This document shows, in pieces, positions 1-32,000 of a stretch of DNA of 32,000 nucleotides. The notes under the pieces are model-generated. The model was given only the letters and a program-made list of their open reading frames with translations. It was not told the DNA's origin and made no database searches. A program made the position numbers and the translations under genes. Source of the stretch: an uncultured Clostridia bacterium. Lineage in GTDB: Bacteria; Bacillota; Clostridia; Christensenellales; Aristaeellaceae. How positions within the stretch are numbered: position 1 is the first letter of the stretch; each line of letters starts with the position of its first letter. The stretch spans positions 66,950 to 98,949 of the forward strand of contig CAKUFG010000006.1 in assembly GCA_934647235.1 (NCBI GenBank), read 5' to 3'.

Positions 1-1
1 C

Positions 2-970
2 AACCTGGTTGAAGCTCGTCCTACCAAGTATTCCTACCAGATGCACTTCTGCTGGGATAAGAAGAACGAAGACGGCTCTGCCGATACCAACTGGAACACC
101 GCCGTTGCCAACGAGAACTTCCGTCTGGCCCTGTACTACGGCCTGGATGTGACCGATTATCTGGCCCGCACCAACTTCATCCATCCCCTCAGCTGCCAGA
201 ACTTCTGCTACACCGCCAACGCCGTTTCTGTAAACAGCGAGGGCAAGGATTACACGCAGCTGGTTCGTGACGAGCTGGGCCTGCAGTACGACAGCGAAAA
301 GTTCGCCCGCCGCGACGAGACCAAGGCGAATGAATACAAGGCCAAGGCCATCGAAGAGCTGACTGCCGCCGGCGTTGAGCTGCCTGTCAAGATGGCGTAC
401 TACATCGCCGGTTCTTCTCAGACCGCCAAGGATACCGCCGATACCTTCGCGCAGCTGATCAGCGACTGCCTGGGTGACGATCTGGTGGTGCTGGATGTGC
501 ACACCTACGTTTCCAAGCTGAACACCGAAGTGCGTGATCCTCAGCTGGCCTCCATCTACATCAATGGTTGGGGCGCTGACTTCGCCGATCCCGTAAACTT
601 CCTGGGTCAGGAAACCTACGGCGACGATAACGCCTACTATTCCAAGGCTTACTCCAAGATCAACAACGCCACCGATGAGACCCTGATCGCCACCTATAAG
701 GAATTCACCGAACTGGTGAATACGGCCAAGGCCATCACCGATGATCTGGACGCCCGCTATGCTGCCTTCGCCAAGGCCGAAGCCTACATGCTGCAGCATG
801 CGCTGGTGATCCCCTGGAGCTACGAAGTGACCTGGAAGGTAACCTCCATCAACGAGTACTCCAAGATCTACACCGCTTACGGCAACCAGTCCGAGCGCTA
901 TGTAAACTGGGAAACCAACAGCGATCTGTACACCACCGAGGATTACGAAGCCATCAAGGCTGGCAAGTAA
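2..970 (+). CDS. Peptide (Opp/Dpp-type, family 5) ABC transporter substrate-binding protein, C-terminal part; 5' end outside window
   Basis: Frame 2 is open from base 2 through the listed ATG at 41, so the ORF is cut by the window edge. The sequence resembles an SBP C-terminal lobe. OppB/OppC/OppDF-like genes follow, and a hairpin terminator sits after the stop. Confidence 0.8.
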   Translation, partial: NLVEARPTKYSYQMHFCWDKKNEDGSADTNWNTAVANENFRLALYYGLDVTDYLARTNFIHPLSCQNFCYTANAVSVNSEGKDYTQLVRDELGLQYDSEKFARRDETKANEYKAKAIEELTAAGVELPVKMAYYIAGSSQTAKDTADTFAQLISDCLGDDLVVLDVHTYVSKLNTEVRDPQLASIYINGWGADFADPVNFLGQETYGDDNAYYSKAYSKINNATDETLIATYKEFTELVNTAKAITDDLDARYAAFAKAEAYMLQHALVIPWSYEVTWKVTSINEYSKIYTAYGNQSERYVNWETNSDLYTTEDYEAIKAGK

Positions 971-988
971 TTTTCACTTAAAACCGAA

Positions 989-1022
989 GGAGCGGCCTTC
1001 TTTCGGGAAGGCCGCCCCTTTT
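989..1022 (+). terminator. Rho-independent terminator/attenuator after the SBP gene
   Basis: GGAGCGGCCTTC (989-1000) pairs with GAAGGCCGCCCC (1007-1018): a 12-bp stem with one mismatch and a 6-nt loop, followed by TTTT (1019-1022). Confidence 0.75.
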
Positions 1023-1060
1023 CCCATTTTAACGGCGGCGTTTTTGCCAACGCAAGGGTG

Positions 1061-1109
1061 CTGTTTTAGGGCATTATCGCAGCCTATGGGCGATAATGCC
1101 CTAAAACAG
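1061..1109 (+). promoter_or_regulatory. Perfect 20-bp inverted repeat (stem-loop) between the SBP gene and the first permease gene
   Basis: CTGTTTTAGGGCATTATCGC (1061-1080), 9-nt loop, GCGATAATGCCCTAAAACAG (1090-1109). No T-run follows. Confidence 0.7.
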
Positions 1110-1136
1110 TAATTATGCAGCAAAGGGGATGAACCG

Positions 1137-2126
1137 ATGGCAAAGTACATTTTGAAGCGTTTAGCGCAGTCCCTGCTGACAATCTTTCTGGTTGTCTGCG
1201 TGGTATTTCTGCTGATGCGTCTTTTGCCAAACGATTATTATTTCACCGAGGAACAGCTGATTAAGCTGACCGACGAGCAGCAGCATGACATCCTGGAAAA
1301 GGCGGGCATGCTGGATCATCCCCTGGTGCAGCTGGGCCGTTATTTGAAGGGCATTCTTCTGCATGGCGATTTTGGCGTATCCCACCGTATCCAGACGGGC
1401 AAGAGCGTGACCTCCATCATCGCCAGCCGCTTTGGCATTTCGATGCGTCTGGGCCTGATCGCGCTGGTGTTCTCGCTCCTGATCGGCGTGCCCTCGGGCA
1501 TCCTGCAGGCGCGGTTCAAGGACGGCCTGTACGATCACATCGGCACGGCCTTCACCATCTTTATCAACGCGGTGCCGCATCTGGTATCCTACTCGCTGGT
1601 GATGGTGTTCGGCGCGCGGCTGCTGGGGCTGCCCAGCATGTATTCCGGCCGCAAGGTGTGGAAGTTCATGCTGTTTGGCATGCAGTGCAAGTTCAATTAT
1701 TCGCAGATCCTGCCCATCATCTGCCTGTCGCTGGGCTCCATCGCCAGCTATATGCTGTGGATGCGCCGCTACATGGTGGATGAGCTGAACAAGGATTATA
1801 TCCGCCTGGCCAAGCTGAAGGGTCTGTCCAGCACGCGGGTGATGTTCAGCCACGTGATGAAAAACGCCTTCCTGCCCCTGGCGCAGTACCTGCCCTACTC
1901 GGTGCTGCTGACGGTGGGCGGCTCCATCCTGGTGGAGCGCTTCTTCTCCGTGCCGGGCATCGGCAACCTGCTGCCCGACGCCATCGCCAAGTTTGACGTA
2001 AACTGCGTGCAGGCGCTGGTCATCCTGTACGCCTCGCTGGGCATTATCGGCCTGTTCCTGGGCGATCTGCTGATGACGCTGCTGGATCCCCGCATTTCGC
2101 TGGTTGAGAAAGGAGGCACGCGCTGA
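1137..2126 (+). CDS. Peptide ABC transporter permease (OppB/DppB-like)
   Basis: 329-aa ORF with an OppB-like N-terminus (MAKYILKRLAQSLLTIFLV) and multiple hydrophobic spans. AAGGGGA RBS upstream. The stop overlaps the next start (TGATG). Confidence 0.9.
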   Translation: MAKYILKRLAQSLLTIFLVVCVVFLLMRLLPNDYYFTEEQLIKLTDEQQHDILEKAGMLDHPLVQLGRYLKGILLHGDFGVSHRIQTGKSVTSIIASRFGISMRLGLIALVFSLLIGVPSGILQARFKDGLYDHIGTAFTIFINAVPHLVSYSLVMVFGARLLGLPSMYSGRKVWKFMLFGMQCKFNYSQILPIICLSLGSIASYMLWMRRYMVDELNKDYIRLAKLKGLSSTRVMFSHVMKNAFLPLAQYLPYSVLLTVGGSILVERFFSVPGIGNLLPDAIAKFDVNCVQALVILYASLGIIGLFLGDLLMTLLDPRISLVEKGGTR

Positions 2127-3145
2127 TGTCCAAGAGAATGATTGTAGATCTGGATGTGGATAAAACCGCGATTGACACCAATCTGGATAAGCGGTATCAT
2201 TTAGGCAGCGTGCATTCCGATGCGCGCGCGCAGATGCCCGAAAAGCAGCTGTTCAGCTTTGCCGAGTACAAGGCGCAGGACGCCGAGCGCATCGGCTACA
2301 GCAACTATTCCTACTGGAAAAGCGTATGGCAGAACTTTTTGAAGAAAAAGTCCGCCGTGTTCATGGCCATCGTTTTCGTGCTGCTGTTCATCTTCACCTT
2401 TGTGGCGGTGAAAATCAGCAGGTTTGACGCCAACAGCCTGCGCATCGATACCAAGCTGATGTTTACCAGCCCGAACAAGGAATTCTGGTTTGGCACTGAT
2501 AACCTGGGCCGCGATTACTGGAGCCAGGTGTGGAGCGCCACGCGCACATCCATCCTGCTGTCGGTGTTGGTATCGCTGGGGCAGATCTTCGTGGGCGTGT
2601 GCATCGGCCTGGTATGGGGCTATGTGCGCAAGCTGGATCGCTTCTTTACCGAGCTGTACAACTTTATCGACAATATCCCCACGATCATCTATATGACCCT
2701 GATTGCCCTGATGGTGGGCAAGAGCACGCTGATTATGGGCGTCGCCATGATCGCCTTCTATTGGCTGGGCACGGCGCGCAATGTGCGCAACCTTGTGTTC
2801 ATGTACCGTGACCGCGAATATAACCTGGCCTCCCGCTGCCTGGGCACGCCGCTGATGCGCATCCTGGGCCGCAACATTTTCCCGTATCTGGTCAGCGTAA
2901 TCATCCTGCGCCTGGCGCTGTCCATTCCGGGCATCATCGCCTATGAAACCACGCTGTCCTACCTGGGCTTGCTGGATATCTCCACGCCCTCGCTGGGCAT
3001 CCTGCTGCGCAACGCCCGCAGCTATTTCCTGGATTATCCTTACCTGCTGGTTTTCCCCGCGGCCATCGTATCGCTGATTACCATTACCTTCTACCTGGTG
3101 GGTAATGCGTTCTCCGATGCGTGCGACCCGCGCAACCATGTGTAA
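2126..3145 (+). CDS. Peptide ABC transporter permease (OppC/DppC-like)
   Basis: 339-aa ORF with a long hydrophilic N-terminus followed by TM spans, as in OppC. The start is coupled to the oppB-like stop. Confidence 0.9.
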
Positions 3146-3159
3146 GGGGAGGGGACAAG

Positions 3160-5226
3160 ATGAGCGAACAGGTCATTGAAAAATACGGCATCAATTTTGA
3201 GGAGCGCGCCAAGCAGATCCTGAGCACCGAGCCGATTCTGGCCGCCAAGGATCTGGAGGTGCAGTTCACCCTGCGCGGCGAAAAGCTGAACGCCATCCGC
3301 AAGTGCTCCCTGGAATTGTATGACGGCGAAACGCTGGCCATCGTGGGCGAGTCCGGCTCGGGCAAGTCCGTGTTTACCAAGTGCTTTGTGGGCATGCTGG
3401 ATAAAAACGGCTCCATCACCGGCGGCTCCATCCTGTATAACGGCCAGGATCTGACCAAGTTTACCACCGAGAAGGAATGGCGCACCATCCGCGGCGGCAA
3501 GATCGCCATGGTGACGCAGGATCCCATGACCAGCCTGAACCCGCTGAAGAAGATCGGCGTGCAGATTCAGGAGGCCATCGAGCTGCATCAGGGCATGCGC
3601 GGCCGAGAGGCCAAGCGCGAGGCCATCCACATGCTGGAGCTGGTGGGTATCCCCGATCCTGAGCGCCGCTATAATCAGTATCCGCATGAGTTTTCCGGCG
3701 GCATGCGCCAGCGCGTGGTCATCGCCATCGCCGTGGCCTGCCGTCCGCAGATCCTGATCTGCGACGAGCCGACCACCGCCCTGGATGTGACCATCCAGGC
3801 GCAGATTTTGGATTTGATCCGCAAGCTGCAGCGCGAGCAGCACATGACCATCATCTATATTACCCACGACCTGGGCGTGGTGGCCAACGTGGCCGACCGT
3901 GTGGCGGTTATGTACGCCGGCCAGATTGTGGAAATCGGCATGGTCAACGAGATTTTCTTCGATGCATGGCATCCCTACACCTGGGCGCTGCTGGGCGCGC
4001 TGCCGCAGCTGGGCGTCAAGGGCGAAAAGCTGCCCGCCATCGATGGTACCCCGCCGAACCTGTTCAACAAGGTGGTGGGCGATTCCTTCGCCCCCCGCAA
4101 CCATCAGGCGCTCAACATCGATTTCCTGGAGGAGCCGCCGCTCTTTGACGTGACGCCCACGCACCAGGCCAAGACCTGGATGCTGGATCCGCGCGCGCCC
4201 AAGATCAACCAGCCCGATACCATCCGTAAGCTCAGCAGCCAGCACCTGATGGACGCCGAGCCCATCTCCCATATGGATCATCCCCATCTGCGGCCCGACC
4301 GTGAGCCGCTGATCGAGGTGAAGGATCTGCAGATCACCTTTGGCTCGGGCAAAAAGAAGTTTGTGGCCGTGGACGATGTAAACTTCACCATCTACCGCGG
4401 CGAAACCTTCTCGCTGGTGGGCGAGTCCGGCTCGGGCAAAACCACCATCGGCCGCGCCATCGTGCGCATCAATCCCGTCACCAACGGCGAGGTGCTCTTC
4501 AAGGGCCGCCGCATCAGCGGCAAGATCAGCAAGGAGCTGGATAACGAGGTTATCCGCAGCTGCCAGATGATCTTCCAGGATCCCATGGCCTCGCTGAACG
4601 AGCGCGCCAAGGTGGATTATATCGTATCCGAGGGCATCATCAATTATCACCTGTACAAGGATAACAAGGATCGCGTGGATAAGGTGCAGCACGCGCTGGA
4701 GGAAGTTGGCCTGCTGCCTGAGTTCTCCAGCCGCTTCCCGCACGAGTTCTCGGGCGGCCAGCGTCAGCGCATCGGCATTGCCCGCAGCCTGATCATGCAG
4801 CCGGAGTTCATCGTGGCCGACGAGCCCATCTCCGCCCTGGACGTATCCATCCGCGCGCAGGTGCTGAACCTGCTGAACGAGCTGAAGAAAAAGCGCAACC
4901 TGACCTACCTTTTCATCGCGCATGATCTGAGCGTGGTGCGCTTTATTTCCGATCGTATTGCGGTCATTCACAAGGGCCGCATCGTGGAGCTGGCCGAGGC
5001 GGAGGAGCTGTTCCGCCATCCGCTGCATCCCTATACCCGTGCGCTGCTGTCGGCCGTGCCCAATCCCAATCCCTATCTGGAGCGCAGCAAGAAGCTGCTG
5101 GTGTACGATCCGTCGGTGCACGACTACTCGGTGGATAAGCCGGAGTGGTGCGAGATTTTGCCCGACCACTTTGTATACGGCAACGCGCCCGAGCTGGACG
5201 GCTACCGCAAGGAGCTGGGTCTGTAA
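3160..5226 (+). CDS. Tandem-fused peptide ABC transporter ATPase (OppD+OppF in one chain, GsiA-like)
   Basis: Two Walker A motifs ([16 protein letters not shown]) and two signature motifs ([16 protein letters not shown]). ATG at 3160 is preferred over the listed GTG at 3121 because AAGGGGAGGGG lies 5-15 nt upstream. Confidence 0.9.
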
Positions 5227-5240
5227 GCAAATGATAAACG

Positions 5241-5278
5241 CCCCCGGCTGTTTCGCATGAGACGGCCGGGGGTTTTTC
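5241..5278 (+). terminator. Rho-independent terminator after the opp operon
   Basis: CCCCCGGC (5241-5248) pairs with GCCGGGGG (5265-5272), followed by TTTTT. Confidence 0.7.
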
Positions 5279-5355
5279 GTTATGGCGCGGGCGATGGAGA
5301 GCGGCGAAAAATTTGCTATCCTGTGCTCAGGTACTTTTTTGAAGGGGGCGTGCGC

Positions 5356-6111
5356 GTGAAACGGCTGCTGTGTCTATTGCTTGCGCTGATGCTGATACCC
5401 TGCGCGAGTGCGCTGGGCGAGGAGGACGACGGTACGATGGAATTCAAAAGCCTGCTTCGCGGCAGAATCCTTGAAATTCTGAATGCATGGCCTGCGAAGG
5501 ATCAATACGCGATCATGTTTTTTATCTATCCCAACGAGGCCCATACCTATCGGGGCTATTCCAACCTGACGGAATTTCAAATGCTGTATAAATGCGAATC
5601 GGATATGGGCAAGCATACCAATCCCTTTTTCGCGCCTGCGGATGAGAACGAGGAGCGCTGGAATCCGGCGTATTGGGACATGGATTTGAAGCAGCCCGTG
5701 ATTTCCTATTGGGAGCCAAACCAATATGCGGAAGCGCTGATCGACTGGTATGAAGCTGCGGGCGTGCAGCGGATTGGCTATGAGGATCACACGCTGGATT
5801 ACGACAGCGAAATGCGCTATATCGGCAAGGGCCCCAACGGCCTGCCCGAGCTTTTGAGCCTGATTGCGGACATTGCCGCGGAGCTGCAAACGGACGGCGT
5901 CATCGAGAAGAAATTCGGCAGGAGGATCCCCATCATCCTGGCTGATCTGGAAACCGCCTGGTATATGATCGAAGCGACGCAGGCCGCCAATCCAAACGGC
6001 GAGGCGGACGCTTATTTGCAGGCCTGCAAACGGCAGGCAGAGCAAGCCGAAGCCATGCGGGAAATGTATGCAAATGAAATCGAAGAGCTGATGAAGCGGC
6101 GCAATAAGTAA
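5356..6111 (+). CDS. Hypothetical exported protein (signal peptide; possible lipoprotein)
   Basis: GTG at 5356 is preceded by GAAGGGGG. The listed ATG at 5257 lies inside the upstream terminator, so it is rejected. The N-terminus VKRLLCLLLALMLIPCASALGEE looks like a signal peptide. No family recognised. Confidence 0.6.
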   Translation: MKRLLCLLLALMLIPCASALGEEDDGTMEFKSLLRGRILEILNAWPAKDQYAIMFFIYPNEAHTYRGYSNLTEFQMLYKCESDMGKHTNPFFAPADENEERWNPAYWDMDLKQPVISYWEPNQYAEALIDWYEAAGVQRIGYEDHTLDYDSEMRYIGKGPNGLPELLSLIADIAAELQTDGVIEKKFGRRIPIILADLETAWYMIEATQAANPNGEADAYLQACKRQAEQAEAMREMYANEIEELMKRRNK

Positions 6112-6113
6112 AT

Positions 6114-6154
6114 AAAAACACACCTTCGCAAGTTTTCCCTGCGAAGGTGTTTTA
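6114..6154. terminator. Bidirectional terminator between convergent genes
   Basis: ACACCTTCGCA (6120-6130) pairs with TGCGAAGGTGT (6140-6150). An A-run lies upstream and TTTT downstream. Confidence 0.75.
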
Positions 6155-6162
6155 CTTTAGGG

Positions 6163-6720
6163 TTATTTCAGCTCGCTCTTGTTCAGCACATGCCGCAGCG
6201 CGGGCAGCATGGCCTTGTACAGGATGGGCGCGGCGACGATGGCCACGCCGGCGTTGATGATGGAGGGGATAAACTTGCTCAGCATCGTCGCCCACACGGT
6301 GTTCATGGGATAGCCGTACACAAAGGCCTGATAAATAAAGGTCTTGAGCATGTACAGCGCCACATAGGTCAGCGCGCCGCACACCGCCGCCACGATGGCG
6401 CGGACAAAGCCCTCATTGCGGGTATCCCTGCTCCACAGCACGCGGGCGCACACCCAGGCCATCATGAACTTGCTGACGAAGGTGATCAGGATGTTGATCA
6501 CATCGTAGCCATGGAAAGCGTCATACAGCGCGGAGCCCAGGCCCGCGGCCAGGCCGCCGTACACGCCGCCAAACAGCATGCCAGACAGCAGGCACATGGC
6601 GTTGGCAAAGTGCACCTTGGAGCCCAGCAGGGGGAAACGAAACAGCGTAACCACATAGACAATGGCGGCCATCACGCCTGTGAAGGCCAGGGTATAGGCG
6701 TTCATACGTTGCTTTTTCAT
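6163..6720 (-). CDS. ECF-transporter S-component-like membrane protein (substrate unknown)
   Basis: Start at the internal ATG (MKKQRMNAYTLAF...) with a GGGAGG RBS. About 185 aa, with 5-6 hydrophobic spans and Gly-rich helices typical of S components. Confidence 0.65.
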   Translation of the reverse strand: MKKQRMNAYTLAFTGVMAAIVYVVTLFRFPLLGSKVHFANAMCLLSGMLFGGVYGGLAAGLGSALYDAFHGYDVINILITFVSKFMMAWVCARVLWSRDTRNEGFVRAIVAAVCGALTYVALYMLKTFIYQAFVYGYPMNTVWATMLSKFIPSIINAGVAIVAAPILYKAMLPALRHVLNKSELK

Positions 6721-6757
6721 AGCGAAGCCTCCCGGTTTCTGAAGAATACAGCCGCTA

Positions 6758-7423
6758 TCATAGCACAGTTTCATTGCCTGCGCAAGACGGCGCGGTGTCT
6801 TTCTCTCGTTTCCCCGCGCGCTGCACAATGCCGATCAGCTGCCCGGACAGAATGACCGTCAGCAGCGAATACAGGATGCGCCGCAGCGGGATGTAGGTGA
6901 GCGACAGCCCCAGCACGATCAGATCGCTGATCAGATAAATCCACTGGATGGGAATGCGGGTCACATGCTCCAGGCTCATGGACAGCGCATCGTCCCCGCC
7001 CGGCGCGCCGCCCGCGCGCACGCACAGTCCCACGCCCACGCCCACGAACATCGCGCCCGCCACCGCGGCGATCAGCGGGTGCTCGGATAATTCGGGAACC
7101 AGGATAGGAAACTGCTCAAACACGGCGTAAAACAGCGAAAAAGCGCCGCCCGCCACGATGGAGCGCGCCACGAACCCGCGCCCCAGCAGCCGCCAGCCCA
7201 GCAGGTAGCAGGCGGCGTTGAGAATCAGCGAGCTGACAGAGGGCGATATGCCCAGCCAGTGATGCCCCAGCAGCGTCAGCCCCAGCACGCCGCCCTCGGT
7301 TACGCCCGATATGGAGTGCACCTGATACAGCCCGAAGGCCAGGATGGCGCTGCCAGACAGCAGCAAAAACAGCTCCCTGCGCGTGACGGCCAGGGAGGCG
7401 AAAAGCGCCTTGATTTTTTTCAT
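6758..7423 (-). CDS. YitT/YczE-family integral membrane protein
   Basis: Start at the internal ATG (MKKIKALFASL...) with a GAAAGGG RBS. Polytopic protein with YitT-like GG-rich helices. Lies 37 nt upstream of the S-component gene, so they probably form an operon. Confidence 0.65.
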   Translation of the reverse strand: MKKIKALFASLAVTRRELFLLLSGSAILAFGLYQVHSISGVTEGGVLGLTLLGHHWLGISPSVSSLILNAACYLLGWRLLGRGFVARSIVAGGAFSLFYAVFEQFPILVPELSEHPLIAAVAGAMFVGVGVGLCVRAGGAPGGDDALSMSLEHVTRIPIQWIYLISDLIVLGLSLTYIPLRRILYSLLTVILSGQLIGIVQRAGKREKDTAPSCAGNETVL

Positions 7424-7578
7424 TTTCAAAATACCCTTTCTGTGCCGGTCAAAATAAAAAGCAGCGCAAAAAGAGCCTATGACGGCGGACGTTTCTTCAG
7501 GCAGCGCGCAGCCGCTGCGGGACAGGGCAAAATAAAACCTCCCTTTCATCAGGCGGGGAAAATCAGTAAATCCTATAT

Positions 7579-7607
7579 AGTATAGCAGAAAAACCTCGCG
7601 CCGTCAA
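7579..7607 (-). promoter_or_regulatory. Sigma-70-type promoter for the YitT/S-component operon
   Basis: On the minus strand: TTGACG, 17 nt, TATACT. It sits about 155 nt upstream of the start codon. Confidence 0.55.
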
Positions 7608-7617
7608 AGCCGGGCAA

Positions 7618-7709
7618 GAAAGGGGACGAGGGGGCGAGAAAGGGGACGAGGGGGTACGTTACTTTCTTCACTGAAGAAAGTAACGTTCCCTTCGTTCTTT
7701 CCGTCCTCC
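7618..7709. repeat. Solo T element: two tandem purine-rich 20-mers, a 31-nt perfect palindrome and a pyrimidine-rich arm
   Basis: GAAAGGGGACGAGGGGG occurs twice (7618-7634, 7638-7654). The palindrome ACGTTACTTTCTTCACTGAAGAAAGTAACGT spans 7656-7686. TCCCTTCGTTCTTTCCGTCCTCC (7687-7709) ends directly at the GNAT stop codon. Confidence 0.85.
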
Positions 7710-8498
7710 TTAGAGCAGCGGGTACGCCTTGGGCGGCACGCCATGCGCGCGCAGCACCGCGTTCAGCCGCGCCATCGCGTCGTCATCCATGCCCGGCAGG
7801 GCGTGGATTTCGCGGGTGCTGAAACGGTTGAAATCGGGCAGATAGGCAATGCCAAGCGCACGCATGGCCTGCACGGCCTCGGCGGGCAGGCAGGCAAAGG
7901 CCAGCTCCGCTGCGGGCCGCTGCGCCGGGGTCTTGTAGGGCAGGGTGGCCTCATAGGCCGCCGCCTTGGCGGGATCCACCTCAAAAATGGGATCCTCGCG
8001 CCACACGCCGCTCACACCGTCCAGCGCGCTGGGCTGCAGCGCCATCGCCATCAGCGCGTCGCCCACGCCGTAATCATCGCTGATGCCGTATTCCCGCGCC
8101 GGACGGAAGCCAAAGCGCGGATAGTAATCAGGATGCCCGTGCAGGCACACGATGCCAAACCCCATGGCGCGCGCCTGGTCCAGCGCGTAGCGCAGCAGCG
8201 CCCCGCCCACGCCGCGGCCCTTCCAATCGGGCGCCACGCTGAGCGGGCCGAAGGTAATCGCATCGTGCCGCTGGCCATCGGGGCTGTCGATGCTGCCGTG
8301 GCTGAACATCACGTTTGCGATCACGCGGCCATCCTGCTCGGCCACGAAATCCAGCTCGGGGATAAAGCACGGCGCGTCGCGCAGGATGTGCGCCAGGTAG
8401 TGTTCAACGCAGCCCGGCTCAAACTCGCCCCAGAAGGCGTCGCGGGTCAGCAGCTCGACGGTGTAAAAATCCTGTTTATTTTCAAGACGAATATTCAT
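7710..8498 (-). CDS. GNAT-family N-acetyltransferase with a C-terminal extension of about 95 aa
   Basis: ATG at 8498 (MNIRLENKQDF...) lies 8 nt after GGAGG. GNAT core motif RGRGVGGALLRYAL. The C-terminal tail has helix-hairpin-helix-like repeats. Confidence 0.8.
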   Translation of the reverse strand: MNIRLENKQDFYTVELLTRDAFWGEFEPGCVEHYLAHILRDAPCFIPELDFVAEQDGRVIANVMFSHGSIDSPDGQRHDAITFGPLSVAPDWKGRGVGGALLRYALDQARAMGFGIVCLHGHPDYYPRFGFRPAREYGISDDYGVGDALMAMALQPSALDGVSGVWREDPIFEVDPAKAAAYEATLPYKTPAQRPAAELAFACLPAEAVQAMRALGIAYLPDFNRFSTREIHALPGMDDDAMARLNAVLRAHGVPPKAYPLL

Positions 8499-8653
8499 TT
8501 TCATTTCCTCCATATTTTGTGATAGGTGAATAGGGAGCAAGGACGAGGGGGAGAGACGAGGGGACGTTACTTTCTTCAGTGAAGAAAGTAACAAAGAACC
8601 GGTTTTGCGTAAAAGCTGCTGGAATTAAACTGAAAGACAGGATTGCTGTAGAG

Positions 8654-8777
8654 CCCCGTGGCAGGGAAAAACTTGAATCGCTCGGTCTGGAGCAAGCTCC
8701 GCCCGCGCGCTTTTGCCTTTTTCCCCTATGGCCGTGCTGCGCACGTCCGCGCCGATTAAAATCGGCGTGCCACGGGG
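8654..8777. repeat. X module, alpha type (copy X1)
   Basis: CCCCGTGGCA (8654-8663) and TGCCACGGGG (8768-8777) close a multi-hairpin domain. Confidence 0.7.
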
Positions 8778-8877
8778 GCGTAGTTGGATGCGGAACCCTT
8801 GTGCGGTGATTTGCAATAGCTGGAGAGTGTACTCACCCAAAGGCTTCTCCTTGAGGAGAGGCTCCGCCGTAGGCGGT

Positions 8878-8955
8878 GGTGAGGTGTAGACCACGCAGTG
8901 GTCGTTATCATAACTATATAAAAGATAACGCCGCTGCGGCGGCTACACCTCATCC
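8878..8955. repeat. Y module, cloverleaf-like four-way junction (copy Y-A)
   Basis: GGTGAGGTGTAG and CTACACCTCATCC close three hairpins (GACCAC-GCA-GTGGTC, GTTATC..GATAAC, CCGC-TGCG-GCGG). Confidence 0.7.
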
Positions 8956-9059
8956 GAGCGGCTAAAGCCGCCCACCTTCCCCTCCAAGGGGAAGGCTTTT
9001 GGTGACCGTTCTATCTTACACTCGCTTTCCGCTGCGTCTGATTCCCACACCCAACCACG

Positions 9060-9185
9060 CCCCTCGTGGCACGCTGATCGCAGATCAGCGCGGGCGTGCG
9101 CAGCACGACCAAGGGGGAAAGCAGGAAGCGAACGGAGGAAAGCTTGCTTTCATCCGGGCGGTTCAGGCTTTCACCTGCCACGGGG
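9060..9185. repeat. X module, beta type (copy X3), inverted relative to X1
   Basis: CCCCTCGTGGCA and TGCCACGGGG close the domain. Nearly identical to 31378-31501. Confidence 0.7.
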
Positions 9186-9301
9186 CGGGTGGCCAGGGCC
9201 ACACCCAGTTTTATTCAATTGACTTTCACGTCGCACGCAGCTTTCTTTGGTACTTTCTTGGGCTCCAAGAAAGTACCGTTTTCCTCGTCCCCCTCGTCCC
9301 C

Positions 9302-10312
9302 TTATCTCCGGTTCTTGCGGTTGTACCTGGCAATTTGCTTCATTTTTTCATGCTTGGCGGCCAGCTGCGCCGCGCGGTCGGATTCCGCCGTCAGCGCCTG
9401 ATAGCGCTGCCATAGCCCCGCGTCCAGCGCGCCGCTTGCCAGCGCGGCGCGCACGGCGCAGCCCGGCTCGCAGGTGTGGGTGCAGTTGGAAAAGCGGCAG
9501 CGGCCGATCAGCTCCTCCACCGGCGCAAAGCTGTCGCGCAGCCCCTCACGGGCGAAAAGCAGCCCCATCTCGCGCATGCCGGGGGTGTCGATAATCATCG
9601 CGCCGCCGGGCAGCATCAGCAGCTGGCGCGCGGTGGTGGTGTGCCGCCCCTTGCCATCCTGGGCGCGGATGGCGGCGGTTGCCTGCGCATCCTGTCCCAG
9701 CAGGGCATTGATCAGGCTGGATTTGCCCACGCCCGAGCTGCCTAAGATCACCAGCGTGCGGCCGGGGGCCAGATAGGGCACAAGCCCCGCCATGCCCGCG
9801 CCCGTGGCGGCCGATACCGCCAGCGCCGGGACGTCGGGAAAGCGCTGCTGCACGGCGGCCAGATAGGGCTGGGCATCGGCGCACAGATCGGCCTTGGTCA
9901 GCAGGATCACCGGCGCGCCCCCGCTCTGCAGGGCCAGCGCCAGCGTGCGCTCCAGCCGCGGCAGGTTAAAATCCTGATTGAGCGATTGCGCAATCAGCAC
10001 GGTGTCAAAATTGGCCGCCACGGCCTGGGCCACGCGCCCCGGCGTGGGATCGCGGCGCGCAAAGCAGCTGCGGCGCGGCAGGGTGCGCACAATGGCGCTG
10101 TCGCCCGCCTGCTGCCAGGCAAGCAGCACAAAATCGCCCACGGTGGGAAACGTCTCGCCGCCGTAGTAGTACGCGCCGCCGCGCAGGGTGGCAAAGCCCG
10201 CGCCCGCATCGCACACAATCTGATAGCGGCCGCGATGCTCGCCTACAACGCGCGCGGCCAGGCAGGGGGAGTAGTCGTTGGGGTCGGTATACCCATAAGC
10301 TGAGATATGCAA
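9302..10312 (-). CDS. rsgA: Ribosome small-subunit-dependent GTPase A
   Basis: Circularly permuted GTPase motifs (TKAD, GSSGVGKSS, DTPG) and a C-terminal zinc knuckle (CRFSNCTHTCEPGC). TTG at 10312 lies 8 nt after GGAGG and is preferred. The listed start at 10351 is also TTG. Confidence 0.85.
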   Translation of the reverse strand: MHISAYGYTDPNDYSPCLAARVVGEHRGRYQIVCDAGAGFATLRGGAYYYGGETFPTVGDFVLLAWQQAGDSAIVRTLPRRSCFARRDPTPGRVAQAVAANFDTVLIAQSLNQDFNLPRLERTLALALQSGGAPVILLTKADLCADAQPYLAAVQQRFPDVPALAVSAATGAGMAGLVPYLAPGRTLVILGSSGVGKSSLINALLGQDAQATAAIRAQDGKGRHTTTARQLLMLPGGAMIIDTPGMREMGLLFAREGLRDSFAPVEELIGRCRFSNCTHTCEPGCAVRAALASGALDAGLWQRYQALTAESDRAAQLAAKHEKMKQIARYNRKNRR

Positions 10313-10527
10313 TTGTGATTCCTCCAAGTCAAAAACAGCAAAACGCCGCAAGAACCGCAGCGGTCCTCACGGCGTGAAGAAGCGTTCTGCGGGCGCAAAT
10401 GGATGCAGCAAACAAGGCGAACGCGCAGCGCAGTTCGCACTCTTCGGTTACATAGCGACTAAGCGCCTTACAGAACCGACATCCATTGCCCCTTTCGCGC
10501 TTCCCTTGGGGGAAGCATTATAGATAT

Positions 10528-10556
10528 AGTATAGCACCCCTTGCCGCAAAAAGCAA
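10528..10556 (-). promoter_or_regulatory. Candidate extended -10 promoter for rsgA
   Basis: On the minus strand: TTGCTT, 17 nt, with TGC directly preceding TATACT. Confidence 0.5.
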
Positions 10557-10626
10557 CGCCAAATATAAAACGGCCGGTTTTAGCGGCTTTTTGCGCAAAT
10601 TTGCCCCCCTTTTGCGCCAAAACCGC

Positions 10627-10655
10627 TTGTACAATCGATAAAGATGGTATATAAT
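10627..10655 (+). promoter_or_regulatory. Candidate sigma-70-type promoter for pgk
   Basis: TTGTAC (10627-10632), 17 nt, TATAAT (10650-10655). It sits about 70 nt upstream of the pgk ATG. Confidence 0.6.
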
Positions 10656-10725
10656 GGACGATGTGTGCGGGCCTTTGCCCGTCTCAAGCTGACGCCCCAA
10701 TTTTCCAGCAAAAAGGAGAATGATT

Positions 10726-12021
10726 ATGAAAAAGACCATCGAAGACGTAAACGTACAGGGCAAAAAAGTGCTTGTCCGCGTGGACTTCAACGTGCCCATG
10801 GACAAGGAAACCGGCACCAAGATCACCGATGAAAACCGCATCATCGGCGCGCTGCCTACCATCCAGTATCTGCTCAGCCACGGCGCGGCCGTGATCCTGT
10901 GCTCCCATATGGGCAAGCCCCACAATGTGCTGAACGCCAAGCTCAAGCTGAACAAGAAGGAGCTGGCCAAGATTGCCGACCTGCCCGCCGAGGAGCAGGA
11001 GGCCGCCACCGAGAAGGCCCTCAAGAAGGCCGCTCAGGATGTGACCAAGCTGTCCCTGGCTCCCGTGGCCAAGCGCCTGGGCGAGCTGCTGGGCCAGGAA
11101 GTGATCATGGCCAAGGACGTAATCGGCGAAGACGCCAAGGCCAAGGCCGCCGCGCTGCAGCCCGGCCAGGTGCTGCTGCTGGAAAACCTGCGCTTCCATG
11201 CTGAAGAAGAGAAGAACGATCCCGACTTCGCCAAGGCGCTGGCTTCCTATGCCGATCTGTATGTAAACGACGCCTTCGGCACCGCGCACCGCGCGCATGC
11301 CTCCACCGCCGGCGTGGCCGCCTATCTGCCCGCCGTTTCCGGCTACCTGATTGAAAAAGAGCTCAAGTTCCTGGGCAGCGCCGTGGATAACCCCGCCCGT
11401 CCCTTCGTGGCCATCCTGGGCGGCGCCAAGGTTTCCTCCAAGATCGGCGTGATCACCAACCTGATCGACAAGTGCGACGCGCTGATCATCGGCGGCGGCA
11501 TGGCTTACACCTTCGTCAAGGCCATGGGCGGCAGCATCGGCAACAGCCTGCTGGAAGAGGACAAGCTGGATCTGTCCCGCGAGATCATGGAAAAGGCCAA
11601 GGCCAAGGGCATCAAGTTCCTGCTGCCCATCGACACCGTGTGCGCCGACAGCTTCTCCAACGACGCCAACACCCAGGTGGTGCCCGTCAGCGAGATTCCC
11701 GATGGCTGGGAGGGCATGGACATCGGCCCCAAGACCCAGGCGCTCTTTGCCGAGACCATCAAGAACGCCAAGACCGTTGTCTGGAACGGCCCCATGGGCG
11801 TGTTCGAGTTCCCCAATTTCGCCAAGGGCACCATCGCTGTGGCGCAGGCCATGGCGGATTCTGACGCTGTGACCATCGTTGGCGGCGGCGACAGCGCGGC
11901 GGCCGTGACCCAGCTGGGTTTCGCGGACAAGATCGATCACATCTCCACCGGCGGCGGCGCGAGCCTGGAGTTCCTGGAAGGCAAGACCCTGCCCGGCGTT
12001 GCGGCCCTGAACGATAAGTAA
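10726..12021 (+). CDS. pgk: Phosphoglycerate kinase (with an extra N-domain segment of about 36 aa)
   Basis: Strongly Pgk-like throughout ([44 protein letters not shown]). ATG at 10726 lies 6 nt after AGGAGA. Confidence 0.95.
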
Positions 12022-12252
12022 GATACGAAAAGGGACGAGGGGAACGAGGAAACGGGGGAAACGTTACTTTCTTCAGTCATAGCGCCGCCGCAGGCGGCTG
12101 AGGGCGCGCAATTTTGCAAATTGCCGCCCGAAACCCGCGCTTGCCGCAAGGCAGTAGCGCGGGGCGTACAAGGAAAGTAACAAAGAACCTGTGTGTGACG
12201 TAAAAGTCAAGCTGATAAAACTGGGAGTGGCCCTGTCCACCTGCTGCCCCAC

Positions 12253-12372
12253 CCCCGTGGCAGGGAAAATTCGCGTGTCCGGATCGGCGCAAGCGCCATC
12301 CGTTCACTTGAATATTTCCCCTATGGCCTGGCTTCGCCAGCCCGCGCCGATTAAAATCGGCGTGCCACGGGG
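12253..12372. repeat. X module, alpha type (copy X2)
   Basis: CCCCGTGGCA (12253-12262) and TGCCACGGGG (12363-12372) close the domain. It shares the hairpin CGCCGATTAAAATCGGCG with X1. Confidence 0.7.
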
Positions 12373-12477
12373 CATGTTGGTTGATTGCGAAAACTCTGCG
12401 CGGCGATTAGCGGCTGTTGGAAAACGCACTCACCAAAAGGCTTCTCCTTGAGGAGAAGCTGTCAGCGAGAACTGACT

Positions 12478-12554
12478 GATGAGGTGTAGGCTGCGCAGCA
12501 GCCGTTAGCAAAGCTATATAGAGGATAACGCCGCAGCGGCGGCTACACCTCATC
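12478..12554. repeat. Y module (copy Y-B)
   Basis: GATGAGGTGTAG and CTACACCTCATC close three hairpins. Confidence 0.7.
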
Positions 12555-12777
12555 CGCTTCACTGCGTTCAGCACCTTCCCCTCGGAGGGGAAGGCTTCCG
12601 TAGGCTGTGCCAATGCAGCAGCATACCTTCGCCACTTGCAAAGCGCACGACTATAAAAGCCTTCTCCTAAACGGGAGAAGGTGTCGAGCGCACCGCGAGA
12701 CGGATGAGGGGGTTCCCTCAAACGTTCCCCATTCATCCCCTCCCCATCCTTAATTAGCAGTAAAAGGAGATAAAACA

Positions 12778-13530
12778 ATGCGTACTCCCATTATCGCTGG
12801 CAACTGGAAAATGAACAAGACCCCTGCCGAGGCGACCCAGCTGATCCAGGAGCTCAAGCCCCTGGTGAAGGACGCCAAGAGCACCGTGGTTGTGTGCGTG
12901 CCCGCCCTGTGCGTGCATGCCGCCAAGCAGGCCGCCCGCGGCAGCAAGATCAAGGTGGGCGTGCAGAACATGCACTGGGCTGCCTCCGGCGCCTACACGG
13001 GCGAGCTGTCCGCCGATATGTGCAAGGCTTGCGGCGTGGACTATGTGATCGTAGGCCACAGCGAGCGCCGTCAGTACTTTGGCGAAACCGACGAGACCGT
13101 CAACAAGCGCGCGCTGGCCGTGGTTCGCGCGGGCATGACCCCCATCATCTGCGTGGGTGAGCGCAAGGAGCAGCGCGAAGCCGGCTACACCGACGCGCTG
13201 GTGGAGTATCAGACCCTGATCGCCCTGACCGGCATGACCCCGGACGAGGTGAAGAAGGTTGTCATCGCTTACGAGCCCGTATGGGCCATCGGCACGGGCC
13301 TGACCGCCACGGACGAGCAGGCCAACGAGACCATCGGCGTCATCCGCGCCGCGCTGGCCCGCAAGTATGGCAAGCGCGTGGCAGACAAGGTGCGCATTCA
13401 GTACGGCGGCAGCATGAAGCCCTCCAACGTGGACGGCCTGATGAAGCAGCCCGAAATCGACGGCGGCCTGATCGGCGGCGCGTCCCTGAAGGCAGAGGAT
13501 TTCGCCCGCATCGTCAACTATCAAGAATAA
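12778..13530 (+). CDS. tpiA: Triosephosphate isomerase
   Basis: Canonical TIM motifs (IAGNWKMN, VGHSERR, AYEPVWAIGTG, YGGS). AAAAGGAGA RBS. Confidence 0.95.
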   Translation: MRTPIIAGNWKMNKTPAEATQLIQELKPLVKDAKSTVVVCVPALCVHAAKQAARGSKIKVGVQNMHWAASGAYTGELSADMCKACGVDYVIVGHSERRQYFGETDETVNKRALAVVRAGMTPIICVGERKEQREAGYTDALVEYQTLIALTGMTPDEVKKVVIAYEPVWAIGTGLTATDEQANETIGVIRAALARKYGKRVADKVRIQYGGSMKPSNVDGLMKQPEIDGGLIGGASLKAEDFARIVNYQE

Positions 13531-13543
13531 TCCGAGGTAAAGC

Positions 13544-13834
13544 ATGGAATTAACCGGAAAACAGCGCGCCAGGCTGCGCAGCATGGCCAACACCCTGCCC
13601 GTGGTGCTCTATATCGGCAAGGACGGCGTGACCGACGCAACCGTCAAGGAAGCGTACGATGCGCTGCAGGCGCGTGAGCTGATTAAGTGCTCGCTGATGG
13701 ACAGCGCGCCCCTGGATGTGCGCGAGGCCTGCGGCCTGCTATGCGACCGTCTGGGCGCATCCCCGGTGCAGTGCATCGGCCGGCGGTTCACCATTTTCCG
13801 CCGCAATGAGGACGAGCCCAAGATCGAGCTGTAA
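13544..13834 (+). CDS. yhbY: YhbY-like CRM-domain RNA-binding protein (ribosome assembly)
   Basis: 96 aa, with LTGKQRARLRSMANTLPVVLYIGKDGVT typical of the YhbY/CRS1 family. Confidence 0.85.
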   Translation: MELTGKQRARLRSMANTLPVVLYIGKDGVTDATVKEAYDALQARELIKCSLMDSAPLDVREACGLLCDRLGASPVQCIGRRFTIFRRNEDEPKIEL

Positions 13835-13849
13835 TCAATCCAACAATAA

Positions 13850-13893
13850 CCGCGCCCCCGTATCCAAGCAGGATGCGAGGGCGCGGGTTTTTT
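13850..13893 (+). terminator. Rho-independent terminator ending the pgk-tpiA-yhbY unit
   Basis: CCGCGCCC (13850-13857) pairs with GGGCGCGG (13879-13886), with extra inner pairing. A run of six T follows (13888-13893). Confidence 0.85.
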
Positions 13894-14151
13894 ATATGAA
13901 ATGCGCTATGCTTCAGGACAGAGAATCGGGTAAGATACATGTGGATTTTTATTGGTGAAATTTATAACTCTATAGCCGTTTTTAGTTTTAGGCAGGAAAA
14001 TGATTTGGAAAAACAGAACGAAGCAAAGGTTATGCTGCGGCATCAGCGATTGAAAGCCGCATATATGCAGACGCAGTGAAGCTGGACAAAGCAAATGCAA
14101 TGTGTTATTTTTTCTATGCTCAGGTACGCAAGTTAAGGGAGGCTGCATATC

Positions 14152-15903
14152 GTGGAAGGCCAGAAGAGAAGCATAAGGCGAGAGATTACGATTGCAATTT
14201 TAATCAGCGCGGCCATACAGCTTATTTTGGTTTGGATGCTGTTTTTGCTGCACTACGTAAATGCAGCAGCGATGGTTCAGCGTTATGTGATTGCGGACAC
14301 ACAAAAGAGCATGGCGCAAATGGATGCTTATCTAAAGCAGCAGATGAACACAGTGGTGGAACTGTCGTACAGCAATTTTATAGAAGCATATGCGAAAGCG
14401 ACGCATGCAAGACGATATGAAACATACCCTTATATTTCACAGGCGTTATACGAAATGCTCCTGGATCAGCAAACCGTTGGGTGTACGCTGCTCTTTGAGA
14501 ATGATACATCGCTGCGCATCGGCATAGGAGTGACTGATTATCTGCTGAAGGATGCAAGAAGCATTGGCGGATTTCAGCATTGGAGCGGGCAGAAGCGATC
14601 CTTACTTTTGTGGTCTGCACCGATCTATGGAAACGAACTGCTGCTGCAGAGACGGGGAGATTTCTGGATCGTTTTTGACATGGATGCATTGATGAAAAAG
14701 TACTTTGGCGCTGTTTCTGCCTGCTTCAGCGGGAAAGAATTGATTGGCTGCTCCTATGACCCGCAAAAGCTGGATCCGTTTGAAAATAAGGCTGCCGCGT
14801 CTTTTTTGCAAGGTGAAACCGGCACGGTTCATATTGATGGAGACGTATATGTTTATGCGCATTCTGTCAGCAGCGTTTTGGACTGTGATGTGCTTGCGCT
14901 GTATAAAGAAGCGGATATGATCAAGACGGATTCCGGGTTTTTGATGTCCTGTGCCCTATTCAGCTTGATTATCTGCGGGATTTCCAGCCTTGTGCTGTTT
15001 TCGCTGCAAACCAGGGTCAGCGCTCCAATCAATGGCCTGTGCAGTCAGGTAAGGGGGATCAGAAACGGCAGCCAGAAGAAAATTGGTGAAAGCGACGGCA
15101 GCTTTACTGAACTGGACTACCTGACGGATGAGATCAACAAGCTGCTGGATACACTGGCGGAACAAGCGATTGTCGAAAACCAGCTGCAGCAAAACCTGCT
15201 GGCATCGCGCACACATTATATGCAGGAACAGGCATTGCGCATGCAGACACAGATTAATCCGCACTTCCTGTACAACAACCTGGAATGCATCCGGGGAATG
15301 GCGCGGGATGGCGCATGGGATATAATTTGCCGGATGAGTACATCGATGGCGCGCATTTATGCCTATGCGGCCCGCCGCAGTGCATTGACAGCTGCGCTGC
15401 GGGAGGAGCTGCAGTGTGTAAAAGAATATGAAACCATTATCGAATTGCGTTATGACGGACAGTTCCGCTTTGAATGCGCTATCGCGCCGGAATGTCTGGA
15501 TATGCAGCTGCCTCGAATGACTCTGCAGCCTGTATGCGAGAACAGCGTTATCCATGGCAGAAGAATGGATGGCACCCAGCAGGTTATACGAATAGCGGCG
15601 TGCGTGCAGGGTGAGTATATGGAGCTGACGGTGTGCGATAATGGCAGGGGAATACCGCAAAAACGCATGGAAGAGCTGAACGAAGAAATATACCAATGGC
15701 GCGAGAAAAAAGGAGAAAAGCTGTATGAGGACCGCATAGGGCTGATTAATATCAGCCAGCGTTTGTTTATCCTTTATGGCAAAAACAGCAGCATTCACAT
15801 GGAACAAGACCAGGATAACGGGACGCTGACGCGCATCCGAATTCCCAAGCGCCTGCAGGAGACATCCACGCAGACACCCGATGAGAATACACAAAATCGC
15901 TGA
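14152..15903 (+). CDS. Sensor histidine kinase, YesM/LytS-type (His_kinase + HATPase_c)
   Basis: GTG start 9 nt after AAGGGAGG. Two TM segments flank an extracytoplasmic domain of about 230 aa. Motifs QINPHFLYNNLECI and CDNGRGIP are present. Confidence 0.85.
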   Translation: MEGQKRSIRREITIAILISAAIQLILVWMLFLLHYVNAAAMVQRYVIADTQKSMAQMDAYLKQQMNTVVELSYSNFIEAYAKATHARRYETYPYISQALYEMLLDQQTVGCTLLFENDTSLRIGIGVTDYLLKDARSIGGFQHWSGQKRSLLLWSAPIYGNELLLQRRGDFWIVFDMDALMKKYFGAVSACFSGKELIGCSYDPQKLDPFENKAAASFLQGETGTVHIDGDVYVYAHSVSSVLDCDVLALYKEADMIKTDSGFLMSCALFSLIICGISSLVLFSLQTRVSAPINGLCSQVRGIRNGSQKKIGESDGSFTELDYLTDEINKLLDTLAEQAIVENQLQQNLLASRTHYMQEQALRMQTQINPHFLYNNLECIRGMARDGAWDIICRMSTSMARIYAYAARRSALTAALREELQCVKEYETIIELRYDGQFRFECAIAPECLDMQLPRMTLQPVCENSVIHGRRMDGTQQVIRIAACVQGEYMELTVCDNGRGIPQKRMEELNEEIYQWREKKGEKLYEDRIGLINISQRLFILYGKNSSIHMEQDQDNGTLTRIRIPKRLQETSTQTPDENTQNR

Positions 15904-15963
15904 AGATGTCCATTTTTCTGCCAGATTAAGCATGATATAATGCGAAAAAAGGAGGCTGATCTC

Positions 15964-16899
15964 ATGGTAAGTGCAAAGGATGCGCGGCGCGCCGTTCCCA
16001 TATGGAAGCGCATGCTGCAGGCGAAGTACATTTATTTGATGCTGATTCCCGCCATTTTATACTACGCGGTATTTGTATATAAGCCTATGTACGGCGTGCT
16101 GATGGCATTTCAAAAGTACAACGTCCGTAAGGGAATCTGGGGCAGCAAATGGATTGGGTTTGCAAACTTTGAACGCTTATTCAACAGTCCGGCGGCGCTT
16201 CGGGCGGTGATGACTACACTGGAAATCAGCGTTACCCGTTTATGTATTGAGTTTTGCTGCCCGATTATACTGGCGATTTTCATCAATGAAATGCGAGGGA
16301 CAAAGCTCAAGCGCGTATACCAGACGATATACACTTTTCCCCATTTTTTGTCCTGGGTAATCGTGGGTTCCATTATCAAGATGATCTTCCGCGAAAGCGG
16401 TTTGGTGAATTCGCTGCTTGGTTTGATGGGGGTTGAACCGATCAATTTTCTGGCATCCAAAAGCTTTTTCCGGCCGCTGCTGTATGGCAGCTCGATATGG
16501 AAGGGCGTGGGCTGGGCGGCCATTATTTATATGGCGGGCATTGCCGGCATCAGCCCTGAGCTGTATGAGGCGGCTGAGGTAGACGGAGCTGCCCGGCTGC
16601 AGCGGATCATTCATATTACGCTGGCCGGCATTATGCCCGTTATCATTATTCAGCTGATCCTGTCGGTCGGCGGCCTGCTGGGCGGCTCCTTTGATCAGAT
16701 TTATAACCTGCAAAATGCGGTGGTTAAATCTGTGGCGACAACCATTGATATTTATGTATATGATATCACCTTCAGCGCGGTGCCTGATTATGGGTTCTCT
16801 ACAGCGGTGGGACTTTTCCGATCTGTAATTAATATCATCTTGATGTTTATTGCCAACGGCGTTATCAAAAGGATTAACGGCCAGGGCTTGTTAGGCTAA
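15964..16899 (+). CDS. Sugar ABC transporter permease (LplB/YesP-like)
   Basis: ATG at 15964 lies 8 nt after GGAGG. The N-terminus resembles LplB (WKRMLQAKYIYLMLIPAILYYAVFVYKPMYG). Confidence 0.85.
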   Translation: MVSAKDARRAVPIWKRMLQAKYIYLMLIPAILYYAVFVYKPMYGVLMAFQKYNVRKGIWGSKWIGFANFERLFNSPAALRAVMTTLEISVTRLCIEFCCPIILAIFINEMRGTKLKRVYQTIYTFPHFLSWVIVGSIIKMIFRESGLVNSLLGLMGVEPINFLASKSFFRPLLYGSSIWKGVGWAAIIYMAGIAGISPELYEAAEVDGAARLQRIIHITLAGIMPVIIIQLILSVGGLLGGSFDQIYNLQNAVVKSVATTIDIYVYDITFSAVPDYGFSTAVGLFRSVINIILMFIANGVIKRINGQGLLG

Positions 16900-16918
16900 A
16901 GGAAAGGGAGAAAGCACG

Positions 16919-17881
16919 ATGAACGCATCTGCCAAATATCAGAAAAATGTGCAGGCTGCGGCGCTGCGCACTGGCTTCAAAAAGAAAAAAAGAAAAAAGC
17001 TGGACCTGCTGGATATCATTATTTATACAGTGCTTACGCTGCTGGCGGTGTCTATTATCATTCCCATTTATCATGTAATTCTGGTTTCACTGGCGAGCAA
17101 CAGAACCTACATGACCAATCCGGGCATGATGTTTCTTAAGCCTTCAGATATTACGCTGATTAACTATAAGTACATTTTTGAGTCGCCTATTTTAGCAACC
17201 GGCTATAAATCGACGCTTTTCATCACCGTATTAGGCACGGTTTACGGCATGAGCATTACGCTGCTGGCAGCATATGCGCTTTCCAGGCCGGCTTATCCAG
17301 GCAAAAAGCTGTTCTTTGTGCTGTTTATTCTGATTCCAATGTACTTTGGCGGCGGGATGATTCCGGCATACCTGAACCTGCGCGATCTGGGGCTGCTGAA
17401 CAAGCAGATAACCATTGTTATTATGATGGGCGTATCTGGATTCAACATGCTGATCATCAAGAGTAATATCGAGCAGATGCCCGAGGGCTTGCTGGAGGCG
17501 GCCAGACTGGACGGCGCTTCGGAGCTGGTTATATTTGTGCGCATCGTTTTGCCGCTGCAGCTGCCTATCATTGCTACGTTTTCCTTGTTTACGGCGGTAG
17601 GATACTGGAACGAGTGGTTCTGGCCCATGATGGTGCTGGACAAATCCGAGCAGTGGCCGCTGCCCCTGGTGCTGCGGGCCGTGGTGAACAGCGGCATCGG
17701 CAATTTCCAGGATGCTGCCAGCGAAAGCATGCAGTCCTATAAGAATTTGCAGGATTCGGTTTCCGCTACCGGCACTACCATGGCCACGCTGTTTATGACA
17801 ATGCTTCCCATCATGGTAACATATCCTTTCCTGCAAAAGTACTTTGTAAAGGGCACCCTTGTGGGCGCAATTAAAATGTAA
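16919..17881 (+). CDS. Sugar ABC transporter permease (LplC/YesQ-like)
   Basis: 320-aa polytopic protein. EAA-like loop LEAARLDGASELVIFVRIVLP. Confidence 0.85.
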   Translation: MNASAKYQKNVQAAALRTGFKKKKRKKLDLLDIIIYTVLTLLAVSIIIPIYHVILVSLASNRTYMTNPGMMFLKPSDITLINYKYIFESPILATGYKSTLFITVLGTVYGMSITLLAAYALSRPAYPGKKLFFVLFILIPMYFGGGMIPAYLNLRDLGLLNKQITIVIMMGVSGFNMLIIKSNIEQMPEGLLEAARLDGASELVIFVRIVLPLQLPIIATFSLFTAVGYWNEWFWPMMVLDKSEQWPLPLVLRAVVNSGIGNFQDAASESMQSYKNLQDSVSATGTTMATLFMTMLPIMVTYPFLQKYFVKGTLVGAIKM

Positions 17882-17961
17882 TCAATGCCTGGGTATACAC
17901 GGGCTTGATCGTAATCGTAATGTTTCTCTCATGACCGACCCAAAAGAAAGGAGCACTCCCG

Positions 17962-19518
17962 ATGAAAAAATGGTTGACCCTGCTTCTGGCGCTTGCCCTG
18001 CTGCTGCCTCACTGTGCTGCACTGGCGGACGAGCCCGCTTACGGCCCTTATGATAAGCATGTGAGCTTTACTGCCAGCCAGTATAGCCAGATCACTGAAG
18101 GCGGCGATTATACCCACGATGAAGTGTACTATAAGCTGCAGGACATGTTCAATTTTGACTGGGAGCTGTATGCCGTGGATGGCAGCGCCTGGCATGAAAA
18201 GAACACCATGTGGATTACCGGCGGCACGATGCCTGATATCCTGTTCTTTGGCTGGAATGCCGTCGAATACCAGCAGTATGCCGAGCAGGAGCTGATTAAG
18301 CCCTTGCCGGACGGGTGGGAAAGCAAGTATCCTAACCTGGCTGCGCAGGTGGAGGCTACGGGCATTGCCGAAGCCATCAAGGTAAACGGAAAGACCTATG
18401 GTATTCCGCATACGATTATTCATCTGGTCGGCCCCAAGAACTTTGTTTACGCTATGCATACCCTGTATTACTATCGCCTTGACTGGGCGAAGGAGCTGGG
18501 CTATGATTGGGGCGTAAGCTGCACGCTGGATGAATTTACGAGCTATCTGCGTGACTGTAAGGAAAAATTCGGCAGCGTCGGCATGGTGCAGAGCACCGGC
18601 ACGCTGCTTAAACCGCTTCTGTATCAGTTCAGCAAAGGCTACAATGCGATCTACAAGAATGAGGAAGGCAAGTACGTGCTTGGCTTTGCGGACAAGGGCA
18701 CGGTTGAAGGCACTCAGTTCCTGCGCGATATGTACAACGAGGGCCTGATCTCCAAGGAGTATTACCTGAGCAACTATAATGAATGGTATGCCGGTAAGGC
18801 GGCTGTTATCGAATATTGGGGCGGTCCGCTGCATCCCCAGGATATGGCGAACAACTGGCTTGCTGCCGCCAGCGAACCCAACGCCAAAACCCTGGATGAT
18901 GTGAAGAATATTATTGGCACTGTTACTGTGACCGATAATAACGGCGTGTATCATGCGGCAGGTACGCAGGGCAATTTCTGCTTCGGCTCCCTGTTCAGTC
19001 CCGATCTGGATGACGAAACCTTCGATCGTATTCTGGCCATGTATGATTATTTTGCTACGCTGGAGGGCTTTGAGCTGACGCAGCTGGGTATTCGCGGCGT
19101 GGATTGGGACAAGGATGAGGAAGGCCATTATACGCTGCTGTGCCCCGAGATTCTGGATGGTACCTATGCTGTGATCCGTGAAAAGTATCCCTCGATGTAT
19201 TATCTGTACCTGCGCAACGTGCTGTCCGATTCTGCTGCCTATATCAATCCGCTGATCGATTCTTATTGGCGGCAGATGAGCGACGATATGTACGAATTCC
19301 GCTGCAGCCAGGATATCGTGCCCTTTGACGCGGATCTGGCTTTCTATTCCAGCGATGCGGCGAATCATTATTCCATCAACTGGAACACTGCGGTGGATCG
19401 GCTTGTGCTGGACAGCAGCCTGGATATCGAAACTGAAGTGGCGCGCCTGATTGAGGAAAACCGCTTTATGTGGGAGCCGCTTATCAACGAACTGAATGAG
19501 AAATTCGGCGCCAAATAA
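17962..19518 (+). CDS. Large extracellular sugar-binding protein (LplA/LipO-like SBP)
   Basis: 518 aa. Signal peptide MKKWLTLLLALALLLPHCAALADE, with a Cys but no canonical lipobox. Size and context fit Lpl-type SBPs. Confidence 0.8.
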   Translation: MKKWLTLLLALALLLPHCAALADEPAYGPYDKHVSFTASQYSQITEGGDYTHDEVYYKLQDMFNFDWELYAVDGSAWHEKNTMWITGGTMPDILFFGWNAVEYQQYAEQELIKPLPDGWESKYPNLAAQVEATGIAEAIKVNGKTYGIPHTIIHLVGPKNFVYAMHTLYYYRLDWAKELGYDWGVSCTLDEFTSYLRDCKEKFGSVGMVQSTGTLLKPLLYQFSKGYNAIYKNEEGKYVLGFADKGTVEGTQFLRDMYNEGLISKEYYLSNYNEWYAGKAAVIEYWGGPLHPQDMANNWLAAASEPNAKTLDDVKNIIGTVTVTDNNGVYHAAGTQGNFCFGSLFSPDLDDETFDRILAMYDYFATLEGFELTQLGIRGVDWDKDEEGHYTLLCPEILDGTYAVIREKYPSMYYLYLRNVLSDSAAYINPLIDSYWRQMSDDMYEFRCSQDIVPFDADLAFYSSDAANHYSINWNTAVDRLVLDSSLDIETEVARLIEENRFMWEPLINELNEKFGAK

Positions 19519-19553
19519 AACAATCTGACCTGCCAAAGGGCGGAGGTGTGAAG

Positions 19554-20270
19554 ATGTACCGAGCTATGATTGTGGACGATGACAGATGGGCCCTGAAGGA
19601 CATCTGCTCCACGTTTCATTTTCAACAGCAGGGCTTTGAGCTGGTTTCTTCCTGCACAAGCGGAGAAGAAGCCGAGGCTGCATTTGAACACCTTCGCCCT
19701 GATGTTTTGATTACGGATATCCAGCTGGGCGGTATGGACGGATTGGAGCTGATGCACCGCTGCCTGGCTATGAAGAACGATCTGATTACAATTATCGTAT
19801 CCGGACACAGCGATTTCAGCTACGCAAAGGACGCTCTGAACGGGGGCGCGACGCACTACCTGCTTAAACCGATTGACGGAAGCGAAGCTGTTCTTGCGCT
19901 GCAAAAATGCTACGCTGCGCTTACCTCGCGCAAACCGAAGGATAACGAAGACTGCATAGCGAGCATCTGCAGCTATGTTGGCGCGCATCTGTCGCCCTCT
20001 CTGACGCTGGCGGAAATTGCAAACCAGTATTATCTGAACGTTACCTATCTTTCAGAACTGTTTCAAAGAAGAATGGGCGTTTCATTTTCTGCGTATAAGA
20101 AAAAATGCATGCTGGAGAAGGCGTGCGATGTGCTTAAGCAGAGGGATTCCCGCGTAATGGAGGCGTCCGAAAGCTGCGGCTTCCAGGATATTCATTATTT
20201 CTCTCGCTGGTTCAAGGAACAAACAAAAATGAGCCCCAAGGAATACAAAGAGCTATTTTGCCGCCGCTGA
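19554..20270 (+). CDS. Response regulator with AraC-type HTH output (YesN-like, compact)
   Basis: ATG at 19554 lies 7 nt after GGAGG. REC domain (IVDDD, VLITDIQLGGMDG, LLKP) plus a single AraC HTH (FQDIHYFSRWFKEQTKMSPKEYK). Confidence 0.85.
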   Translation: MYRAMIVDDDRWALKDICSTFHFQQQGFELVSSCTSGEEAEAAFEHLRPDVLITDIQLGGMDGLELMHRCLAMKNDLITIIVSGHSDFSYAKDALNGGATHYLLKPIDGSEAVLALQKCYAALTSRKPKDNEDCIASICSYVGAHLSPSLTLAEIANQYYLNVTYLSELFQRRMGVSFSAYKKKCMLEKACDVLKQRDSRVMEASESCGFQDIHYFSRWFKEQTKMSPKEYKELFCRR

Positions 20271-20289
20271 TAAATGGAGGATAATAAAA

Positions 20290-21570
20290 ATGACGGAATG
20301 GCATTATGCATTATACGGTGACGGCGTTCACGACGATACGGACGCCATTCAGGAGCGCTTGGACAGCCGAATAGCCTGCGTGTATCTGCCCGCGCCGAAA
20401 AAACATTATTGTATTAGCCGGACGCTGAAAATTCACAGCAATCAGACGCTGCGTTTGGATTCAACCACGGAAATCCGCCTGATGCCTAAATGCGATTTCT
20501 GCATGATTACCAATGCAGACCCGCGCGGTGAAGATCAGCATATCACCGTCGAAGGCGGAATATGGAACATGGACAATATGAACCAGACGCCCTTTATGGC
20601 GCATTTGAAGGTGCTGCCGGGCGATCGGTATCCGCGCAACTATGCGCCGGGCTTTCCGCCGCTGAGCGATAAATGGAATAATGCTGCAAATCAGGATGGC
20701 CAATACGATCTCCCGGAAGAATGCGGGTATATGAGCGCCGAGGGCAGCATCTGCACAATGGTGTTTTCTCATATCAAATATTTTACGCTGCGCAATCTGA
20801 CCATTAAGAACCCGCGATATTTTGCAACCTATATGTTCTATCTTCAGTATTTTACCATTGAGAATATCACCTTTGATTTCAATTACGGCAATCCATATGC
20901 AATTCATATGGACGGCATTCATCTGGACGGCGGCTGCAGGTTTGGGCATATCCGCAACCTGCAGGGACGCTGCTTTGACGATTTGCTGGCGCTCAACGCA
21001 GACGATTCGATCTATGGTCCCATCGAGGATATCAGCGTTGACGGACTATACAGCGATAATTGCCACAGCGCTGTGCGCATGCTTTCCACAAAGTCCTGGA
21101 TTCGCAACATCAATATACAAAATGTATACGGTACTTATTGGCAGTATGCAGTCGGCATCACGCGCTTTCATTATCGTCCTGACGAGGTGAACAGCCTGGG
21201 GCTGTATGATAACATAATGCTGAAAAATATCTGTGTTTCCAAGGCGCCCAGATACAGCCTGTACTGCAAGGATGACAGCTATGTTTACCCGCTGATTTTT
21301 ATCGAGCGTTTGCTGCATATCGGCAGGCTGCATATTGAAAATCTACACCGGTTGGAAAAGGTTACGCCGATCGATACCATTTATGTGGGCGAAAAAACGG
21401 ATATAAGCGAAATGGTGATTACTGATTCTTCGCAGGAGAATCGCCTTGCGGAGCCGTTCCCATTCCTGCGCAGCGAGGGCATGATTGAAAAACTGATTAT
21501 TTCCAATACAGACAGCGGAAAGGACGATCTTTTGGCGGGAAACATGCCAAAGCTGTTTTTTTCAAGATGA
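20290..21570 (+). CDS. Right-handed beta-helix protein, GH28-related/pectate-lyase-superfamily-like; no signal peptide
   Basis: The N-terminal motif YGDGVHDDTDAIQERLDS is typical of the Pectate_lyase_3-type fold. There is no hydrophobic N-terminus. Confidence 0.6.
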   Translation: MTEWHYALYGDGVHDDTDAIQERLDSRIACVYLPAPKKHYCISRTLKIHSNQTLRLDSTTEIRLMPKCDFCMITNADPRGEDQHITVEGGIWNMDNMNQTPFMAHLKVLPGDRYPRNYAPGFPPLSDKWNNAANQDGQYDLPEECGYMSAEGSICTMVFSHIKYFTLRNLTIKNPRYFATYMFYLQYFTIENITFDFNYGNPYAIHMDGIHLDGGCRFGHIRNLQGRCFDDLLALNADDSIYGPIEDISVDGLYSDNCHSAVRMLSTKSWIRNINIQNVYGTYWQYAVGITRFHYRPDEVNSLGLYDNIMLKNICVSKAPRYSLYCKDDSYVYPLIFIERLLHIGRLHIENLHRLEKVTPIDTIYVGEKTDISEMVITDSSQENRLAEPFPFLRSEGMIEKLIISNTDSGKDDLLAGNMPKLFFSR

Positions 21571-22841
21571 TCCAGGAGAAGCTTTCTATGAACAGGCTGC
21601 GTGGATTGGGCAGAATTCTCTCGGCTCAAATTGGGCTGAACATGCTGAGCAAATCCTATAAACGCTATTTGCTTACCTATATGCTGTTCACCATTGGCGG
21701 AACGATATCGAGCAGCTACTTCAGCTTTTTTCTTCTGCGTGCAACGGGCAGCGAAAGCTCGCTGCGCATATACAACCTGCTGATTGCCTGCGTGCAGCCG
21801 TTTATCATGCTGCCTGCGCTTGCAGTGCTGAAACGATGGTCGGTATCAGTGTGCATGCGCATTGGTCTGCTTATTCACACTGCGGCGTATGCGCTGCTGG
21901 CAGCCAGCGGAAATGCGGATATGGCTACTGTATATGCTGTATCGGCAATGCTCTCGTCGGGCAATGCATTTATCTTTACGGCTTATACGCCGCAGCAGCT
22001 GGCTTATGCAACGGATGAAAACCGGGATGCTTGCTACGGGGTCGTCAGCGTATTGAGTACAATTGTCAGCCTTGTGCTGCCCCTGACAACGGGGCTGTTT
22101 ATCAGCCGCTTTGACGATTTGACGGGCTATTCCGTTCTGTTTGCAGCATCATCGCTGATTACCTTAGGCAGCTTCGCCGCTTCTTTTCGGCTGACGCCTG
22201 TGGTATATGGAGATCGGCGGCAGAAAAACGTACTGCGCAGAACGATGAAGGCTTTCCTGGGCAGCAAGAAAATTTGGGCCAGCATGATTGCAACCATGCT
22301 GGACGCTATGCGCGCGCACGGATTCGGCTTTTTTTCTGCATTGCTGGTATTTGATCTGATTGGCAGAGAAAGCGTAATGGCGGTGTTCAGCGTTGCGACA
22401 ACCATTGTGAACATGATGATGAGCATTGCTTACACGCGGATGGCAACGCCGCGTAACCGCGGCTGGCTGATGCTGCTGGGCGCGGTGGGCTATACCATCG
22501 CCGTAGCGATCGTATGCCTGGACCATACGTTTACAGGGTATATCATGTATGCGCTGCTGAGCACTATTGTAAGCGTATTCATTTCCAATCCCGTTTTAAC
22601 CAGCTATCTCAGCGCAGTGCAAAACGATTCTTTCCTGTGTCAGCATGGCGCGGAGGTGCACTTGCTGCGTGAAGTCTTTGTGGCCTCAGGGCGCGTAATT
22701 GGCTTGCTGCCAGCTTTTTTGATGCCTGACCCGACAGAATACGCGGCAGTTATGATGCTTTTGTTCGCCGCCGTGCAGATTCCTGCTGCGCTGCTGACAA
22801 AGTACCTGCAGCGCAGGGTTAATTTGGAGCAATCGACATAA
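21567..22841 (+). CDS. MFS-type transporter
   Basis: About 12 hydrophobic spans. The ATG overlaps the preceding stop (ATGA). Internal starts are possible. Confidence 0.7.
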   Translation: MIQEKLSMNRLRGLGRILSAQIGLNMLSKSYKRYLLTYMLFTIGGTISSSYFSFFLLRATGSESSLRIYNLLIACVQPFIMLPALAVLKRWSVSVCMRIGLLIHTAAYALLAASGNADMATVYAVSAMLSSGNAFIFTAYTPQQLAYATDENRDACYGVVSVLSTIVSLVLPLTTGLFISRFDDLTGYSVLFAASSLITLGSFAASFRLTPVVYGDRRQKNVLRRTMKAFLGSKKIWASMIATMLDAMRAHGFGFFSALLVFDLIGRESVMAVFSVATTIVNMMMSIAYTRMATPRNRGWLMLLGAVGYTIAVAIVCLDHTFTGYIMYALLSTIVSVFISNPVLTSYLSAVQNDSFLCQHGAEVHLLREVFVASGRVIGLLPAFLMPDPTEYAAVMMLLFAAVQIPAALLTKYLQRRVNLEQST

Positions 22842-22905
22842 ATAGCCGGGACAAGGGCGGGCTTGTCTGCTGACAAGGGCGGGAATGATAATAAGAAAGC
22901 CAAAT

Positions 22906-22953
22906 AAAAAGCAGCGCATCTGCCGAAGCAATTTCGGCAGATGCGCTGCTTTT
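22906..22953. terminator. Bidirectional terminator between the convergent MFS and dehydrogenase genes
   Basis: Perfect 17-bp stem GCAGCGCATCTGCCGAA (22911-22927) pairing with TTCGGCAGATGCGCTGC (22933-22949), flanked by AAAAA and TTTT. Confidence 0.85.
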
Positions 22954-22981
22954 GGGGCTGCATCGGGCATGAGAGCATGCG

Positions 22982-23932
22982 TCAGCACAGATTCATTGGT
23001 TCCCCATCCAGCCAGGCATAGAGATTCTGGAAAACGATCCGCGCGCGGCGCAGCATGCTTTCCTCACTGGCGAAGGCGATGTGCGGGGTCAGGATGATGT
23101 TGGGCGCGTGCAGCAGGGGCTCGCTGTCGTCCAGCGGCGGCTCGCGATCATACACATCCACCGCCGCGCCAGCCAGATGGCCGCTGCGCAGCGCGCCGCA
23201 CAGCGCCTGCGAATCCACCAGCGCGCCGCGGGCGCAGTTGATAAACAGCGCGCCGGGCTTCATTTGGGCAAACTCGGCTTCGCCGATCATTTTGTGCGTC
23301 TGCGCGCAGGCGGGCGCATGCAGGGTAACGATGTCGCTGCTTTCCAGCACCTCGCGCAGCGAGGCATACTGCACGCCCAGCTGGCGCGCCTGCTCCATGG
23401 GTTTGGGATCATAGGCTACCACCCGCGCGCCGAAGGCCAGCATCAGCCGCGCCACGCGCAGCCCGATGCGTCCCAGCCCCACGATGCCCACCGTGCGCTC
23501 GGCAATCTCGCGGCCGATCAGCCCCACGCTGCCCTGATGCGCGCGCACCGCGGCGTCGCAAGCAGGCAGCCTGCGCAGCAGCGCAATGGCCATGCCCACC
23601 GTCAGCTCGGCCACGCTCTGATTGGAATAATTGGCCGCGTTGCTCACCAGCACGCCGCGCGCGCGGCACGCCTCCATGGGCACATGATCCACGCCCGTAA
23701 AGGCCACGTCGATGTATTTGAGCGCGGGATTTTCCGTCACCGCCTCGGCGGGAAAGGGCGTGTTGGCGATGATCACCGCATCCATGCCCTGCGCGCGGCG
23801 GATCACCTCCTGCGGGGAATCCGCCTTGGTATCATAGACGGTCAGCTCATGCCCGCGTTCCAGCACGGGCGCGGCCATCTCCCGCAGCATTTCTTCGCTT
23901 ACGTTCAAGGGCTCAAGCAGCGCGATTTTCAT
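22982..23932 (-). CDS. D-isomer-specific 2-hydroxyacid dehydrogenase family protein (NAD-binding)
   Basis: GIVGLGRIGLRVARL dinucleotide-binding motif, plus PGALFINCARG and HIAFAS motifs. AAGGAGG RBS. Confidence 0.85.
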   Translation of the reverse strand: MKIALLEPLNVSEEMLREMAAPVLERGHELTVYDTKADSPQEVIRRAQGMDAVIIANTPFPAEAVTENPALKYIDVAFTGVDHVPMEACRARGVLVSNAANYSNQSVAELTVGMAIALLRRLPACDAAVRAHQGSVGLIGREIAERTVGIVGLGRIGLRVARLMLAFGARVVAYDPKPMEQARQLGVQYASLREVLESSDIVTLHAPACAQTHKMIGEAEFAQMKPGALFINCARGALVDSQALCGALRSGHLAGAAVDVYDREPPLDDSEPLLHAPNIILTPHIAFASEESMLRRARIVFQNLYAWLDGEPMNLC

Positions 23933-23947
23933 GGGAAACGCCTCCTT

Positions 23948-24496
23948 TTACAGGTGCAGCGCGGCGCGCAGCCGCTCGGAGATCAGGCAGGCCAGCACAA
24001 TCTTGATCGCATCGGGGATCAGATAGGGCACCACGCAGATGCTCAGCACCGCGCCCAGCGAGATAGCGCCCTTGGTCTGGGTGTATACCTGCATAAACCA
24101 CACAGAGCCCGCGGCATAGCAGGCCAGCAGGCCCAGCGCCATGCTAAGCAGCGTAAACACGCGCCGCCGCGGCAGCAGCCGCTGCATCAGCGCCATTACC
24201 AGGGCGGAGAGCACAAAGCCCAGGATGTAACCGCCCGTCATGCCCAGCAGATGCCCCAGCCCCCCGGAAAAGCCCGAGAACACCGGAAAGCCCACCGCGC
24301 CCAGCAGCAGATACAGCAGCACCGATACCAGCCCCCAGCTCCCGCCCAGCAGATCGCACACCAGCAGCACAGCAAAGGTCTGCAGCGTAAAGGGCACGGT
24401 CGCCGGCACGCTGATCCACGAGCACAGGACAATAAGCACCGCGCCCAGCGAAATATAAGCCATCTTCAGCGCGGAAAAGGGTTTTTTTGTTACCAT
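23948..24496 (-). CDS. bioY: Biotin transporter S component BioY
   Basis: Internal ATG (MVTKKPFSALK...). BioY-like motifs VPFTLQTFAVLL and GGYILGF. Lies 15 nt upstream of the dehydrogenase gene. Confidence 0.8.
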   Translation of the reverse strand: MVTKKPFSALKMAYISLGAVLIVLCSWISVPATVPFTLQTFAVLLVCDLLGGSWGLVSVLLYLLLGAVGFPVFSGFSGGLGHLLGMTGGYILGFVLSALVMALMQRLLPRRRVFTLLSMALGLLACYAAGSVWFMQVYTQTKGAISLGAVLSICVVPYLIPDAIKIVLACLISERLRAALHL

Positions 24497-24602
24497 CGTT
24501 CGTAATACTCCTTTGTAAAAAGAATACCCCGATAGTATACACCGCGCGGCGCGCCGCACGCAAGAGGGCGGATGTGGGGACAAACAACTGCAAATCCATC
24601 AT

Positions 24603-25772
24603 CTACGGCTGCAACGTCACCCGGCTCAGGCCGTTCAGCCCGGCCAGGCGCCTGAGCGCACGCCGCAGGGCGCGGCGATCCAGCTTTGCGCCCGGCTCTA
24701 TCCACAAATTGCGCAGCACCAGCGCGTTTTCCGCCCGGTCGCGCACGCACTCCGCTCGTGCGCAGAGGGTATCGCCCTGCAGAACAGGCAGCACATAATA
24801 GCCGTACTGGCGCTTCTCGGCGGGGGTATAAATCTCCCAGCGGTAGGCAAAGCCGAACAGCGCCTCGATCAGCCTGCGATCCCACAAAAAGCTGTCCAGC
24901 GGGGCGATCAGCTCGGTGCGCGGCGTCAGCGAAGCGTCCAGGCATTTGTCCAGCAGCGGCGCGTCCGCGCTTTGCAGATAGAACGTATCCCGCAGCCCTT
25001 CCACCTGCACGGGCAGGATTCTCCCCGCCGCCAGCAGCGTATCATAGGCGCGCTGCCGGTTGGCCGCTGTGAAATCCGGAATGCACAGATGCGCGTCGCT
25101 GCGGCGGTTCCAAAGCAGGCCCACCGCGCCGATGCGGCGCTGCAGCAAAAACGCCTGGTGCGCCGACAGCTCCGGGTAGGGATCGGGCGCGGCAAGCAGC
25201 GGCTCAGGCAGCAGGTTGCGCGCAAAATCAAAGCAGCGGCGCGCGCCCTCGCGATGATGCACGGCCAGCTCGCCCCGAAAATACAGCGCTTCCATCGCGG
25301 CGCGGGCGGCGGTGGTGCGGTTCCAATACCAGTCCGCATGGCCCAAATCAGGCAGCTCCTCCGAAAAGGCCGGGCCATGCTCGGCCAGAAAGGCGCGCAC
25401 CTGCGGGGCGACGGCCTCCACCAGCTCGTGGCTGCGGCGCTCGGGCTGGGCGTGCCAGGCGCGCGTGCGGGCAAAGCAGGGCCAATCCCGCGCGGGCAGG
25501 ATGCACAGGTTCTTGTCAAAATACTCAATCAGCTCGCGCCGCTGATACAGCGCCTGGACAAGCTGCGCGCTTTGATAATCGCCCACGCGGCTCAGATAGG
25601 TCAGCTCGGGGCTGCGGCCGCACACATCCACCGGATCGTACTGCACGCACCCGGCGGACAGGGTGAAATCGATCACGCCCTGCGCGCCGTAATAGCGATA
25701 ATCGCCCAGCAAACCCTGCCGCAGCAGCACGAAGCGCCGTGCCTGCGCCTGCGAAATTCGCCTTACAGCCAT
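24603..25772 (-). CDS. Winged-helix protein of the YcaQ/AlkZ-like (DNA glycosylase) family
   Basis: The N-terminus ISQAQARRFVLLRQGLL and overall length match my recollection of the family. The start overlaps the upstream GNAT stop by 10 nt. Confidence 0.6.
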   Translation of the reverse strand: MAVRRISQAQARRFVLLRQGLLGDYRYYGAQGVIDFTLSAGCVQYDPVDVCGRSPELTYLSRVGDYQSAQLVQALYQRRELIEYFDKNLCILPARDWPCFARTRAWHAQPERRSHELVEAVAPQVRAFLAEHGPAFSEELPDLGHADWYWNRTTAARAAMEALYFRGELAVHHREGARRCFDFARNLLPEPLLAAPDPYPELSAHQAFLLQRRIGAVGLLWNRRSDAHLCIPDFTAANRQRAYDTLLAAGRILPVQVEGLRDTFYLQSADAPLLDKCLDASLTPRTELIAPLDSFLWDRRLIEALFGFAYRWEIYTPAEKRQYGYYVLPVLQGDTLCARAECVRDRAENALVLRNLWIEPGAKLDRRALRRALRRLAGLNGLSRVTLQP

Positions 25773-26512
25773 TGGATCACCTCATATTCGCCTCGGGGCA
25801 GAAAGCCCAGCCGCGCAGCCAGACGCGCGCTGATGGGATTGGCTGCGTCCCAGTGTACACGGCGATGCGCCGCCAGGCAGCGCAGAATCAGCGCCGCCCC
25901 GCAGGCGGCGGCCACGCCCTGGCGGCGGAAGGGCGGCAGGGTGTCGATTTCCACCTCGATCCCCGCATCATCCCAGGCATAGGCCGACGCGCCGCCGGTC
26001 AGCTCCTGCCCATGCAGGGCGACAACGCCCAGGCCGTGCGCAAAAAAAGCCGCCTCGTCCCCATCGCAGCCGCAAAGGTCGCGCAGCTGCGCCGTTTCGC
26101 GGCAGCGCGCATACAGCGCGCCATCCATCGGATGCAGCGTAAAGCCCGCGGGCAGCGCTTGGGTCAGGGCGGTCAAACGCGCGATATCCCAGCTTTCGGG
26201 CGTGTCGAAGGCATAACGGATGGTCTTTTCCCAGGCGCGGCCCATGCTTTGCGCCAGGCTCAGCCAGCCGGACGCGCCGCTGATGATCAGCTCGCCCGGC
26301 TTGTTTTCGCTCAGCCAGCGCAGCGCGGCGATATCGGGATCGCCCGCCAGAAAGGCAAAGTCCCCCGTCAGCAGCGCGGCGGAACGGCCGCTTTGGCTGA
26401 TTGCCGCGCGCCCGGCATAGCCTTGCACGCAGGCGGTGAGCAGGGTATCCTGCGGCGCGCCGAACAAGGGCGCAAGCCGCTCCCGGGCGGCGCGGTCAGG
26501 CAGTTCAATCAT
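25763..26512 (-). CDS. GNAT-fold acetyltransferase-like protein
   Basis: Internal ATG (MIELPDRAARE...) overlaps the dnaX stop (ATGATTGA). The C-terminal part has a GNAT-like FRRQGVAAACGAAL motif. Confidence 0.65.
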   Translation of the reverse strand: MIELPDRAARERLAPLFGAPQDTLLTACVQGYAGRAAISQSGRSAALLTGDFAFLAGDPDIAALRWLSENKPGELIISGASGWLSLAQSMGRAWEKTIRYAFDTPESWDIARLTALTQALPAGFTLHPMDGALYARCRETAQLRDLCGCDGDEAAFFAHGLGVVALHGQELTGGASAYAWDDAGIEVEIDTLPPFRRQGVAAACGAALILRCLAAHRRVHWDAANPISARLAARLGFLPRGEYEVIQWL

Positions 26513-28112
26513 TGTCAATCTGCACCTTATCGCGGCCCAGGGTGTCGATGAGCAGCTGCTCGTCCCGCTCGGTGCCGGCGGCGCTGCGGGCGACGGCTTC
26601 CTCCATCCTGGCCTCAAACCTGGCCGGCGCGCCGCCCTCTTCTGTCAGGATCTTTTCAATCTGCGCCTTGCGCTCCTCGGCGTTTACAAAGTCCACGCTG
26701 ATGGCGGCGTTGCGGGGGAAGATCAGCTTATAGGTGCCCTCGGCATAGCCGCCGAACCTGCCCTGATTGATGATGGCAAAGCACGCTACCGCCTCGCGCG
26801 CCAGCCGCTTGAGCGCGGCGTTCCATACGTCGGAGGGCTTTTTGCCCTCGGGCAGCGTGGCCTCCGCGCCGGGCATGGGCGCGGGAGCGGGACGGGCGGC
26901 GGGCTTTTTTTCAGCCTGCGGCGCGGCGTTTGCGGGCGCGTCGGCAGGCGCGGCCAGGCGCACGCCGTTCTTTTGCAGCAGCTGCAGCTGATGCTCCATG
27001 TCCTCCAGACGGTCGGTCAGCGCCTGCACATCCTCGCCCTCGGCTACGCGGCAGGCGCGCAGGGCAAACAGCTCCAGCACCCCGCGCGGGGAGGAAGCGT
27101 AGCGCGTATCGGCCTCAGCCTGCATAGCCAGCTCCAGCATGCGCAGCAGCCGCGGCATGGAGATTTCCTCGCTTTGCGCGCGGTAGCGCTGCGCGCCCTC
27201 GCCCGTCATTTCTGCGGCCGGACGCGCGCCCAGCTTAAAGGCGGCCACCTGGCGCACATGCGCGGCGAAATCGCGCAGGAACACCTGCACGTCACGGCCC
27301 GCGCGCATCATATCGTCGATCATATTGAGCACCCGCGTGCCGTCGGAGGCGGCGATGGCGGAAGCAAAATCAAACAAAAATTCGCTGTCGGACGCGCCCA
27401 GCGCCTGGCGCACCAGGTGCTCGGTCAGCCGTTCGCCCGAGCCTATGCACATATCCAGCAGGCTCCAGGCGTCGCGCATGCTGCCGTCGGCCGCGCGGGC
27501 AATCAGCGACAGCGCGGCAGGCTCGGCGTCCTTCAGCTCCGGCAGAGCGGTCAGGATGCGCGCGGTCATCTGTTCCTCTGTCAGGCGGCCGAAATCAAAC
27601 CGCTGGCAGCGGGACAGGATGGTGGCCGGGATCTTCTGCGGCTCGGTGGTGGCCAGGATGAACACCATGTAGGAGGGCGGCTCCTCCAGCGTTTTGAGCA
27701 GGGCGTTGAAGGCGGCGTTGGACAGCATGTGCACTTCGTCGATGATATACACCTTGTACTTGCTGAACTGCGGCGGGTAATCCACCTTTTCCAGCAGGTC
27801 GCGGATTTCCTCCACGCGGCTGTTGCTGGCCGCGTCCATCTCAAACACATCCAGCGATGCGTCCTCCATCAGCGCCCTGCAGGCGGGGCACTCCAGGCAG
27901 GGATCGCCGTCCTGCGGGTTTTCGCAGTTGATGGCGCGGGCCATGATCTTGGCCGCGCTGGTTTTGCCCGTGCCGCGGCTGCCGCAGAAAAGATAGGCAT
28001 GGGCGATGCGCCCGCTGGCTACCTGATGCCGCAGCGTGCGGATGACGGCCTCCTGACCGGCCATTTCGGAAAAAGTGCGGGGCCGCCACTTGCGATACAG
28101 CGCCTGATACAT
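26505..28112 (-). CDS. dnaX: DNA polymerase III subunit gamma/tau
   Basis: MYQALYRKWRPRTFSEMAGQE, Walker A GSRGTGKTS, zinc module CLECPACR. ATG at 28112 lies 9 nt after AGGAGGG. Confidence 0.93.
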   Translation of the reverse strand: MYQALYRKWRPRTFSEMAGQEAVIRTLRHQVASGRIAHAYLFCGSRGTGKTSAAKIMARAINCENPQDGDPCLECPACRALMEDASLDVFEMDAASNSRVEEIRDLLEKVDYPPQFSKYKVYIIDEVHMLSNAAFNALLKTLEEPPSYMVFILATTEPQKIPATILSRCQRFDFGRLTEEQMTARILTALPELKDAEPAALSLIARAADGSMRDAWSLLDMCIGSGERLTEHLVRQALGASDSEFLFDFASAIAASDGTRVLNMIDDMMRAGRDVQVFLRDFAAHVRQVAAFKLGARPAAEMTGEGAQRYRAQSEEISMPRLLRMLELAMQAEADTRYASSPRGVLELFALRACRVAEGEDVQALTDRLEDMEHQLQLLQKNGVRLAAPADAPANAAPQAEKKPAARPAPAPMPGAEATLPEGKKPSDVWNAALKRLAREAVACFAIINQGRFGGYAEGTYKLIFPRNAAISVDFVNAEERKAQIEKILTEEGGAPARFEARMEEAVARSAAGTERDEQLLIDTLGRDKVQIDND

Positions 28113-28198
28113 GGTTGCAATCCCTCCTGTAACGATGCGTTTATTATCCCCTATTTTTGCGCGGATGGCAAGTGGCCGGTGCAATTTTCTTTGATCTA

Positions 28199-28207
28199 TG
28201 GTATAAT
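28199..28207 (+). promoter_or_regulatory. Extended -10 promoter element (TGGTATAAT) for the aldo/keto reductase operon
   Basis: TG-N-TATAAT sits 34 nt upstream of the ATG at 28241. No clear -35 element. Confidence 0.5.
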
Positions 28208-28240
28208 TGAAAAGGTTTATTCTTAAAGGAGGGCGTTTCC

Positions 28241-29386
28241 ATGCAGTATGTACCCTTTGGCGATCTGGGCTTTAATATTTCCCGCTTGGGCTTTGGCATG
28301 ATGCGTCTGCCCAAAGTGATGCTGCCCGACGGCTCCACGGCGCTGGACGAGGCGCGCGCAACGGCCATGCTGCGCTCGGCCATCGATCAGGGACTGAGCT
28401 ATGTCGATACGGCCTATCCCTACTGCGATGGGCAAAGCGAACCGCTGGTGGGCCGCATCCTCAAGGACGGCTACCGCGAGCGCGTGAAGCTGGCCACCAA
28501 GCTGCCCGTGTGGAAGGTGGAGACCCGGCAGGATATGGACGCGGTGCTGGACGAGCAGCTCAAGCGCCTGGACGTGCCCTATGTGGACTTTTATCTTTTG
28601 CACGCCCTGGGGCGCGAGCGCTGGGAAAAAATGAAGGCGCTGGGCGTGCGCGAGTTTCTGGACAGCGCGGTCAAGGACGGCCGCATCCGCTATCCCGCGT
28701 TTTCCTTCCATGATGATTACGAGGTGTTCCGCGATATCCTGACCAGCTATGACTGGCGCATGGCGCAGATTCAGTTCAACTATCTGGATATCCGCCATCA
28801 GGCGGGGCTGCGCGGCATCCGTCTTGCGCGCGCGCGCAAGGTGCCGCTGGTGGTGATGGAGCCGCTGCGCGGCGGCGCGCTGGCCAATCCGCCCGCCGAG
28901 GTGCGCGCGATGATGGAGCGCTATCCCGTGCAGTGCTCGCCGGTGGAGTGGGCTTTCCGCTATGTAGGCGATTTTGATCAGGTGGCGGTGATGCTGTCGG
29001 GCATGAGCGATGAAGCGCAGGTGCAGGATAATCTGCGCATCTTTGAAAACGTGCGCCCCGGCTGCCTGAGCGACGCGGACAAGCGGCTCATCGCCCGCCT
29101 GCGCGCGGGCTATCGCAAGCGCATGCCCATCGGCTGCACGGGCTGCGCCTACTGCGTGCCCTGCCCCAGGGGAGTGGGCATTCCGCGCGTGTTTGCCGCC
29201 TATAACGAAGCGGCGATGTTCGACCGCATGGCGGACTTCCCGCGCCGGTATCAGAGCTTTGTGGAAAACGAGCAGGACGCGGGCCACTGCGTGCGCTGCG
29301 GGCTGTGCGAGGGCAAGTGCCCGCAGCATCTGCCCATCCGCGACTGGCTGCAGACCGTGCATACCGCCGGGCAGAAGAGCGAATAA
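28241..29386 (+). CDS. Aldo/keto reductase with a C-terminal 4Fe-4S ferredoxin-like domain
   Basis: AKR N-terminal motifs (LGFGMMRLP, IDTAYPYCDGQSE) plus CTGCAYCVPCP and CVRCGLCEGKCP cysteine clusters. Confidence 0.85.
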   Translation: MQYVPFGDLGFNISRLGFGMMRLPKVMLPDGSTALDEARATAMLRSAIDQGLSYVDTAYPYCDGQSEPLVGRILKDGYRERVKLATKLPVWKVETRQDMDAVLDEQLKRLDVPYVDFYLLHALGRERWEKMKALGVREFLDSAVKDGRIRYPAFSFHDDYEVFRDILTSYDWRMAQIQFNYLDIRHQAGLRGIRLARARKVPLVVMEPLRGGALANPPAEVRAMMERYPVQCSPVEWAFRYVGDFDQVAVMLSGMSDEAQVQDNLRIFENVRPGCLSDADKRLIARLRAGYRKRMPIGCTGCAYCVPCPRGVGIPRVFAAYNEAAMFDRMADFPRRYQSFVENEQDAGHCVRCGLCEGKCPQHLPIRDWLQTVHTAGQKSE

Positions 29387-29394
29387 TACCGGGT

Positions 29395-30156
29395 ATGAGA
29401 ACCAAGCTATTCGGCGTTGTTTCAATCTACGGCGTGCTGATCGCCCTGGCCGTACTGTGCGCGGTGATCCTGTGCCAGCGCGAGGGGCGGCGGCGCGGCC
29501 TGCCTGAGGATATCGGACTGGACATGGCGCTGTGGGCCGTACCCCTGGGCGTGGTATGCGCGCGGCTGTACTATGTGATTTTCCGGTGGGATTACTATGC
29601 GCAAAACCCCGTCAGCATCCTGTATTTCTGGCAGGGCGGACTGGCGATATACGGCGGGGTCATCGGCGGCGCGCTGGGGCTGTATCTGCTGTCCCGGCGG
29701 CGGCGCATATCCTGCCTGACGCTGTTTGACGTGGCTGCGCCGCTGGTGATCCTGGGGCAGGCCATCGGCCGCTGGGGCAATCTTTTCAATGGCGAGGCAT
29801 ACGGATACCCGGTGCAGTCGGCCTTCTGGCAGTTTTTCCCCGTGGCGGTTCAGGTGAACGGCGTATGGCACCTGGCAACGTTCTTTTATGAGTCCTGCTG
29901 GGATCTGGCGGGCTTTATTGTGCTGTGGCGCTATCGTCTGCGCCCGCGGCGCGCAGGGGACGTGTTTTTCCTGTACCTGCTCTGGTACGGCGCGGGGCGC
30001 ACCATCATCGAGGGTCTGCGCACGGACAGCCTGATGCTGGGGCCCATCCGGGTATCGCAGTTGCTGAGCCTGGCGCTGTGCCTGTGCGGGCTGGCGCACT
30101 TCCGGCGTGGAAAACAAAACGGCGGCGGGCGCTGCTCTCTGCCGGAAAAGAAGTAA
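29395..30156 (+). CDS. lgt: Prolipoprotein diacylglyceryl transferase
   Basis: Internal ATG 8 nt after the AKR stop. Lgt motifs (GGLAIYGGVIGG, GRWGNLFNGEAYG). Weak RBS, so the start is less certain. Confidence 0.85.
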   Translation: MRTKLFGVVSIYGVLIALAVLCAVILCQREGRRRGLPEDIGLDMALWAVPLGVVCARLYYVIFRWDYYAQNPVSILYFWQGGLAIYGGVIGGALGLYLLSRRRRISCLTLFDVAAPLVILGQAIGRWGNLFNGEAYGYPVQSAFWQFFPVAVQVNGVWHLATFFYESCWDLAGFIVLWRYRLRPRRAGDVFFLYLLWYGAGRTIIEGLRTDSLMLGPIRVSQLLSLALCLCGLAHFRRGKQNGGGRCSLPEKK

Positions 30157-30185
30157 CAAAAAAGCGCACAAAGGAGGCTCATTCC

Positions 30186-30776
30186 ATGGCCAAGCGTTTG
30201 CTGATCACCGGCTTTGATCCCTTCGGCGGGCAAAGCGTCAATCCTGCCTGGGAGGCGGTATCCCGCCTGCCCGCGCACGTGGGCGATTGCGATGTGCACG
30301 CTTTGCAGGTGCCCACGGTGTTTGGCCTGGCGGCGCAGCGCGCCATCGAGGCGGCGCAGACCCTGCAGCCCGATATCATCCTGTGCGTGGGGCAGGCGGG
30401 CGGCCGCGCGGCGGTCACGCCCGAAATGGTGGCCATCAACCTGCGCTATGCCGCCATCCCCGATAACGCGGGCCTGCAGCCGCAGGATATTCCCTGCGTC
30501 GAGGACGGCCCGGCGGCATACTTTGCCACCGTGCCCGTGCGGGAAATGGCGCGCGCCATCGCACAGGCCGGCCTGCCGGGCAGCGTATCCTATACGGCGG
30601 GCACGTTTGTGTGCAACGATCTGCTCTATACCCTGCTGCATCATTACCGCGATACCGCCGCGCGCGTGGGGTTCATCCATGTGCCCTTCCTGCCCGAACA
30701 GGCCAGGGACGGCCAGCCCGCCCTGGCGCTGAACGATATCGTGCGGGCGCTGTGCGCAGCGATTGAGACGCTTTGA
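30186..30776 (+). CDS. pcp: Pyroglutamyl-peptidase I
   Basis: MAKRLLITGFDPFGG..., plus catalytic-region motifs GTFVCN and FIHVP. ATG lies 8 nt after GGAGG. Confidence 0.9.
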   Translation: MAKRLLITGFDPFGGQSVNPAWEAVSRLPAHVGDCDVHALQVPTVFGLAAQRAIEAAQTLQPDIILCVGQAGGRAAVTPEMVAINLRYAAIPDNAGLQPQDIPCVEDGPAAYFATVPVREMARAIAQAGLPGSVSYTAGTFVCNDLLYTLLHHYRDTAARVGFIHVPFLPEQARDGQPALALNDIVRALCAAIETL

Positions 30777-30878
30777 GGCGCGTAATCCGCCGCTGCCTGT
30801 GGCAGATGAAGGCGGATGCAGCGCCAATGAGGCAACGAGTTTTGCAAGCGTCGGCGCCGCAAAACGACTATGCCGAAT

Positions 30879-30955
30879 TGTGAGGGCCGTAGCCGCCGCA
30901 GCGGCGTTATCTTATATAGTTATGATAACGGCTGCTTCGCAGCCTACACCTCATC
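30879..30955. repeat. Y module, degenerate copy (Y-C1, inverted)
   Basis: The three internal hairpins are intact. The closing helix is interrupted (GTGAGGGCCGTAG versus CTACACCTCATC). Confidence 0.55.
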
Positions 30956-31199
30956 AGTCAGCTCTCGCTGACAGCTTCTCCTCAAGGAGAAGCCTTTTGG
31001 GTGATCGCACTCTCCAACGCATGTAAACTGCCGCGCTCCCCCCTCATCCGTCTCGCTGTGCGTTCGACACCTTCTCCCGAGGGAGAAGGCTTTTATAGTC
31101 GTGCTTTTGCTAAACTAAGCTTCGAGAACGCACTACCGCATTGGCACAGCCGCCAAAAGCCTTCCCCTTTGAGGGGAAGGTGGCGAATGTAATGAGCCG

Positions 31200-31274
31200 G
31201 ATGAGGTGTAGCCGCCGCAGCGGCGTTATCTTATATAGTTATGATAACGGCTGCTTCGCAGCCTACACCTCATC
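31200..31274. repeat. Y module (Y-C2, inverted)
   Basis: GATGAGGTGTAG and CTACACCTCATC close three hairpins. Confidence 0.7.
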
Positions 31275-31377
31275 AGTCAGCATTCGCTGACAGCTTCTCC
31301 TCAAGGAGAAGCCTTTTGGTGGCTGTTCTTTCCAGCTATCGATAGCCGTTATGCTTGATTTTCGCACCTAGCCATCG

Positions 31378-31501
31378 CCCCGTGGCACGCTGATCGCAGA
31401 TCAGCGTGGGCGTGCGCAGCACGACCAAGAGGAAAAGCAGGAAGCGAACGGAGGAAAGCTTGCTTTCATCCGGACGGTTCAGGCTTTCACCTGCTACGGG
31501 G
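31378..31501. repeat. X module, beta type (copy X4)
   Basis: CCCCGTGGCA (31378-31387) and TGCTACGGGG (31492-31501) close the domain. By manual alignment it differs from 9060-9185 by about five substitutions and one 2-nt indel. Confidence 0.7.
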
Positions 31502-31653
31502 GTAGGGCGGCAGGTGGCCAGGGCCACTCCCTGTTTTCGTCCAATAGACTTTTACGTCACACACAGGTTCTTTGTTACTTTCTTCACTGAAGAAAGTAAC
31601 GTCCTCCCCGTTTCCCCGCCCTCCTCGTCCCTCCATGCCAGAAAGGAACCGTC

Positions 31654-32000
31654 ATGATGACCATTCAGCCCCTGCGCGATGTGCGCGCGTGTCTGCCCTT
31701 TGTGCTGGCGATCAACGCGGATCCCTGCCTGGGCGATCCCATGCTGCGCACCGCCGAGCAGCTGCAGGTTAACCTGCTCAGCGTGCAGGATCAGCCCGGC
31801 CATCAGGCGTTCGGCGCGTATGAGGGCGAGCGGCTCGCCGGGCTGTTTGTGTTTTTGATTTTGCCGGGCGAGCGCTATATCGAAATGCTGGCCGGGCTTA
31901 CCCGCGAGCCGGCGGCCTGGGAGGCCATGCTGGCGCACCTGCGCGCGCAGTATTCCGGCTGTCAGGCAGACTTTGTGTTCAATCCCATGAACGCCCCGCT
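31654..32000 (+). CDS. Hypothetical protein, 3' end outside window (absent from the ORF track because no stop is reached)
   Basis: ATGATG at 31654, then an open frame to the window edge (MMTIQPLRDVRACLPFVLAINADP...). G+C-rich third positions match the neighbouring genes. Weak RBS. Confidence 0.55.
   Translation, partial: MMTIQPLRDVRACLPFVLAINADPCLGDPMLRTAEQLQVNLLSVQDQPGHQAFGAYEGERLAGLFVFLILPGERYIEMLAGLTREPAAWEAMLAHLRAQYSGCQADFVFNPMNAP

What the first reader, a model, noticed from the sequence alone, without database searches (positions are those of the whole stretch)
8541..9301. 761-bp mosaic structured element with hairpin-bearing terminal inverted repeats of about 60 nt fills the whole rsgA-GNAT spacer
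There is no credible ORF in this block.
- Left end (8541-8600): purine-rich arm GGACGAGGGGGAGAGACGAGGGG, then the palindrome GTTACTTTCTTCAGTGAAGAAAGTAAC, then AAAGAACC.
- Right end (9241-9301): the inverted counterpart, CTTTCTTTGG, then GGTACTTTCTTGG-GCT-CCAAGAAAGTACC, then GTTTTCCTCGTCCCCCTCGTCCCC.
- The palindrome differs between the two ends on both arms at once (T/A becomes G/C, CA/TG becomes GG/CC), so the changes are compensated.
- The interior is X-alpha (8654-8777), the Y unit (8834-9004) and an inverted X-beta (9060-9185). All three recur in the other copies.

The architecture resembles MITE, BIME or BOX-type modular repeats, but I do not recognise the sequences as any named family.
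Basis: seen in the sequence. Interest (0 to 1): 0.8.

Follow-up and report, generated by a model that had tools for sequence, protein, structure and literature searches.

The report
Mosaic hairpin repeats filling a gene spacer
The 761-bp block is non-coding repeat DNA made of two head-to-head copies of a ~300-nt multi-hairpin unit around a third unit, and its outer hairpin belongs to a motif able to form a DNA or RNA triple helix that recurs at the edges of intergenic repeats in many bacterial phyla and in phages.

Summary
Window 8541-9301 is a non-coding quasi-palindrome lying between the rsgA stop codon and the GNAT start codon. It has hairpin-bearing inverted ends and modules that recur three more times in the window.

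It is not one MITE. It is two independent ~300-nt units (purine arm, T hairpin, Z, X, W) facing each other across a REPIN-like Y unit. The two arms are no more alike than random copies. I found no target duplication and no transposase.

The family is abundant in an uncultured high-GC gut Clostridia lineage, with at least 44 distinct sites. T usually sits just after a stop codon. Strains with an identical TpiA protein differ by whole modules. These deletions end in shared local palindromes or in microhomology.

Rfam has no match, and I found no paper describing the motif.

The unexpected part is the T hairpin plus its flank, NN-TAC-TTTCTT-loop-AAGAAA-GTA-N'N'-CAAAGAA. It occurs in at least six phyla and in phage contigs. 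Three features covary: the outer base pairs, a flank that mirrors the purine arm, and pairing between loop and flank. Together they fit an intramolecular triplex with a pseudoknot.

Its function and its means of spread are inferred, not shown.

The parts
8541..8565 (+). Purine-rich arm of the left unit (GGACGAGGGG repeats), 39 nt upstream of the GNAT start codon
   Evidence: A purine arm lies upstream of T in 38 of 44 sites.
8566..8592 (.). T core hairpin, left: GTTAC-TTTCTT-CAGTG-AAGAAA-GTAAC
   Evidence: Arm type GTTAC/GTAAC is the commonest of four in the lineage.
8593..8598 (+). Mirror flank AAAGAA, the mirror image of the purine arm AAGAAA(G); candidate third strand of a triplex
8599..8652 (+). 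Z linker module of the left unit
   Evidence: A fixed spacing of about 65 nt separates T from X in nearly all copies.
8653..8778 (+). X module (X-alpha): closing stem CCCCGTGGC/GCCACGGGG around three hairpins
   Evidence: Alignment A1 of 28 copies: 98.5% of cells paired and 12 pairs changed on both sides.
8779..8833 (+). W module of the left unit
   Evidence: Conserved for about 100 nt beyond X across sites.
8834..9004 (+). Y unit: three-way junction with GTAG-hairpin ... hairpin-CTAC (REPIN-like) between two flanking hairpins. Absent from the same site in strain L009.
9005..9059 (-). W module of the right unit (inverted)
9060..9186 (-). X module (X-beta), inverted; 95% identical to 31378-31501
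9187..9240 (-). Z module of the right unit (inverted)
   Evidence: (I4)
9241..9248 (-). Mirror flank of the right unit (CTTTCTTT on the + strand, AAAGAAAG on the - strand)
9249..9277 (.). T core hairpin, right: GGTAC-TTTCTT-GGGCTCC-AAGAAA-GTACC
   Evidence: In the lineage, loop GGAGCCC goes with flank AAAGAAGGC in 41 of 42 copies.
9278..9301 (-). Pyrimidine arm on the + strand, which is the purine arm of the right unit on the - strand. It abuts the rsgA stop codon at 9302-9304.
7611..7711 (.). Solo form: purine arm, T core (7658-7684), pyrimidine arm, just after the GNAT stop codon. Strain L002 has a 793-nt interior between two cores at this same site.
12024..12757 (+). Related mosaic in the pgk-tpiA spacer: purine arm, T core split by module I (about 12077-12169), flank, Z, X (12248-12373), W, Y (12432-12608), V, pyrimidine arm
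30880..31632 (-). Related mosaic in the opposite orientation: V', two Y copies, X (31378-31501), Z, flank, T core (31574-31600), pyrimidine arm next to the downstream start codon
9302..10312 (-). rsgA (flanking gene)
   Evidence: Pfam RsgA_GTPase, E = 4.9e-47
7713..8501 (-). GNAT acetyltransferase (flanking gene)
   Evidence: Pfam Acetyltransf_7, _9 and _1

Best explanation
The block is selfish or neutral repeat DNA, not a gene. It is a composite of three members of one lineage-specific family of non-autonomous, multi-hairpin intergenic repeats.

Two units of about 300 nt (purine arm, T hairpin with AAAGAA flank, Z, X, W) sit head to head. Each has its T end against a flanking gene. A REPIN-like Y unit lies between them.

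Shown:
- The order inside the unit is fixed.
- The family occupies many sites.
- T faces the neighbouring gene, usually a stop codon.
- Strains differ by whole modules.
- Deletions end in local palindromes that occur in both inverted arms, where they act as direct repeats, or in microhomology.
- Sub-hairpin variants are shuffled among copies.

Inferred:
- Copies spread and are reshuffled at the DNA level through folded single strands. The routes would be ectopic gene conversion and template switching between dispersed copies, with T as the recombination-prone end. No element-encoded transposase would be involved.
- Template switching or co-transfer of short palindromes produces the 'compensated' changes.
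- For the host, the result is a long, fully structured untranslated spacer in the rsgA-GNAT transcript. It is tolerated because it leaves the stop codon and the ribosome-binding site intact.
For: - T lies about 65 nt upstream of X, in the same orientation, in nearly all of about 110 X copies from 98 gut-metagenome contigs. These represent 44 distinct sites.
- T faces a same-strand stop codon in 34 of 43 sites, with a median of 38.5 nt from stop to core.
- Arms of 13 inverted pairs are 0.775 identical, against 0.777 +/- 0.092 for random copies.
- Contigs encoding an identical TpiA protein have GNAT-rsgA spacers of 102 to 803 bp.
- Y is present in the window and absent in L009. Site A is a single core in the window and two cores plus 793 nt in L002. 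Deletions end at GGAAACG, at CCGT, or at the hairpin CTGGC-TTC-GCCAG present in both arms.
- At the pgk-tpiA site, the Y of L002 is the type found at 8834-9004 in the window.
- Module I sits in a T loop in 32 of 32 contexts. Its right junction is uniform and its left junction varies.
- X variants for hairpins 1, 2 and 3 combine freely.
- T stems show essentially no G:T (1 cell among 160 cores; at most 1 per outer pair among 101 copies).
- Mismatches between the two arms are strand-symmetric: 21 G:T against 21 A:C.
- X and Y occur in both orientations relative to transcription.
- There is no Rfam family and no protein signal.
Against: - I observed no new insertion into a repeat-free site, so how new sites are colonised is unknown.
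- T faces same-strand stop codons far more often than divergent starts (34 against 8). G:U-type pairs on one strand of X and Y would also fit a role for one strand as RNA or as single-stranded DNA.
- The near-identical T sequence in distant phyla is not explained by passive recombination. It implies either a trans-acting factor or a structural function.
- The transposase search was weak.
Confidence: 0.55

Rival explanations
1. The block is a classical MITE: a single 761-bp deletion derivative of a DDE-type insertion sequence. A transposase acting in trans would bind its ~60-nt inverted ends, and each insertion would create a short target duplication.
For: - The ends are inverted repeats (83.9% over 60 nt).
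- The block is non-coding and multi-copy.
- Pairs of facing T ends 125-700 bp apart occur in other taxa, including the Ralstonia GMI1000 megaplasmid and Cupriavidus.
Against: - The arms are no more alike than random copies.
- Most sites have one unit only.
- No flanking direct repeats appear at any polymorphic junction of this family.
- The only pair of T ends about 3 kb apart encloses secA, not a transposase.
- No transposase domain appears among the called genes of ten 20-kb loci.
Confidence: 0.05
2. The modules are functional RNA elements within the mRNAs. T would be an end-protecting hairpin or U.A-U triple helix. The long rod would be an RNase III processing site that uncouples the two cistrons and shields the untranslated spacer from Rho.
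For: - T abuts stop codons on the sense strand in 34 of 43 sites.
- All four window copies lie between co-directional genes.
- X and Y have conserved multi-hairpin folds with changes on both sides of pairs and some fixed G:U positions.
- In three Clostridia a T hairpin lies 1-2 nt before the mature 5' end of tRNA-Lys or 5S rRNA, on the strand able to form U.A-U triples.
- In AT-rich genomes and phages a -10-like box directly precedes T.
Against: - X and Y occur in both orientations relative to transcription, even inside this one block.
- Whole modules come and go between strains with identical neighbouring proteins.
- T stems avoid G:U almost completely.
- Arm mismatches show no strand bias.
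- There is no terminator-like T tract on the transcribed strand.
Confidence: 0.2
3. The family is mobilised as single-stranded DNA by a host-encoded HUH (Y1) enzyme, as in the REPIN-RAYT and IS200/IS605 systems. The T hairpin would be the binding site and CAAAGAA the cleavage site. The hairpin stem itself would read that site through base triples.
For: - A stem with a variable loop (3-9 nt) and a conserved single-stranded 3' flank is the layout of HUH substrates (own knowledge).
- The flank covaries with the stem as a mirror image.
- The Y core is a GTAG-hairpin doublet, the hallmark of RAYT substrates (PMC3733652).
- The orientation bias could reflect coupling to replication.
Against: - No Y1-transposase-like sequence appears in the ~0.9 Mb of lineage DNA in hand (best E = 0.16, queries from memory).
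- No precise insertion event was seen.
- The GTAG hairpins of Y have stems of only 5-6 bp.
Confidence: 0.15

Closest known systems
BIMEs / REP mosaics of enterobacteria
   Same: Intergenic mosaics of palindromic units in alternating orientation. They lie mostly after gene ends, are transcribed with the neighbouring genes, and vary between strains.
   Different: The units here are 125-170-nt multi-hairpin modules in a fixed order (T-Z-X-W), not 35-nt REPs. The host is a Firmicute. The end motif is A/T-rich and unrelated to GTAG- or CGTC-tagged REPs.
REPIN-RAYT systems
   Same: The Y core is an inverted doublet of GTAG-headed hairpins that folds into one long hairpin.
   Different: No RAYT was found, although the test was weak. 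The stems are short. Y is only one module of the mosaic.
BOX elements of Streptococcus pneumoniae
   Same: Modular non-coding repeats of a Firmicute, with a variable number of modules and strong predicted folding (own knowledge).
   Different: There is no sequence relation. The module grammar is different. Here the end module is shared across phyla.
TMECO / BoxC intrastrand triplex motif (Holder et al. 2015, PMC4666352)
   Same: The same class II layout: pyrimidine arm, loop, purine arm, short linker, mirror copy of the purine arm. It is multi-copy and intergenic, and it is linked to loci that are rearranged between strains.
   Different: TMECO is G/C-rich (CCCTCNCCC...) and was reported in Proteobacteria. 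T is A/T-rich, has two extra covarying Watson-Crick pairs and loop-flank pairing, and occurs in at least six phyla and in phages. It is not mentioned in that paper.
MITEs
   Same: Non-coding, multi-copy, with inverted ends when two units face each other.
   Different: No target duplication and no parent insertion sequence. The arms are independent copies.
MALAT1/MEN-beta ENE triple helix upstream of a tRNA-like RNase P site (own knowledge)
   Same: In rRNA operons of three Clostridia, the order U-rich, U-rich, A-rich is followed within 1-2 nt by a tRNA or by 5S rRNA.
   Different: This is only an analogy. It is bacterial and unproven, and most T copies are not next to tRNAs.
Rfam whalefall-1 (RF01762)
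   Same: The left part of every Y copy gives the same weak match: two hairpins followed by GGUGAGG..GAC.
   Different: The scores are 13-15.5 bits against a gathering score of 37. It is not a member.

Membership tests
MITE | Terminal inverted repeats that belong to one element | tested here: not met
   Inverted ends exist. However, arms of 13 such pairs are as diverged as random copies, and most sites carry a single unit.
MITE | Short target-site duplication flanking the element | tested here: not met
   Polymorphic junctions end in microhomology or in shared palindromes. No flanking duplication was seen for this family.
MITE | Parent insertion sequence with the same ends | tested here: inconclusive
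   None was found in the window, in ten 20-kb loci or in 98 metagenome contigs. The whole genome was not available.
REP/BIME | Short (20-40 bp) palindromic unit with an unpaired GTAG or CGTC head | tested here: not met
   T, Z, X and W lack it. Only the Y core has GTAG-hairpin ... hairpin-CTAC (definition from PMC3733652).
REP/BIME | Mosaic clusters of units in alternating orientation in extragenic space | tested here: met
REPIN-RAYT | A cognate RAYT (Y1 transposase) gene flanked by the repeats | tested here: inconclusive
   tblastn with three Y1 proteins written from memory against about 0.9 Mb gave a best E of 0.16. The whole genome was not searchable.
Class II intrastrand triplex motif (TMECO-like) | Pyrimidine arm, loop, complementary purine arm, short linker, mirror repeat of the purine arm | tested here: met
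   - CTTTCTT-loop-AAGAAAG-TA-NN-C-AAAGAA.
- At least 8 stem variants each carry their own mirror flank.
- 93 of 337 variant hairpins have an exact 6-nt mirror downstream, against 2 upstream and 7 as direct repeats.
Class II intrastrand triplex motif (TMECO-like) | Triplex actually forms (CD, NMR, footprinting) | not testable with these tools
   This needs biophysics on T oligonucleotides.
Class II intrastrand triplex motif (TMECO-like) | TMECO consensus CCCTCNCCC-N3-6-GGGNGAGGG-N3-GGGNGAGGG | tested here: not met
   T is A/T-rich. The G-rich arms (GACGAGGGG repeats) only resemble it.
Any Rfam family | Score at or above the family's gathering threshold | tested here: not met
   - 0 hits in the window.
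- Only sub-threshold noise in the three mosaics.
- No hit on T in 20 loci from other taxa.
BOX element | boxA-boxB(n)-boxC sequence modules of pneumococci | not tested
   No BOX reference sequence was at hand. The resemblance is architectural only (own knowledge).

The most novel reading that the evidence does not exclude
The T end (NN-TAC-TTTCTT-loop-AAGAAA-GTA-N'N'-C-AAAGAA plus a loop-complementary tail) is an undescribed, pan-bacterial and phage-borne nucleic-acid device. It would be an intramolecular triple helix capped by a short pseudoknot helix, and its stem sequence would specify its own flank.

It would serve either as the enzyme-independent or HUH-read recombination and cleavage site that seeds and reshuffles intergenic repeats, or as a MALAT1-like RNA end cap next to genes, tRNAs and 5S rRNA.

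The 761-bp block would then be one local outgrowth of a universal system.
Probability: 0.3. Interest if true: 0.9.

Novelty: new variant of a known kind. Interest (0 to 1): 0.7.

Why it matters
Locally, the finding explains why spacers between housekeeping genes in an abundant gut Clostridia lineage are 0.1-0.8 kb long and differ between strains. It also warns annotators about spurious ORFs and about false 'structured RNA' calls in such spacers.

More generally, it gives a Firmicute counterpart to BIME and REPIN biology, with a clear rule: local palindromes shared by inverted arms act as deletion end-points.

The wider point is the T motif. It is one short sequence with three independent kinds of covariation, found from Patescibacteria to Proteobacteria and in phages. 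If it is confirmed as a real triplex, the long-debated question of whether intramolecular triplexes have a biological role in bacteria could be tested directly with a natural, conserved substrate.

Tried and rejected
- **boxA mimicry.** TTCTTTG resembles the Firmicute boxA. However, the spacer boxA of Papillibacter reads CACCTTGAAAACT, so I dropped this.
- **tRNA, tmRNA, riboswitch, ribozyme.** ARAGORN found none and Rfam found none. The CUGAUGA in Y lies inside a stem.
- **Autonomous element between facing T ends.** The only ~3-kb pair encloses secA.
- **Gene-specific cis-regulator.** The neighbours of T in ten taxa are unrelated housekeeping genes: miaA, accA, serA, parA, a glycogen-debranching enzyme and others.
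- **Concerted evolution of the two arms.** Window and L009 suggested it. It was rejected on 13 pairs.
- **'Split hairpin' model.** This proposed insertion between a pre-existing core and its pyrimidine arm. Only some sites have a far-end pyrimidine tract, and 15 of 44 have none.
- **T in E. coli.** No match.
- **The genome-contig scan.** My own arithmetic gives about 60 chance matches to the bare 18-base pattern in 596 Gb. The argument therefore rests on features outside the pattern: the flank is present in 103 of 122 hits, and the outer pairs are 97% and 86% Watson-Crick.
- **Organism name.** It was obtained only as 'Clostridiales/Eubacteriales bacterium' MAGs.

Full report
**1. The observation**

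The sequence is as described.
- On the left: a purine arm (8541-8565), a perfect 27-nt palindrome (8566-8592) and AAAGAACC.
- On the right: CTTTCTTT (9241-9248), a 29-nt palindrome (9249-9277) and a pyrimidine arm ending at 9301.
- The next base begins the rsgA stop codon. The GNAT start codon lies 39 nt to the left of the block.
- Both gene identities were confirmed with Pfam. None of the six internal ORFs has a family match.
- The 60-nt ends are 83.9% identical as inverted repeats, and similarity continues inward for about 290 nt at 73%.
- The hairpin pattern occurs four times in the window against none expected.
- The X and Y modules recur in the pgk-tpiA spacer (12.0-12.76 kb) and at 30.9-31.6 kb. 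A short form lies at 7.6-7.7 kb.
- As a single strand the block folds into one long rod (-445.6 kcal/mol, z = -24).

**2. Source and comparison set**

The exact TpiA protein of the window is on many gut-metagenome contigs and on MAGs labelled Clostridiales/Eubacteriales bacterium.
- One contig (L005) is identical to the window over 6.6 kb.
- Ten such loci, all encoding the identical TpiA, have GNAT-rsgA spacers of 102 to 803 bp and pgk-tpiA spacers of 388 to 756 bp.
- A pattern built on the invariant closing stem of X retrieved 98 further contigs, nearly all from the human gut.

**3. Anatomy of the family**

- In these contigs T lies about 65 nt upstream of X, in the same orientation, in almost every one of about 110 copies.
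- After removing redundancy there are 44 distinct genomic sites.
- The repeat unit is therefore: purine arm, T hairpin, AAAGAA flank, Z, X, W. It is about 300 nt long and is followed by Y or by another module (V).
- T always faces outward. A long same-strand ORF ends 14-105 nt (median 38.5) before the core in 34 of 43 sites. A divergent gene starts there in 8.
- Only 13 sites have two units facing each other as in the window. Their arms are 0.775 identical, against 0.777 +/- 0.092 for random pairs of copies.
- The 761-bp block is thus two independent units plus Y. It is not one element with terminal repeats.

**4. Structure of the modules**

- X folds into a closing stem with three hairpins. 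98.5% of cells are paired, against 91.3% when partners are shuffled and 41-50% when partners are slid. Twelve pairs changed on both sides.
- Y is a three-way junction whose core reads GTAG-hairpin ... hairpin-CTAC. One internal hairpin has four covarying pairs.
- The variants of each small hairpin combine freely among copies, so much of this 'covariation' is exchange of short palindromic cassettes.
- X and Y occur in both orientations relative to the flanking genes.
- Mismatches between the two long arms are strand-symmetric: 21 G:T against 21 A:C.
- A few fixed G:U-type positions in X and Y hint that one strand matters more.

**5. How the family changes**

- Y is present in the window and absent at the same place in L009.
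- At the pgk-tpiA site, strain L002 carries the Y type that the window has at 8834-9004.
- The solo hairpin at 7658-7684 corresponds in L002 to two cores enclosing 793 nt. Because the core is a palindrome, the two cores are direct repeats, and recombination between them leaves exactly the solo form.
- Another deletion joins the same small hairpin of X in the two inverted arms. Others end at GGAAACG or CCGT.
- Some deletions run into rsgA and shorten it.
- Module I (about 90 nt) sits in the loop of a T core in 32 of 32 contexts. Its right junction is uniform and its left junction is subtype-specific. That is the pattern expected from conversion tracts that extend into Z.
- I found no clean empty site and no target duplication for this family. 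I also found no transposase in the DNA in hand.

**6. The T end is not lineage-specific**

- The hits share features that were not in the pattern. AAAGA lies on exactly one side in 103 of 122.
- The consensus is NN-C-AAAGAA. The two base pairs outside the pattern are 97% and 86% Watson-Crick, use all four pair types and include at most one G:T.
- The 3' half of the loop is complementary to the bases right after the flank. The mean longest match is 3.75, against 2.55 +/- 0.14 when loops and flanks from different loci are combined.
- In the window's lineage, loop GGAGCCC goes with flank ...GGC in 41 of 42 cores, and CAGG with CCTG.
- The hosts include Clostridia, Bacilli, Gamma- and Betaproteobacteria, Bacteroidota, Thermodesulfobacteriota, Lentisphaerae, Patescibacteria and Ignavibacteriales. 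Finished replicons are among them: the Ralstonia GMI1000 megaplasmid and a Cupriavidus chromosome.
- Fifty-nine viral contigs also carry it.
- The hairpin lies at the outer edge of non-coding blocks. The median distance to a gene is 80 nt on the hairpin side and 250 nt on the flank side. The neighbouring genes are unrelated housekeeping genes.
- Facing pairs 125-700 bp apart occur in several taxa.

**7. A triplex reading of T**

- The flank is the mirror image of the purine arm (AAGAAAG, then AAAGAA).
- Hairpins with other pyrimidine arms carry the matching mirror flank. Examples: AAGAGAG with AGAGAA (mostly phage contigs, next to canonical copies), AGAAAAG with AAAAGA, AGGAAAG with AAAGGA, GAGAAAG with AAAGAG.
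- In all, 93 of 337 variant hairpins have an exact 6-nt mirror downstream. The controls give 2 upstream and 7 as direct repeats.
- This is the layout of a class II purine-motif intrastrand triplex, as in TMECO/BoxC of E. coli (PMC4666352).
- On the complementary strand the same bases allow a T.A-T / C+.G-C triplex, or U.A-U in RNA.
- In either geometry the tail after the flank runs antiparallel to the 3' half of the loop. This explains the loop-flank pairing (inference).
- The near absence of G:T suggests that both strands, or the duplex DNA, are constrained.
- That paper also links such motifs to loci that are rearranged between strains, which fits section 5.

**8. Other contexts of T**

- In Papillibacter, Agathobaculum and Flavonifractor a T hairpin lies 1-2 nt before the mature 5' end of tRNA-Lys or 5S rRNA inside rRNA operons. 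It is read on the pyrimidine strand.
- In AT-rich genomes and in phages a -10-like box directly precedes T.
- These contexts keep an RNA role open.

**9. Comparison with what is known**

- Rfam has no family for any part. The best match is a repeated sub-threshold hit of whalefall-1 on the left part of Y.
- Four literature searches found REP/BIME, REPIN, MITE and TMECO work, but nothing on this sequence.
- The family works like BIME/REPIN/BOX mosaics but fails the MITE tests.
- T fits the architectural definition of a class II triplex motif but not the TMECO consensus.

**10. Verdict**

- The finding is real and the block is not a gene.
- It is a new variant of the known class of mosaic palindromic intergenic repeats.
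- What T does, and how units reach new sites, remain inferences.

Noticed in passing
window 6116-6150; L002:2510-2745; L284:3681-4038 vs L226:6797; L269:6450-6660 vs L264:4927: A second, unrelated non-coding repeat family of about 210-360 nt (CAGGCTGTCGAAAAA ... GTCAGCTAAAGCAGACTT ... TTTGACAA) shows true presence/absence between strains. In L002 it is flanked by a 35-nt duplication of a terminator-like hairpin that is single in the window. In L284 it is flanked by a 7-nt duplication, AAATGCC.
   Followed up: partly
window 13897-22982: A 9.1-kb gene block (histidine kinase, sugar ABC transporter permeases, response regulator and others) is absent from strain L002, which joins the flanks directly.
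   Followed up: no
L003:6816-7766; L006:6738-7709 (orthologues of window 9302-10312): Deletions in the repeat spacer run into the 3' end of rsgA. They give shorter RsgA proteins (316 and 323 aa instead of 336) with altered C-termini.
   Followed up: partly
L004, L007, L008 (orthologous region of window 7713-8501): The GNAT gene is missing in three strains. There rsgA is preceded by an FMN-binding flavoprotein reductase gene.
   Followed up: no
window 7579-7607 (- strand): A near-consensus sigma-70-type promoter (TTGACG, 17 nt, TATACT, with an extended TG) lies directly after the solo T hairpin, ahead of the YitT-like gene.
   Followed up: no
L042:1778-1799 and about 1445-1475; L088:212-235; L082:206-229: Inside rRNA operons of three Clostridia, a T-type hairpin with its mirror flank ends 1-2 nt before the mature 5' end of tRNA-Lys or 5S rRNA. 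The Papillibacter 5S copy has the variant stem CTTTTCT/AGAAAAG with the matching flank.
   Followed up: partly
L139:1930-2170, and about 30 similar viral contigs among L132-L190: Low-GC phage contigs carry tandem hairpins with stem CTCTCTT/AAGAGAG and flank CAGAGAA beside a canonical T copy. Each is preceded by AT-rich -10-like boxes and followed by a GGCTCGCTTCGCTCGCC hairpin.
   Followed up: partly
L131:2590-2640 and 2820-2860; L139:2085-2105; several proteobacterial loci (L113, L118, L094): A second short motif, (A)ACTCGCT(G/T)CGCTC(A), recurs in hairpin loops of T-bounded elements in Ralstonia and other Proteobacteria, and as CTCGCTTCGCTC in phage contigs. The stems around it differ with compensation.
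   Followed up: no
window 8841-8891, 12438-12472, 31266-31314: Every Y copy gives the same sub-threshold match to Rfam whalefall-1 (13-15.5 bits; the gathering score is 37).
   Followed up: partly
L049:2413-2450 and 2895-2930: A Moraxellaceae MAG carries G-rich hairpins (CCCTCTC ... GAGAGGG ... GGGGTGAGGG) of the TMECO type close to a T copy.
   Followed up: no

Follow-up and report, generated by a model that had tools for sequence, protein, structure and literature searches.

Several families of MITEs with structured interiors have been described: Correia/CREE in Neisseria, ERIC/IRU in enterobacteria, RUP and BOX in pneumococcus and bcr1 in Bacillus cereus (PMC3184786). We describe here a repeat family of uncultured Clostridia built around a module of about 124 nt, called X, of which four copies lie in the 32,000-nt stretch of DNA that was analysed (the window). 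Like those MITEs, the elements carrying X are small and non-coding, occur in tens to hundreds of dispersed intergenic copies, have terminal inverted repeats, vary in presence from strain to strain, favour the 3' ends of genes and fold strongly on both strands; like BOX, with its A-B-C organisation, they are modular. Unlike those MITEs, they have as their core a self-contained four-way junction (a closing helix P1 and three arms) and not a single long hairpin, the topology of this core is kept across lineages amid sequence turnover, its arm alleles reassort combinatorially, and no cognate insertion sequence was found for them in about 830 kb of sister-lineage loci.

The REP, BIME and REPIN sequences with their RAYT offer a second point of comparison (PMC3337134, PMC3733652, PMC8266576). 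GC-rich hairpins, mosaic arrays, enrichment at gene 3' ends and convergent sites, compensated variation of stems and head-to-head dimers are shared with the X elements, and module Z, which adjoins X, carries a GTAG tag. However, REPs are single hairpins of 20-40 nt, whereas X is branched; the sister lineage is without a GT(A/G)G head, terminal inverted repeats of 29 nt bound the unit as a whole, and the loci examined yielded no RAYT. If a REP is defined as a 20-40-nt hairpin with an unpaired 5' GT(A/G)G tag, X does not have this feature and module Z does. Firmicutes and Clostridia are not mentioned in the REP survey (PMC3733652).

Two further likenesses concern structure. In the predicted fold, P4 recalls a bidirectional intrinsic terminator, since it is a long GC-containing hairpin with A5 on its 5' side and T5 on its 3' side, at mostly convergent sites; unlike such terminators, it is 20-30 bp long with internal loops, is enclosed by P1, and was missed by a consensus terminator scan. 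Parvovirus ITRs and Streptomyces telomere palindromes are branched single-stranded-DNA hairpins at the ends of linear replicons, where they prime replication. By analogy, and as a structural resemblance only, X is comparable to them in length (about 125 nt), in its outer palindrome around short hairpins capped by GCA, GAA or AAA, and in its flip and flop arm forms, whereas it is internal, chromosomal and dispersed. No description of the X-element family was found in Rfam or in literature searches. The evidence given below indicates that X is probably the structured core of non-coding, non-autonomous, multi-copy intergenic repeats of a MITE-like or mosaic kind, and not a dedicated RNA gene, riboswitch or ribozyme.

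All four X copies were found at the positions given by a first-pass annotation of the window. They and the larger elements that contain them are as follows.

8654..8777, minus strand: X copy facing the copy at 9060, both being inner parts of one foldback of ~760 nt; covariance model score 122 bits.
9060..9185, plus strand: X copy with a 2-nt bulge in P1, P2 CGCTGATC-GCA, P3 GCGTGC-GCA and P4 tip G(CTTG)C; dG -70.3, z -6.4, covariance model score 121.7 bits.
12253..12372, minus strand: X copy in the pgk-tpi spacer, antisense to pgk and tpi; covariance model score 124.1 bits.
31378..31501, plus strand: X copy between pcp and a downstream plus-strand ORF, with one G-T pair in P1; covariance model score 111.4 bits.
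8539..9304, no strand: composite foldback between the GNAT gene and rsgA; in order, purine tract, hairpin A (8566-8592), spacer, X', Y', Z (8877-8956), Y, X, small hairpin (9188-9202), spacer, hairpin A' (9248-9278), pyrimidine tract.
12031..12760, no strand: composite element filling the pgk-tpi spacer; in order, purine tract, hairpin A with a structured loop insert of ~90 nt (12080-12170), spacer, small hairpin, X, Y, Z (12477-12556), more hairpins, pyrimidine tract.
30860..31640 (start about 30860), no strand: composite element upstream of the plus-strand ORF starting near 31655; Z copies, three terminator-like hairpins, X, small hairpin (31511-31527), spacer, hairpin A (31574-31600), pyrimidine tract.
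7613..7708, no strand: 'solo' remnant made of a purine tract, hairpin A (7658-7684) and a pyrimidine tract, the inner part being absent.

Put in one orientation, the four X copies align with 80% mean column identity. Each of them folds, on both strands, as P1 closing a short P2, a short P3 and a long P4, with free energies of -58 to -73 kcal/mol (z -4.5 to -8.0; 0 of 200 shuffles equally stable), and 0.00 chance occurrences of the strict P1...P1 pattern are expected in the window. The helices proposed by the first-pass annotation were recovered down to their irregularities: P1 as CCCCGTGGCA/TGCCACGGGG, with the single G-T pair and the 2-nt bulge in the copies listed above, P2 as CGCTGATC-GCA or CGCCGATT-TTA, P3 as GTGC-GCA or TGGC-GAA, and P4 with a CTTG loop on differing stems above a base of purine/T-rich pairing. 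Its distinction of 'alpha' and 'beta' sequence types was in error, these being the two orientations of a single module: the copy at 8654 has the 'beta' P3, and arm alleles reassort among 49 copies. We keep 'beta' for the sense in which the copies at 9060 and 31378 read on the plus strand.

X is never free-standing, being always enclosed in a larger, inverted-arm repeat. All 34 same-species X copies examined are followed by the same series of small hairpin, spacer, hairpin A and pyrimidine tract. In the beta sense, the small hairpin 3' of X is GGTGGCCAGGGCCAC or GGCGGCAGTGCCGCC and the conserved spacer ends in ...TTGACTTTTACGTCACACACAGGTTCTTTG; hairpin A is the palindrome GTTACTTTCTTCnnnGAAGAAAGTAAC, of which compensated variants occur, and the pyrimidine tract consists of 30-50 nt of CCCCTCGTC-like units and abuts the adjoining gene. 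Upstream of X lie more repeated modules, Y and Z, except in two copies, which have a mirror-image arm there instead. The pyrimidine-tract ends in the window adjoin the starts of two genes (GNAT and the ORF at 31655) and the ends of two others (rsgA and pgk), so that two of the X copies are sense and two antisense to their neighbours.

The modules surrounding X have features of their own. Z (8877-8956, 12477-12556 and 31198-31275, with a partial copy at 30889-30956) is a closed domain in which a GATGAGGTGTAG/CTACACCTCATC stem encloses two GC hairpins and one AT-rich hairpin; GTAG precedes each GC hairpin, giving a head-to-head dimer of GTAG-tagged REP-like units, and GAGGTGTAG occurs 7 times versus 0.05 expected. 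The ~90-nt insert in the loop of hairpin A at 12080-12170 is multi-hairpin, reads GCGCCGCCGCAGGCGGC...GCGCGGGGCG and recurs at other loci. The purine tract GGGGACGAGGGGGCGAGAAAGGGGACGAGGGGG (7620-7655) contains four G-runs separated by loops of 4, 7 and 4 nt, a canonical G-quadruplex pattern; other purine tracts contain three runs. Terminator-like hairpins, which belong to module Y, read GCTTCTCC-TCAA-GGAGAAGC followed by CTTTTGG (30974-30993, 31070-31089 and 31293-31312; on the minus strand 12440-12459 and 12660-12681), always in the direction of the beta sense of X. The spacers (8593-8653, 12182-12222, 9204-9247 and 31528-31573) share a conserved near-palindrome, TGAC-GTAAAA-GTCA (GACTTTTACGTCAC on the opposite strand), retained in the sister lineage as CGCCGTAAAAGC, which on its sequence could be a candidate protein-binding site.

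A genome collection was scanned with the pattern CGTGGCACGC N{85,115} CCTGCYACGGGG. True copies occurred in two records only, the remaining matches being unrelated sequences: the MAG 'Clostridiales bacterium W1P21.023' (SFIM01), which has many X copies and whose genes share 95-97% identity with those of the window, and an Oscillospiraceae MAG contig with an X copy almost identical to one of SFIM01. A covariance model, as the first-pass annotation had suggested, was then built from 24 X copies and retrieved many more from the same species, namely 35 copies in 15 SFIM loci plus the window and 24 further ones in six orthologous metagenome loci. The 49 distinct same-species copies bear out the claim of a closed domain of several helices in which compensated changes preserve the pairing. 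Standard pairs fill 96.7% of the cells, versus 35-45% with slid partners; 17 of the 38 pairs show changes on both sides; and the covariation score is 0.267 versus 0.106 in shuffles, a value reached by 0 of 500 shuffles. P1 itself has the compensated variants CCGCAGGGCA/TGCCCTGCGG and CCCCGCGGCA/TGCCGCGGGG.

The arm alleles in these 49 copies are discrete (five for P2, two for P3, six for P4), and 25 of the 60 possible combinations were seen. Whole-arm exchange between copies accounts for much of the compensation seen in the four window copies. The exact TIM protein of the window was present in 174 blocks of the metagenome collection, and at the pgk-tpi locus P2 and P4 alleles differ among strains in which this protein is identical; 'alpha' and 'beta' are therefore orientations and not lineages.

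A weak match of the model (39 bits) at L032:14783-14909 led to a second family. This copy has the X architecture with helix sequences that are almost wholly different: P1 is CTTCCGGGCA/TGCCCGGAAG, P2 is GGCCGGC-GAA-GCCGGCC, P3 is CTGTGCGC-AAA-GCGCACAG, and P4 is long with A-run/T-run pairing at its base; its fold is predicted at -78.5 kcal/mol (z -9.9). P1 differs from that of the window species at four pairs, all four of them compensated. A metagenome scan with the sister P1 gave at least 120 loci and at least 111 distinct true copies. Most of these came from a single genome (JGI 3300027276, with contigs of up to 852 kb) and the others from further samples, and the closed-domain claim holds for these at least 111 copies as well. 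P1 with three arms is present in 159 of 160 distinct copies (111 of 111 listed sister-lineage copies, 48 of 49 in the window species). Tens to more than 100 X copies per genome occur across the two lineages. The X-element family is confined to one small clade of uncultured Clostridia, for which the nearest named relatives are Acutalibacteraceae, at 71% PGK identity.

In the sister lineage the limits of the unit can be drawn. It is ~380 nt long, with X central between two different arms; the terminal inverted repeats of the unit, 29 nt each, read CAAACAGAAATTGGACGGGGAGGG... on one side and ...CCCCGTCCAATTTCTGTTTG on the opposite one, and the element ends are TGCTGTTTATC.../CAAACAGAAATTGGACG. 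The common arms and the terminal repeat CAAACAGAAATTGGACGGGGAGGG... are present in 94 sister-lineage copies, and a spacing of 350-400 nt was found for 24 of 31 terminal-repeat pairs. In the window species the ends are the inverted purine-tract/hairpin-A arms, defined only as far as the purine and pyrimidine tracts. One arm is homologous between lineages; sister-lineage elements have it next to P2 of X, and window-species elements next to P4. The sister X may be flipped relative to its arms; this arrangement is explained in part by the symmetric arms of the minimal window-species elements at L015:6680 and L009:892.

Beyond the terminal repeats, sister elements (L035-L154) have a further ~30 nt at each end, in two related forms, TACTATTTCACTTCTAAGCAACTGCATG and TGCTGTTTATCATCTAAAGGATTGAATCGG, that begin TGCT(G/A)TTT; in clearly typed copies each form occurs once. 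The terminal repeats, arms and X together are found in either orientation between these outer ends, which could result from inversion between the terminal repeats or from insertion both ways into a repeated target.

Orthologous loci differ in their content of elements. Among strains with an identical TIM protein, the pgk-tpi spacer varies from 525 to 756 nt and the GNAT-rsgA spacer from 103 to 804 nt. In sister species (85-87% PGK identity) the pgk-tpi spacers are all element-free, with lengths of 26 nt (L033), 104 nt (L034) and 212 nt (L032). The ~90-nt insert of hairpin A at this locus is present in the window, L027 and L030, and absent from L026, L028, L029 and L031. Between YitT and GNAT the window has a spacer of 160 nt with the solo hairpin A (7613-7708), versus ~930 nt in strain L027, where an element of that size (L027:4240-5110) has two X copies between two A hairpins. 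The window solo looks like the product of a deletion between two palindromic A hairpins, much as a solo LTR, to judge by this comparison. X copies themselves have been shortened between strains by deletions at 5-6-nt direct repeats.

Other strain differences affect genes. The 3' end of rsgA has been lost through deletions that start in the repeat at L031:6609-6800 and L028:6816-7766 (orthologues of window 9302-10351), leaving products of 323 and 316 aa instead of 336 aa; the repeats thus promote deletions into adjoining genes. Separately, a block of ~9 kb (window about 14150-22850) has 46-53% GC versus 56-68% elsewhere; its products are a histidine kinase, ABC sugar permeases, an AraC-type response regulator, a pectate-lyase-like protein and an MFS transporter. 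The window and L030 carry the block, and L027 lacks it, YhbY there directly adjoining the 2-hydroxyacid dehydrogenase gene; its position is occupied by other genes in L026, L028, L029 and L031. It appears to be a strain-specific accessory island.

The location of X relative to genes was analysed using gene calls from a crude GC3-based method, which recovers most known window genes. Convergent spacers represented 41 of 78 spacers with X (53%) and 39 of 376 without X (10%; odds ratio 9.6, p = 1.5e-15), whereas divergent spacers were depleted (6 of 78 versus 67 of 376). About half of the convergent junctions hold elements, in DNA that had been chosen for carrying X. In tandem contexts X was sense in 13 cases and antisense in 19, hence without sense bias. 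Given the modelled P4, a long hairpin between A5 and T5, the fold may stop read-through from both sides, and X possibly acts as a two-way transcription block at gene 3' ends.

The first-pass annotation implied a dedicated structured RNA, and a functional RNA read from the beta strand (sRNA, cis-regulatory domain or ribozyme), with the repeat as its mere vehicle, would agree with the strong covariation in all four helices and with an architecture common to both lineages despite near-complete sequence turnover. Two observations on loops and stability point the same way: the G(CUUG)C tetraloop hardly varies among window-species copies (39 of 48), and the beta strand folds slightly better, by 4.1 kcal/mol in the window species and 1.0 in the sister lineage with RNA parameters. 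So does the constraint on paired positions, for nucleotide diversity within two subfamilies is 0.04 in paired columns versus 0.19-0.22 in unpaired ones (p < 1e-6), about five times less, which means that pairing is actively kept. Most other properties of X speak against an RNA. X is embedded in a larger inverted-arm repeat and occurs in both orientations relative to genes, with no bias; no sigma-70-like promoter was found inside the elements; and copies are freely shortened between strains. The junction bases differ both within and between lineages, and most loops vary too, which leaves X without a constant core that might serve catalysis or bind a ligand; P2 and P3 are perfect short hairpins.

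Neither do wobble pairs designate a transcribed strand. An initial impression that they favour the beta strand (35 G·T and 6 A·C) was rejected when the fold of the opposite strand, used as control, gave equal numbers: G·T and A·C counts on the two strands were 35 + 6 versus 34 + 4 in the window species and 40 + 11 versus 46 + 11 in the listed sister-lineage copies, and are therefore no evidence for transcription of one of them. Hairpin tips and loops are moreover found inverted. Among the sister copies listed, P4 tips occur in both orientations (CAAG 43 and CTTG 15; CGAG 15 and CTCG 11), P2 loops are GAA in 69 and TTC in 13, and P3 has many palindromic 4-nt loops; such inversions are a hallmark of hairpin-mediated DNA events. 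The Rfam check, also suggested by the first-pass annotation, assigned X to no family: there were 0 matches over the window at gathering score, and permissive scans of the elements (E <= 5) gave chance-level matches only. Ribozymes (hammerhead, hairpin, twister-sister) were discarded since X is without conserved unpaired core nucleotides at its junction or internal loops, and group II intron fragments and tRNA-like elements for missing defining features or the lack of an Rfam match. A dedicated RNA, ribozyme or riboswitch is thus not supported, and we regard a functional RNA carried by the repeat as decidedly unlikely.

The asymmetry between strands might instead reflect DNA. With DNA parameters the beta strand is more stable by 5.5 kcal/mol (window species) and 1.4 kcal/mol (sister lineage), and is the better one in 47 of 49 and 89 of 111 listed copies. 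Its loops are mostly GCA, GAA or AAA closed by C-G, and GCGNAGC-type GNA triloops form extraordinarily stable DNA mini-hairpins (PMC13037366, PMC3201870). From these predicted folds, a strand-specific single-stranded-DNA role of X is possible. X could in particular be the substrate of an HUH/tyrosine enzyme of the REP/REPIN-RAYT or IS200/IS605 type, which would recognise the cloverleaf on one strand during replication or transposition. Besides the C-G-closed GNA triloops (GCGAAGC, GCGCAGC) and the beta-strand advantage, this proposal draws on GTGG directly before P2 in the window-species P1 and on module Z next to X, whose head-to-head dimer of GTAG-tagged hairpins is a REP signature (PMC3733652). 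It conflicts with the sister P1, CCGGGCA, which has no GT(A/G)G head, and with the triloops of the listed sister copies, which are not conserved (TTC and palindromic 4-nt loops, as above). HUH systems lack long terminal inverted repeats, which the elements have, and 3-bp duplications, which they may have; the 13 versus 19 split in tandem contexts, taken as a proxy for replication direction, shows no orientation bias, and no RAYT or TnpA gene was seen in the sister-lineage loci examined, a partial sample. An HUH substrate is on balance unlikely.

Related candidates were rejected on similar grounds. For a derivative of IS200/IS605, these were the presence of terminal inverted repeats and the same 13:19 ratio. 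As to integron attC sites, P1 is without the RYYYAAC/GTTRRRY core sites, and X occurs in both orientations and at gene starts as well as ends. A phage origin was rejected as well: the 120 matches of a loose P1 pattern on viral contigs were due to chance, all scoring <=23.5 versus >60 for true copies; specific X patterns on viral contigs gave 0 matches in one case and, in another, 1 match of 143 nt that was left unchecked. A blastn search of plasmids with 8500-9300 gave no match.

Could the fold exist without a function, as palindromes made and kept perfect by mutation alone, through template switching and gene conversion? Template switching is known to generate compensated changes in hairpins (bioRxiv 10.1101/2021.04.15.439925, PMC8794818), and both the inverted loops and tips and the whole-arm exchanges, seen even within a single orthologous locus, are what such processes would leave. 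Local hairpin correction, however, fits single hairpins and not the long-range closure of P1 or the order of arms. Of 160 copies from two lineages with little helix similarity, 159 retain the topology together with the order and lengths of the arms, and the four pairs by which P1 differs between lineages are all compensated. We consider mutation alone a very unlikely explanation.

The MITE-like or mosaic repeat remains the reading that we consider probable. X elements are small, non-coding, multi-copy and intergenic, with terminal inverted repeats and with filled and empty sites; a cognate autonomous insertion sequence with the same ends was not found in the ~830 kb of sister loci, which are part of the genome. 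Several features lead us to infer that the units are, or formerly were, moved in trans by a transposase recognising the terminal repeats: these repeats themselves, the number of copies, the occurrence of both filled and empty sites, and partial evidence for duplications of 3 bp. The outer ends read TG...CA, and among seven sister elements with both outer ends resolved, three are flanked by identical 3 nt (TCA, TTA, TGG) and four are not. The four-way junction would form when the DNA is single-stranded, or transcribed from either side. Pairing would then be kept by DNA-level correction, that is, template switching in hairpins and gene conversion among copies, plus selection for a fold that is compact, paired throughout and harmless at the 3' ends of genes; the two probably act jointly.

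Some observations sit less easily with a MITE-like repeat. No multi-copy or transposase-like ORF was detected by ORF clustering in the ~830 kb of sister-lineage loci (part of the genome), and no long terminal-repeat pair encloses a candidate gene there; the ORF clusters and long terminal-repeat pairs yielded nothing beyond ABC ATPases, response regulators and housekeeping genes. Mobility alone does not explain the five-fold constraint on paired sites, because a cut-and-paste transposase needs no internal cloverleaf. The stability edge of the beta strand, with its GNA/AAA loops, hints at a strand-specific single-stranded role that a MITE-like repeat does not require. A slim possibility is therefore worth stating, that X is a structure-defined module whose folded four-way junction is recognised on one strand, as ssDNA or RNA, with sequence mattering little; the recogniser would be a recombinase, an HUH enzyme or an RNA-binding factor. 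Such recognition would explain why topology, arm order and purine triloops persist while all helices are rewritten, why the side of the homologous arm on which X stands differs between the lineages, and why paired sites are about five-fold more constrained than unpaired ones. If true, X would represent a mobile or regulatory unit of a new, structure-directed kind in Clostridia.

As the core of a MITE-like or mosaic repeat, which we favour, X nonetheless belongs to an undescribed and very abundant repeat family of uncultured Clostridia, organisms that are common in metagenomes, and the unusual trait of this family is a branched core whose topology outlives its sequence. It provides a case of strong covariation in a selfish or structural DNA repeat, which a covariation test alone would call a structured RNA. 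The elements probably fragment metagenome assemblies of their hosts. Since they remodel operon spacers, as between pgk and tpi, and fill convergent junctions, they may affect both transcription termination and genome stability in these bacteria.

Follow-up and report, generated by a model that had tools for sequence, protein, structure and literature searches.

The window, a 32,000-nt stretch of one contig from an uncultured Clostridia bacterium, encodes phosphoglycerate kinase (pgk) and triosephosphate isomerase (tpiA) on the same strand, with rsgA on the opposite strand upstream of pgk and yhbY downstream of tpiA. The sequence places a spacer of 756 nt between the pgk stop codon (12021) and the tpiA ATG (12778). 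Most of it is a repeat element at 12022-12749 (728 bp), the right edge of which (12749) leaves 28 nt before the tpiA start codon. A preliminary description of this DNA had already placed a 728-bp copy of a repeat family in a 756-nt pgk-tpiA spacer, and both its coordinates and its description were borne out by the sequence and by BLAST; its reference to a glycolytic gene string was overstated, as pgk and tpiA are the only glycolytic genes here. The features of the locus are as follows:

10628-10655, + strand: sigma-70-like promoter match (TGTACA-16-TATAAT), the only one upstream of pgk; by consensus match only, the candidate promoter of a pgk-element-tpiA transcript
10720-12021, + strand: pgk, phosphoglycerate kinase (Pfam PF00162, E 3e-165), TAA stop at 12019-12021
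12022-12031, + strand: short, non-repeat spacer remnant (GATACGAAAA); this left junction is conserved across strain alleles
12032-12062, + strand: G-rich outer arm of GGGACGAGGGG-type octamer repeats, pairing with the C-rich arm of the opposite end; the repeats differ in number from strain to strain
12063-12181, + strand: terminal hairpin H1 (GTTACTTTCTTC ... GGAAAGTAAC), the loop of which holds a ~95-nt three-hairpin module at 12075-12169 (sequence, fold)
12182-12252, + strand: conserved linker (AAAGAACCTGTGTGTGACGTAAAAGTC...), following H1 in nearly all family ends (survey of H1 sites)
12253-12372, + strand: lineage-specific module H2, a 10-bp closing stem (CCCCGTGGCA / TGCCACGGGG) enclosing three inner hairpins (fold, alleles)
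12433-12600, + strand: conserved core unit U (motif scan, unit alignment, RNA and DNA folds)
12601-12699, + strand: extra module with a truncated half-unit, comprising the hairpin AAGCCTTCTCC-TAAAC-GGGAGAAGG at 12657-12681 and then GACGGATGAGG; missing from several alleles
12700-12749, + strand: terminal hairpin and C-rich outer arm (GTTCCCCATTCATCCCCTCCCCATCC), where the element ends on the right with a junction conserved in all alleles
12750-12777, + strand: retained tpiA leader with the Shine-Dalgarno sequence AAAGGAG at 12763-12769 (sequence), invariant among alleles
12778-13530, + strand: tpiA, triosephosphate isomerase (Pfam PF00121, E 1.7e-95), starting with the ATG at 12778

The architecture of the element is layered, with outer arms and a 27-nt terminal hairpin on the outside, lineage-specific multi-hairpin modules in the middle, and a core unit of ~165 nt. 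Its terminal inverted repeats, the G-rich arm at 12032-12062 and the C-rich arm at 12724-12749, are paired in the minimum-free-energy fold, and this end-to-end pairing could loop out the whole insert. The string GACGAGGGG occurs six times in the window against 0.14 expected. Most strain alleles have H1 as a plain 27-nt hairpin, and the module that fills its loop here is also found at other sites of a sister genome. An integron attC or recombinase site was considered for H1, whose 12-3-12 layout with a non-conserved centre makes a hairpin more likely. We rejected G-quadruplexes in the arms, since the canonical motif is present in some copies and alleles only and is missing from the pgk-tpiA copy of the window.

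Unit U consists of two inverted, GTAG-tagged hairpins within an invariant stem of 11-13 bp, flanked by covarying hairpins. On its outer left lies a hairpin at 12439-12460 (GGCTTCTCC-TTGA-GGAGAAGC), followed by a small hairpin at 12461-12476. The centre opens with the stem strand TGATGAGGTGTAG (12477-12489) and hairpin a (12490-12502), continues through CGTTA, an AT-rich spacer, and TAACG, and ends with hairpin b (12530-12543). The opposite stem strand, CTACACCTCATCC (12543-12555), begins the right side and is followed by a degenerate hairpin (12556-12572) and a further hairpin at 12574-12594 (CCTTCCCCT-CGG-AGGGGAAGG). RNA and DNA parameters predict the same fold for this unit, closing stem included. 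The string CTGATGAG had prompted us to consider a hammerhead ribozyme, which we rejected: neither GAAA nor a stem III follows it, and the string is part of the closing stem and varies between TGA, GGA, and TGG.

Folded as RNA, the spacer reaches -347.7 kcal/mol compared to -269.2 +/- 6.4 kcal/mol for shuffled sequences (z -12.3), and its reverse strand also folds beyond shuffles (z -8.2), in agreement with the earlier claim that the segment is highly structured. Strong structure and the existence of ORFs of 86 and 123 codons (12191-12451 on the + strand and 12407-12778 on the - strand) would also be expected if the block were a gene, whether for a small protein or for a large non-coding RNA of its own. 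We find this scarcely credible: the ORFs inside the element have no Pfam match and are destroyed by indels between strains, no promoter and terminator pair was found, and the family shows no strand preference. Rfam likewise returned no matches for the window at gathering score, and for the element nothing above chance level even at E<=10.

Insertion and strain variation at the site

A relative with a TpiA 88% identical to that of the window (L121) keeps the pgk-tpiA-yhbY gene order with a spacer of 26 nt. The preliminary description had proposed a search for an empty site among relatives, and L121 provides one; because it has the same synteny and 26 nt in place of the element, the element is an insertion into an ancestrally short (~26 nt) spacer. 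L121 is the only empty site and is too diverged for base-by-base alignment at the target. Three more distant relatives (L125-127, TpiA 81% identical) have spacers of 59-63 nt, two contigs (L123 and L252) carry a 511-nt version of the element, and in two others (L250 and L251) tpiA follows other genes and lacks the element.

For the comparison of strains we used ten contigs that encode a TpiA protein identical to that of the window; one of them (L007) matches the window exactly, and the other nine have spacers distinct from that of the window. All ten carry the element between pgk and tpiA, and the insertion evidently predates the sampled strain diversity of the lineage. Identity in the flanks, taken as complete tpiA plus the final 900 nt of pgk, does not fall below 97.3% between these contigs, and the spacers measure 390, 525, 531, 539, 582, 653, 657, 660, or 756 nt. 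The alleles differ in the number of octamers in the G-rich arm, three of them have the H1 loop module, H2 occurs as two haplotypes, and in three alleles the U region is swapped for a different variant in the opposite orientation. The allele of L001 lacks everything between two GAAACG strings and is joined at this shared string, which marks a microhomology deletion. The allele of L002 matches the reverse of a paralogous copy (B, 79.7%, 380 bits) better than it matches its ortholog (A, 70%, 131 bits), and the diversity is therefore generated by exchange with other copies and not by mutation in place. As read from these alleles, two processes have remodelled the element since its insertion: short direct repeats have served as deletion endpoints, and paralogous copies have exchanged sequence with it.

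The repeat family and its core unit

A BLAST search of 12022-12749 against the window identified three further family copies, and the four copies together make up ~7% of the window DNA:

7621-7709, strand unassigned: mini copy of ~90 nt with G-rich arm, H1, and C-rich arm only (BLAST match 7618-7696)
8539-9301, strand unassigned: copy B (BLAST match 8654-8998, 73% over 352 nt, E 3e-50; inverted part 9257-8880)
30889-31634, - strand: copy C, in the opposite orientation to the pgk-tpiA copy (BLAST match 31582-31039, 77% over 556 nt, E 3e-113)

The mini copy is flush with the stop codon of a GNAT acetyltransferase gene. Copy B directly adjoins the rsgA stop codon (9302-9304), and its other end lies ~35 nt from the start of the GNAT gene; it comprises two left halves placed face to face around one unit U, so that the right part repeats the left in inverted form. 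Copy C has an internal duplicated block of 112 nt, with the two copies 319 bp apart start-to-start, and its C-rich arm stops 20 nt before the ATG of the following gene (31654). The core motif TGAGGTGTAG-N35-65-CTACACCTCA occurs three times in the window, with 0.00 occurrences expected.

Scanning metagenomes for H1 revealed matches in at least 120 human-gut contigs and at least 47 distinct element ends. Among the matches listed, 113 of 134 H1 sites have a G/C-rich arm on the outside and an AAAGAAC linker on the inside, and H1 with its arm is therefore considered the terminus of the family. Many of the terminal-hairpin matches are located at contig ends. Where the 3' end of a neighbouring gene faces the element, half of the H1 hairpins lie at a distance of 16-35 nt from its stop codon, so that the arm begins at or beside the stop codon; arrays also often end 20-120 nt ahead of start codons. 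The arrays are 51-1,097 nt long with a median of 262 nt (among the matches listed), which makes the pgk-tpiA copy a large one. At distances of over 2 kb from every seed match we counted at least 0.84 arrays per 10 kb; this implies hundreds per genome, as a lower bound and not a genome census. The family is present at dozens of unrelated intergenic sites, with 34 arrays in tandem, 16 in convergent, and four in divergent contexts, compared to 360, 55, and 63 for all adjacent gene pairs. It is thus enriched at the 3' ends of genes, including convergent pairs.

The modules other than unit U are confined to close relatives. The spread of unit U was assessed by an exact scan for the core motif in one genome per species, which returned at least 110 loci, nearly all of them in Clostridia MAGs and often several per MAG (at least four to six in several MAGs). 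Viral contigs contributed one match only. The hosts among the matches listed are Oscillospiraceae, Acutalibacteraceae, Ruminococcus, Faecousia, and unclassified Clostridia or Eubacteriales, and the flanks of the listed loci contain the same five-to-seven-hairpin unit in all cases.

We aligned 53 units, for which GTAG and the closing stem were required by the search pattern. Both are invariant in all 53, an invariance that is partly ascertained by that pattern. The small hairpins, with stems of 5-6 bp, drift freely in sequence and retain their pairing through compensatory changes: 92.9% of the alignment cells are paired, compared to 78.8% in column shuffles and 42-54% when the partners are slid. 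Double changes were found in 254 cells against 91 expected, and none of 500 shuffles reached the observed score.

A weak built-in asymmetry (TGA...TCC versus GGA...TCA) allowed us to score the orientation of the units. Genes around them were called with a home-made gene caller, whose output was compared with the genes called in L001 and L125 and with the window genes verified by Pfam. Among the matches listed, no located unit falls inside a called ORF, and 42 units are in tandem, 23 in convergent, and three in divergent contexts (3/68). In tandem contexts 17 units are sense and 11 antisense, which amounts to no strand preference. Hand counts from the pair tables gave 32 G-U versus 21 A-C mismatches on the reference strand, a difference that is not significant. 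The constraint falls on the hairpins as such, and no single transcribed strand is indicated.

In our assessment, region 12022-12749 is most probably a composite palindromic repeat, non-coding and non-autonomous, from a family present in many intergenic copies in an uncultured Clostridia species of the human gut. The pgk-tpiA block is one instance of a genome-wide repeat, for which a gene-specific regulatory role is unsupported.

Probable transcription across the insert

Crude consensus scans of the + strand of 12022-12777 found no sigma-70-like site and no terminator-like site (a GC-rich hairpin with a T-run). The preliminary description had seen no promoter in the last 28 nt before the tpiA ribosome-binding site, with which the scan agrees for the whole spacer on this strand. 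It had left two routes to tpiA, read-through from pgk or a promoter within the element; the first is favoured by the lack of promoter and terminator consensus in the sense direction, and the second is disfavoured by the lack of a sigma-70-like match. Because these signals are missing and a promoter-like site precedes pgk, read-through is the most economical arrangement, and we infer that it is the likeliest route to tpiA. A further argument is that a gut anaerobe living by fermentation, for which tpiA would be essential, would have had it on one transcript with pgk when the site was empty, so that tpiA is probably still read through from pgk.

One contig (L122) could be taken to suggest that the element holds a promoter of its own, from which tpiA would be transcribed independently of pgk. 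Here the element and tpiA are joined to a gene other than pgk and to a terminator-looking hairpin, which was recognised by eye and not flagged by the terminator scan; if this arrangement is real, tpiA in L122 would need a promoter within the element. The many arrays that end shortly before start codons would fit the same explanation. However, neither the window element nor that of L122 has a sense-strand sigma-70-like match, few core units and arrays lie between divergent genes, which require promoters there (3/68 and 4/54, respectively), and L122 may be a chimeric assembly across the repeat. We consider transcription of tpiA from the element decidedly unlikely.

The minus strand of the element has two weak terminator-like hairpins with T-runs (12459-12440 and 12681-12660). 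Together with the enrichment of the family between convergent genes and its position flush with stop codons, they raise the question of whether the element is mainly a terminator or insulator that, in the manner of bidirectional hairpin repeats known from gene ends, would for example keep antisense transcription out of pgk. This is highly unlikely in our view, as the T-runs behind the unit hairpins are short (typically GGCTTT), H1 has no U-tract, a downstream antisense promoter is not evident, and a terminator on the sense strand would cut off tpiA.

The preliminary description had further suggested that the element sets the relative expression of pgk and tpiA by acting as a processing site, a stability barrier, or an attenuator. 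Several observations would suit a selected cis-regulatory RNA of this kind: the spacer folds far beyond its shuffles as RNA, every examined contig of the species keeps the element at the site, both junctions and the tpiA leader are conserved, and the end of the C-rich arm (TCCTT) is predicted to form a weak hairpin with part of the tpiA Shine-Dalgarno sequence. Retention in all ten contigs could also mean that the element is useful where it is. Yet what is retained is not conserved in content, as the spacers range from 390 to 756 nt and have the core unit in either orientation. The antisense strand folds nearly as well, the family occupies dozens of unrelated sites with no orientation bias relative to genes, spacers of 26-63 nt suffice in relatives, and Rfam contains no match. 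This evidence leaves the proposed control of expression unsupported, and a selected regulatory RNA is an unlikely explanation. The pattern instead fits a tolerated, recombining repeat and not a tuned regulator, as far as genomic comparison can tell.

An untranslated stretch of 756 nt within an operon normally invites Rho-dependent polarity and attack by RNases. We propose that the repeat is carried passively on the pgk-tpiA transcript, where end-to-end pairing of the arms and dense folding would loop it out and offer Rho or RNases few unstructured stretches to engage. The C-rich arm would be sequestered by the G-rich arm, the looped-out element would keep the tpiA ribosome-binding site available, and this near-full base pairing could plausibly explain the tolerance of such inserts. 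An incidental effect on mRNA stability or processing is plausible; on the model of the intra-operon REPs of E. coli, a barrier to 3'-exonucleases that stabilises the pgk segment may, for instance, shift the Pgk:TpiA ratio as a by-product. Any such effect would be a side effect and not designed, because the element varies between strains, shows no strand bias, and belongs to a family found at many unrelated sites.

Resemblance to known repeat systems

REP, REPIN, and BIME sequences are GTAG-tagged repetitive extragenic palindromes of Proteobacteria that are mobilised by RAYT tyrosine transposases. To our knowledge, their biology has been worked out almost entirely in that phylum. The hairpins of unit U are REP-like, having stems of 5-6 bp, loops of 3-4 nt, and an unpaired conserved GTAG at their foot. 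Their arrangement is REPIN-like: the pair is inverted (TGAGGTGTAG-hairpin-CGTTA...TAACG-hairpin-CTACACCTCA), separated by a spacer of 20-50 nt, and usually a heterodimer. The family also resembles REPs and BIMEs in being extragenic, high-copy, organised in mosaic arrays, biased to tandem and convergent contexts, and often flush with stop codons, and like REPs it has stems that vary by complementary changes and arrays that differ between strains. GTAG-tagged REPs described previously form head-to-head heterodimers with stems of 5-13 bp, short loops, spacers of 20-100 nt, and complementary stem variants, prefer tandem and convergent intergenic regions, and have ends that touch stop codons (Di Nocera 2013, PMC3733652); the text of that survey names no Firmicutes. 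Unit U matches the layout of these head-to-head heterodimers and also that of the REPINs described by Bertels and Rainey (2011, PMC3116915).

The family differs from REPs in its host, a gut Clostridia species, and in its GTAG, which is located in a longer invariant stem (TGAGGTGTAG / CTACACCTCA). Unit U in addition has four conserved flanking hairpins, and the arrays reach up to 1.1 kb, with lineage-specific outer layers and G/C-rich arms. Group 1 RAYTs have been reported from Clostridia (PMC5581495). Our search of loci of ~0.85 Mb and 0.75 Mb, using tblastn with the E. coli RayT and a scan for the HUH...Y motif, returned nothing credible as a RAYT/Y1 transposase. The weak RayT tblastn matches were rejected as an alcohol dehydrogenase-like protein, a zinc-ribbon protein, and a large unrelated ORF. 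No transposase is encoded between paired units, where the genes are dnaN, recF, and other housekeeping genes. By analogy, then, the family looks and would work like a REP/BIME-type system. It may have spread by a trans-acting single-strand DNA nuclease/transposase of the RAYT type, by homologous recombination, or by both.

The BOX elements of Streptococcus pneumoniae, Correia elements of Neisseria, and ERIC/IRU elements of enterobacteria are modular, MITE-like repeats that are co-transcribed with genes; the changes in mRNA stability or processing reported for them arise as side effects of the insertion. The family shares with them its non-coding nature, terminal inverted repeats, variable number of modules (similar to boxA-boxB(n)-boxC), location in intergenic spacers including those within operons, and ability to fold as RNA. 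It has no sequence similarity to them, however, its palindromes are nested more deeply, and its outer arms are purine-rich and microsatellite-like. No parent insertion sequence was identified, and no target-site duplication was read, as the empty site of L121 is too diverged. The malE-malF operon of E. coli represents a third type, in which one to three intra-operon REPs of ~35 nt are experimentally supported stabilisers. The pgk-tpiA element resembles this type as a stable palindromic repeat between two cistrons, and malE-malF serves as our model for the proposed 3'-exonuclease protection; in contrast, the block here is 728 nt long, and the RNases of Firmicutes differ. Rfam and literature searches, the latter using sequence strings as well as REP or REPIN in combination with Clostridia, retrieved no description of this family. 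Our verdict is that it is a new family of the REP/BIME/MITE kind.

The family looks like an equally abundant and structurally richer counterpart of these repeats in uncultured gut Clostridia, and its unit U is conserved over many species and covaries like a functional set of hairpins. Such repeats break and mis-join metagenome assemblies, inflate intergenic regions, and can themselves be taken for riboswitch-like leaders. A structured insert of 0.4-0.8 kb that differs between otherwise near-identical strains and interrupts an essential operon of glycolysis offers a natural experiment on how operons tolerate long untranslated spacers and on how repeats evolve by exchange between paralogs. On a more tentative note, unit U could be the mobile module of an undescribed REPIN-like system of gut Clostridia (Oscillospirales and relatives), in which a host Y1/RAYT-type enzyme recognises the TGAGGTGTAG foot, units are built up from stop codons into kilobase-scale nested palindromes, and modular turnover within operons gives strains different enzyme ratios. 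We regard this full scenario as doubtful; if true, modular turnover in operons such as pgk-tpiA would be a source of heritable variation in expression. The TGAGGTGTAG foot is also common to a repeat family of the alphaproteobacterium Bosea.

Architecture and strain variation of the repeat copies

Two further copies of the palindromic repeat family in the window have the following internal arrangements:

8539-9301, copy B, a head-to-head composite of two opposed left halves with one core unit between them
30889-31000 and 31208-31319, internal duplication in copy C, a 112-nt block with 98% identity and 319 bp from start to start

Each left half of copy B consists of an arm, the 27-nt terminal hairpin H1, a linker, and the multi-hairpin module H2. 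The right arm directly adjoins the rsgA stop codon (9302-9304), and the start of a GNAT acetyltransferase gene lies ~35 nt from the end of the left arm. The duplication in copy C is recent and partial, covering the core-unit region within the element.

In the G-rich arm, at window 12032-12062 and correspondingly in L001-L010 (the contigs carrying the window's exact TpiA), the GGGGACGA-like octamers vary in count and spelling between strains, a variation that is microsatellite-like. Some alleles (L003, L005, and L006) contain a canonical G-quadruplex motif, as do the mini copy and copy C; the window's pgk-tpiA copy lacks it.

Junctions, possible assembly breaks, and a low-G+C block

One contig (L122:505-1006) carries tpiA with the same element as the pgk-tpiA site, but the gene upstream is not pgk; in L123, whose TpiA protein is identical to that of L122, pgk is upstream of tpiA. 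Between the non-pgk gene and the element in L122 is a hairpin that by eye resembles a terminator and was not flagged by the terminator scan. Either the repeat has mediated a rearrangement here, or the assembly is chimeric across it. Among the listed matches to human-gut metagenome contigs (L130-L249), many H1 matches lie less than ~50 nt from a contig end, which is what one would expect if short-read assemblies of the species are routinely broken at copies of the family.

Downstream of yhbY, a ~9 kb block of the window (14000-23000) has a G+C content of 45-53% versus ~58-70% in its surroundings, encodes a histidine kinase and further ORFs on the + strand, and is free of the repeat family. In most of the contigs whose TpiA is identical, yhbY is instead followed by genes for a LysR regulator and an ABC exporter, and because of this difference in content the block looks like a strain-specific island.

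Similar repeats in other genomes

Among the matches listed, the alphaproteobacterium Bosea caraganae (L052, L082, L088, L091) has a repeat family with the exact TGAGGTGTAG...CTACACCTCA foot, and its layout (CCCTCTCC-hairpin, GGTGAGGTGTAGGCC ... GGCCTACACCTCACC, hairpin) is similar to that of the Clostridia core unit. The common foot could mean that one type of enzyme recognises both families, or it could have arisen by convergence. Listed matches also place core units in a MAG labelled Mitsuokella sp. (L041, L074), a Negativicutes genus, which could be due to mis-binning or to a wider host range. In a single case, from another Clostridia MAG, a small DUF559/PD-(D/E)XK-type endonuclease gene (L027:2486-2833) lies ~135 nt from a core unit.

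Follow-up and report, generated by a model that had tools for sequence, protein, structure and literature searches.

Unit structure in the window

Between the PGK and TIM genes of the window (the whole stretch of 32,000 nucleotides analysed here) lies unit B (12431–12600, +), a complete hairpin-bounded unit with an outward-facing, terminator-like T hairpin. At its centre is copy B of the Y module (12478–12554, +), in which a closing helix (GATGAGGTGTAG/CTACACCTCATC) encloses a first hairpin, P (GGCTGC-GCA-GCAGCC), an A/T-rich spacer with a weak arm 2, and a second hairpin, Q (GCCGC-AGCG-GCGGC). On its left side the unit consists of CACCAAAAG, the T hairpin GCTTCTCC-TTGA-GGAGAAGC and a small hairpin (GTCAGC..CTGAC) that leads into the Y module; on the right, Y is followed by a small hairpin and by the T hairpin CCTTCCCC-TCGG-AGGGGAAGG. 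Model R1 matches both ends, at 12436–12489 (+) and 12543–12598 (−). Directly upstream of the TIM start is an X-type half-unit (12656–12745, +; R1 match 12656–12710), composed of the T hairpin CCTTCTCC-TAAAC-GGGAGAAGG, a small hairpin and GGATGAGGGGG; its closing block is GATGAGGGG, not GATGAGGTG. An inverted copy, reading CCCCCCTCATCC, small hairpin and T hairpin, is found at 31037–31093 (−; inverted repeat I10; R1 match 31041–31093, −).

Three further Y copies are present. Copy A (8878–8955, +), with GACCAC-GCA-GTGGTC as its P hairpin, belongs to unit A (8834–9004, +; CACCCAAAG...CTTTTGGTG; R1 matches 8839–8889, +, and 8943–8999, −). Unit A is enclosed in turn by an outer palindrome (8653–9186; arms about 8653–8833 and 9005–9186; inverted repeats I14 and I17), made up of species-specific extra layers, through which Y comes to lie at the tip of a ~600-nt foldback (fold of 8595–9301, z = −16.7). 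Copy C (31200–31274, −) has the opposite orientation to A and B and lies in unit C (31151–31321, −; CGCCAAAAG...CTTTTGGTG; R1 matches 31156–31211, +, and 31263–31316, −). Truncated unit D (30879–31003, −) is intact, by model R1, in its right end module only (30944–30997); its Y core (30879–30955), also opposite to A and B, has a degenerate left (5′) closing strand, TGTGAGGGCCGTAG. Copies C and D were detected as inverted repeats (I1–I3, I9, I11–12).

The sequence-only reading of this DNA had described much of this correctly: checked in the sequence, its coordinates for the four Y copies are right and its bounds for unit A exact, and we found as claimed the closing helix, arm 1 with three compensated pairs between copies B and A, arm 3 ((G)CCGC-TGCG-GCGG(C)) and the covariation of the small hairpin before Y (CCGCC-GTA-GGCGG versus GTCAGC-GAGAA-CTGAC). 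Its picture of a nested mini-element also holds, since Y sits inside a discrete hairpin-bounded unit, which elsewhere occurs alone in unique A/T-rich flanks. Copies A, C and D have an intact arm 2 (GTTATC/GATAAC), whereas that of copy B is imperfect (GTTAGC...GATAAC), and the arm fails outside this species. The proposed four-way junction is therefore local, arm 2 being unconserved in the family. The MFE folds are multi-branched, with a four-way junction in B and C and a long hairpin as competitor in A. The Y copies have fold z-scores of −3.7 to −10.5 as RNA and −3.2 to −8.4 as DNA, with 0–1 of 200 shuffles folding equally well. The Y pattern is far beyond chance, and over 100 loci of other genomes show this architecture again.

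Anatomy and covariation of the family

Scanning a single genome per species for the exact pattern gave at least 110 loci, about 100 of them with the Y architecture, from at least 38 Clostridia assemblies (about 40 or more species-level gut genomes). A palindromic interspersed DNA repeat of gut Clostridia, ~170 nt long and two-fold symmetric, has the Y module at its centre. Each half-unit is built, from the outside inwards, of the same parts: firstly, an A-tract and a homopyrimidine/homopurine T hairpin, (S)CTTCYCC-TTGA-GGRGAAG(S); secondly, a variable small hairpin with a GNA loop, followed by a conserved purine-rich block, (G/T)GATGAGGTG(TAG); thirdly, a REP-like hairpin (GTAG, G+C stem, GNA loop), which is P in one half and Q in the second. 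Inverted relative to each other, the two GATGAGGTG blocks enclose P, Q and the A/T-rich spacer, and they would pair with each other in a single strand or a cruciform. What had been read as a closing helix is the inner blocks of two inverted end modules.

Aligning 71 sequences (alignment A1) revealed changes on both sides at 5 of 6 pairs of the P hairpin (96% paired) and at 4 of 6 pairs of Q (98% paired), a level of covariation that none of 500 shuffles reached. RNAalifold independently recovered the closing helix, P and Q, and the conserved core is this helix with two hairpins around an A/T-rich spacer; arm 2, with two invariant base pairs only and 65% pairing overall, is missing from the consensus. 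The closing helix was fixed by the search pattern in A1, so its conservation there is uninformative. Loci that were not pattern-selected carry compensated variants of its inner part (GAGGTG/CACCTC, GAGGGG/CCCCTC, GAGGGT/ACCCTC and GAGGTCC/GGACCTC). In the end module, the small hairpin covaries at all six of its pairs, and the T hairpin at 2 of 8 positions (C-G/G-C 42:23 and C-G/U-A 46:20).

A caveat on this covariation is that inverted repeats of mobile elements can covary without ever base-pairing.

Genomic context and strain polymorphism

Units that could be classified lie mostly at gene 3′ ends, in intergenic sites that are convergent in 22 cases, tandem in 23 and divergent in only 7. Relative to transcription, 11 units are P-first and 9 are oriented the other way, which amounts to no orientation preference. 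Read inwards in each half, 99 of 144 triloops are GNA and one is TNC. The open reading frames that lie between paired Y modules (L013, L017, L055 and L105) were set aside as candidates, being ordinary housekeeping genes.

The units differ between strains. At the PGK–TIM locus, strains with an identical TIM protein carry a unit of type B (+), of type A (+) or of type A inverted, and at the GNAT–RsgA locus of strain L111 the whole composite block (unit A plus outer palindrome) is absent. The Y cores of one locus have grown to five arms or been reduced to a single hairpin, depending on the strain; an 86-nt indel is bounded by GGGGAAGG and GGAGAAGG hairpins, and a 745-bp block is flanked by two copies of a 27-nt hairpin. 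The only empty/filled pair is bounded by a 27-nt palindrome that occurs once in the window and twice in L112, with no evident target-site duplication. What distinguishes empty from filled sites is a whole composite with another palindrome at its borders, rather than one clean Y unit.

Searches for an outside origin gave no match of the unit to PLSDB plasmids (blastn), and the pattern in 1 of 2.9 million viral contigs. Literature searches with the closing-helix strings returned primers only, and those on described repeats in Oscillospiraceae/Faecalibacterium and on DUF559 or ycjD function returned nothing relevant.

DNA repeat or structured RNA

Such strong hairpin covariation and such negative fold z-scores could also mark a structured RNA, either a multi-copy small RNA or a cis-acting 3′/5′ UTR element, in which CACCUC would sequester a Shine-Dalgarno-like GAGGUG in the closing helix and the T hairpins would terminate transcription. 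The outward-facing T hairpins do fit the terminator consensus, and GAGGTG is found at Shine-Dalgarno distance from the start codons of DUF559 genes (described below). The best Rfam match, whalefall-1 (RF01762), was judged a likely RNA by its authors and resembles the end module in layout (UCuCuCC-UuGG-GGaGaGA, 23 nt, AGgGuGAGGAC; PMC2864571); at 16.6 bits the match is far under the gathering score, 37, and the end module is thus not an established member. In addition, whalefall-1 comes only from whale-fall metagenomes and is described as a non-coding RNA (PMC2864571), whereas we describe the Y unit as a DNA repeat. No Rfam family matched at gathering score, either in the window or at 12 related loci (E ≤ 10 gave chance or weak matches only).

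The arrangement of the loops speaks against this RNA reading. GNA is on the top strand in the left half and on the bottom strand in the right half, and any single transcript would thus have GNA in half of its loops and UNC in the rest. C(GNA)G triloops are characteristic of exceptionally stable mini-hairpins in DNA, while selected RNA hairpins usually have GNRA or UNCG loops. Moreover, each genome holds dozens of copies in unrelated contexts, and copies invert and rearrange between strains. Together, the two-fold symmetry, the lack of orientation preference (11 versus 9), the polarity of the GNA loops and the strain polymorphism favour a DNA-level repeat over a structured-RNA gene, which we regard as rather unlikely. 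The units may have RNA-level roles in termination, in 3′ UTR protection or in sequestering a Shine-Dalgarno-like sequence.

Association with DUF559 nuclease genes

The open reading frame associated with the units encodes a DUF559 protein (Pfam E = 5e-31), with a further match to 3HRL, an endonuclease-like protein of N. gonorrhoeae (E = 8e-14). DUF559 falls in a PD-(D/E)XK clade, 'VSR, DUF559, DUF2726', which holds both a mismatch-nicking repair enzyme, Vsr, and a selfish homing nuclease, I-Bth0305I (PMC3424549). Unlike these two, DUF559 is a predicted, Vsr-like nuclease without known activity (PMC1189080, PMC3424549), and the proteins associated with the units are ~115 aa long, consist of the nuclease domain only and lie outside introns and inteins.

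Among loci selected for Y, 6 of 7 DUF559 open reading frames lie within ~450 nt of a Y module. A search that started from the protein and covered 80 metagenome loci found 1.65 unit ends per kb within 250 nt of the open reading frame as compared to 0.038 per kb elsewhere (~44-fold). An end module occurs within 200 nt of the gene in 33 of the 80 loci; at least one end faces inwards in 19, and in 8–10 both ends are present, with the gene between inward-facing end modules. The geometry is variable, and 13 of the 33 have complete units or outward-facing ends beside the gene. A homopyrimidine/homopurine hairpin lies no more than 200 nt from the gene in 78 of the 80 loci (10.6 per kb versus 0.38 per kb elsewhere).

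At the gene borders the parts of the unit are recognizable one by one. GAGGTG stands 3–6 nt ahead of the start codon in L118, L120, L121, L123, L132 and L137, and CACCTCATC follows the stop codon; L116 and L124 have P ahead of the gene, and L120 has Q behind it. Some loci carry the gene in the P–Q spacer, that is, at the position of arm 2, and L017 has two DUF559 copies within 2 kb. No DUF559 gene was found in 115 kb of this species (the window and L111–L114).

Since the same end modules flank DUF559 genes, with the open reading frame sometimes between P and Q, we read Y units as non-autonomous relatives of a DUF559 cassette that lack an open reading frame. The units resemble MITEs and modular Gram-positive repeats in their length of ~170 nt, inverted ends, strong predicted structure, intergenic position and many copies, as well as in having longer relatives with an open reading frame between the same ends. 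Modular repeats suited to this comparison are the Correia elements, pneumococcal BOX and RUP, and Bacillus bcr1. Unlike these elements, the units come with no DDE transposase and no identified target-site duplication, and their ends are conserved across family-level taxa, not just in a single species.

Comparison with REPINs and passive palindromes

A second possibility is that Y is a REPIN, a REP doublet that a single-copy RAYT (a Y1 HUH transposase) encoded elsewhere in the genome would mobilise, with the DUF559 association incidental. REPs are defined by a 5′ GTAG or GTGG and an imperfect G+C-rich palindrome, S(7–13) L(2–4) S(7–13) (PMC4690160). On both sides, Y has GTAG and a G+C-rich hairpin with a loop of 3–4 nt, and P and Q are mutually inverted around a 20–45-nt spacer in ~100 copies, as in the definition of a REPIN (PMC3337134, PMC5581495). 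REP, BIME and REPIN sequences and Y units further have in common inverted doublets of two hairpin types, mosaics with other modules, intergenic sites in many copies and a bias to gene 3′ ends, and they may also share a relationship of one protein gene to many copies without an open reading frame. By contrast, the stems of Y are only 5–7 bp as compared to 7–13 bp, each half has three hairpins, not one, and many relatives of the unit have no P or Q hairpins at all. An HUH-motif regular expression and phmmer with an approximate IS608 TnpA query found no Y1 transposase in ~850 kb around more than 115 units, which is a weak argument given that RAYTs are single-copy. The gene that does lie between the same ends, and is enriched there, encodes a PD-(D/E)XK (Vsr-like) nuclease, not a Y1 HUH protein, and can be multi-copy. 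These differences make a RAYT-mobilised REPIN unlikely.

The rearrangements described above could also arise without any dedicated enzyme, if the units were passive palindromic debris, terminator-like hairpins that slippage during replication and recombination among repeats had multiplied and reshuffled. The composites consist of palindromes nested in one another, the 86-nt and 745-bp indels are bounded by similar hairpins, and Y cores at one locus have collapsed or expanded across strains, all as expected of such a process. However, dozens of species with very different G+C content and different flanks have kept the closing block of 12 nt, the sequence of the T hairpin and the loop G and A, a degree of conservation that requires purifying selection or active spread. 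The units also lie at unrelated loci in each genome and show a specific, cross-phylum association with one nuclease family; thus, we consider passive debris distinctly unlikely.

The sequence-only reading had set tRNAs aside, and a tRNA-like or tRNA-derived element has next to no chance of being right: its only support is the ~77-nt size and the cloverleaf-like shape in this species, ARAGORN finds no tRNA or tmRNA in the window, RF00005 has no match at Y yet finds the real tRNA in L022, there are no D/T-loop or anticodon features, and the third arm is unconserved. Other candidates were rejected as well. A hammerhead ribozyme was suggested by CTGATGAG in copy B, which lies in the fully paired closing helix, with no GAAA core and no Rfam hammerhead match; an integron attC or Xer/dif site by GTTA...TAAC around an A/T core, which corresponds to the arm 2 that is unconserved across the family, and there are no cassette arrays; and a parvovirus-ITR-like flip/flop hairpin by likeness of shape alone.

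Resemblance to BoxC/PIT/TMECO repeats

Proteobacteria, E. coli among them, carry BoxC, PIT or TMECO repeats (Hoyne et al., 2000; Holder et al., 2015, PMC4666352), which, like Y units, are intergenic, multi-copy, free of strand bias and associated with variation between strains (PMC4666352). The ends of BoxC and Y share the same order of blocks: a pyrimidine block, a loop, the complementary purine block, a spacer and a second purine block, which is GGGTGAGGG in BoxC and GATGAGGTG in Y units. Both often form inverted pairs of two subtypes (a- and b-type ends in Y) with the third blocks inward. They differ in the pyrimidine block (CTTCYCC in Y, CCCTCNCCC in BoxC), in the second loop, where the 3 nt of BoxC correspond to a 15–25-nt hairpin in Y, in the centre of Y with its two REP-like hairpins and A/T-rich spacer, and in the hosts of Y, which are Firmicutes. 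Y ends, reading CTTCYCC N4-5 GGRGAAG, 17–25 nt, GATGAGGTG, depart from the strict TMECO consensus, CCCTCNCCC N3-6 GGGNGAGGG N3 GGGNGAGGG. Relatives in Bosea come near it: these repeats read CCCTCTCC-TGTA-AGGAGAGGG-CAG-GGTGAGGTGTAGGCC...GGCCTACACCTCA, and thus combine BoxC-type ends with the Y closing helix.

The same nuclease family is found beside these repeats. In E. coli, whose DUF559 gene is ycjD, the start codon of the gene lies at an inverted repeat, AATGAGGTGA/TCACCTCATT, and 168 nt downstream of the gene is TMECO no. 9 (PMC4666352); DUF559 genes of S. meliloti, N. gonorrhoeae, D. proteolyticus and Synechocystis are likewise flanked by BoxC-like motifs. The BoxC/TMECO paper (PMC4666352) mentions neither this link nor ycjD or DUF559 itself.

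In the triplex rule for TMECO, the second purine block lies antiparallel on the first (G.G, A.A, T.A). Placing GATGAGG against the reversed GGAGAAG in this register, ends with CTTCTCC are compatible at 7 of 7 positions and the commoner CTTCCCC ends at 6 of 7, with no covariation (A3). By its sequence, the end module could possibly form an intrastrand triplex.

Proposed mechanism and implications

We conclude that the Y unit is probably a DNA-level element of the MITE or REPIN kind, a derivative of a DUF559 cassette without an open reading frame and a relative of BoxC/PIT/TMECO repeats, and not an RNA gene. From the observed anatomy, covariation, distribution and polymorphism of the units, and from their physical association with DUF559 and BoxC-like motifs, we infer a mechanism of DNA-level folding, nuclease recognition and mobilisation. 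The Y unit would stand to the DUF559 cassette as MITEs stand to IS elements and REPINs to RAYTs. Its hairpins, and possibly an intrastrand triplex, would form in transiently single-stranded or cruciform DNA, where the folded hairpins would be what the DUF559 nuclease recognises; nicking there could then seed copying, inversion and deletion. A side effect would be that the outward-facing T hairpins, with a T-run after each, serve as terminators or 3′-end stabilisers of either flanking gene.

More tentatively, we propose as a possibility that BoxC/PIT/TMECO-type repeats across bacteria have their missing partner enzyme in the DUF559 proteins (YcjD of E. coli and its relatives), Vsr-like PD-(D/E)XK nucleases that would recognise the folded homopyrimidine/homopurine hairpin and purine block and would spread or maintain copies without an open reading frame, such as Y units. 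For ~30 years BoxC/PIT/TMECO repeats have had neither a known origin nor a function nor an associated protein, and DUF559 is a widespread family of predicted nucleases without an assigned role. The clostridial Y unit, its Bosea relatives and DUF559 loci of five phyla suggest that the repeats and DUF559 are one system. If so, this would be a partnership like that of REPIN and RAYT on a different nuclease fold, the second such relationship between a nuclease and a repeat; a large domain of unknown function would gain a role, and repeats unexplained since the 1990s an origin. This would also make a whole class of bacterial interspersed repeats experimentally tractable, with E. coli ycjD and the 23 TMECO copies as test bed.

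For gut Clostridia, the units matter to annotation, being abundant, strongly structured and easily taken for ncRNA genes in Oscillospirales MAGs, and they mark strain-level rearrangement hotspots beside housekeeping genes.

Y modules form a covarying family in gut and rumen Clostridia

The host of the Y module, a hairpin core of ~77 nt, is an uncultured, spore-forming gut bacterium of the Clostridiales/Eubacteriales (G+C ~58%), and the intergenic regions that carry the module are long (GNAT-RsgA, PGK-TIM, and downstream of the pyroglutamyl peptidase gene). Copies A (8878-8955) and B (12478-12554) lie on the plus strand of the window, copy C (31200-31274) is the reverse complement of the A/B type, and copy D (30879-30955), also a reverse complement, has lost its left closing strand. 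All four lie where the sequence-only reading had placed them, and the helices it described hold: the closing helix, arm 1 with its three compensated pairs (hairpin P) and arm 3 (hairpin Q). It was likewise correct about the covarying small hairpin beside Y and the hairpin-bounded unit around copy A (8834-9004). Single-stranded, the copies fold as a multi-branch structure (z of -3.7 to -10.5 as RNA and -3.2 to -8.4 as DNA). Consistent with the view that Y is neither a tRNA nor a member of a known Rfam class, ARAGORN detected no tRNA and Rfam 15 gave no match at gathering score; positions 8600-12800 were also empty at E ≤ 10.

Scanning one genome per species with the pattern TGAGGTGTAG-N40-65-CTACACCTCA, its interior unconstrained, returned at least 110 loci. 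The Y architecture, in which a closing helix encloses hairpin, CGTT(A), A/T-rich spacer, (T)AACG and hairpin in that order, is present in ~100 of the matches listed. These ~100 are spread over at least 38 gut and rumen Clostridia assemblies, several per genome, with hosts that include Oscillospiraceae, Acutalibacteraceae, Ruminococcus and others. Across 71 distinct sequences, hairpin P showed two-sided changes at 5 of 6 pairs (96% paired) and hairpin Q at 4 of 6 (98% paired), a level of covariation matched by none of 500 shuffles and by no slid control. Arm 2, the A/T-rich spacer arm, retained two invariant pairs only (65% paired), and RNAalifold on this alignment predicted the closing helix, P and Q without arm 2. 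Because this arm is weakly kept and missing from the consensus, the proposed four-way junction is a local feature of the window's species.

The closing helix of the 71-sequence alignment is imposed by the scan pattern. At loci chosen without the pattern, the helix shows compensated change in its inner positions (GAGGTG/CACCTC, GAGGGG/CCCCTC, GAGGGT/ACCCTC and GAGGTCC/GGACCTC); the lack of variation in GATGAGG/CCTCATC at those loci arises because detection demanded it. A single contig of the viral collections carried a Y module (L115, IMG/VR contig UViG_3300029620_000416, 6744-6827), with typical end modules and at the contig edge.

The Y module lies at the centre of a symmetric unit

On either side of Y, nearly every genome has first a small, variable hairpin and, outside it, a homopyrimidine/homopurine hairpin, the T hairpin, with consensus (S)CTTCYCC-TTGA-GGRGAAG(S); beyond the T hairpins lie an A-tract at left and a T-tract at right. 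The flank earlier described as a "hairpin-TIR" is this pair of small hairpin and T hairpin, conserved well beyond the window's species. Aligning 68 end modules (T hairpin, small hairpin and closing block) revealed covariation in the small hairpin at every one of its six pairs and in the T hairpin at two positions. An end-module covariance model located nine copies in the window, which belong to three complete units, a truncated one and two half-units of the X type, the latter with a different closing block (GATGAGGGG).

The two-fold symmetry of the unit reaches into its loops: read 5' to 3' inwards, the P/Q triloops are GNA in 99 of 144 cases and TNC in one, and the small-hairpin loops GNA in 22 of 30 and TNC in one. 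In rabbit-gut MAGs (L008, L022, L035, L047, L057, L084, L105, L108 and others), an outer inverted repeat, TAACAATGACA...TGTCATTGTTA, encloses the unit. This layer, the counterpart of the CACCAAAAG layer in the window's species, represents an extension of the palindrome confined to this lineage or, alternatively, nesting in another element.

Units are polymorphic among strains

By crude ORF calls, the 52 unit sites with classifiable neighbours comprised 22 convergent, 23 tandem and 7 divergent gene pairs, and at tandem sites the P-first orientation ran with transcription in 11 and against it in 9. The T hairpins face outwards, are followed by CTTTT and fit the terminator consensus.

We compared the window with four contigs from other strains of its species (L111-L114), among which the TIM protein is identical. 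Between PGK and TIM, three unit alleles occur among strains sharing this protein: the window and L114 have type B (+), L112 has type A (+), and in L111 and L113 the type A unit is inverted. At the GNAT-RsgA locus, L111 lacks the entire ~470-nt composite. A third locus shows the Y core in two states: expanded in L114 (11531-11726) to five arms that form a perfect palindrome (P, spacer, Q, spacer', P'), and shrunk in L113 (11410-11530) to a single hairpin, GATGAGGTGTAGGCTGCGCAGCCTACACCTCATC. We found neither a clean empty site for a single unit nor a target duplication.

Larger palindromes surround Y in this species, with the module at their apex. One imperfect foldback of ~600 nt (z = -16.7) takes up the entire intergenic stretch between GNAT and RsgA (8595-9301), with Y at the tip; its arms (8653-8833 and 9005-9186) consist of modules specific to the species (D1, D4, D6, I4), which are found also beside units B and C. 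In a 27-nt hairpin, GTTACTTTCTTCA(C/G)TGAAGAAAGTAAC, the stem is homopyrimidine/homopurine, with purine tracts of the GGGGACGAGGGG type on its flanks; this hairpin occurs in the window at 7658-7684, 8566-8592, 31574-31600 and 9248-9278. The window holds a single copy at the 7658-7684 site, and in L112 (4240-5030) the hairpin lies on both sides of a 745-bp palindromic composite holding a Y unit, an arrangement suggestive of an empty and a filled site, or of a deletion between the two copies.

Two further indels were seen near PGK-TIM. A multi-hairpin module of ~96 nt (12077-12172; GCCGCC-GCA-GGCGGC, GGGCGCGCAATTT..AATTGCCGCCC, CCCGCGC..GCGCGGG) interrupts the loop of the 27-nt hairpin 3' of PGK in the window and L112; it is absent from this site in L111, L113 and L114, which carry it elsewhere. 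The window and L114 share an 86-nt stretch (12598-12683) that L112 lacks, and since both its ends fall inside similar hairpins, GGGGAAGG and GGAGAAGG, this suggests recombination between repeated hairpins.

Units are physically associated with DUF559 genes

All-against-all comparison of ORFs in Y-selected loci yielded one family of ~115 aa, of which 6 of 7 members have a Y module no more than ~450 nt away. Pfam places this family in DUF559 (PF04480, E = 5e-31); its nearest solved structure is 3HRL, an endonuclease-like protein of N. gonorrhoeae (E = 8e-14) in the Vsr/DUF559/I-Bth0305I clade of PD-(D/E)XK nucleases (PMC3424549). In 80 metagenome DUF559 loci picked independently of Y, the density of unit ends was 1.65 per kb up to 250 nt from the ORF as compared to 0.038 per kb elsewhere. 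An end lay within 200 nt in 33 of the 80, facing inward in 19 of these, and both ends were present in 8-10. Homopyrimidine/homopurine hairpins were found within 200 nt at 78 of the 80 loci (10.6 vs 0.38 per kb elsewhere).

The cassette reads T hairpin, small hairpin, GATGAGGTG, ORF, CACCTCATC, small hairpin, T hairpin. GAGGTG stands 3-6 nt 5' of the start codon, the Shine-Dalgarno distance, in L118, L120, L121, L123, L132 and L137. As P precedes the ORF in L116 and L124 and Q follows it in L120, the ORF fills the arm-2 spacer. At the remaining loci the gene lies beside complete units or outward-facing ends. 5' of the second DUF559 copy of L017 (455-560), X-type right and left ends stand back to back (..CCCCTCATCC, hairpins, 17 nt, hairpins, TGATGAGGGG, ORF), so the gene can sit between units as well as within one; L125 and L126 are arranged alike.

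This association bears on other explanations of the unit. That it functions as an RNA is unlikely; this reading would also leave the DUF559 association unexplained. P and Q, each GTAG followed by a G+C hairpin, have the layout by which REPs are defined (PMC4690160), with stems of 5-7 bp against 7-13 bp in that definition, and a REPIN is a spacer-separated pair of inverted REPs (PMC3337134, PMC5581495); a REPIN/RAYT system fails to account for DUF559 and seems quite unlikely. In the window's species the search for DUF559 genes covered 115 kb and yielded none; the search for RAYTs there had the same reach, and ~850 kb around more than 115 units across the family gave no Y1 transposase. Passive palindromic debris, which gives no reason for the neighbouring nuclease gene either, is very unlikely, and a tRNA-like element, equally silent on DUF559, is hardly credible.

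Units resemble BoxC/TMECO repeats

The matches listed for the Y pattern also include four loci of Bosea caraganae (L042, L069, L075, L078), which read CCCTCTCC-TGTA-AGGAGAGGG-CAG-GGTGAGGTGTAGGCC ... GGCCTACACCTCA-CCC..-CCCTCTCC-TTAC-AGGAGAGGG. The E. coli TMECO (BoxC, PIT) consensus is CCCTCNCCC N3-6 GGGNGAGGG N3 GGGNGAGGG (PMC4666352). The Bosea ends share its block order, their third purine block being the Y closing strand, and the Clostridial end module keeps this order except that a hairpin replaces the 3-nt second loop. The Bosea repeat thus combines BoxC-type ends with the exact Y closing helix, GGTGAGGTGTAGGCC...GGCCTACACCTCACC, around an unrelated ~60-nt core. TMECOs are reported to be intergenic without strand bias, to occur as inverted pairs of two subtypes (five cases in MG1655), to mark variable regions and to have no associated mobile gene (PMC4666352); Y units match all of these traits.

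PMC4666352 makes no mention of ycjD or DUF559 in connection with TMECO. At one locus of E. coli K-12 (L196, NC_000913.3 1351204-1351802), TMECO no. 9 (1,351,204-1,351,239) lies 168 nt 3' of ycjD, K-12's DUF559 gene. The ycjD start codon falls within a perfect 17-nt inverted repeat, TCACCTCATTCTGACAA/TTGTCAGAATGAGGTGA, whose ATGAGGTG/CACCTCAT core is shared with Y, and the stop codon overlaps a CCCTCTCCC..GCGAGGGGG hairpin. BoxC-like motifs (pyrimidine, purine, purine blocks) flank DUF559 in four further phyla or classes: S. meliloti (L200), with palindromic pairs on either side; N. gonorrhoeae (L199); D. proteolyticus (L198), with an inverted pair ~20 nt 5' of the start codon and 3 nt past the stop codon; and Synechocystis (L197). 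The end module also shares its layout with whalefall-1, its best Rfam match; the score of 16.6 bits falls short of the gathering cutoff (37), and this possible kinship is only a lead.

A proposed DNA-level mechanism

C(GNA)G triloops form exceptionally stable DNA mini-hairpins. Because the unit has these triloops, two-fold symmetry and no orientation preference, we infer that Y structures act at the DNA level. An antiparallel alignment of GATGAGG with the T hairpin's purine arm, as in TMECO triplexes, is compatible at 7 of 7 positions when the end is CTTCTCC and at 6 of 7 when it is CTTCCCC; because this register is without covariation, a triplex is no more than a possibility.

The data establish the unit's anatomy and covariation, its symmetry and loop polarity, its distribution and strain polymorphism, and its physical proximity to DUF559 genes and BoxC-like motifs. 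In the mechanism we propose, DUF559 would recognise the folded end module and nicking there would seed copying, inversion and deletion. Termination or 3'-end protection would be a side effect, and the Y units of these Clostridia are probably the cassette form without the ORF.

Follow-up and report, generated by a model that had tools for sequence, protein, structure and literature searches.

A foldback mosaic repeat between pcp and a GNAT gene, and its extragenic relatives in uncultured gut Clostridia

The stretch of DNA analysed here (the window, 32,000 nt from an uncultured Clostridia bacterium) contains a spacer between a pcp gene and a GNAT gene of which about 856 of 877 nt (858 nt in the initial annotation) are occupied by a single composite repeat member, copy C. 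The spacer belongs to an undescribed family: its members are mosaic repeats, extragenic and non-coding, with a hierarchical palindromic ('foldback') organisation, and its hosts are uncultured gut Clostridia/Eubacteriales. The upstream protein, Pcp, covers the Peptidase_C15 model up to position 200 of 204; the final pcp codons, GAGACGCTTTGAGG, resemble the end of one of the repeat modules, Z (GAGACGGATGAGG), possibly by coincidence.

Three other copies are found in the window, and all four sit between co-directional genes. Copy S (7620–7711, unstranded) is a minimal element made of a purine arm, the palindrome PAL and a pyrimidine arm. Copy A (8539–9303, unstranded) is a complete foldback of ~765 nt that provides the canonical order of the modules: purine arm, PAL, K, X arm, linker, h1, small hairpin and Y in the left half, followed after Y by small hairpin, h2, linker', X', K', PAL and pyrimidine arm. 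The two halves of copy A pair with each other to give one long hairpin with Y (8877–8956) at its apex. Copy B (12031–12750, plus strand) is a half element located between pgk and tpiA, in which the loop of PAL is interrupted by module W (12078–12172; module length 88–95 nt). The succession h, small hairpin, Y, small hairpin, h is repeated across many loci and MAGs.

As judged from alignments, copy C is made of two parts, an inverted B-type half element (31039–31634) and an additional Y–h unit upstream of it (30774–31038); all the features described below are given on the plus strand, except PAL, which has none. The left edge of the additional unit is joined to the pcp stop codon via TGAGG microhomology: the left copy of this 5-nt direct repeat (30774–30778) includes the stop TGA (30774–30776). 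The 5' stem of the Y module is split by a 102-nt insert (30779–30880) consisting of GChp (30779–30825), a hairpin by folding, and V (30826–30880), a conserved frame AATGAGGCAACGAG...ACTATGCCGAATTG around an exchangeable hairpin cassette. Without this insert, the unit spans 30881–31038, directly before the inverted B-type element. It comprises Y#1 (30881–30955), a GTAG-tagged, REP-doublet-like module whose interior is inverted with respect to copies A and B and whose 5' stem is the variant TGAGGGCCGTAG, the first five bases of which form the right TGAGG copy; a small hairpin (30957–30972) and the terminator-like hairpin h1' #1 (30973–31000), with its CTTTTGG tail, which together cover 30957–31000; and a truncated linker, or tail (31001–31038), homologous by eye to the reverse complement of A 8783–8840, the linker adjoining h1. 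The Y'–h–tail–Z' adjacency recurs at another locus in L159, one of the comparison sequences (L numbers).

The B-type part starts with Z' (31039–31145), the reverse complement of B 12598–12712 (95%), which contains hairpin h3 (31069–31096). It is followed by the inverted hairpin h2' (31146–31183), 89% complementary to A 8972–9009; by Y#2 (31200–31274), an intact REP-doublet-like module inverted relative to A and B (inverted match 98%); and by a second small hairpin (31276–31291) with h1' #2 (31292–31319), together 31276–31319. Then come linker l' (31320–31377), the reverse complement of a B-type linker (12386–12520 versus 31232–31366, 80%), and the X arm, initially named X-beta (31378–31537), which carries the 'X2' cassette allele (95% to A 9062–9185). 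The K' linker (31547–31573) is 100% complementary to 12173–12208 and constitutes the inner inverted repeat of the large elements, K and K' bracketing the interior in L159. The element ends with PAL (31574–31600), a 27-nt perfect palindrome, GTTACTTTCTTCACTGAAGAAAGTAAC, identified by repeat match, and with the outer inverted repeat, the pyrimidine arm P' (31601–31634), downstream of which the next gene begins at 31654.

The coordinates and matches given in the initial annotation hold, far above chance. The right 265 nt (31370–31634), assigned to the right end of copy A, are 81.5% identical (global alignment) to A 9054–9303, with 95% in the core (31378–31501 versus A 9062–9185), whereas the left arm of A, reverse-complemented, gives no more than 70.8%; the palindrome (31574–31600) and the pyrimidine arm (31601–34) reported there were both found. 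Similarly, segment 31030–31190, described as the reverse complement of B 12571–12715, matches it at 72.9%, as compared to 48% for the direct control and 44–52% for shuffles. This homology extends much further: 31039–31582 is colinear with the reverse complement of B 12173–12712 (77% over 556 nt, E = 4e-113), and 31586–31632 matches the reverse complement of B 12031–12077. The module order, which had been taken for shuffled, is therefore not: from 31039 onwards, copy C is an inverted B-type element, colinear over ~600 nt, and the sole difference from copy A in this part is the orientation of the h1–Y–h2 centre relative to the X-beta arm.

The two Y modules had been described as inverted relative to copies A and B, with the caveat that near-palindromic hairpins alone might create this appearance. 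Indeed, a Y unit is 65–73% identical to its own reverse complement. Pairwise alignment gave values above this baseline: Y#2 is 85.4% and 89.0% identical to the reverse complements of the Y modules of A and B, respectively, and 73.5% and 70.6% identical to them in direct orientation. For the whole h1–Y–h2 centre, the figures are 78.5–83.8% (reverse complement) and 67% (direct). Reverse-complement identity thus exceeds direct identity by 12–18 points for Y and by 11–17 points for the 175-nt centre, and since it goes beyond the self-palindromy of Y, the inversion is a true one, for which near-palindromic sequence does not account.

The presence of two Y modules in copy C, initially interpreted as a duplication, was confirmed, and it was traced to an indel of 319 nt with a 112-nt direct repeat at its borders (30889–31000 and 31208–31319, 2 mismatches). 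Y#1, which had been considered degenerate, is identical to Y#2 at 110 of 112 positions from GTAG on, and its 5' stem alone differs. A simple tandem duplication with a period of 319 was ruled out, as the repeat spans 112 nt only. Assemblies made independently, with MEGAHIT and with SPAdes, from different samples (L013, L015, L016 and L014) contain the double-Y allele; this recurrence shows that it is not an assembly artefact. The pattern of the indel would be accounted for by unequal or homologous recombination, or by slippage, at least as well as by insertion.

Module turnover was observed among strains with identical Pcp, TpiA or GNAT proteins, by comparison with metagenome contigs, many of which break inside repeats, so that copy number and full architectures are under-sampled. 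At the pcp locus, strains with identical Pcp have a single Y, a pair of Ys, or a pair of Ys together with ~200 nt nested within h3. The 112-nt repeat is present once in L011, where exactly 319 nt are missing, and h3 contains ~200 nt (V', W' and one further hairpin) in L012, L014, L017 and L018. Y#1 of the window is 1 nt away from Y#2 of L014, yet 6 nt away from Y#1 of L014, distances that indicate local gene conversion. At the pgk–tpiA locus, ten strains with identical TpiA have spacers of 390–756 nt, which differ by the absence of PAL and the X arm (with a junction at the microhomology GAAACG/AAAACG), by the presence or absence of W, by an X1/X2 cassette swap and by the orientation of the centre; all four combinations of X1 or X2 with Y+ or Y- are present. 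A clean in-situ inversion was ruled out at this locus, inverted and direct alleles being different in sequence. Finally, at the S locus, two independent samples (L159 and L164) have P–PAL–[~762-nt interior]–PAL–P' where the window has P–PAL–P', an excess of ~790 nt (the ~762-nt interior and the second PAL) between flanks that are 96–98% identical. The proposal that modules recombine or insert independently thus stands to the extent that the element is not one rigid unit and that discrete gains, losses, replacements and inversions occur at shared loci.

Small modules do lie inside the loops or stems of others, as the initial comparison of the mosaics to nested insertions implied. W is found in the loop of PAL at at least 12 loci, and the PAL halves covary; V' and W' are found inside hairpin h3 in L014; and GChp+V is found inside the Y 5' stem, bracketed by TGAGG, at about 8 loci besides copy C. 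The left end of copy C lacks a purine arm, as initially noted, and also the palindrome. The GC-rich hairpin described at 30777–30825 exists, but not as a replacement of the purine arm: within Y stems, it accompanies V as a module of the family. Indeed, in the ~8 other contexts of GChp, V always comes after it and the Y 5' stem is always the host site; (G/A)TGAGG precedes GChp+V at every locus that has this unit; and GChp is 96% identical in L033, at a distance from any pcp gene. The V module is also found flipped, with another apex cassette, within the insertions of L014, L012 and L002. The possibility that the GC hairpin is the pcp terminator was discarded because no T-run follows it and because the same module is present elsewhere. 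The junctions of GChp+V are identical in 23 of 23 copies, and the stem variant TGAGGGCCGTAG was seen only immediately 3' of V (23/23). Shared junctions of this kind point to a single origin of each nested composite followed by copying, rather than to repeated independent insertions, as far as can be read from the sequences; each composite has a single junction type, and may have arisen by insertion or by recombination or deletion.

The Y module consists of an 11-bp stem, invariant and terminated by GTAG/CTAC, and of two hairpins, a GC hairpin that is invariant and a variable one with a covarying stem, separated by a spacer of ~26 nt with complementary ends (GTTATC...GATAAC). When 17 distinct Y units were aligned, 94% of the cells turned out to be paired; the basal stem did not vary (17/17), and four of the five pairs of the variable hairpin are changed on both sides. 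Each end of all 34 distinct Y units has GTAG and a hairpin (at the 3' end, the top strand reads CTAC), a count that is partly built in since the extraction pattern itself demanded GTAG and CTAC. The asymmetric invariant hairpin, GCCGCTGCGGCGGC, is on the 3' side in copies A and B and, as its complement, on the 5' side in copy C. Symmetric 'double Y' units exist at L005:4575 and L009:4457. The window holds three Y units in 32 kb, and 7 MAG species have exact Y cores, at 1–6 loci each, in fragmented assemblies that break at repeats. By analogy of layout, Y has the anatomy of a GTAG-tagged REP doublet (REPIN-like). Such dimers, which are associated with RAYTs, have been catalogued (Di Nocera et al. 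2013, PMC3733652; Bertels & Rainey 2011, PMC3116915); a REP dimer is defined as two inverted REPs, 20–100 bp apart, that can fold as one hairpin, and published head-to-head GTAG-REP heterodimers share the layout of Y (PMC3733652).

The folding of the copies is very strong, with z values ranging from -10 to -16.5: the copy C region folds at -390 kcal/mol (z = -12.8 versus shuffles) and copy A has an MFE of -440 kcal/mol (z = -16.5). In the four copies tested, plus and minus strands fold equally well (-440/-441 for A, -345/-348 for B and -390/-401 kcal/mol for C), and the sense strand of copy S folds worse than the opposite strand; in these four copies, the equal folding argues for a DNA-level symmetry rather than for selection on one RNA strand. 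Region 30600–31800 contains nine terminator-like hairpins, as compared to 1.2 expected, and no promoter-like site. No Rfam family matched anywhere in the window at the gathering threshold; at E <= 1, the four copies matched only generic miRNA-hairpin models and whalefall-1 (E = 0.0005–0.6), far below gathering. No tRNA or tmRNA gene was found.

Searches for relatives and for mobility genes were negative as well. The element sequences had no match among plasmids, phages and viral contigs, and the h2'–Y–h1' centre had none by blastn among 5,426 E. coli genomes. A full-text literature search with six module sequences returned unrelated papers only, and a keyword search for nested intergenic hairpin repeats in Clostridia returned nothing relevant. 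Pfam analysis of 20 window proteins revealed no transposase or recombinase, and no mobility gene was found in the 32 kb. The RAYT cognate to REPs, a Y1/HUH transposase (PF01797), is a single-copy gene of the same genome, usually flanked by REPs. An HUH/Y1 motif scan combined with phmmer detected no RAYT-like protein among 4421 ORFs from ~1 Mb of element-flanking DNA, the phmmer query being an E. coli RAYT sequence and a single-copy gene not being expected in a sample of ~1 Mb; a first HUH motif pattern had given 15 matches, each of them a spurious ORF on the antisense strand. In the ~1 Mb of loci, a transposase-like ORF was never seen between paired PALs; the gene that is enclosed by facing elements encodes a MATE transporter and is flanked by two separate elements. 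Inspection by eye of the outer ends of S, A and B revealed no evident target-site duplication. The direct repeats noted are the 5-nt TGAGG around GChp+V and the 27-nt PAL on both sides of the large interior.

We propose, with a probability of about 0.6, that the elements constitute a REP/BIME-like family of mosaic foldbacks in Clostridia, remodelled by recombination and hairpin slippage and possibly also by transposition. The anatomy, inversion, strain polymorphisms, junction sequences and structural covariation are direct observations. The enzymology and the direction (gain or loss) of each event are our inference, and three routes of remodelling at the DNA level may be envisaged. Homologous recombination or gene conversion between dispersed and adjacent copies would swap cassettes, replace the centre by an inverted paralogue and, where the 112-nt sequence is repeated, generate the 319-nt indel. 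Hairpins would promote slippage of replication from one flanking direct repeat or microhomology to the other, and thereby convert PAL–interior–PAL and solo PAL into one another, and produce the L001 deletion and the L089 junction. Lastly, single-stranded loops or stems may be targets for transposition of the smallest hairpin units (Y, W and GChp+V), which in the case of Y might rely on a RAYT-like HUH enzyme; no transposase, RAYT or recombinase was found in the window or in the ~1 Mb of flanks, which leaves this transposition part unsupported. Effects on the host are probably incidental, and consist of hairpins and weak terminator-like stems in the transcripts of co-directional gene pairs. A stronger version, in which the Y–h units form an active REPIN-like system in Clostridia, served by an unrecognised single-copy HUH/RAYT-like or other hairpin-specific ssDNA enzyme, and in which the foldbacks grow as one module after another is inserted into the loops and stems of those already present, appears doubtful to us.

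Several other explanations have to be weighed. The elements might be classical MITEs, with the purine/pyrimidine arms (and K/K') acting as terminal inverted repeats for the transposase of a related IS and the mosaic resulting from successive cut-and-paste nesting. The inverted terminal repeats (arms, PAL and K/K'), the discrete presence/absence polymorphisms among strains, the TGAGG repeat that brackets GChp+V and the fixed position of W in the PAL loops of several PAL sequence variants would all be in keeping with this, but the outer ends of S, A and B have no evident target-site duplication, no transposase is found in the window or between PAL pairs in the ~1 Mb of loci, the stem variant to the right of GChp+V is never seen uninterrupted, which points to one origin and not to repeated insertion, and long repeats (27 nt and 112 nt) or microhomology mark the borders of the indels, as for recombination or slippage. 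We therefore hold the MITE explanation to be unlikely. The same judgement, in a somewhat firmer form, applies to a functional structured RNA, i.e. modules that would act as cis-acting mRNA stabilisers, RNase processing sites or attenuators, co-transcribed with the flanking genes and under selection for structure. The location between co-directional genes, the strong folding and the excess of terminator-like hairpins speak in its favour, and the compensatory changes in the variable Y hairpin and the PAL halves are as compatible with a functional RNA as with our reading. However, no Rfam family is reached at threshold, both strands fold alike (worse on the sense strand for S), elements of one type may lie with or against the direction of transcription (B versus C), and the length at a single locus varies from 90 to ~900 nt, or from 390 to 756 nt, despite identical flanking proteins, which is hard to reconcile with a required RNA.

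Two further possibilities concern the inversion itself. A site-specific recombinase acting on flanking inverted repeats could flip the h1–Y–h2 centre in situ, as in an inverton or shufflon, and thereby cause phase variation: both orientations coexist at pgk–tpiA among strains with identical TpiA, the centre is indeed flanked by inverted repeats (h1/h2 and the arms), and symmetric 'double Y' units are known. Yet the inverted alleles (L002, L004 and L006) differ from the direct ones in the Y apex, the small hairpins and the linkers, as if by replacement with a paralogue, and the region has no promoter-like site nor the window a recombinase gene, which makes such a switch very improbable. Even less credible is the absence of any real rearrangement, the inversions being an appearance created by near-palindromic hairpins or metagenome misassembly: Y is partly self-palindromic and many contigs break inside repeats, but the excess of reverse-complement identity, the opposite positions of GCCGCTGCGGCGGC in A/B and C, and the recurrence of the alleles across independent samples and different assemblers all go against it.

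If the remodelled-mosaic reading is right, the elements record the growth, inversion and collapse of palindromic repeats in bacteria. Since alleles differ by whole modules beside identical flanking proteins, the elements can serve to tell strains of an uncultured gut lineage apart with high sensitivity, in a manner comparable to typing by REP, BOX or MIRU, and they account for the breaks of short-read assemblies at particular intergenic sites of these genomes. Blocks of hairpins of 390–756 nt (pgk–tpiA) and 560–1080 nt (after pcp) may alter operon expression strain by strain. Clostridia would join the bacteria that have a REP-doublet architecture, and the identity of the mobilising enzyme, if any, becomes a testable question. 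Were the active REPIN-like reading true, a hairpin-targeting mobile DNA would cause strain-level hypervariability in gut bacteria, and GTAG-REPs would exist in a phylum absent from the 2013 catalogue (PMC3733652).

Among known systems, GTAG-REPs and REPINs share with Y two GC-rich stem–loops (stems of 5–7 bp, loops of 3–4 nt), each preceded by GTAG on its own strand and arranged as an inverted pair that has its GTAG termini outside and a spacer of ~26 nt and folds as a larger hairpin. They also share the extragenic location between co-directional genes and the existence of subfamilies with complementary stem changes. The differences are that Y has no sequence similarity to the REPs of E. coli, that its GTAG, unlike that of GTAG-REPs, is part of the invariant 11-bp basal stem, that its hosts are Clostridia, in a phylum outside those listed for GTAG repeats (PMC3733652), and that, in comparison with REPINs, no RAYT gene was found here and Y is only the innermost layer of a far larger foldback.

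The BIMEs of enterobacteria are likewise extragenic, strain-variable mosaics, in which palindromic units alternate in orientation and the conserved non-palindromic motifs between them are drawn from a limited set, a likeness that is one of architectural analogy only; note that insertion sequences are known to target REP sequences (PMC3733652). Compared to BIMEs, the present elements are far larger (up to ~0.9–1.1 kb) and form a single hierarchical foldback, with outer purine/pyrimidine arms, a 27-nt perfect palindrome and at least 10 module types, some nested in the loops and stems of others. Correia/NEMIS, ERIC, RUP, bcr1 and the pneumococcal BOX, which we compared by description only, partly with the background given in PMC3733652, are also non-coding, have terminal inverted repeats, form long hairpins when transcribed, vary in presence among strains and may be modular (BOX A-B-C). 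In contrast to these, our elements have neither an outer-end target-site duplication nor a parental IS that we could find, and their size and depth of nesting are greater. Overall, the family resembles the known mosaic repeats of bacteria more than it does a new kind of system.

Copy C is a composite member of a foldback repeat family that resembles REP/BIME elements but is far larger and hierarchically nested. The repeat search of the window (G+C about 60%) revealed a single non-coding family with four members, each flanked by co-directional genes: copy S (7620-7711), a minimal form reduced to arm, palindrome (PAL) and arm; copy A (8539-9303), a complete foldback; copy B (12031-12750), a half element inside the pgk-tpiA pair; and copy C (30777-31634), which takes up the interval from the pcp stop codon (30774-30776; gene 30186-30776) to the next gene, beginning at 31654. 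Gene content is ordinary housekeeping and includes oligopeptide ABC transporter components, a YitT-family protein, GNAT, RsgA, PGK, TpiA, YhbY, DnaX, an aldo-keto reductase, Lgt, Pcp and a second GNAT. The window contains no tRNA gene, no transposase or recombinase gene was found in it, no Rfam family matched anywhere in it at threshold, and four sizeable ORFs (41-970, 5257-6111, 6190-6855 and 17962-19518; 309, 284, 221 and 518 aa) had no Pfam match at E <= 1e-5. It also carries a strain-specific island of ~9.1 kb (13898-22981; G+C 0.46-0.53 vs about 0.6 elsewhere) that starts immediately 3' of the yhbY terminator and encodes a histidine kinase, an AraC-type response regulator, ABC permeases, a pectate-lyase-like protein and an MFS transporter; in L003 (handles L001-L170 denote the metagenome or MAG loci compared with the window), 13897 is joined straight to 22982 (99% identity), and other strains have at this site a LysR regulator, an ABC transporter and another repeat element.

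As judged by folding, a single strand of copy A forms one ~765-nt hairpin (-440 kcal/mol, z = -16.5) whose layers are, from outside to inside, a purine arm, PAL, linker K, an X arm, a linker, hairpin h1, a small hairpin and, at the apex, the Y unit; the second half is the mirror-image series and closes with a pyrimidine arm. PAL is a perfect palindrome of 27 nt whose halves covary (GTTAC/GTAAC, GTTTC/GAAAC, GATTC/GAATC, GGTAC/GTACC). In copy B, the palindrome loop is interrupted by the 88-95-nt module W, whose position there is fixed at 12 or more loci, and module Z stands where the second X arm would be. The purine arms (7620-7657, 8539-8565 and 12031-12062; around 2350-2500 in L002-L010) are built of GACGAGGG-like octamers in tandem, the number of which varies among strains (1 to 3 units at pgk-tpiA); the S arm of the window has a ~20-nt tandem duplication that is absent from L159. 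Runs of four G-tracts in these arms suggest a putative G-quadruplex potential.

Comparison of C with A and B bore out every match in the initial annotation. The right 265 nt of C match the right end of A (81.5% aligned, 95% across 124 nt), the control, i.e. the reverse complement of the left arm of A, giving only 70.8%; 31030-31190 is the reverse complement of 12571-12715 (72.9% vs 44-52% for controls); and the left end has no purine arm. The second Y unit of C, Y#2 (31200-31274), is inverted with respect to A and B (reverse complement, 85.4% and 89.0%; direct, 73.5% and 70.6%), and since a Y unit matches its own reverse complement at 65-73%, this inversion exceeds what near-palindromy alone would give. 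The module order, by contrast, had been called shuffled: 31039-31632 runs colinear with B over its full length, in reverse (77% over 556 nt, E = 4e-113, with the arm in addition). Relative to B, then, nothing is out of order and this part of C is simply the element inverted, and the sole difference from A is how the h1-Y-h2 centre is oriented against the X arm of C (31378-31537). Nor is the first Y unit, Y#1 (30881-30955), degenerate as had been stated, since from GTAG onward it is identical to Y#2 at 110 of 112 positions (30889-31000 and 31208-31319) and differs in the 5' stem alone.

The 49-nt GC-rich hairpin at the left end of C (30777-30825; GChp module, 30779-30825) is not peculiar to this locus. 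Together with the neighbouring module V, GChp constitutes a 102-nt unit (30779-30880), which is 96% identical in L033, from MAG W1P21.023, where it lies away from pcp and interrupts a Y unit within its 5' stem (TGATGAGG, GChp+V, TGAGGGTCGTAG); about 8 further metagenome contexts have it inside the Y 5' stem, with the Y interior in either orientation. Because TGAGG is present both at 30774-30778, taking in the pcp stop codon, and at 30881-30885, in the layout seen in the other contexts, C opens with a Y unit in which a nested GChp+V unit, flanked by 5-nt direct repeats, interrupts the 5' stem. The stem variant TGAGGG(C/T)CGTAG was found only directly after V (23/23; the uninterrupted stem motif has 117 matches, both strands summed), which argues that the composite probably had one origin and was then copied; its junctions do not count as evidence of repeated insertion. 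The last pcp codons and stop (30760-30778, GAGACGCTTTGAGG) look like the end of module Z (GAGACGGATGAGG), the module found ahead of GChp+V in L119. The pcp 3' end and element-derived sequence may overlap, in which case at most a few Pcp residues would be affected, since Pcp aligns with the Peptidase_C15 model up to position 200 of 204.

The strongest evidence comes from strains, i.e. contigs encoding a protein exactly identical to that of the window, and it bears out the proposal that modules turn over independently and nest. The pgk-tpiA spacer ranges from 390 to 756 nt across ten strains: L001 has neither PAL nor X arm, with a junction at the microhomology GAAACG/AAAACG; W is limited to L003, L007 and the window; the X arm is one of two alternative cassettes, X1 or X2; and the h-Y-h centre is inverted in L002, L004 and L006, so that all 4 combinations of cassette and Y orientation are present at this locus alone. 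A clean flip of the centre is disfavoured: the inverted alleles differ from the direct ones also in the Y apex, small hairpins and linker, and hence look like replacements by a paralogue. At pcp-GNAT, L011 has one Y and is short of exactly 319 nt; L013, L015 and L016 are the same as the window, with two; and L014 and L012 carry ~200 nt extra (inverted V and W and another hairpin) inside hairpin h3, as do L017 and L018 over the extent of their contigs. Recurrence of the double-Y allele in independent samples and with different assemblers excludes misassembly as its source. Y#1 of the window is 1 nt from Y#2 of L014 vs 6 nt from Y#1 of L014, a pattern indicative of gene conversion acting on these neighbouring repeats. 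At the S locus, L159 and L164 read arm, PAL, a ~762-nt interior with K and inverted K at its ends, PAL and arm, where the window has arm, PAL and arm; since the flanks match (96-98% identical) and the window has a single PAL, the interior plus one PAL copy is a discrete indel. The Y'-h-tail-Z'-h3 adjacency of C (primes, inverted versions) also lies within this interior. Module turnover may involve insertion, recombination, gene conversion or hairpin-promoted slippage, of which the repeat-bounded indels favour the last three.

The exact Y core is present in 7 MAG species of uncultured gut bacteria (labels: Eubacteriales, Clostridia, Clostridiales or just 'bacterium'), two from roe deer caecum and sheep rectum, the titles of the others giving no source; only W1P21.023 among them has the full family. 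Because more distant MAGs have ~190-nt h-Y-h units without the rest of the family, some in tandem, the Y unit is an element in its own right, either older than the arms or more widely distributed. In a roe deer caecum MAG (L032), two such units are in direct tandem (5316-5720) and a third is single (4075-4245), with a longer Y interior (96 nt) and a different variable hairpin (GGATGCGA...TCGCATCC). The K-PAL pattern matched >120 metagenome contigs, many from human gut samples; plasmids, phages, viral contigs and E. coli genomes gave no match to the family, and no paper containing the module sequences was found. Short-read contigs often stop within the repeats (L166-L170, 887-928 nt; L015-L020; many of L039-L158), and several consist of the GNAT gene alone, between S and A; assemblies of this lineage break systematically at the family. 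In L058, L089 (1523-3042), L096 and L099, a 455-aa MATE-type efflux gene is flanked by a pair of separate elements, each with its PAL and arm end pointing toward it, with a ~1.48-kb spacing repeated across samples. The enclosed gene is not a transposase, and the arrangement probably represents a single conserved locus flanked by two elements.

DNA-level dynamics are favoured over a required RNA because in A, B and C either strand folds as well as the other, element types are found both along and against the direction of transcription, and loci tolerate versions of 90 to ~900 nt. The h hairpins are terminator-like in one orientation only (CTTTTGG tail), three being in the sense direction in C and none in B, within the pgk-tpiA pair; this is suggestive, though only weakly so, since the clear terminators of the organism have longer T-runs.

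Among 17 distinct Y units, the 11-bp basal stem (TGAGGTGTAG/CTACACCTCA) and the GC hairpin GCCGCTGCGGCGGC are invariant, the other hairpin is variable, with 4 of its 5 pairs altered on both sides, and paired cells make up 94% of the total. 'Double' Y units of 103-107 nt (L005, 4575-4681; L009, 4457-4559) are fully symmetric palindromes (variable hairpin, AT spacer, constant hairpin at the apex, inverted AT spacer, inverted variable hairpin); they could be intermediates that give either Y orientation through asymmetric deletion. Each Y half consists of GTAG followed by a GC-rich stem-loop, with the GTAGs outward, as in the published GTAG-REP head-to-head heterodimer, which has a 20-100-bp spacer, the ends of which are often complementary (PMC3733652). 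That survey covers Proteobacteria, Cyanobacteria, Chloroflexi and the PVC group, Firmicutes not being among them (PMC3733652). The defining partner of GTAG-REPs is the RAYT transposase, and Y is like them in repeat anatomy; no RAYT was found in the window or in ~1 Mb of loci, a negative that carries no information for a single-copy gene. The family is REP/BIME-like with a candidate REPIN-like core, a testable assignment. It is undescribed and fast-evolving, in an uncultured gut lineage, and not a new kind of system: it is similar to REP/BIME elements but much larger, with a hierarchically nested foldback.
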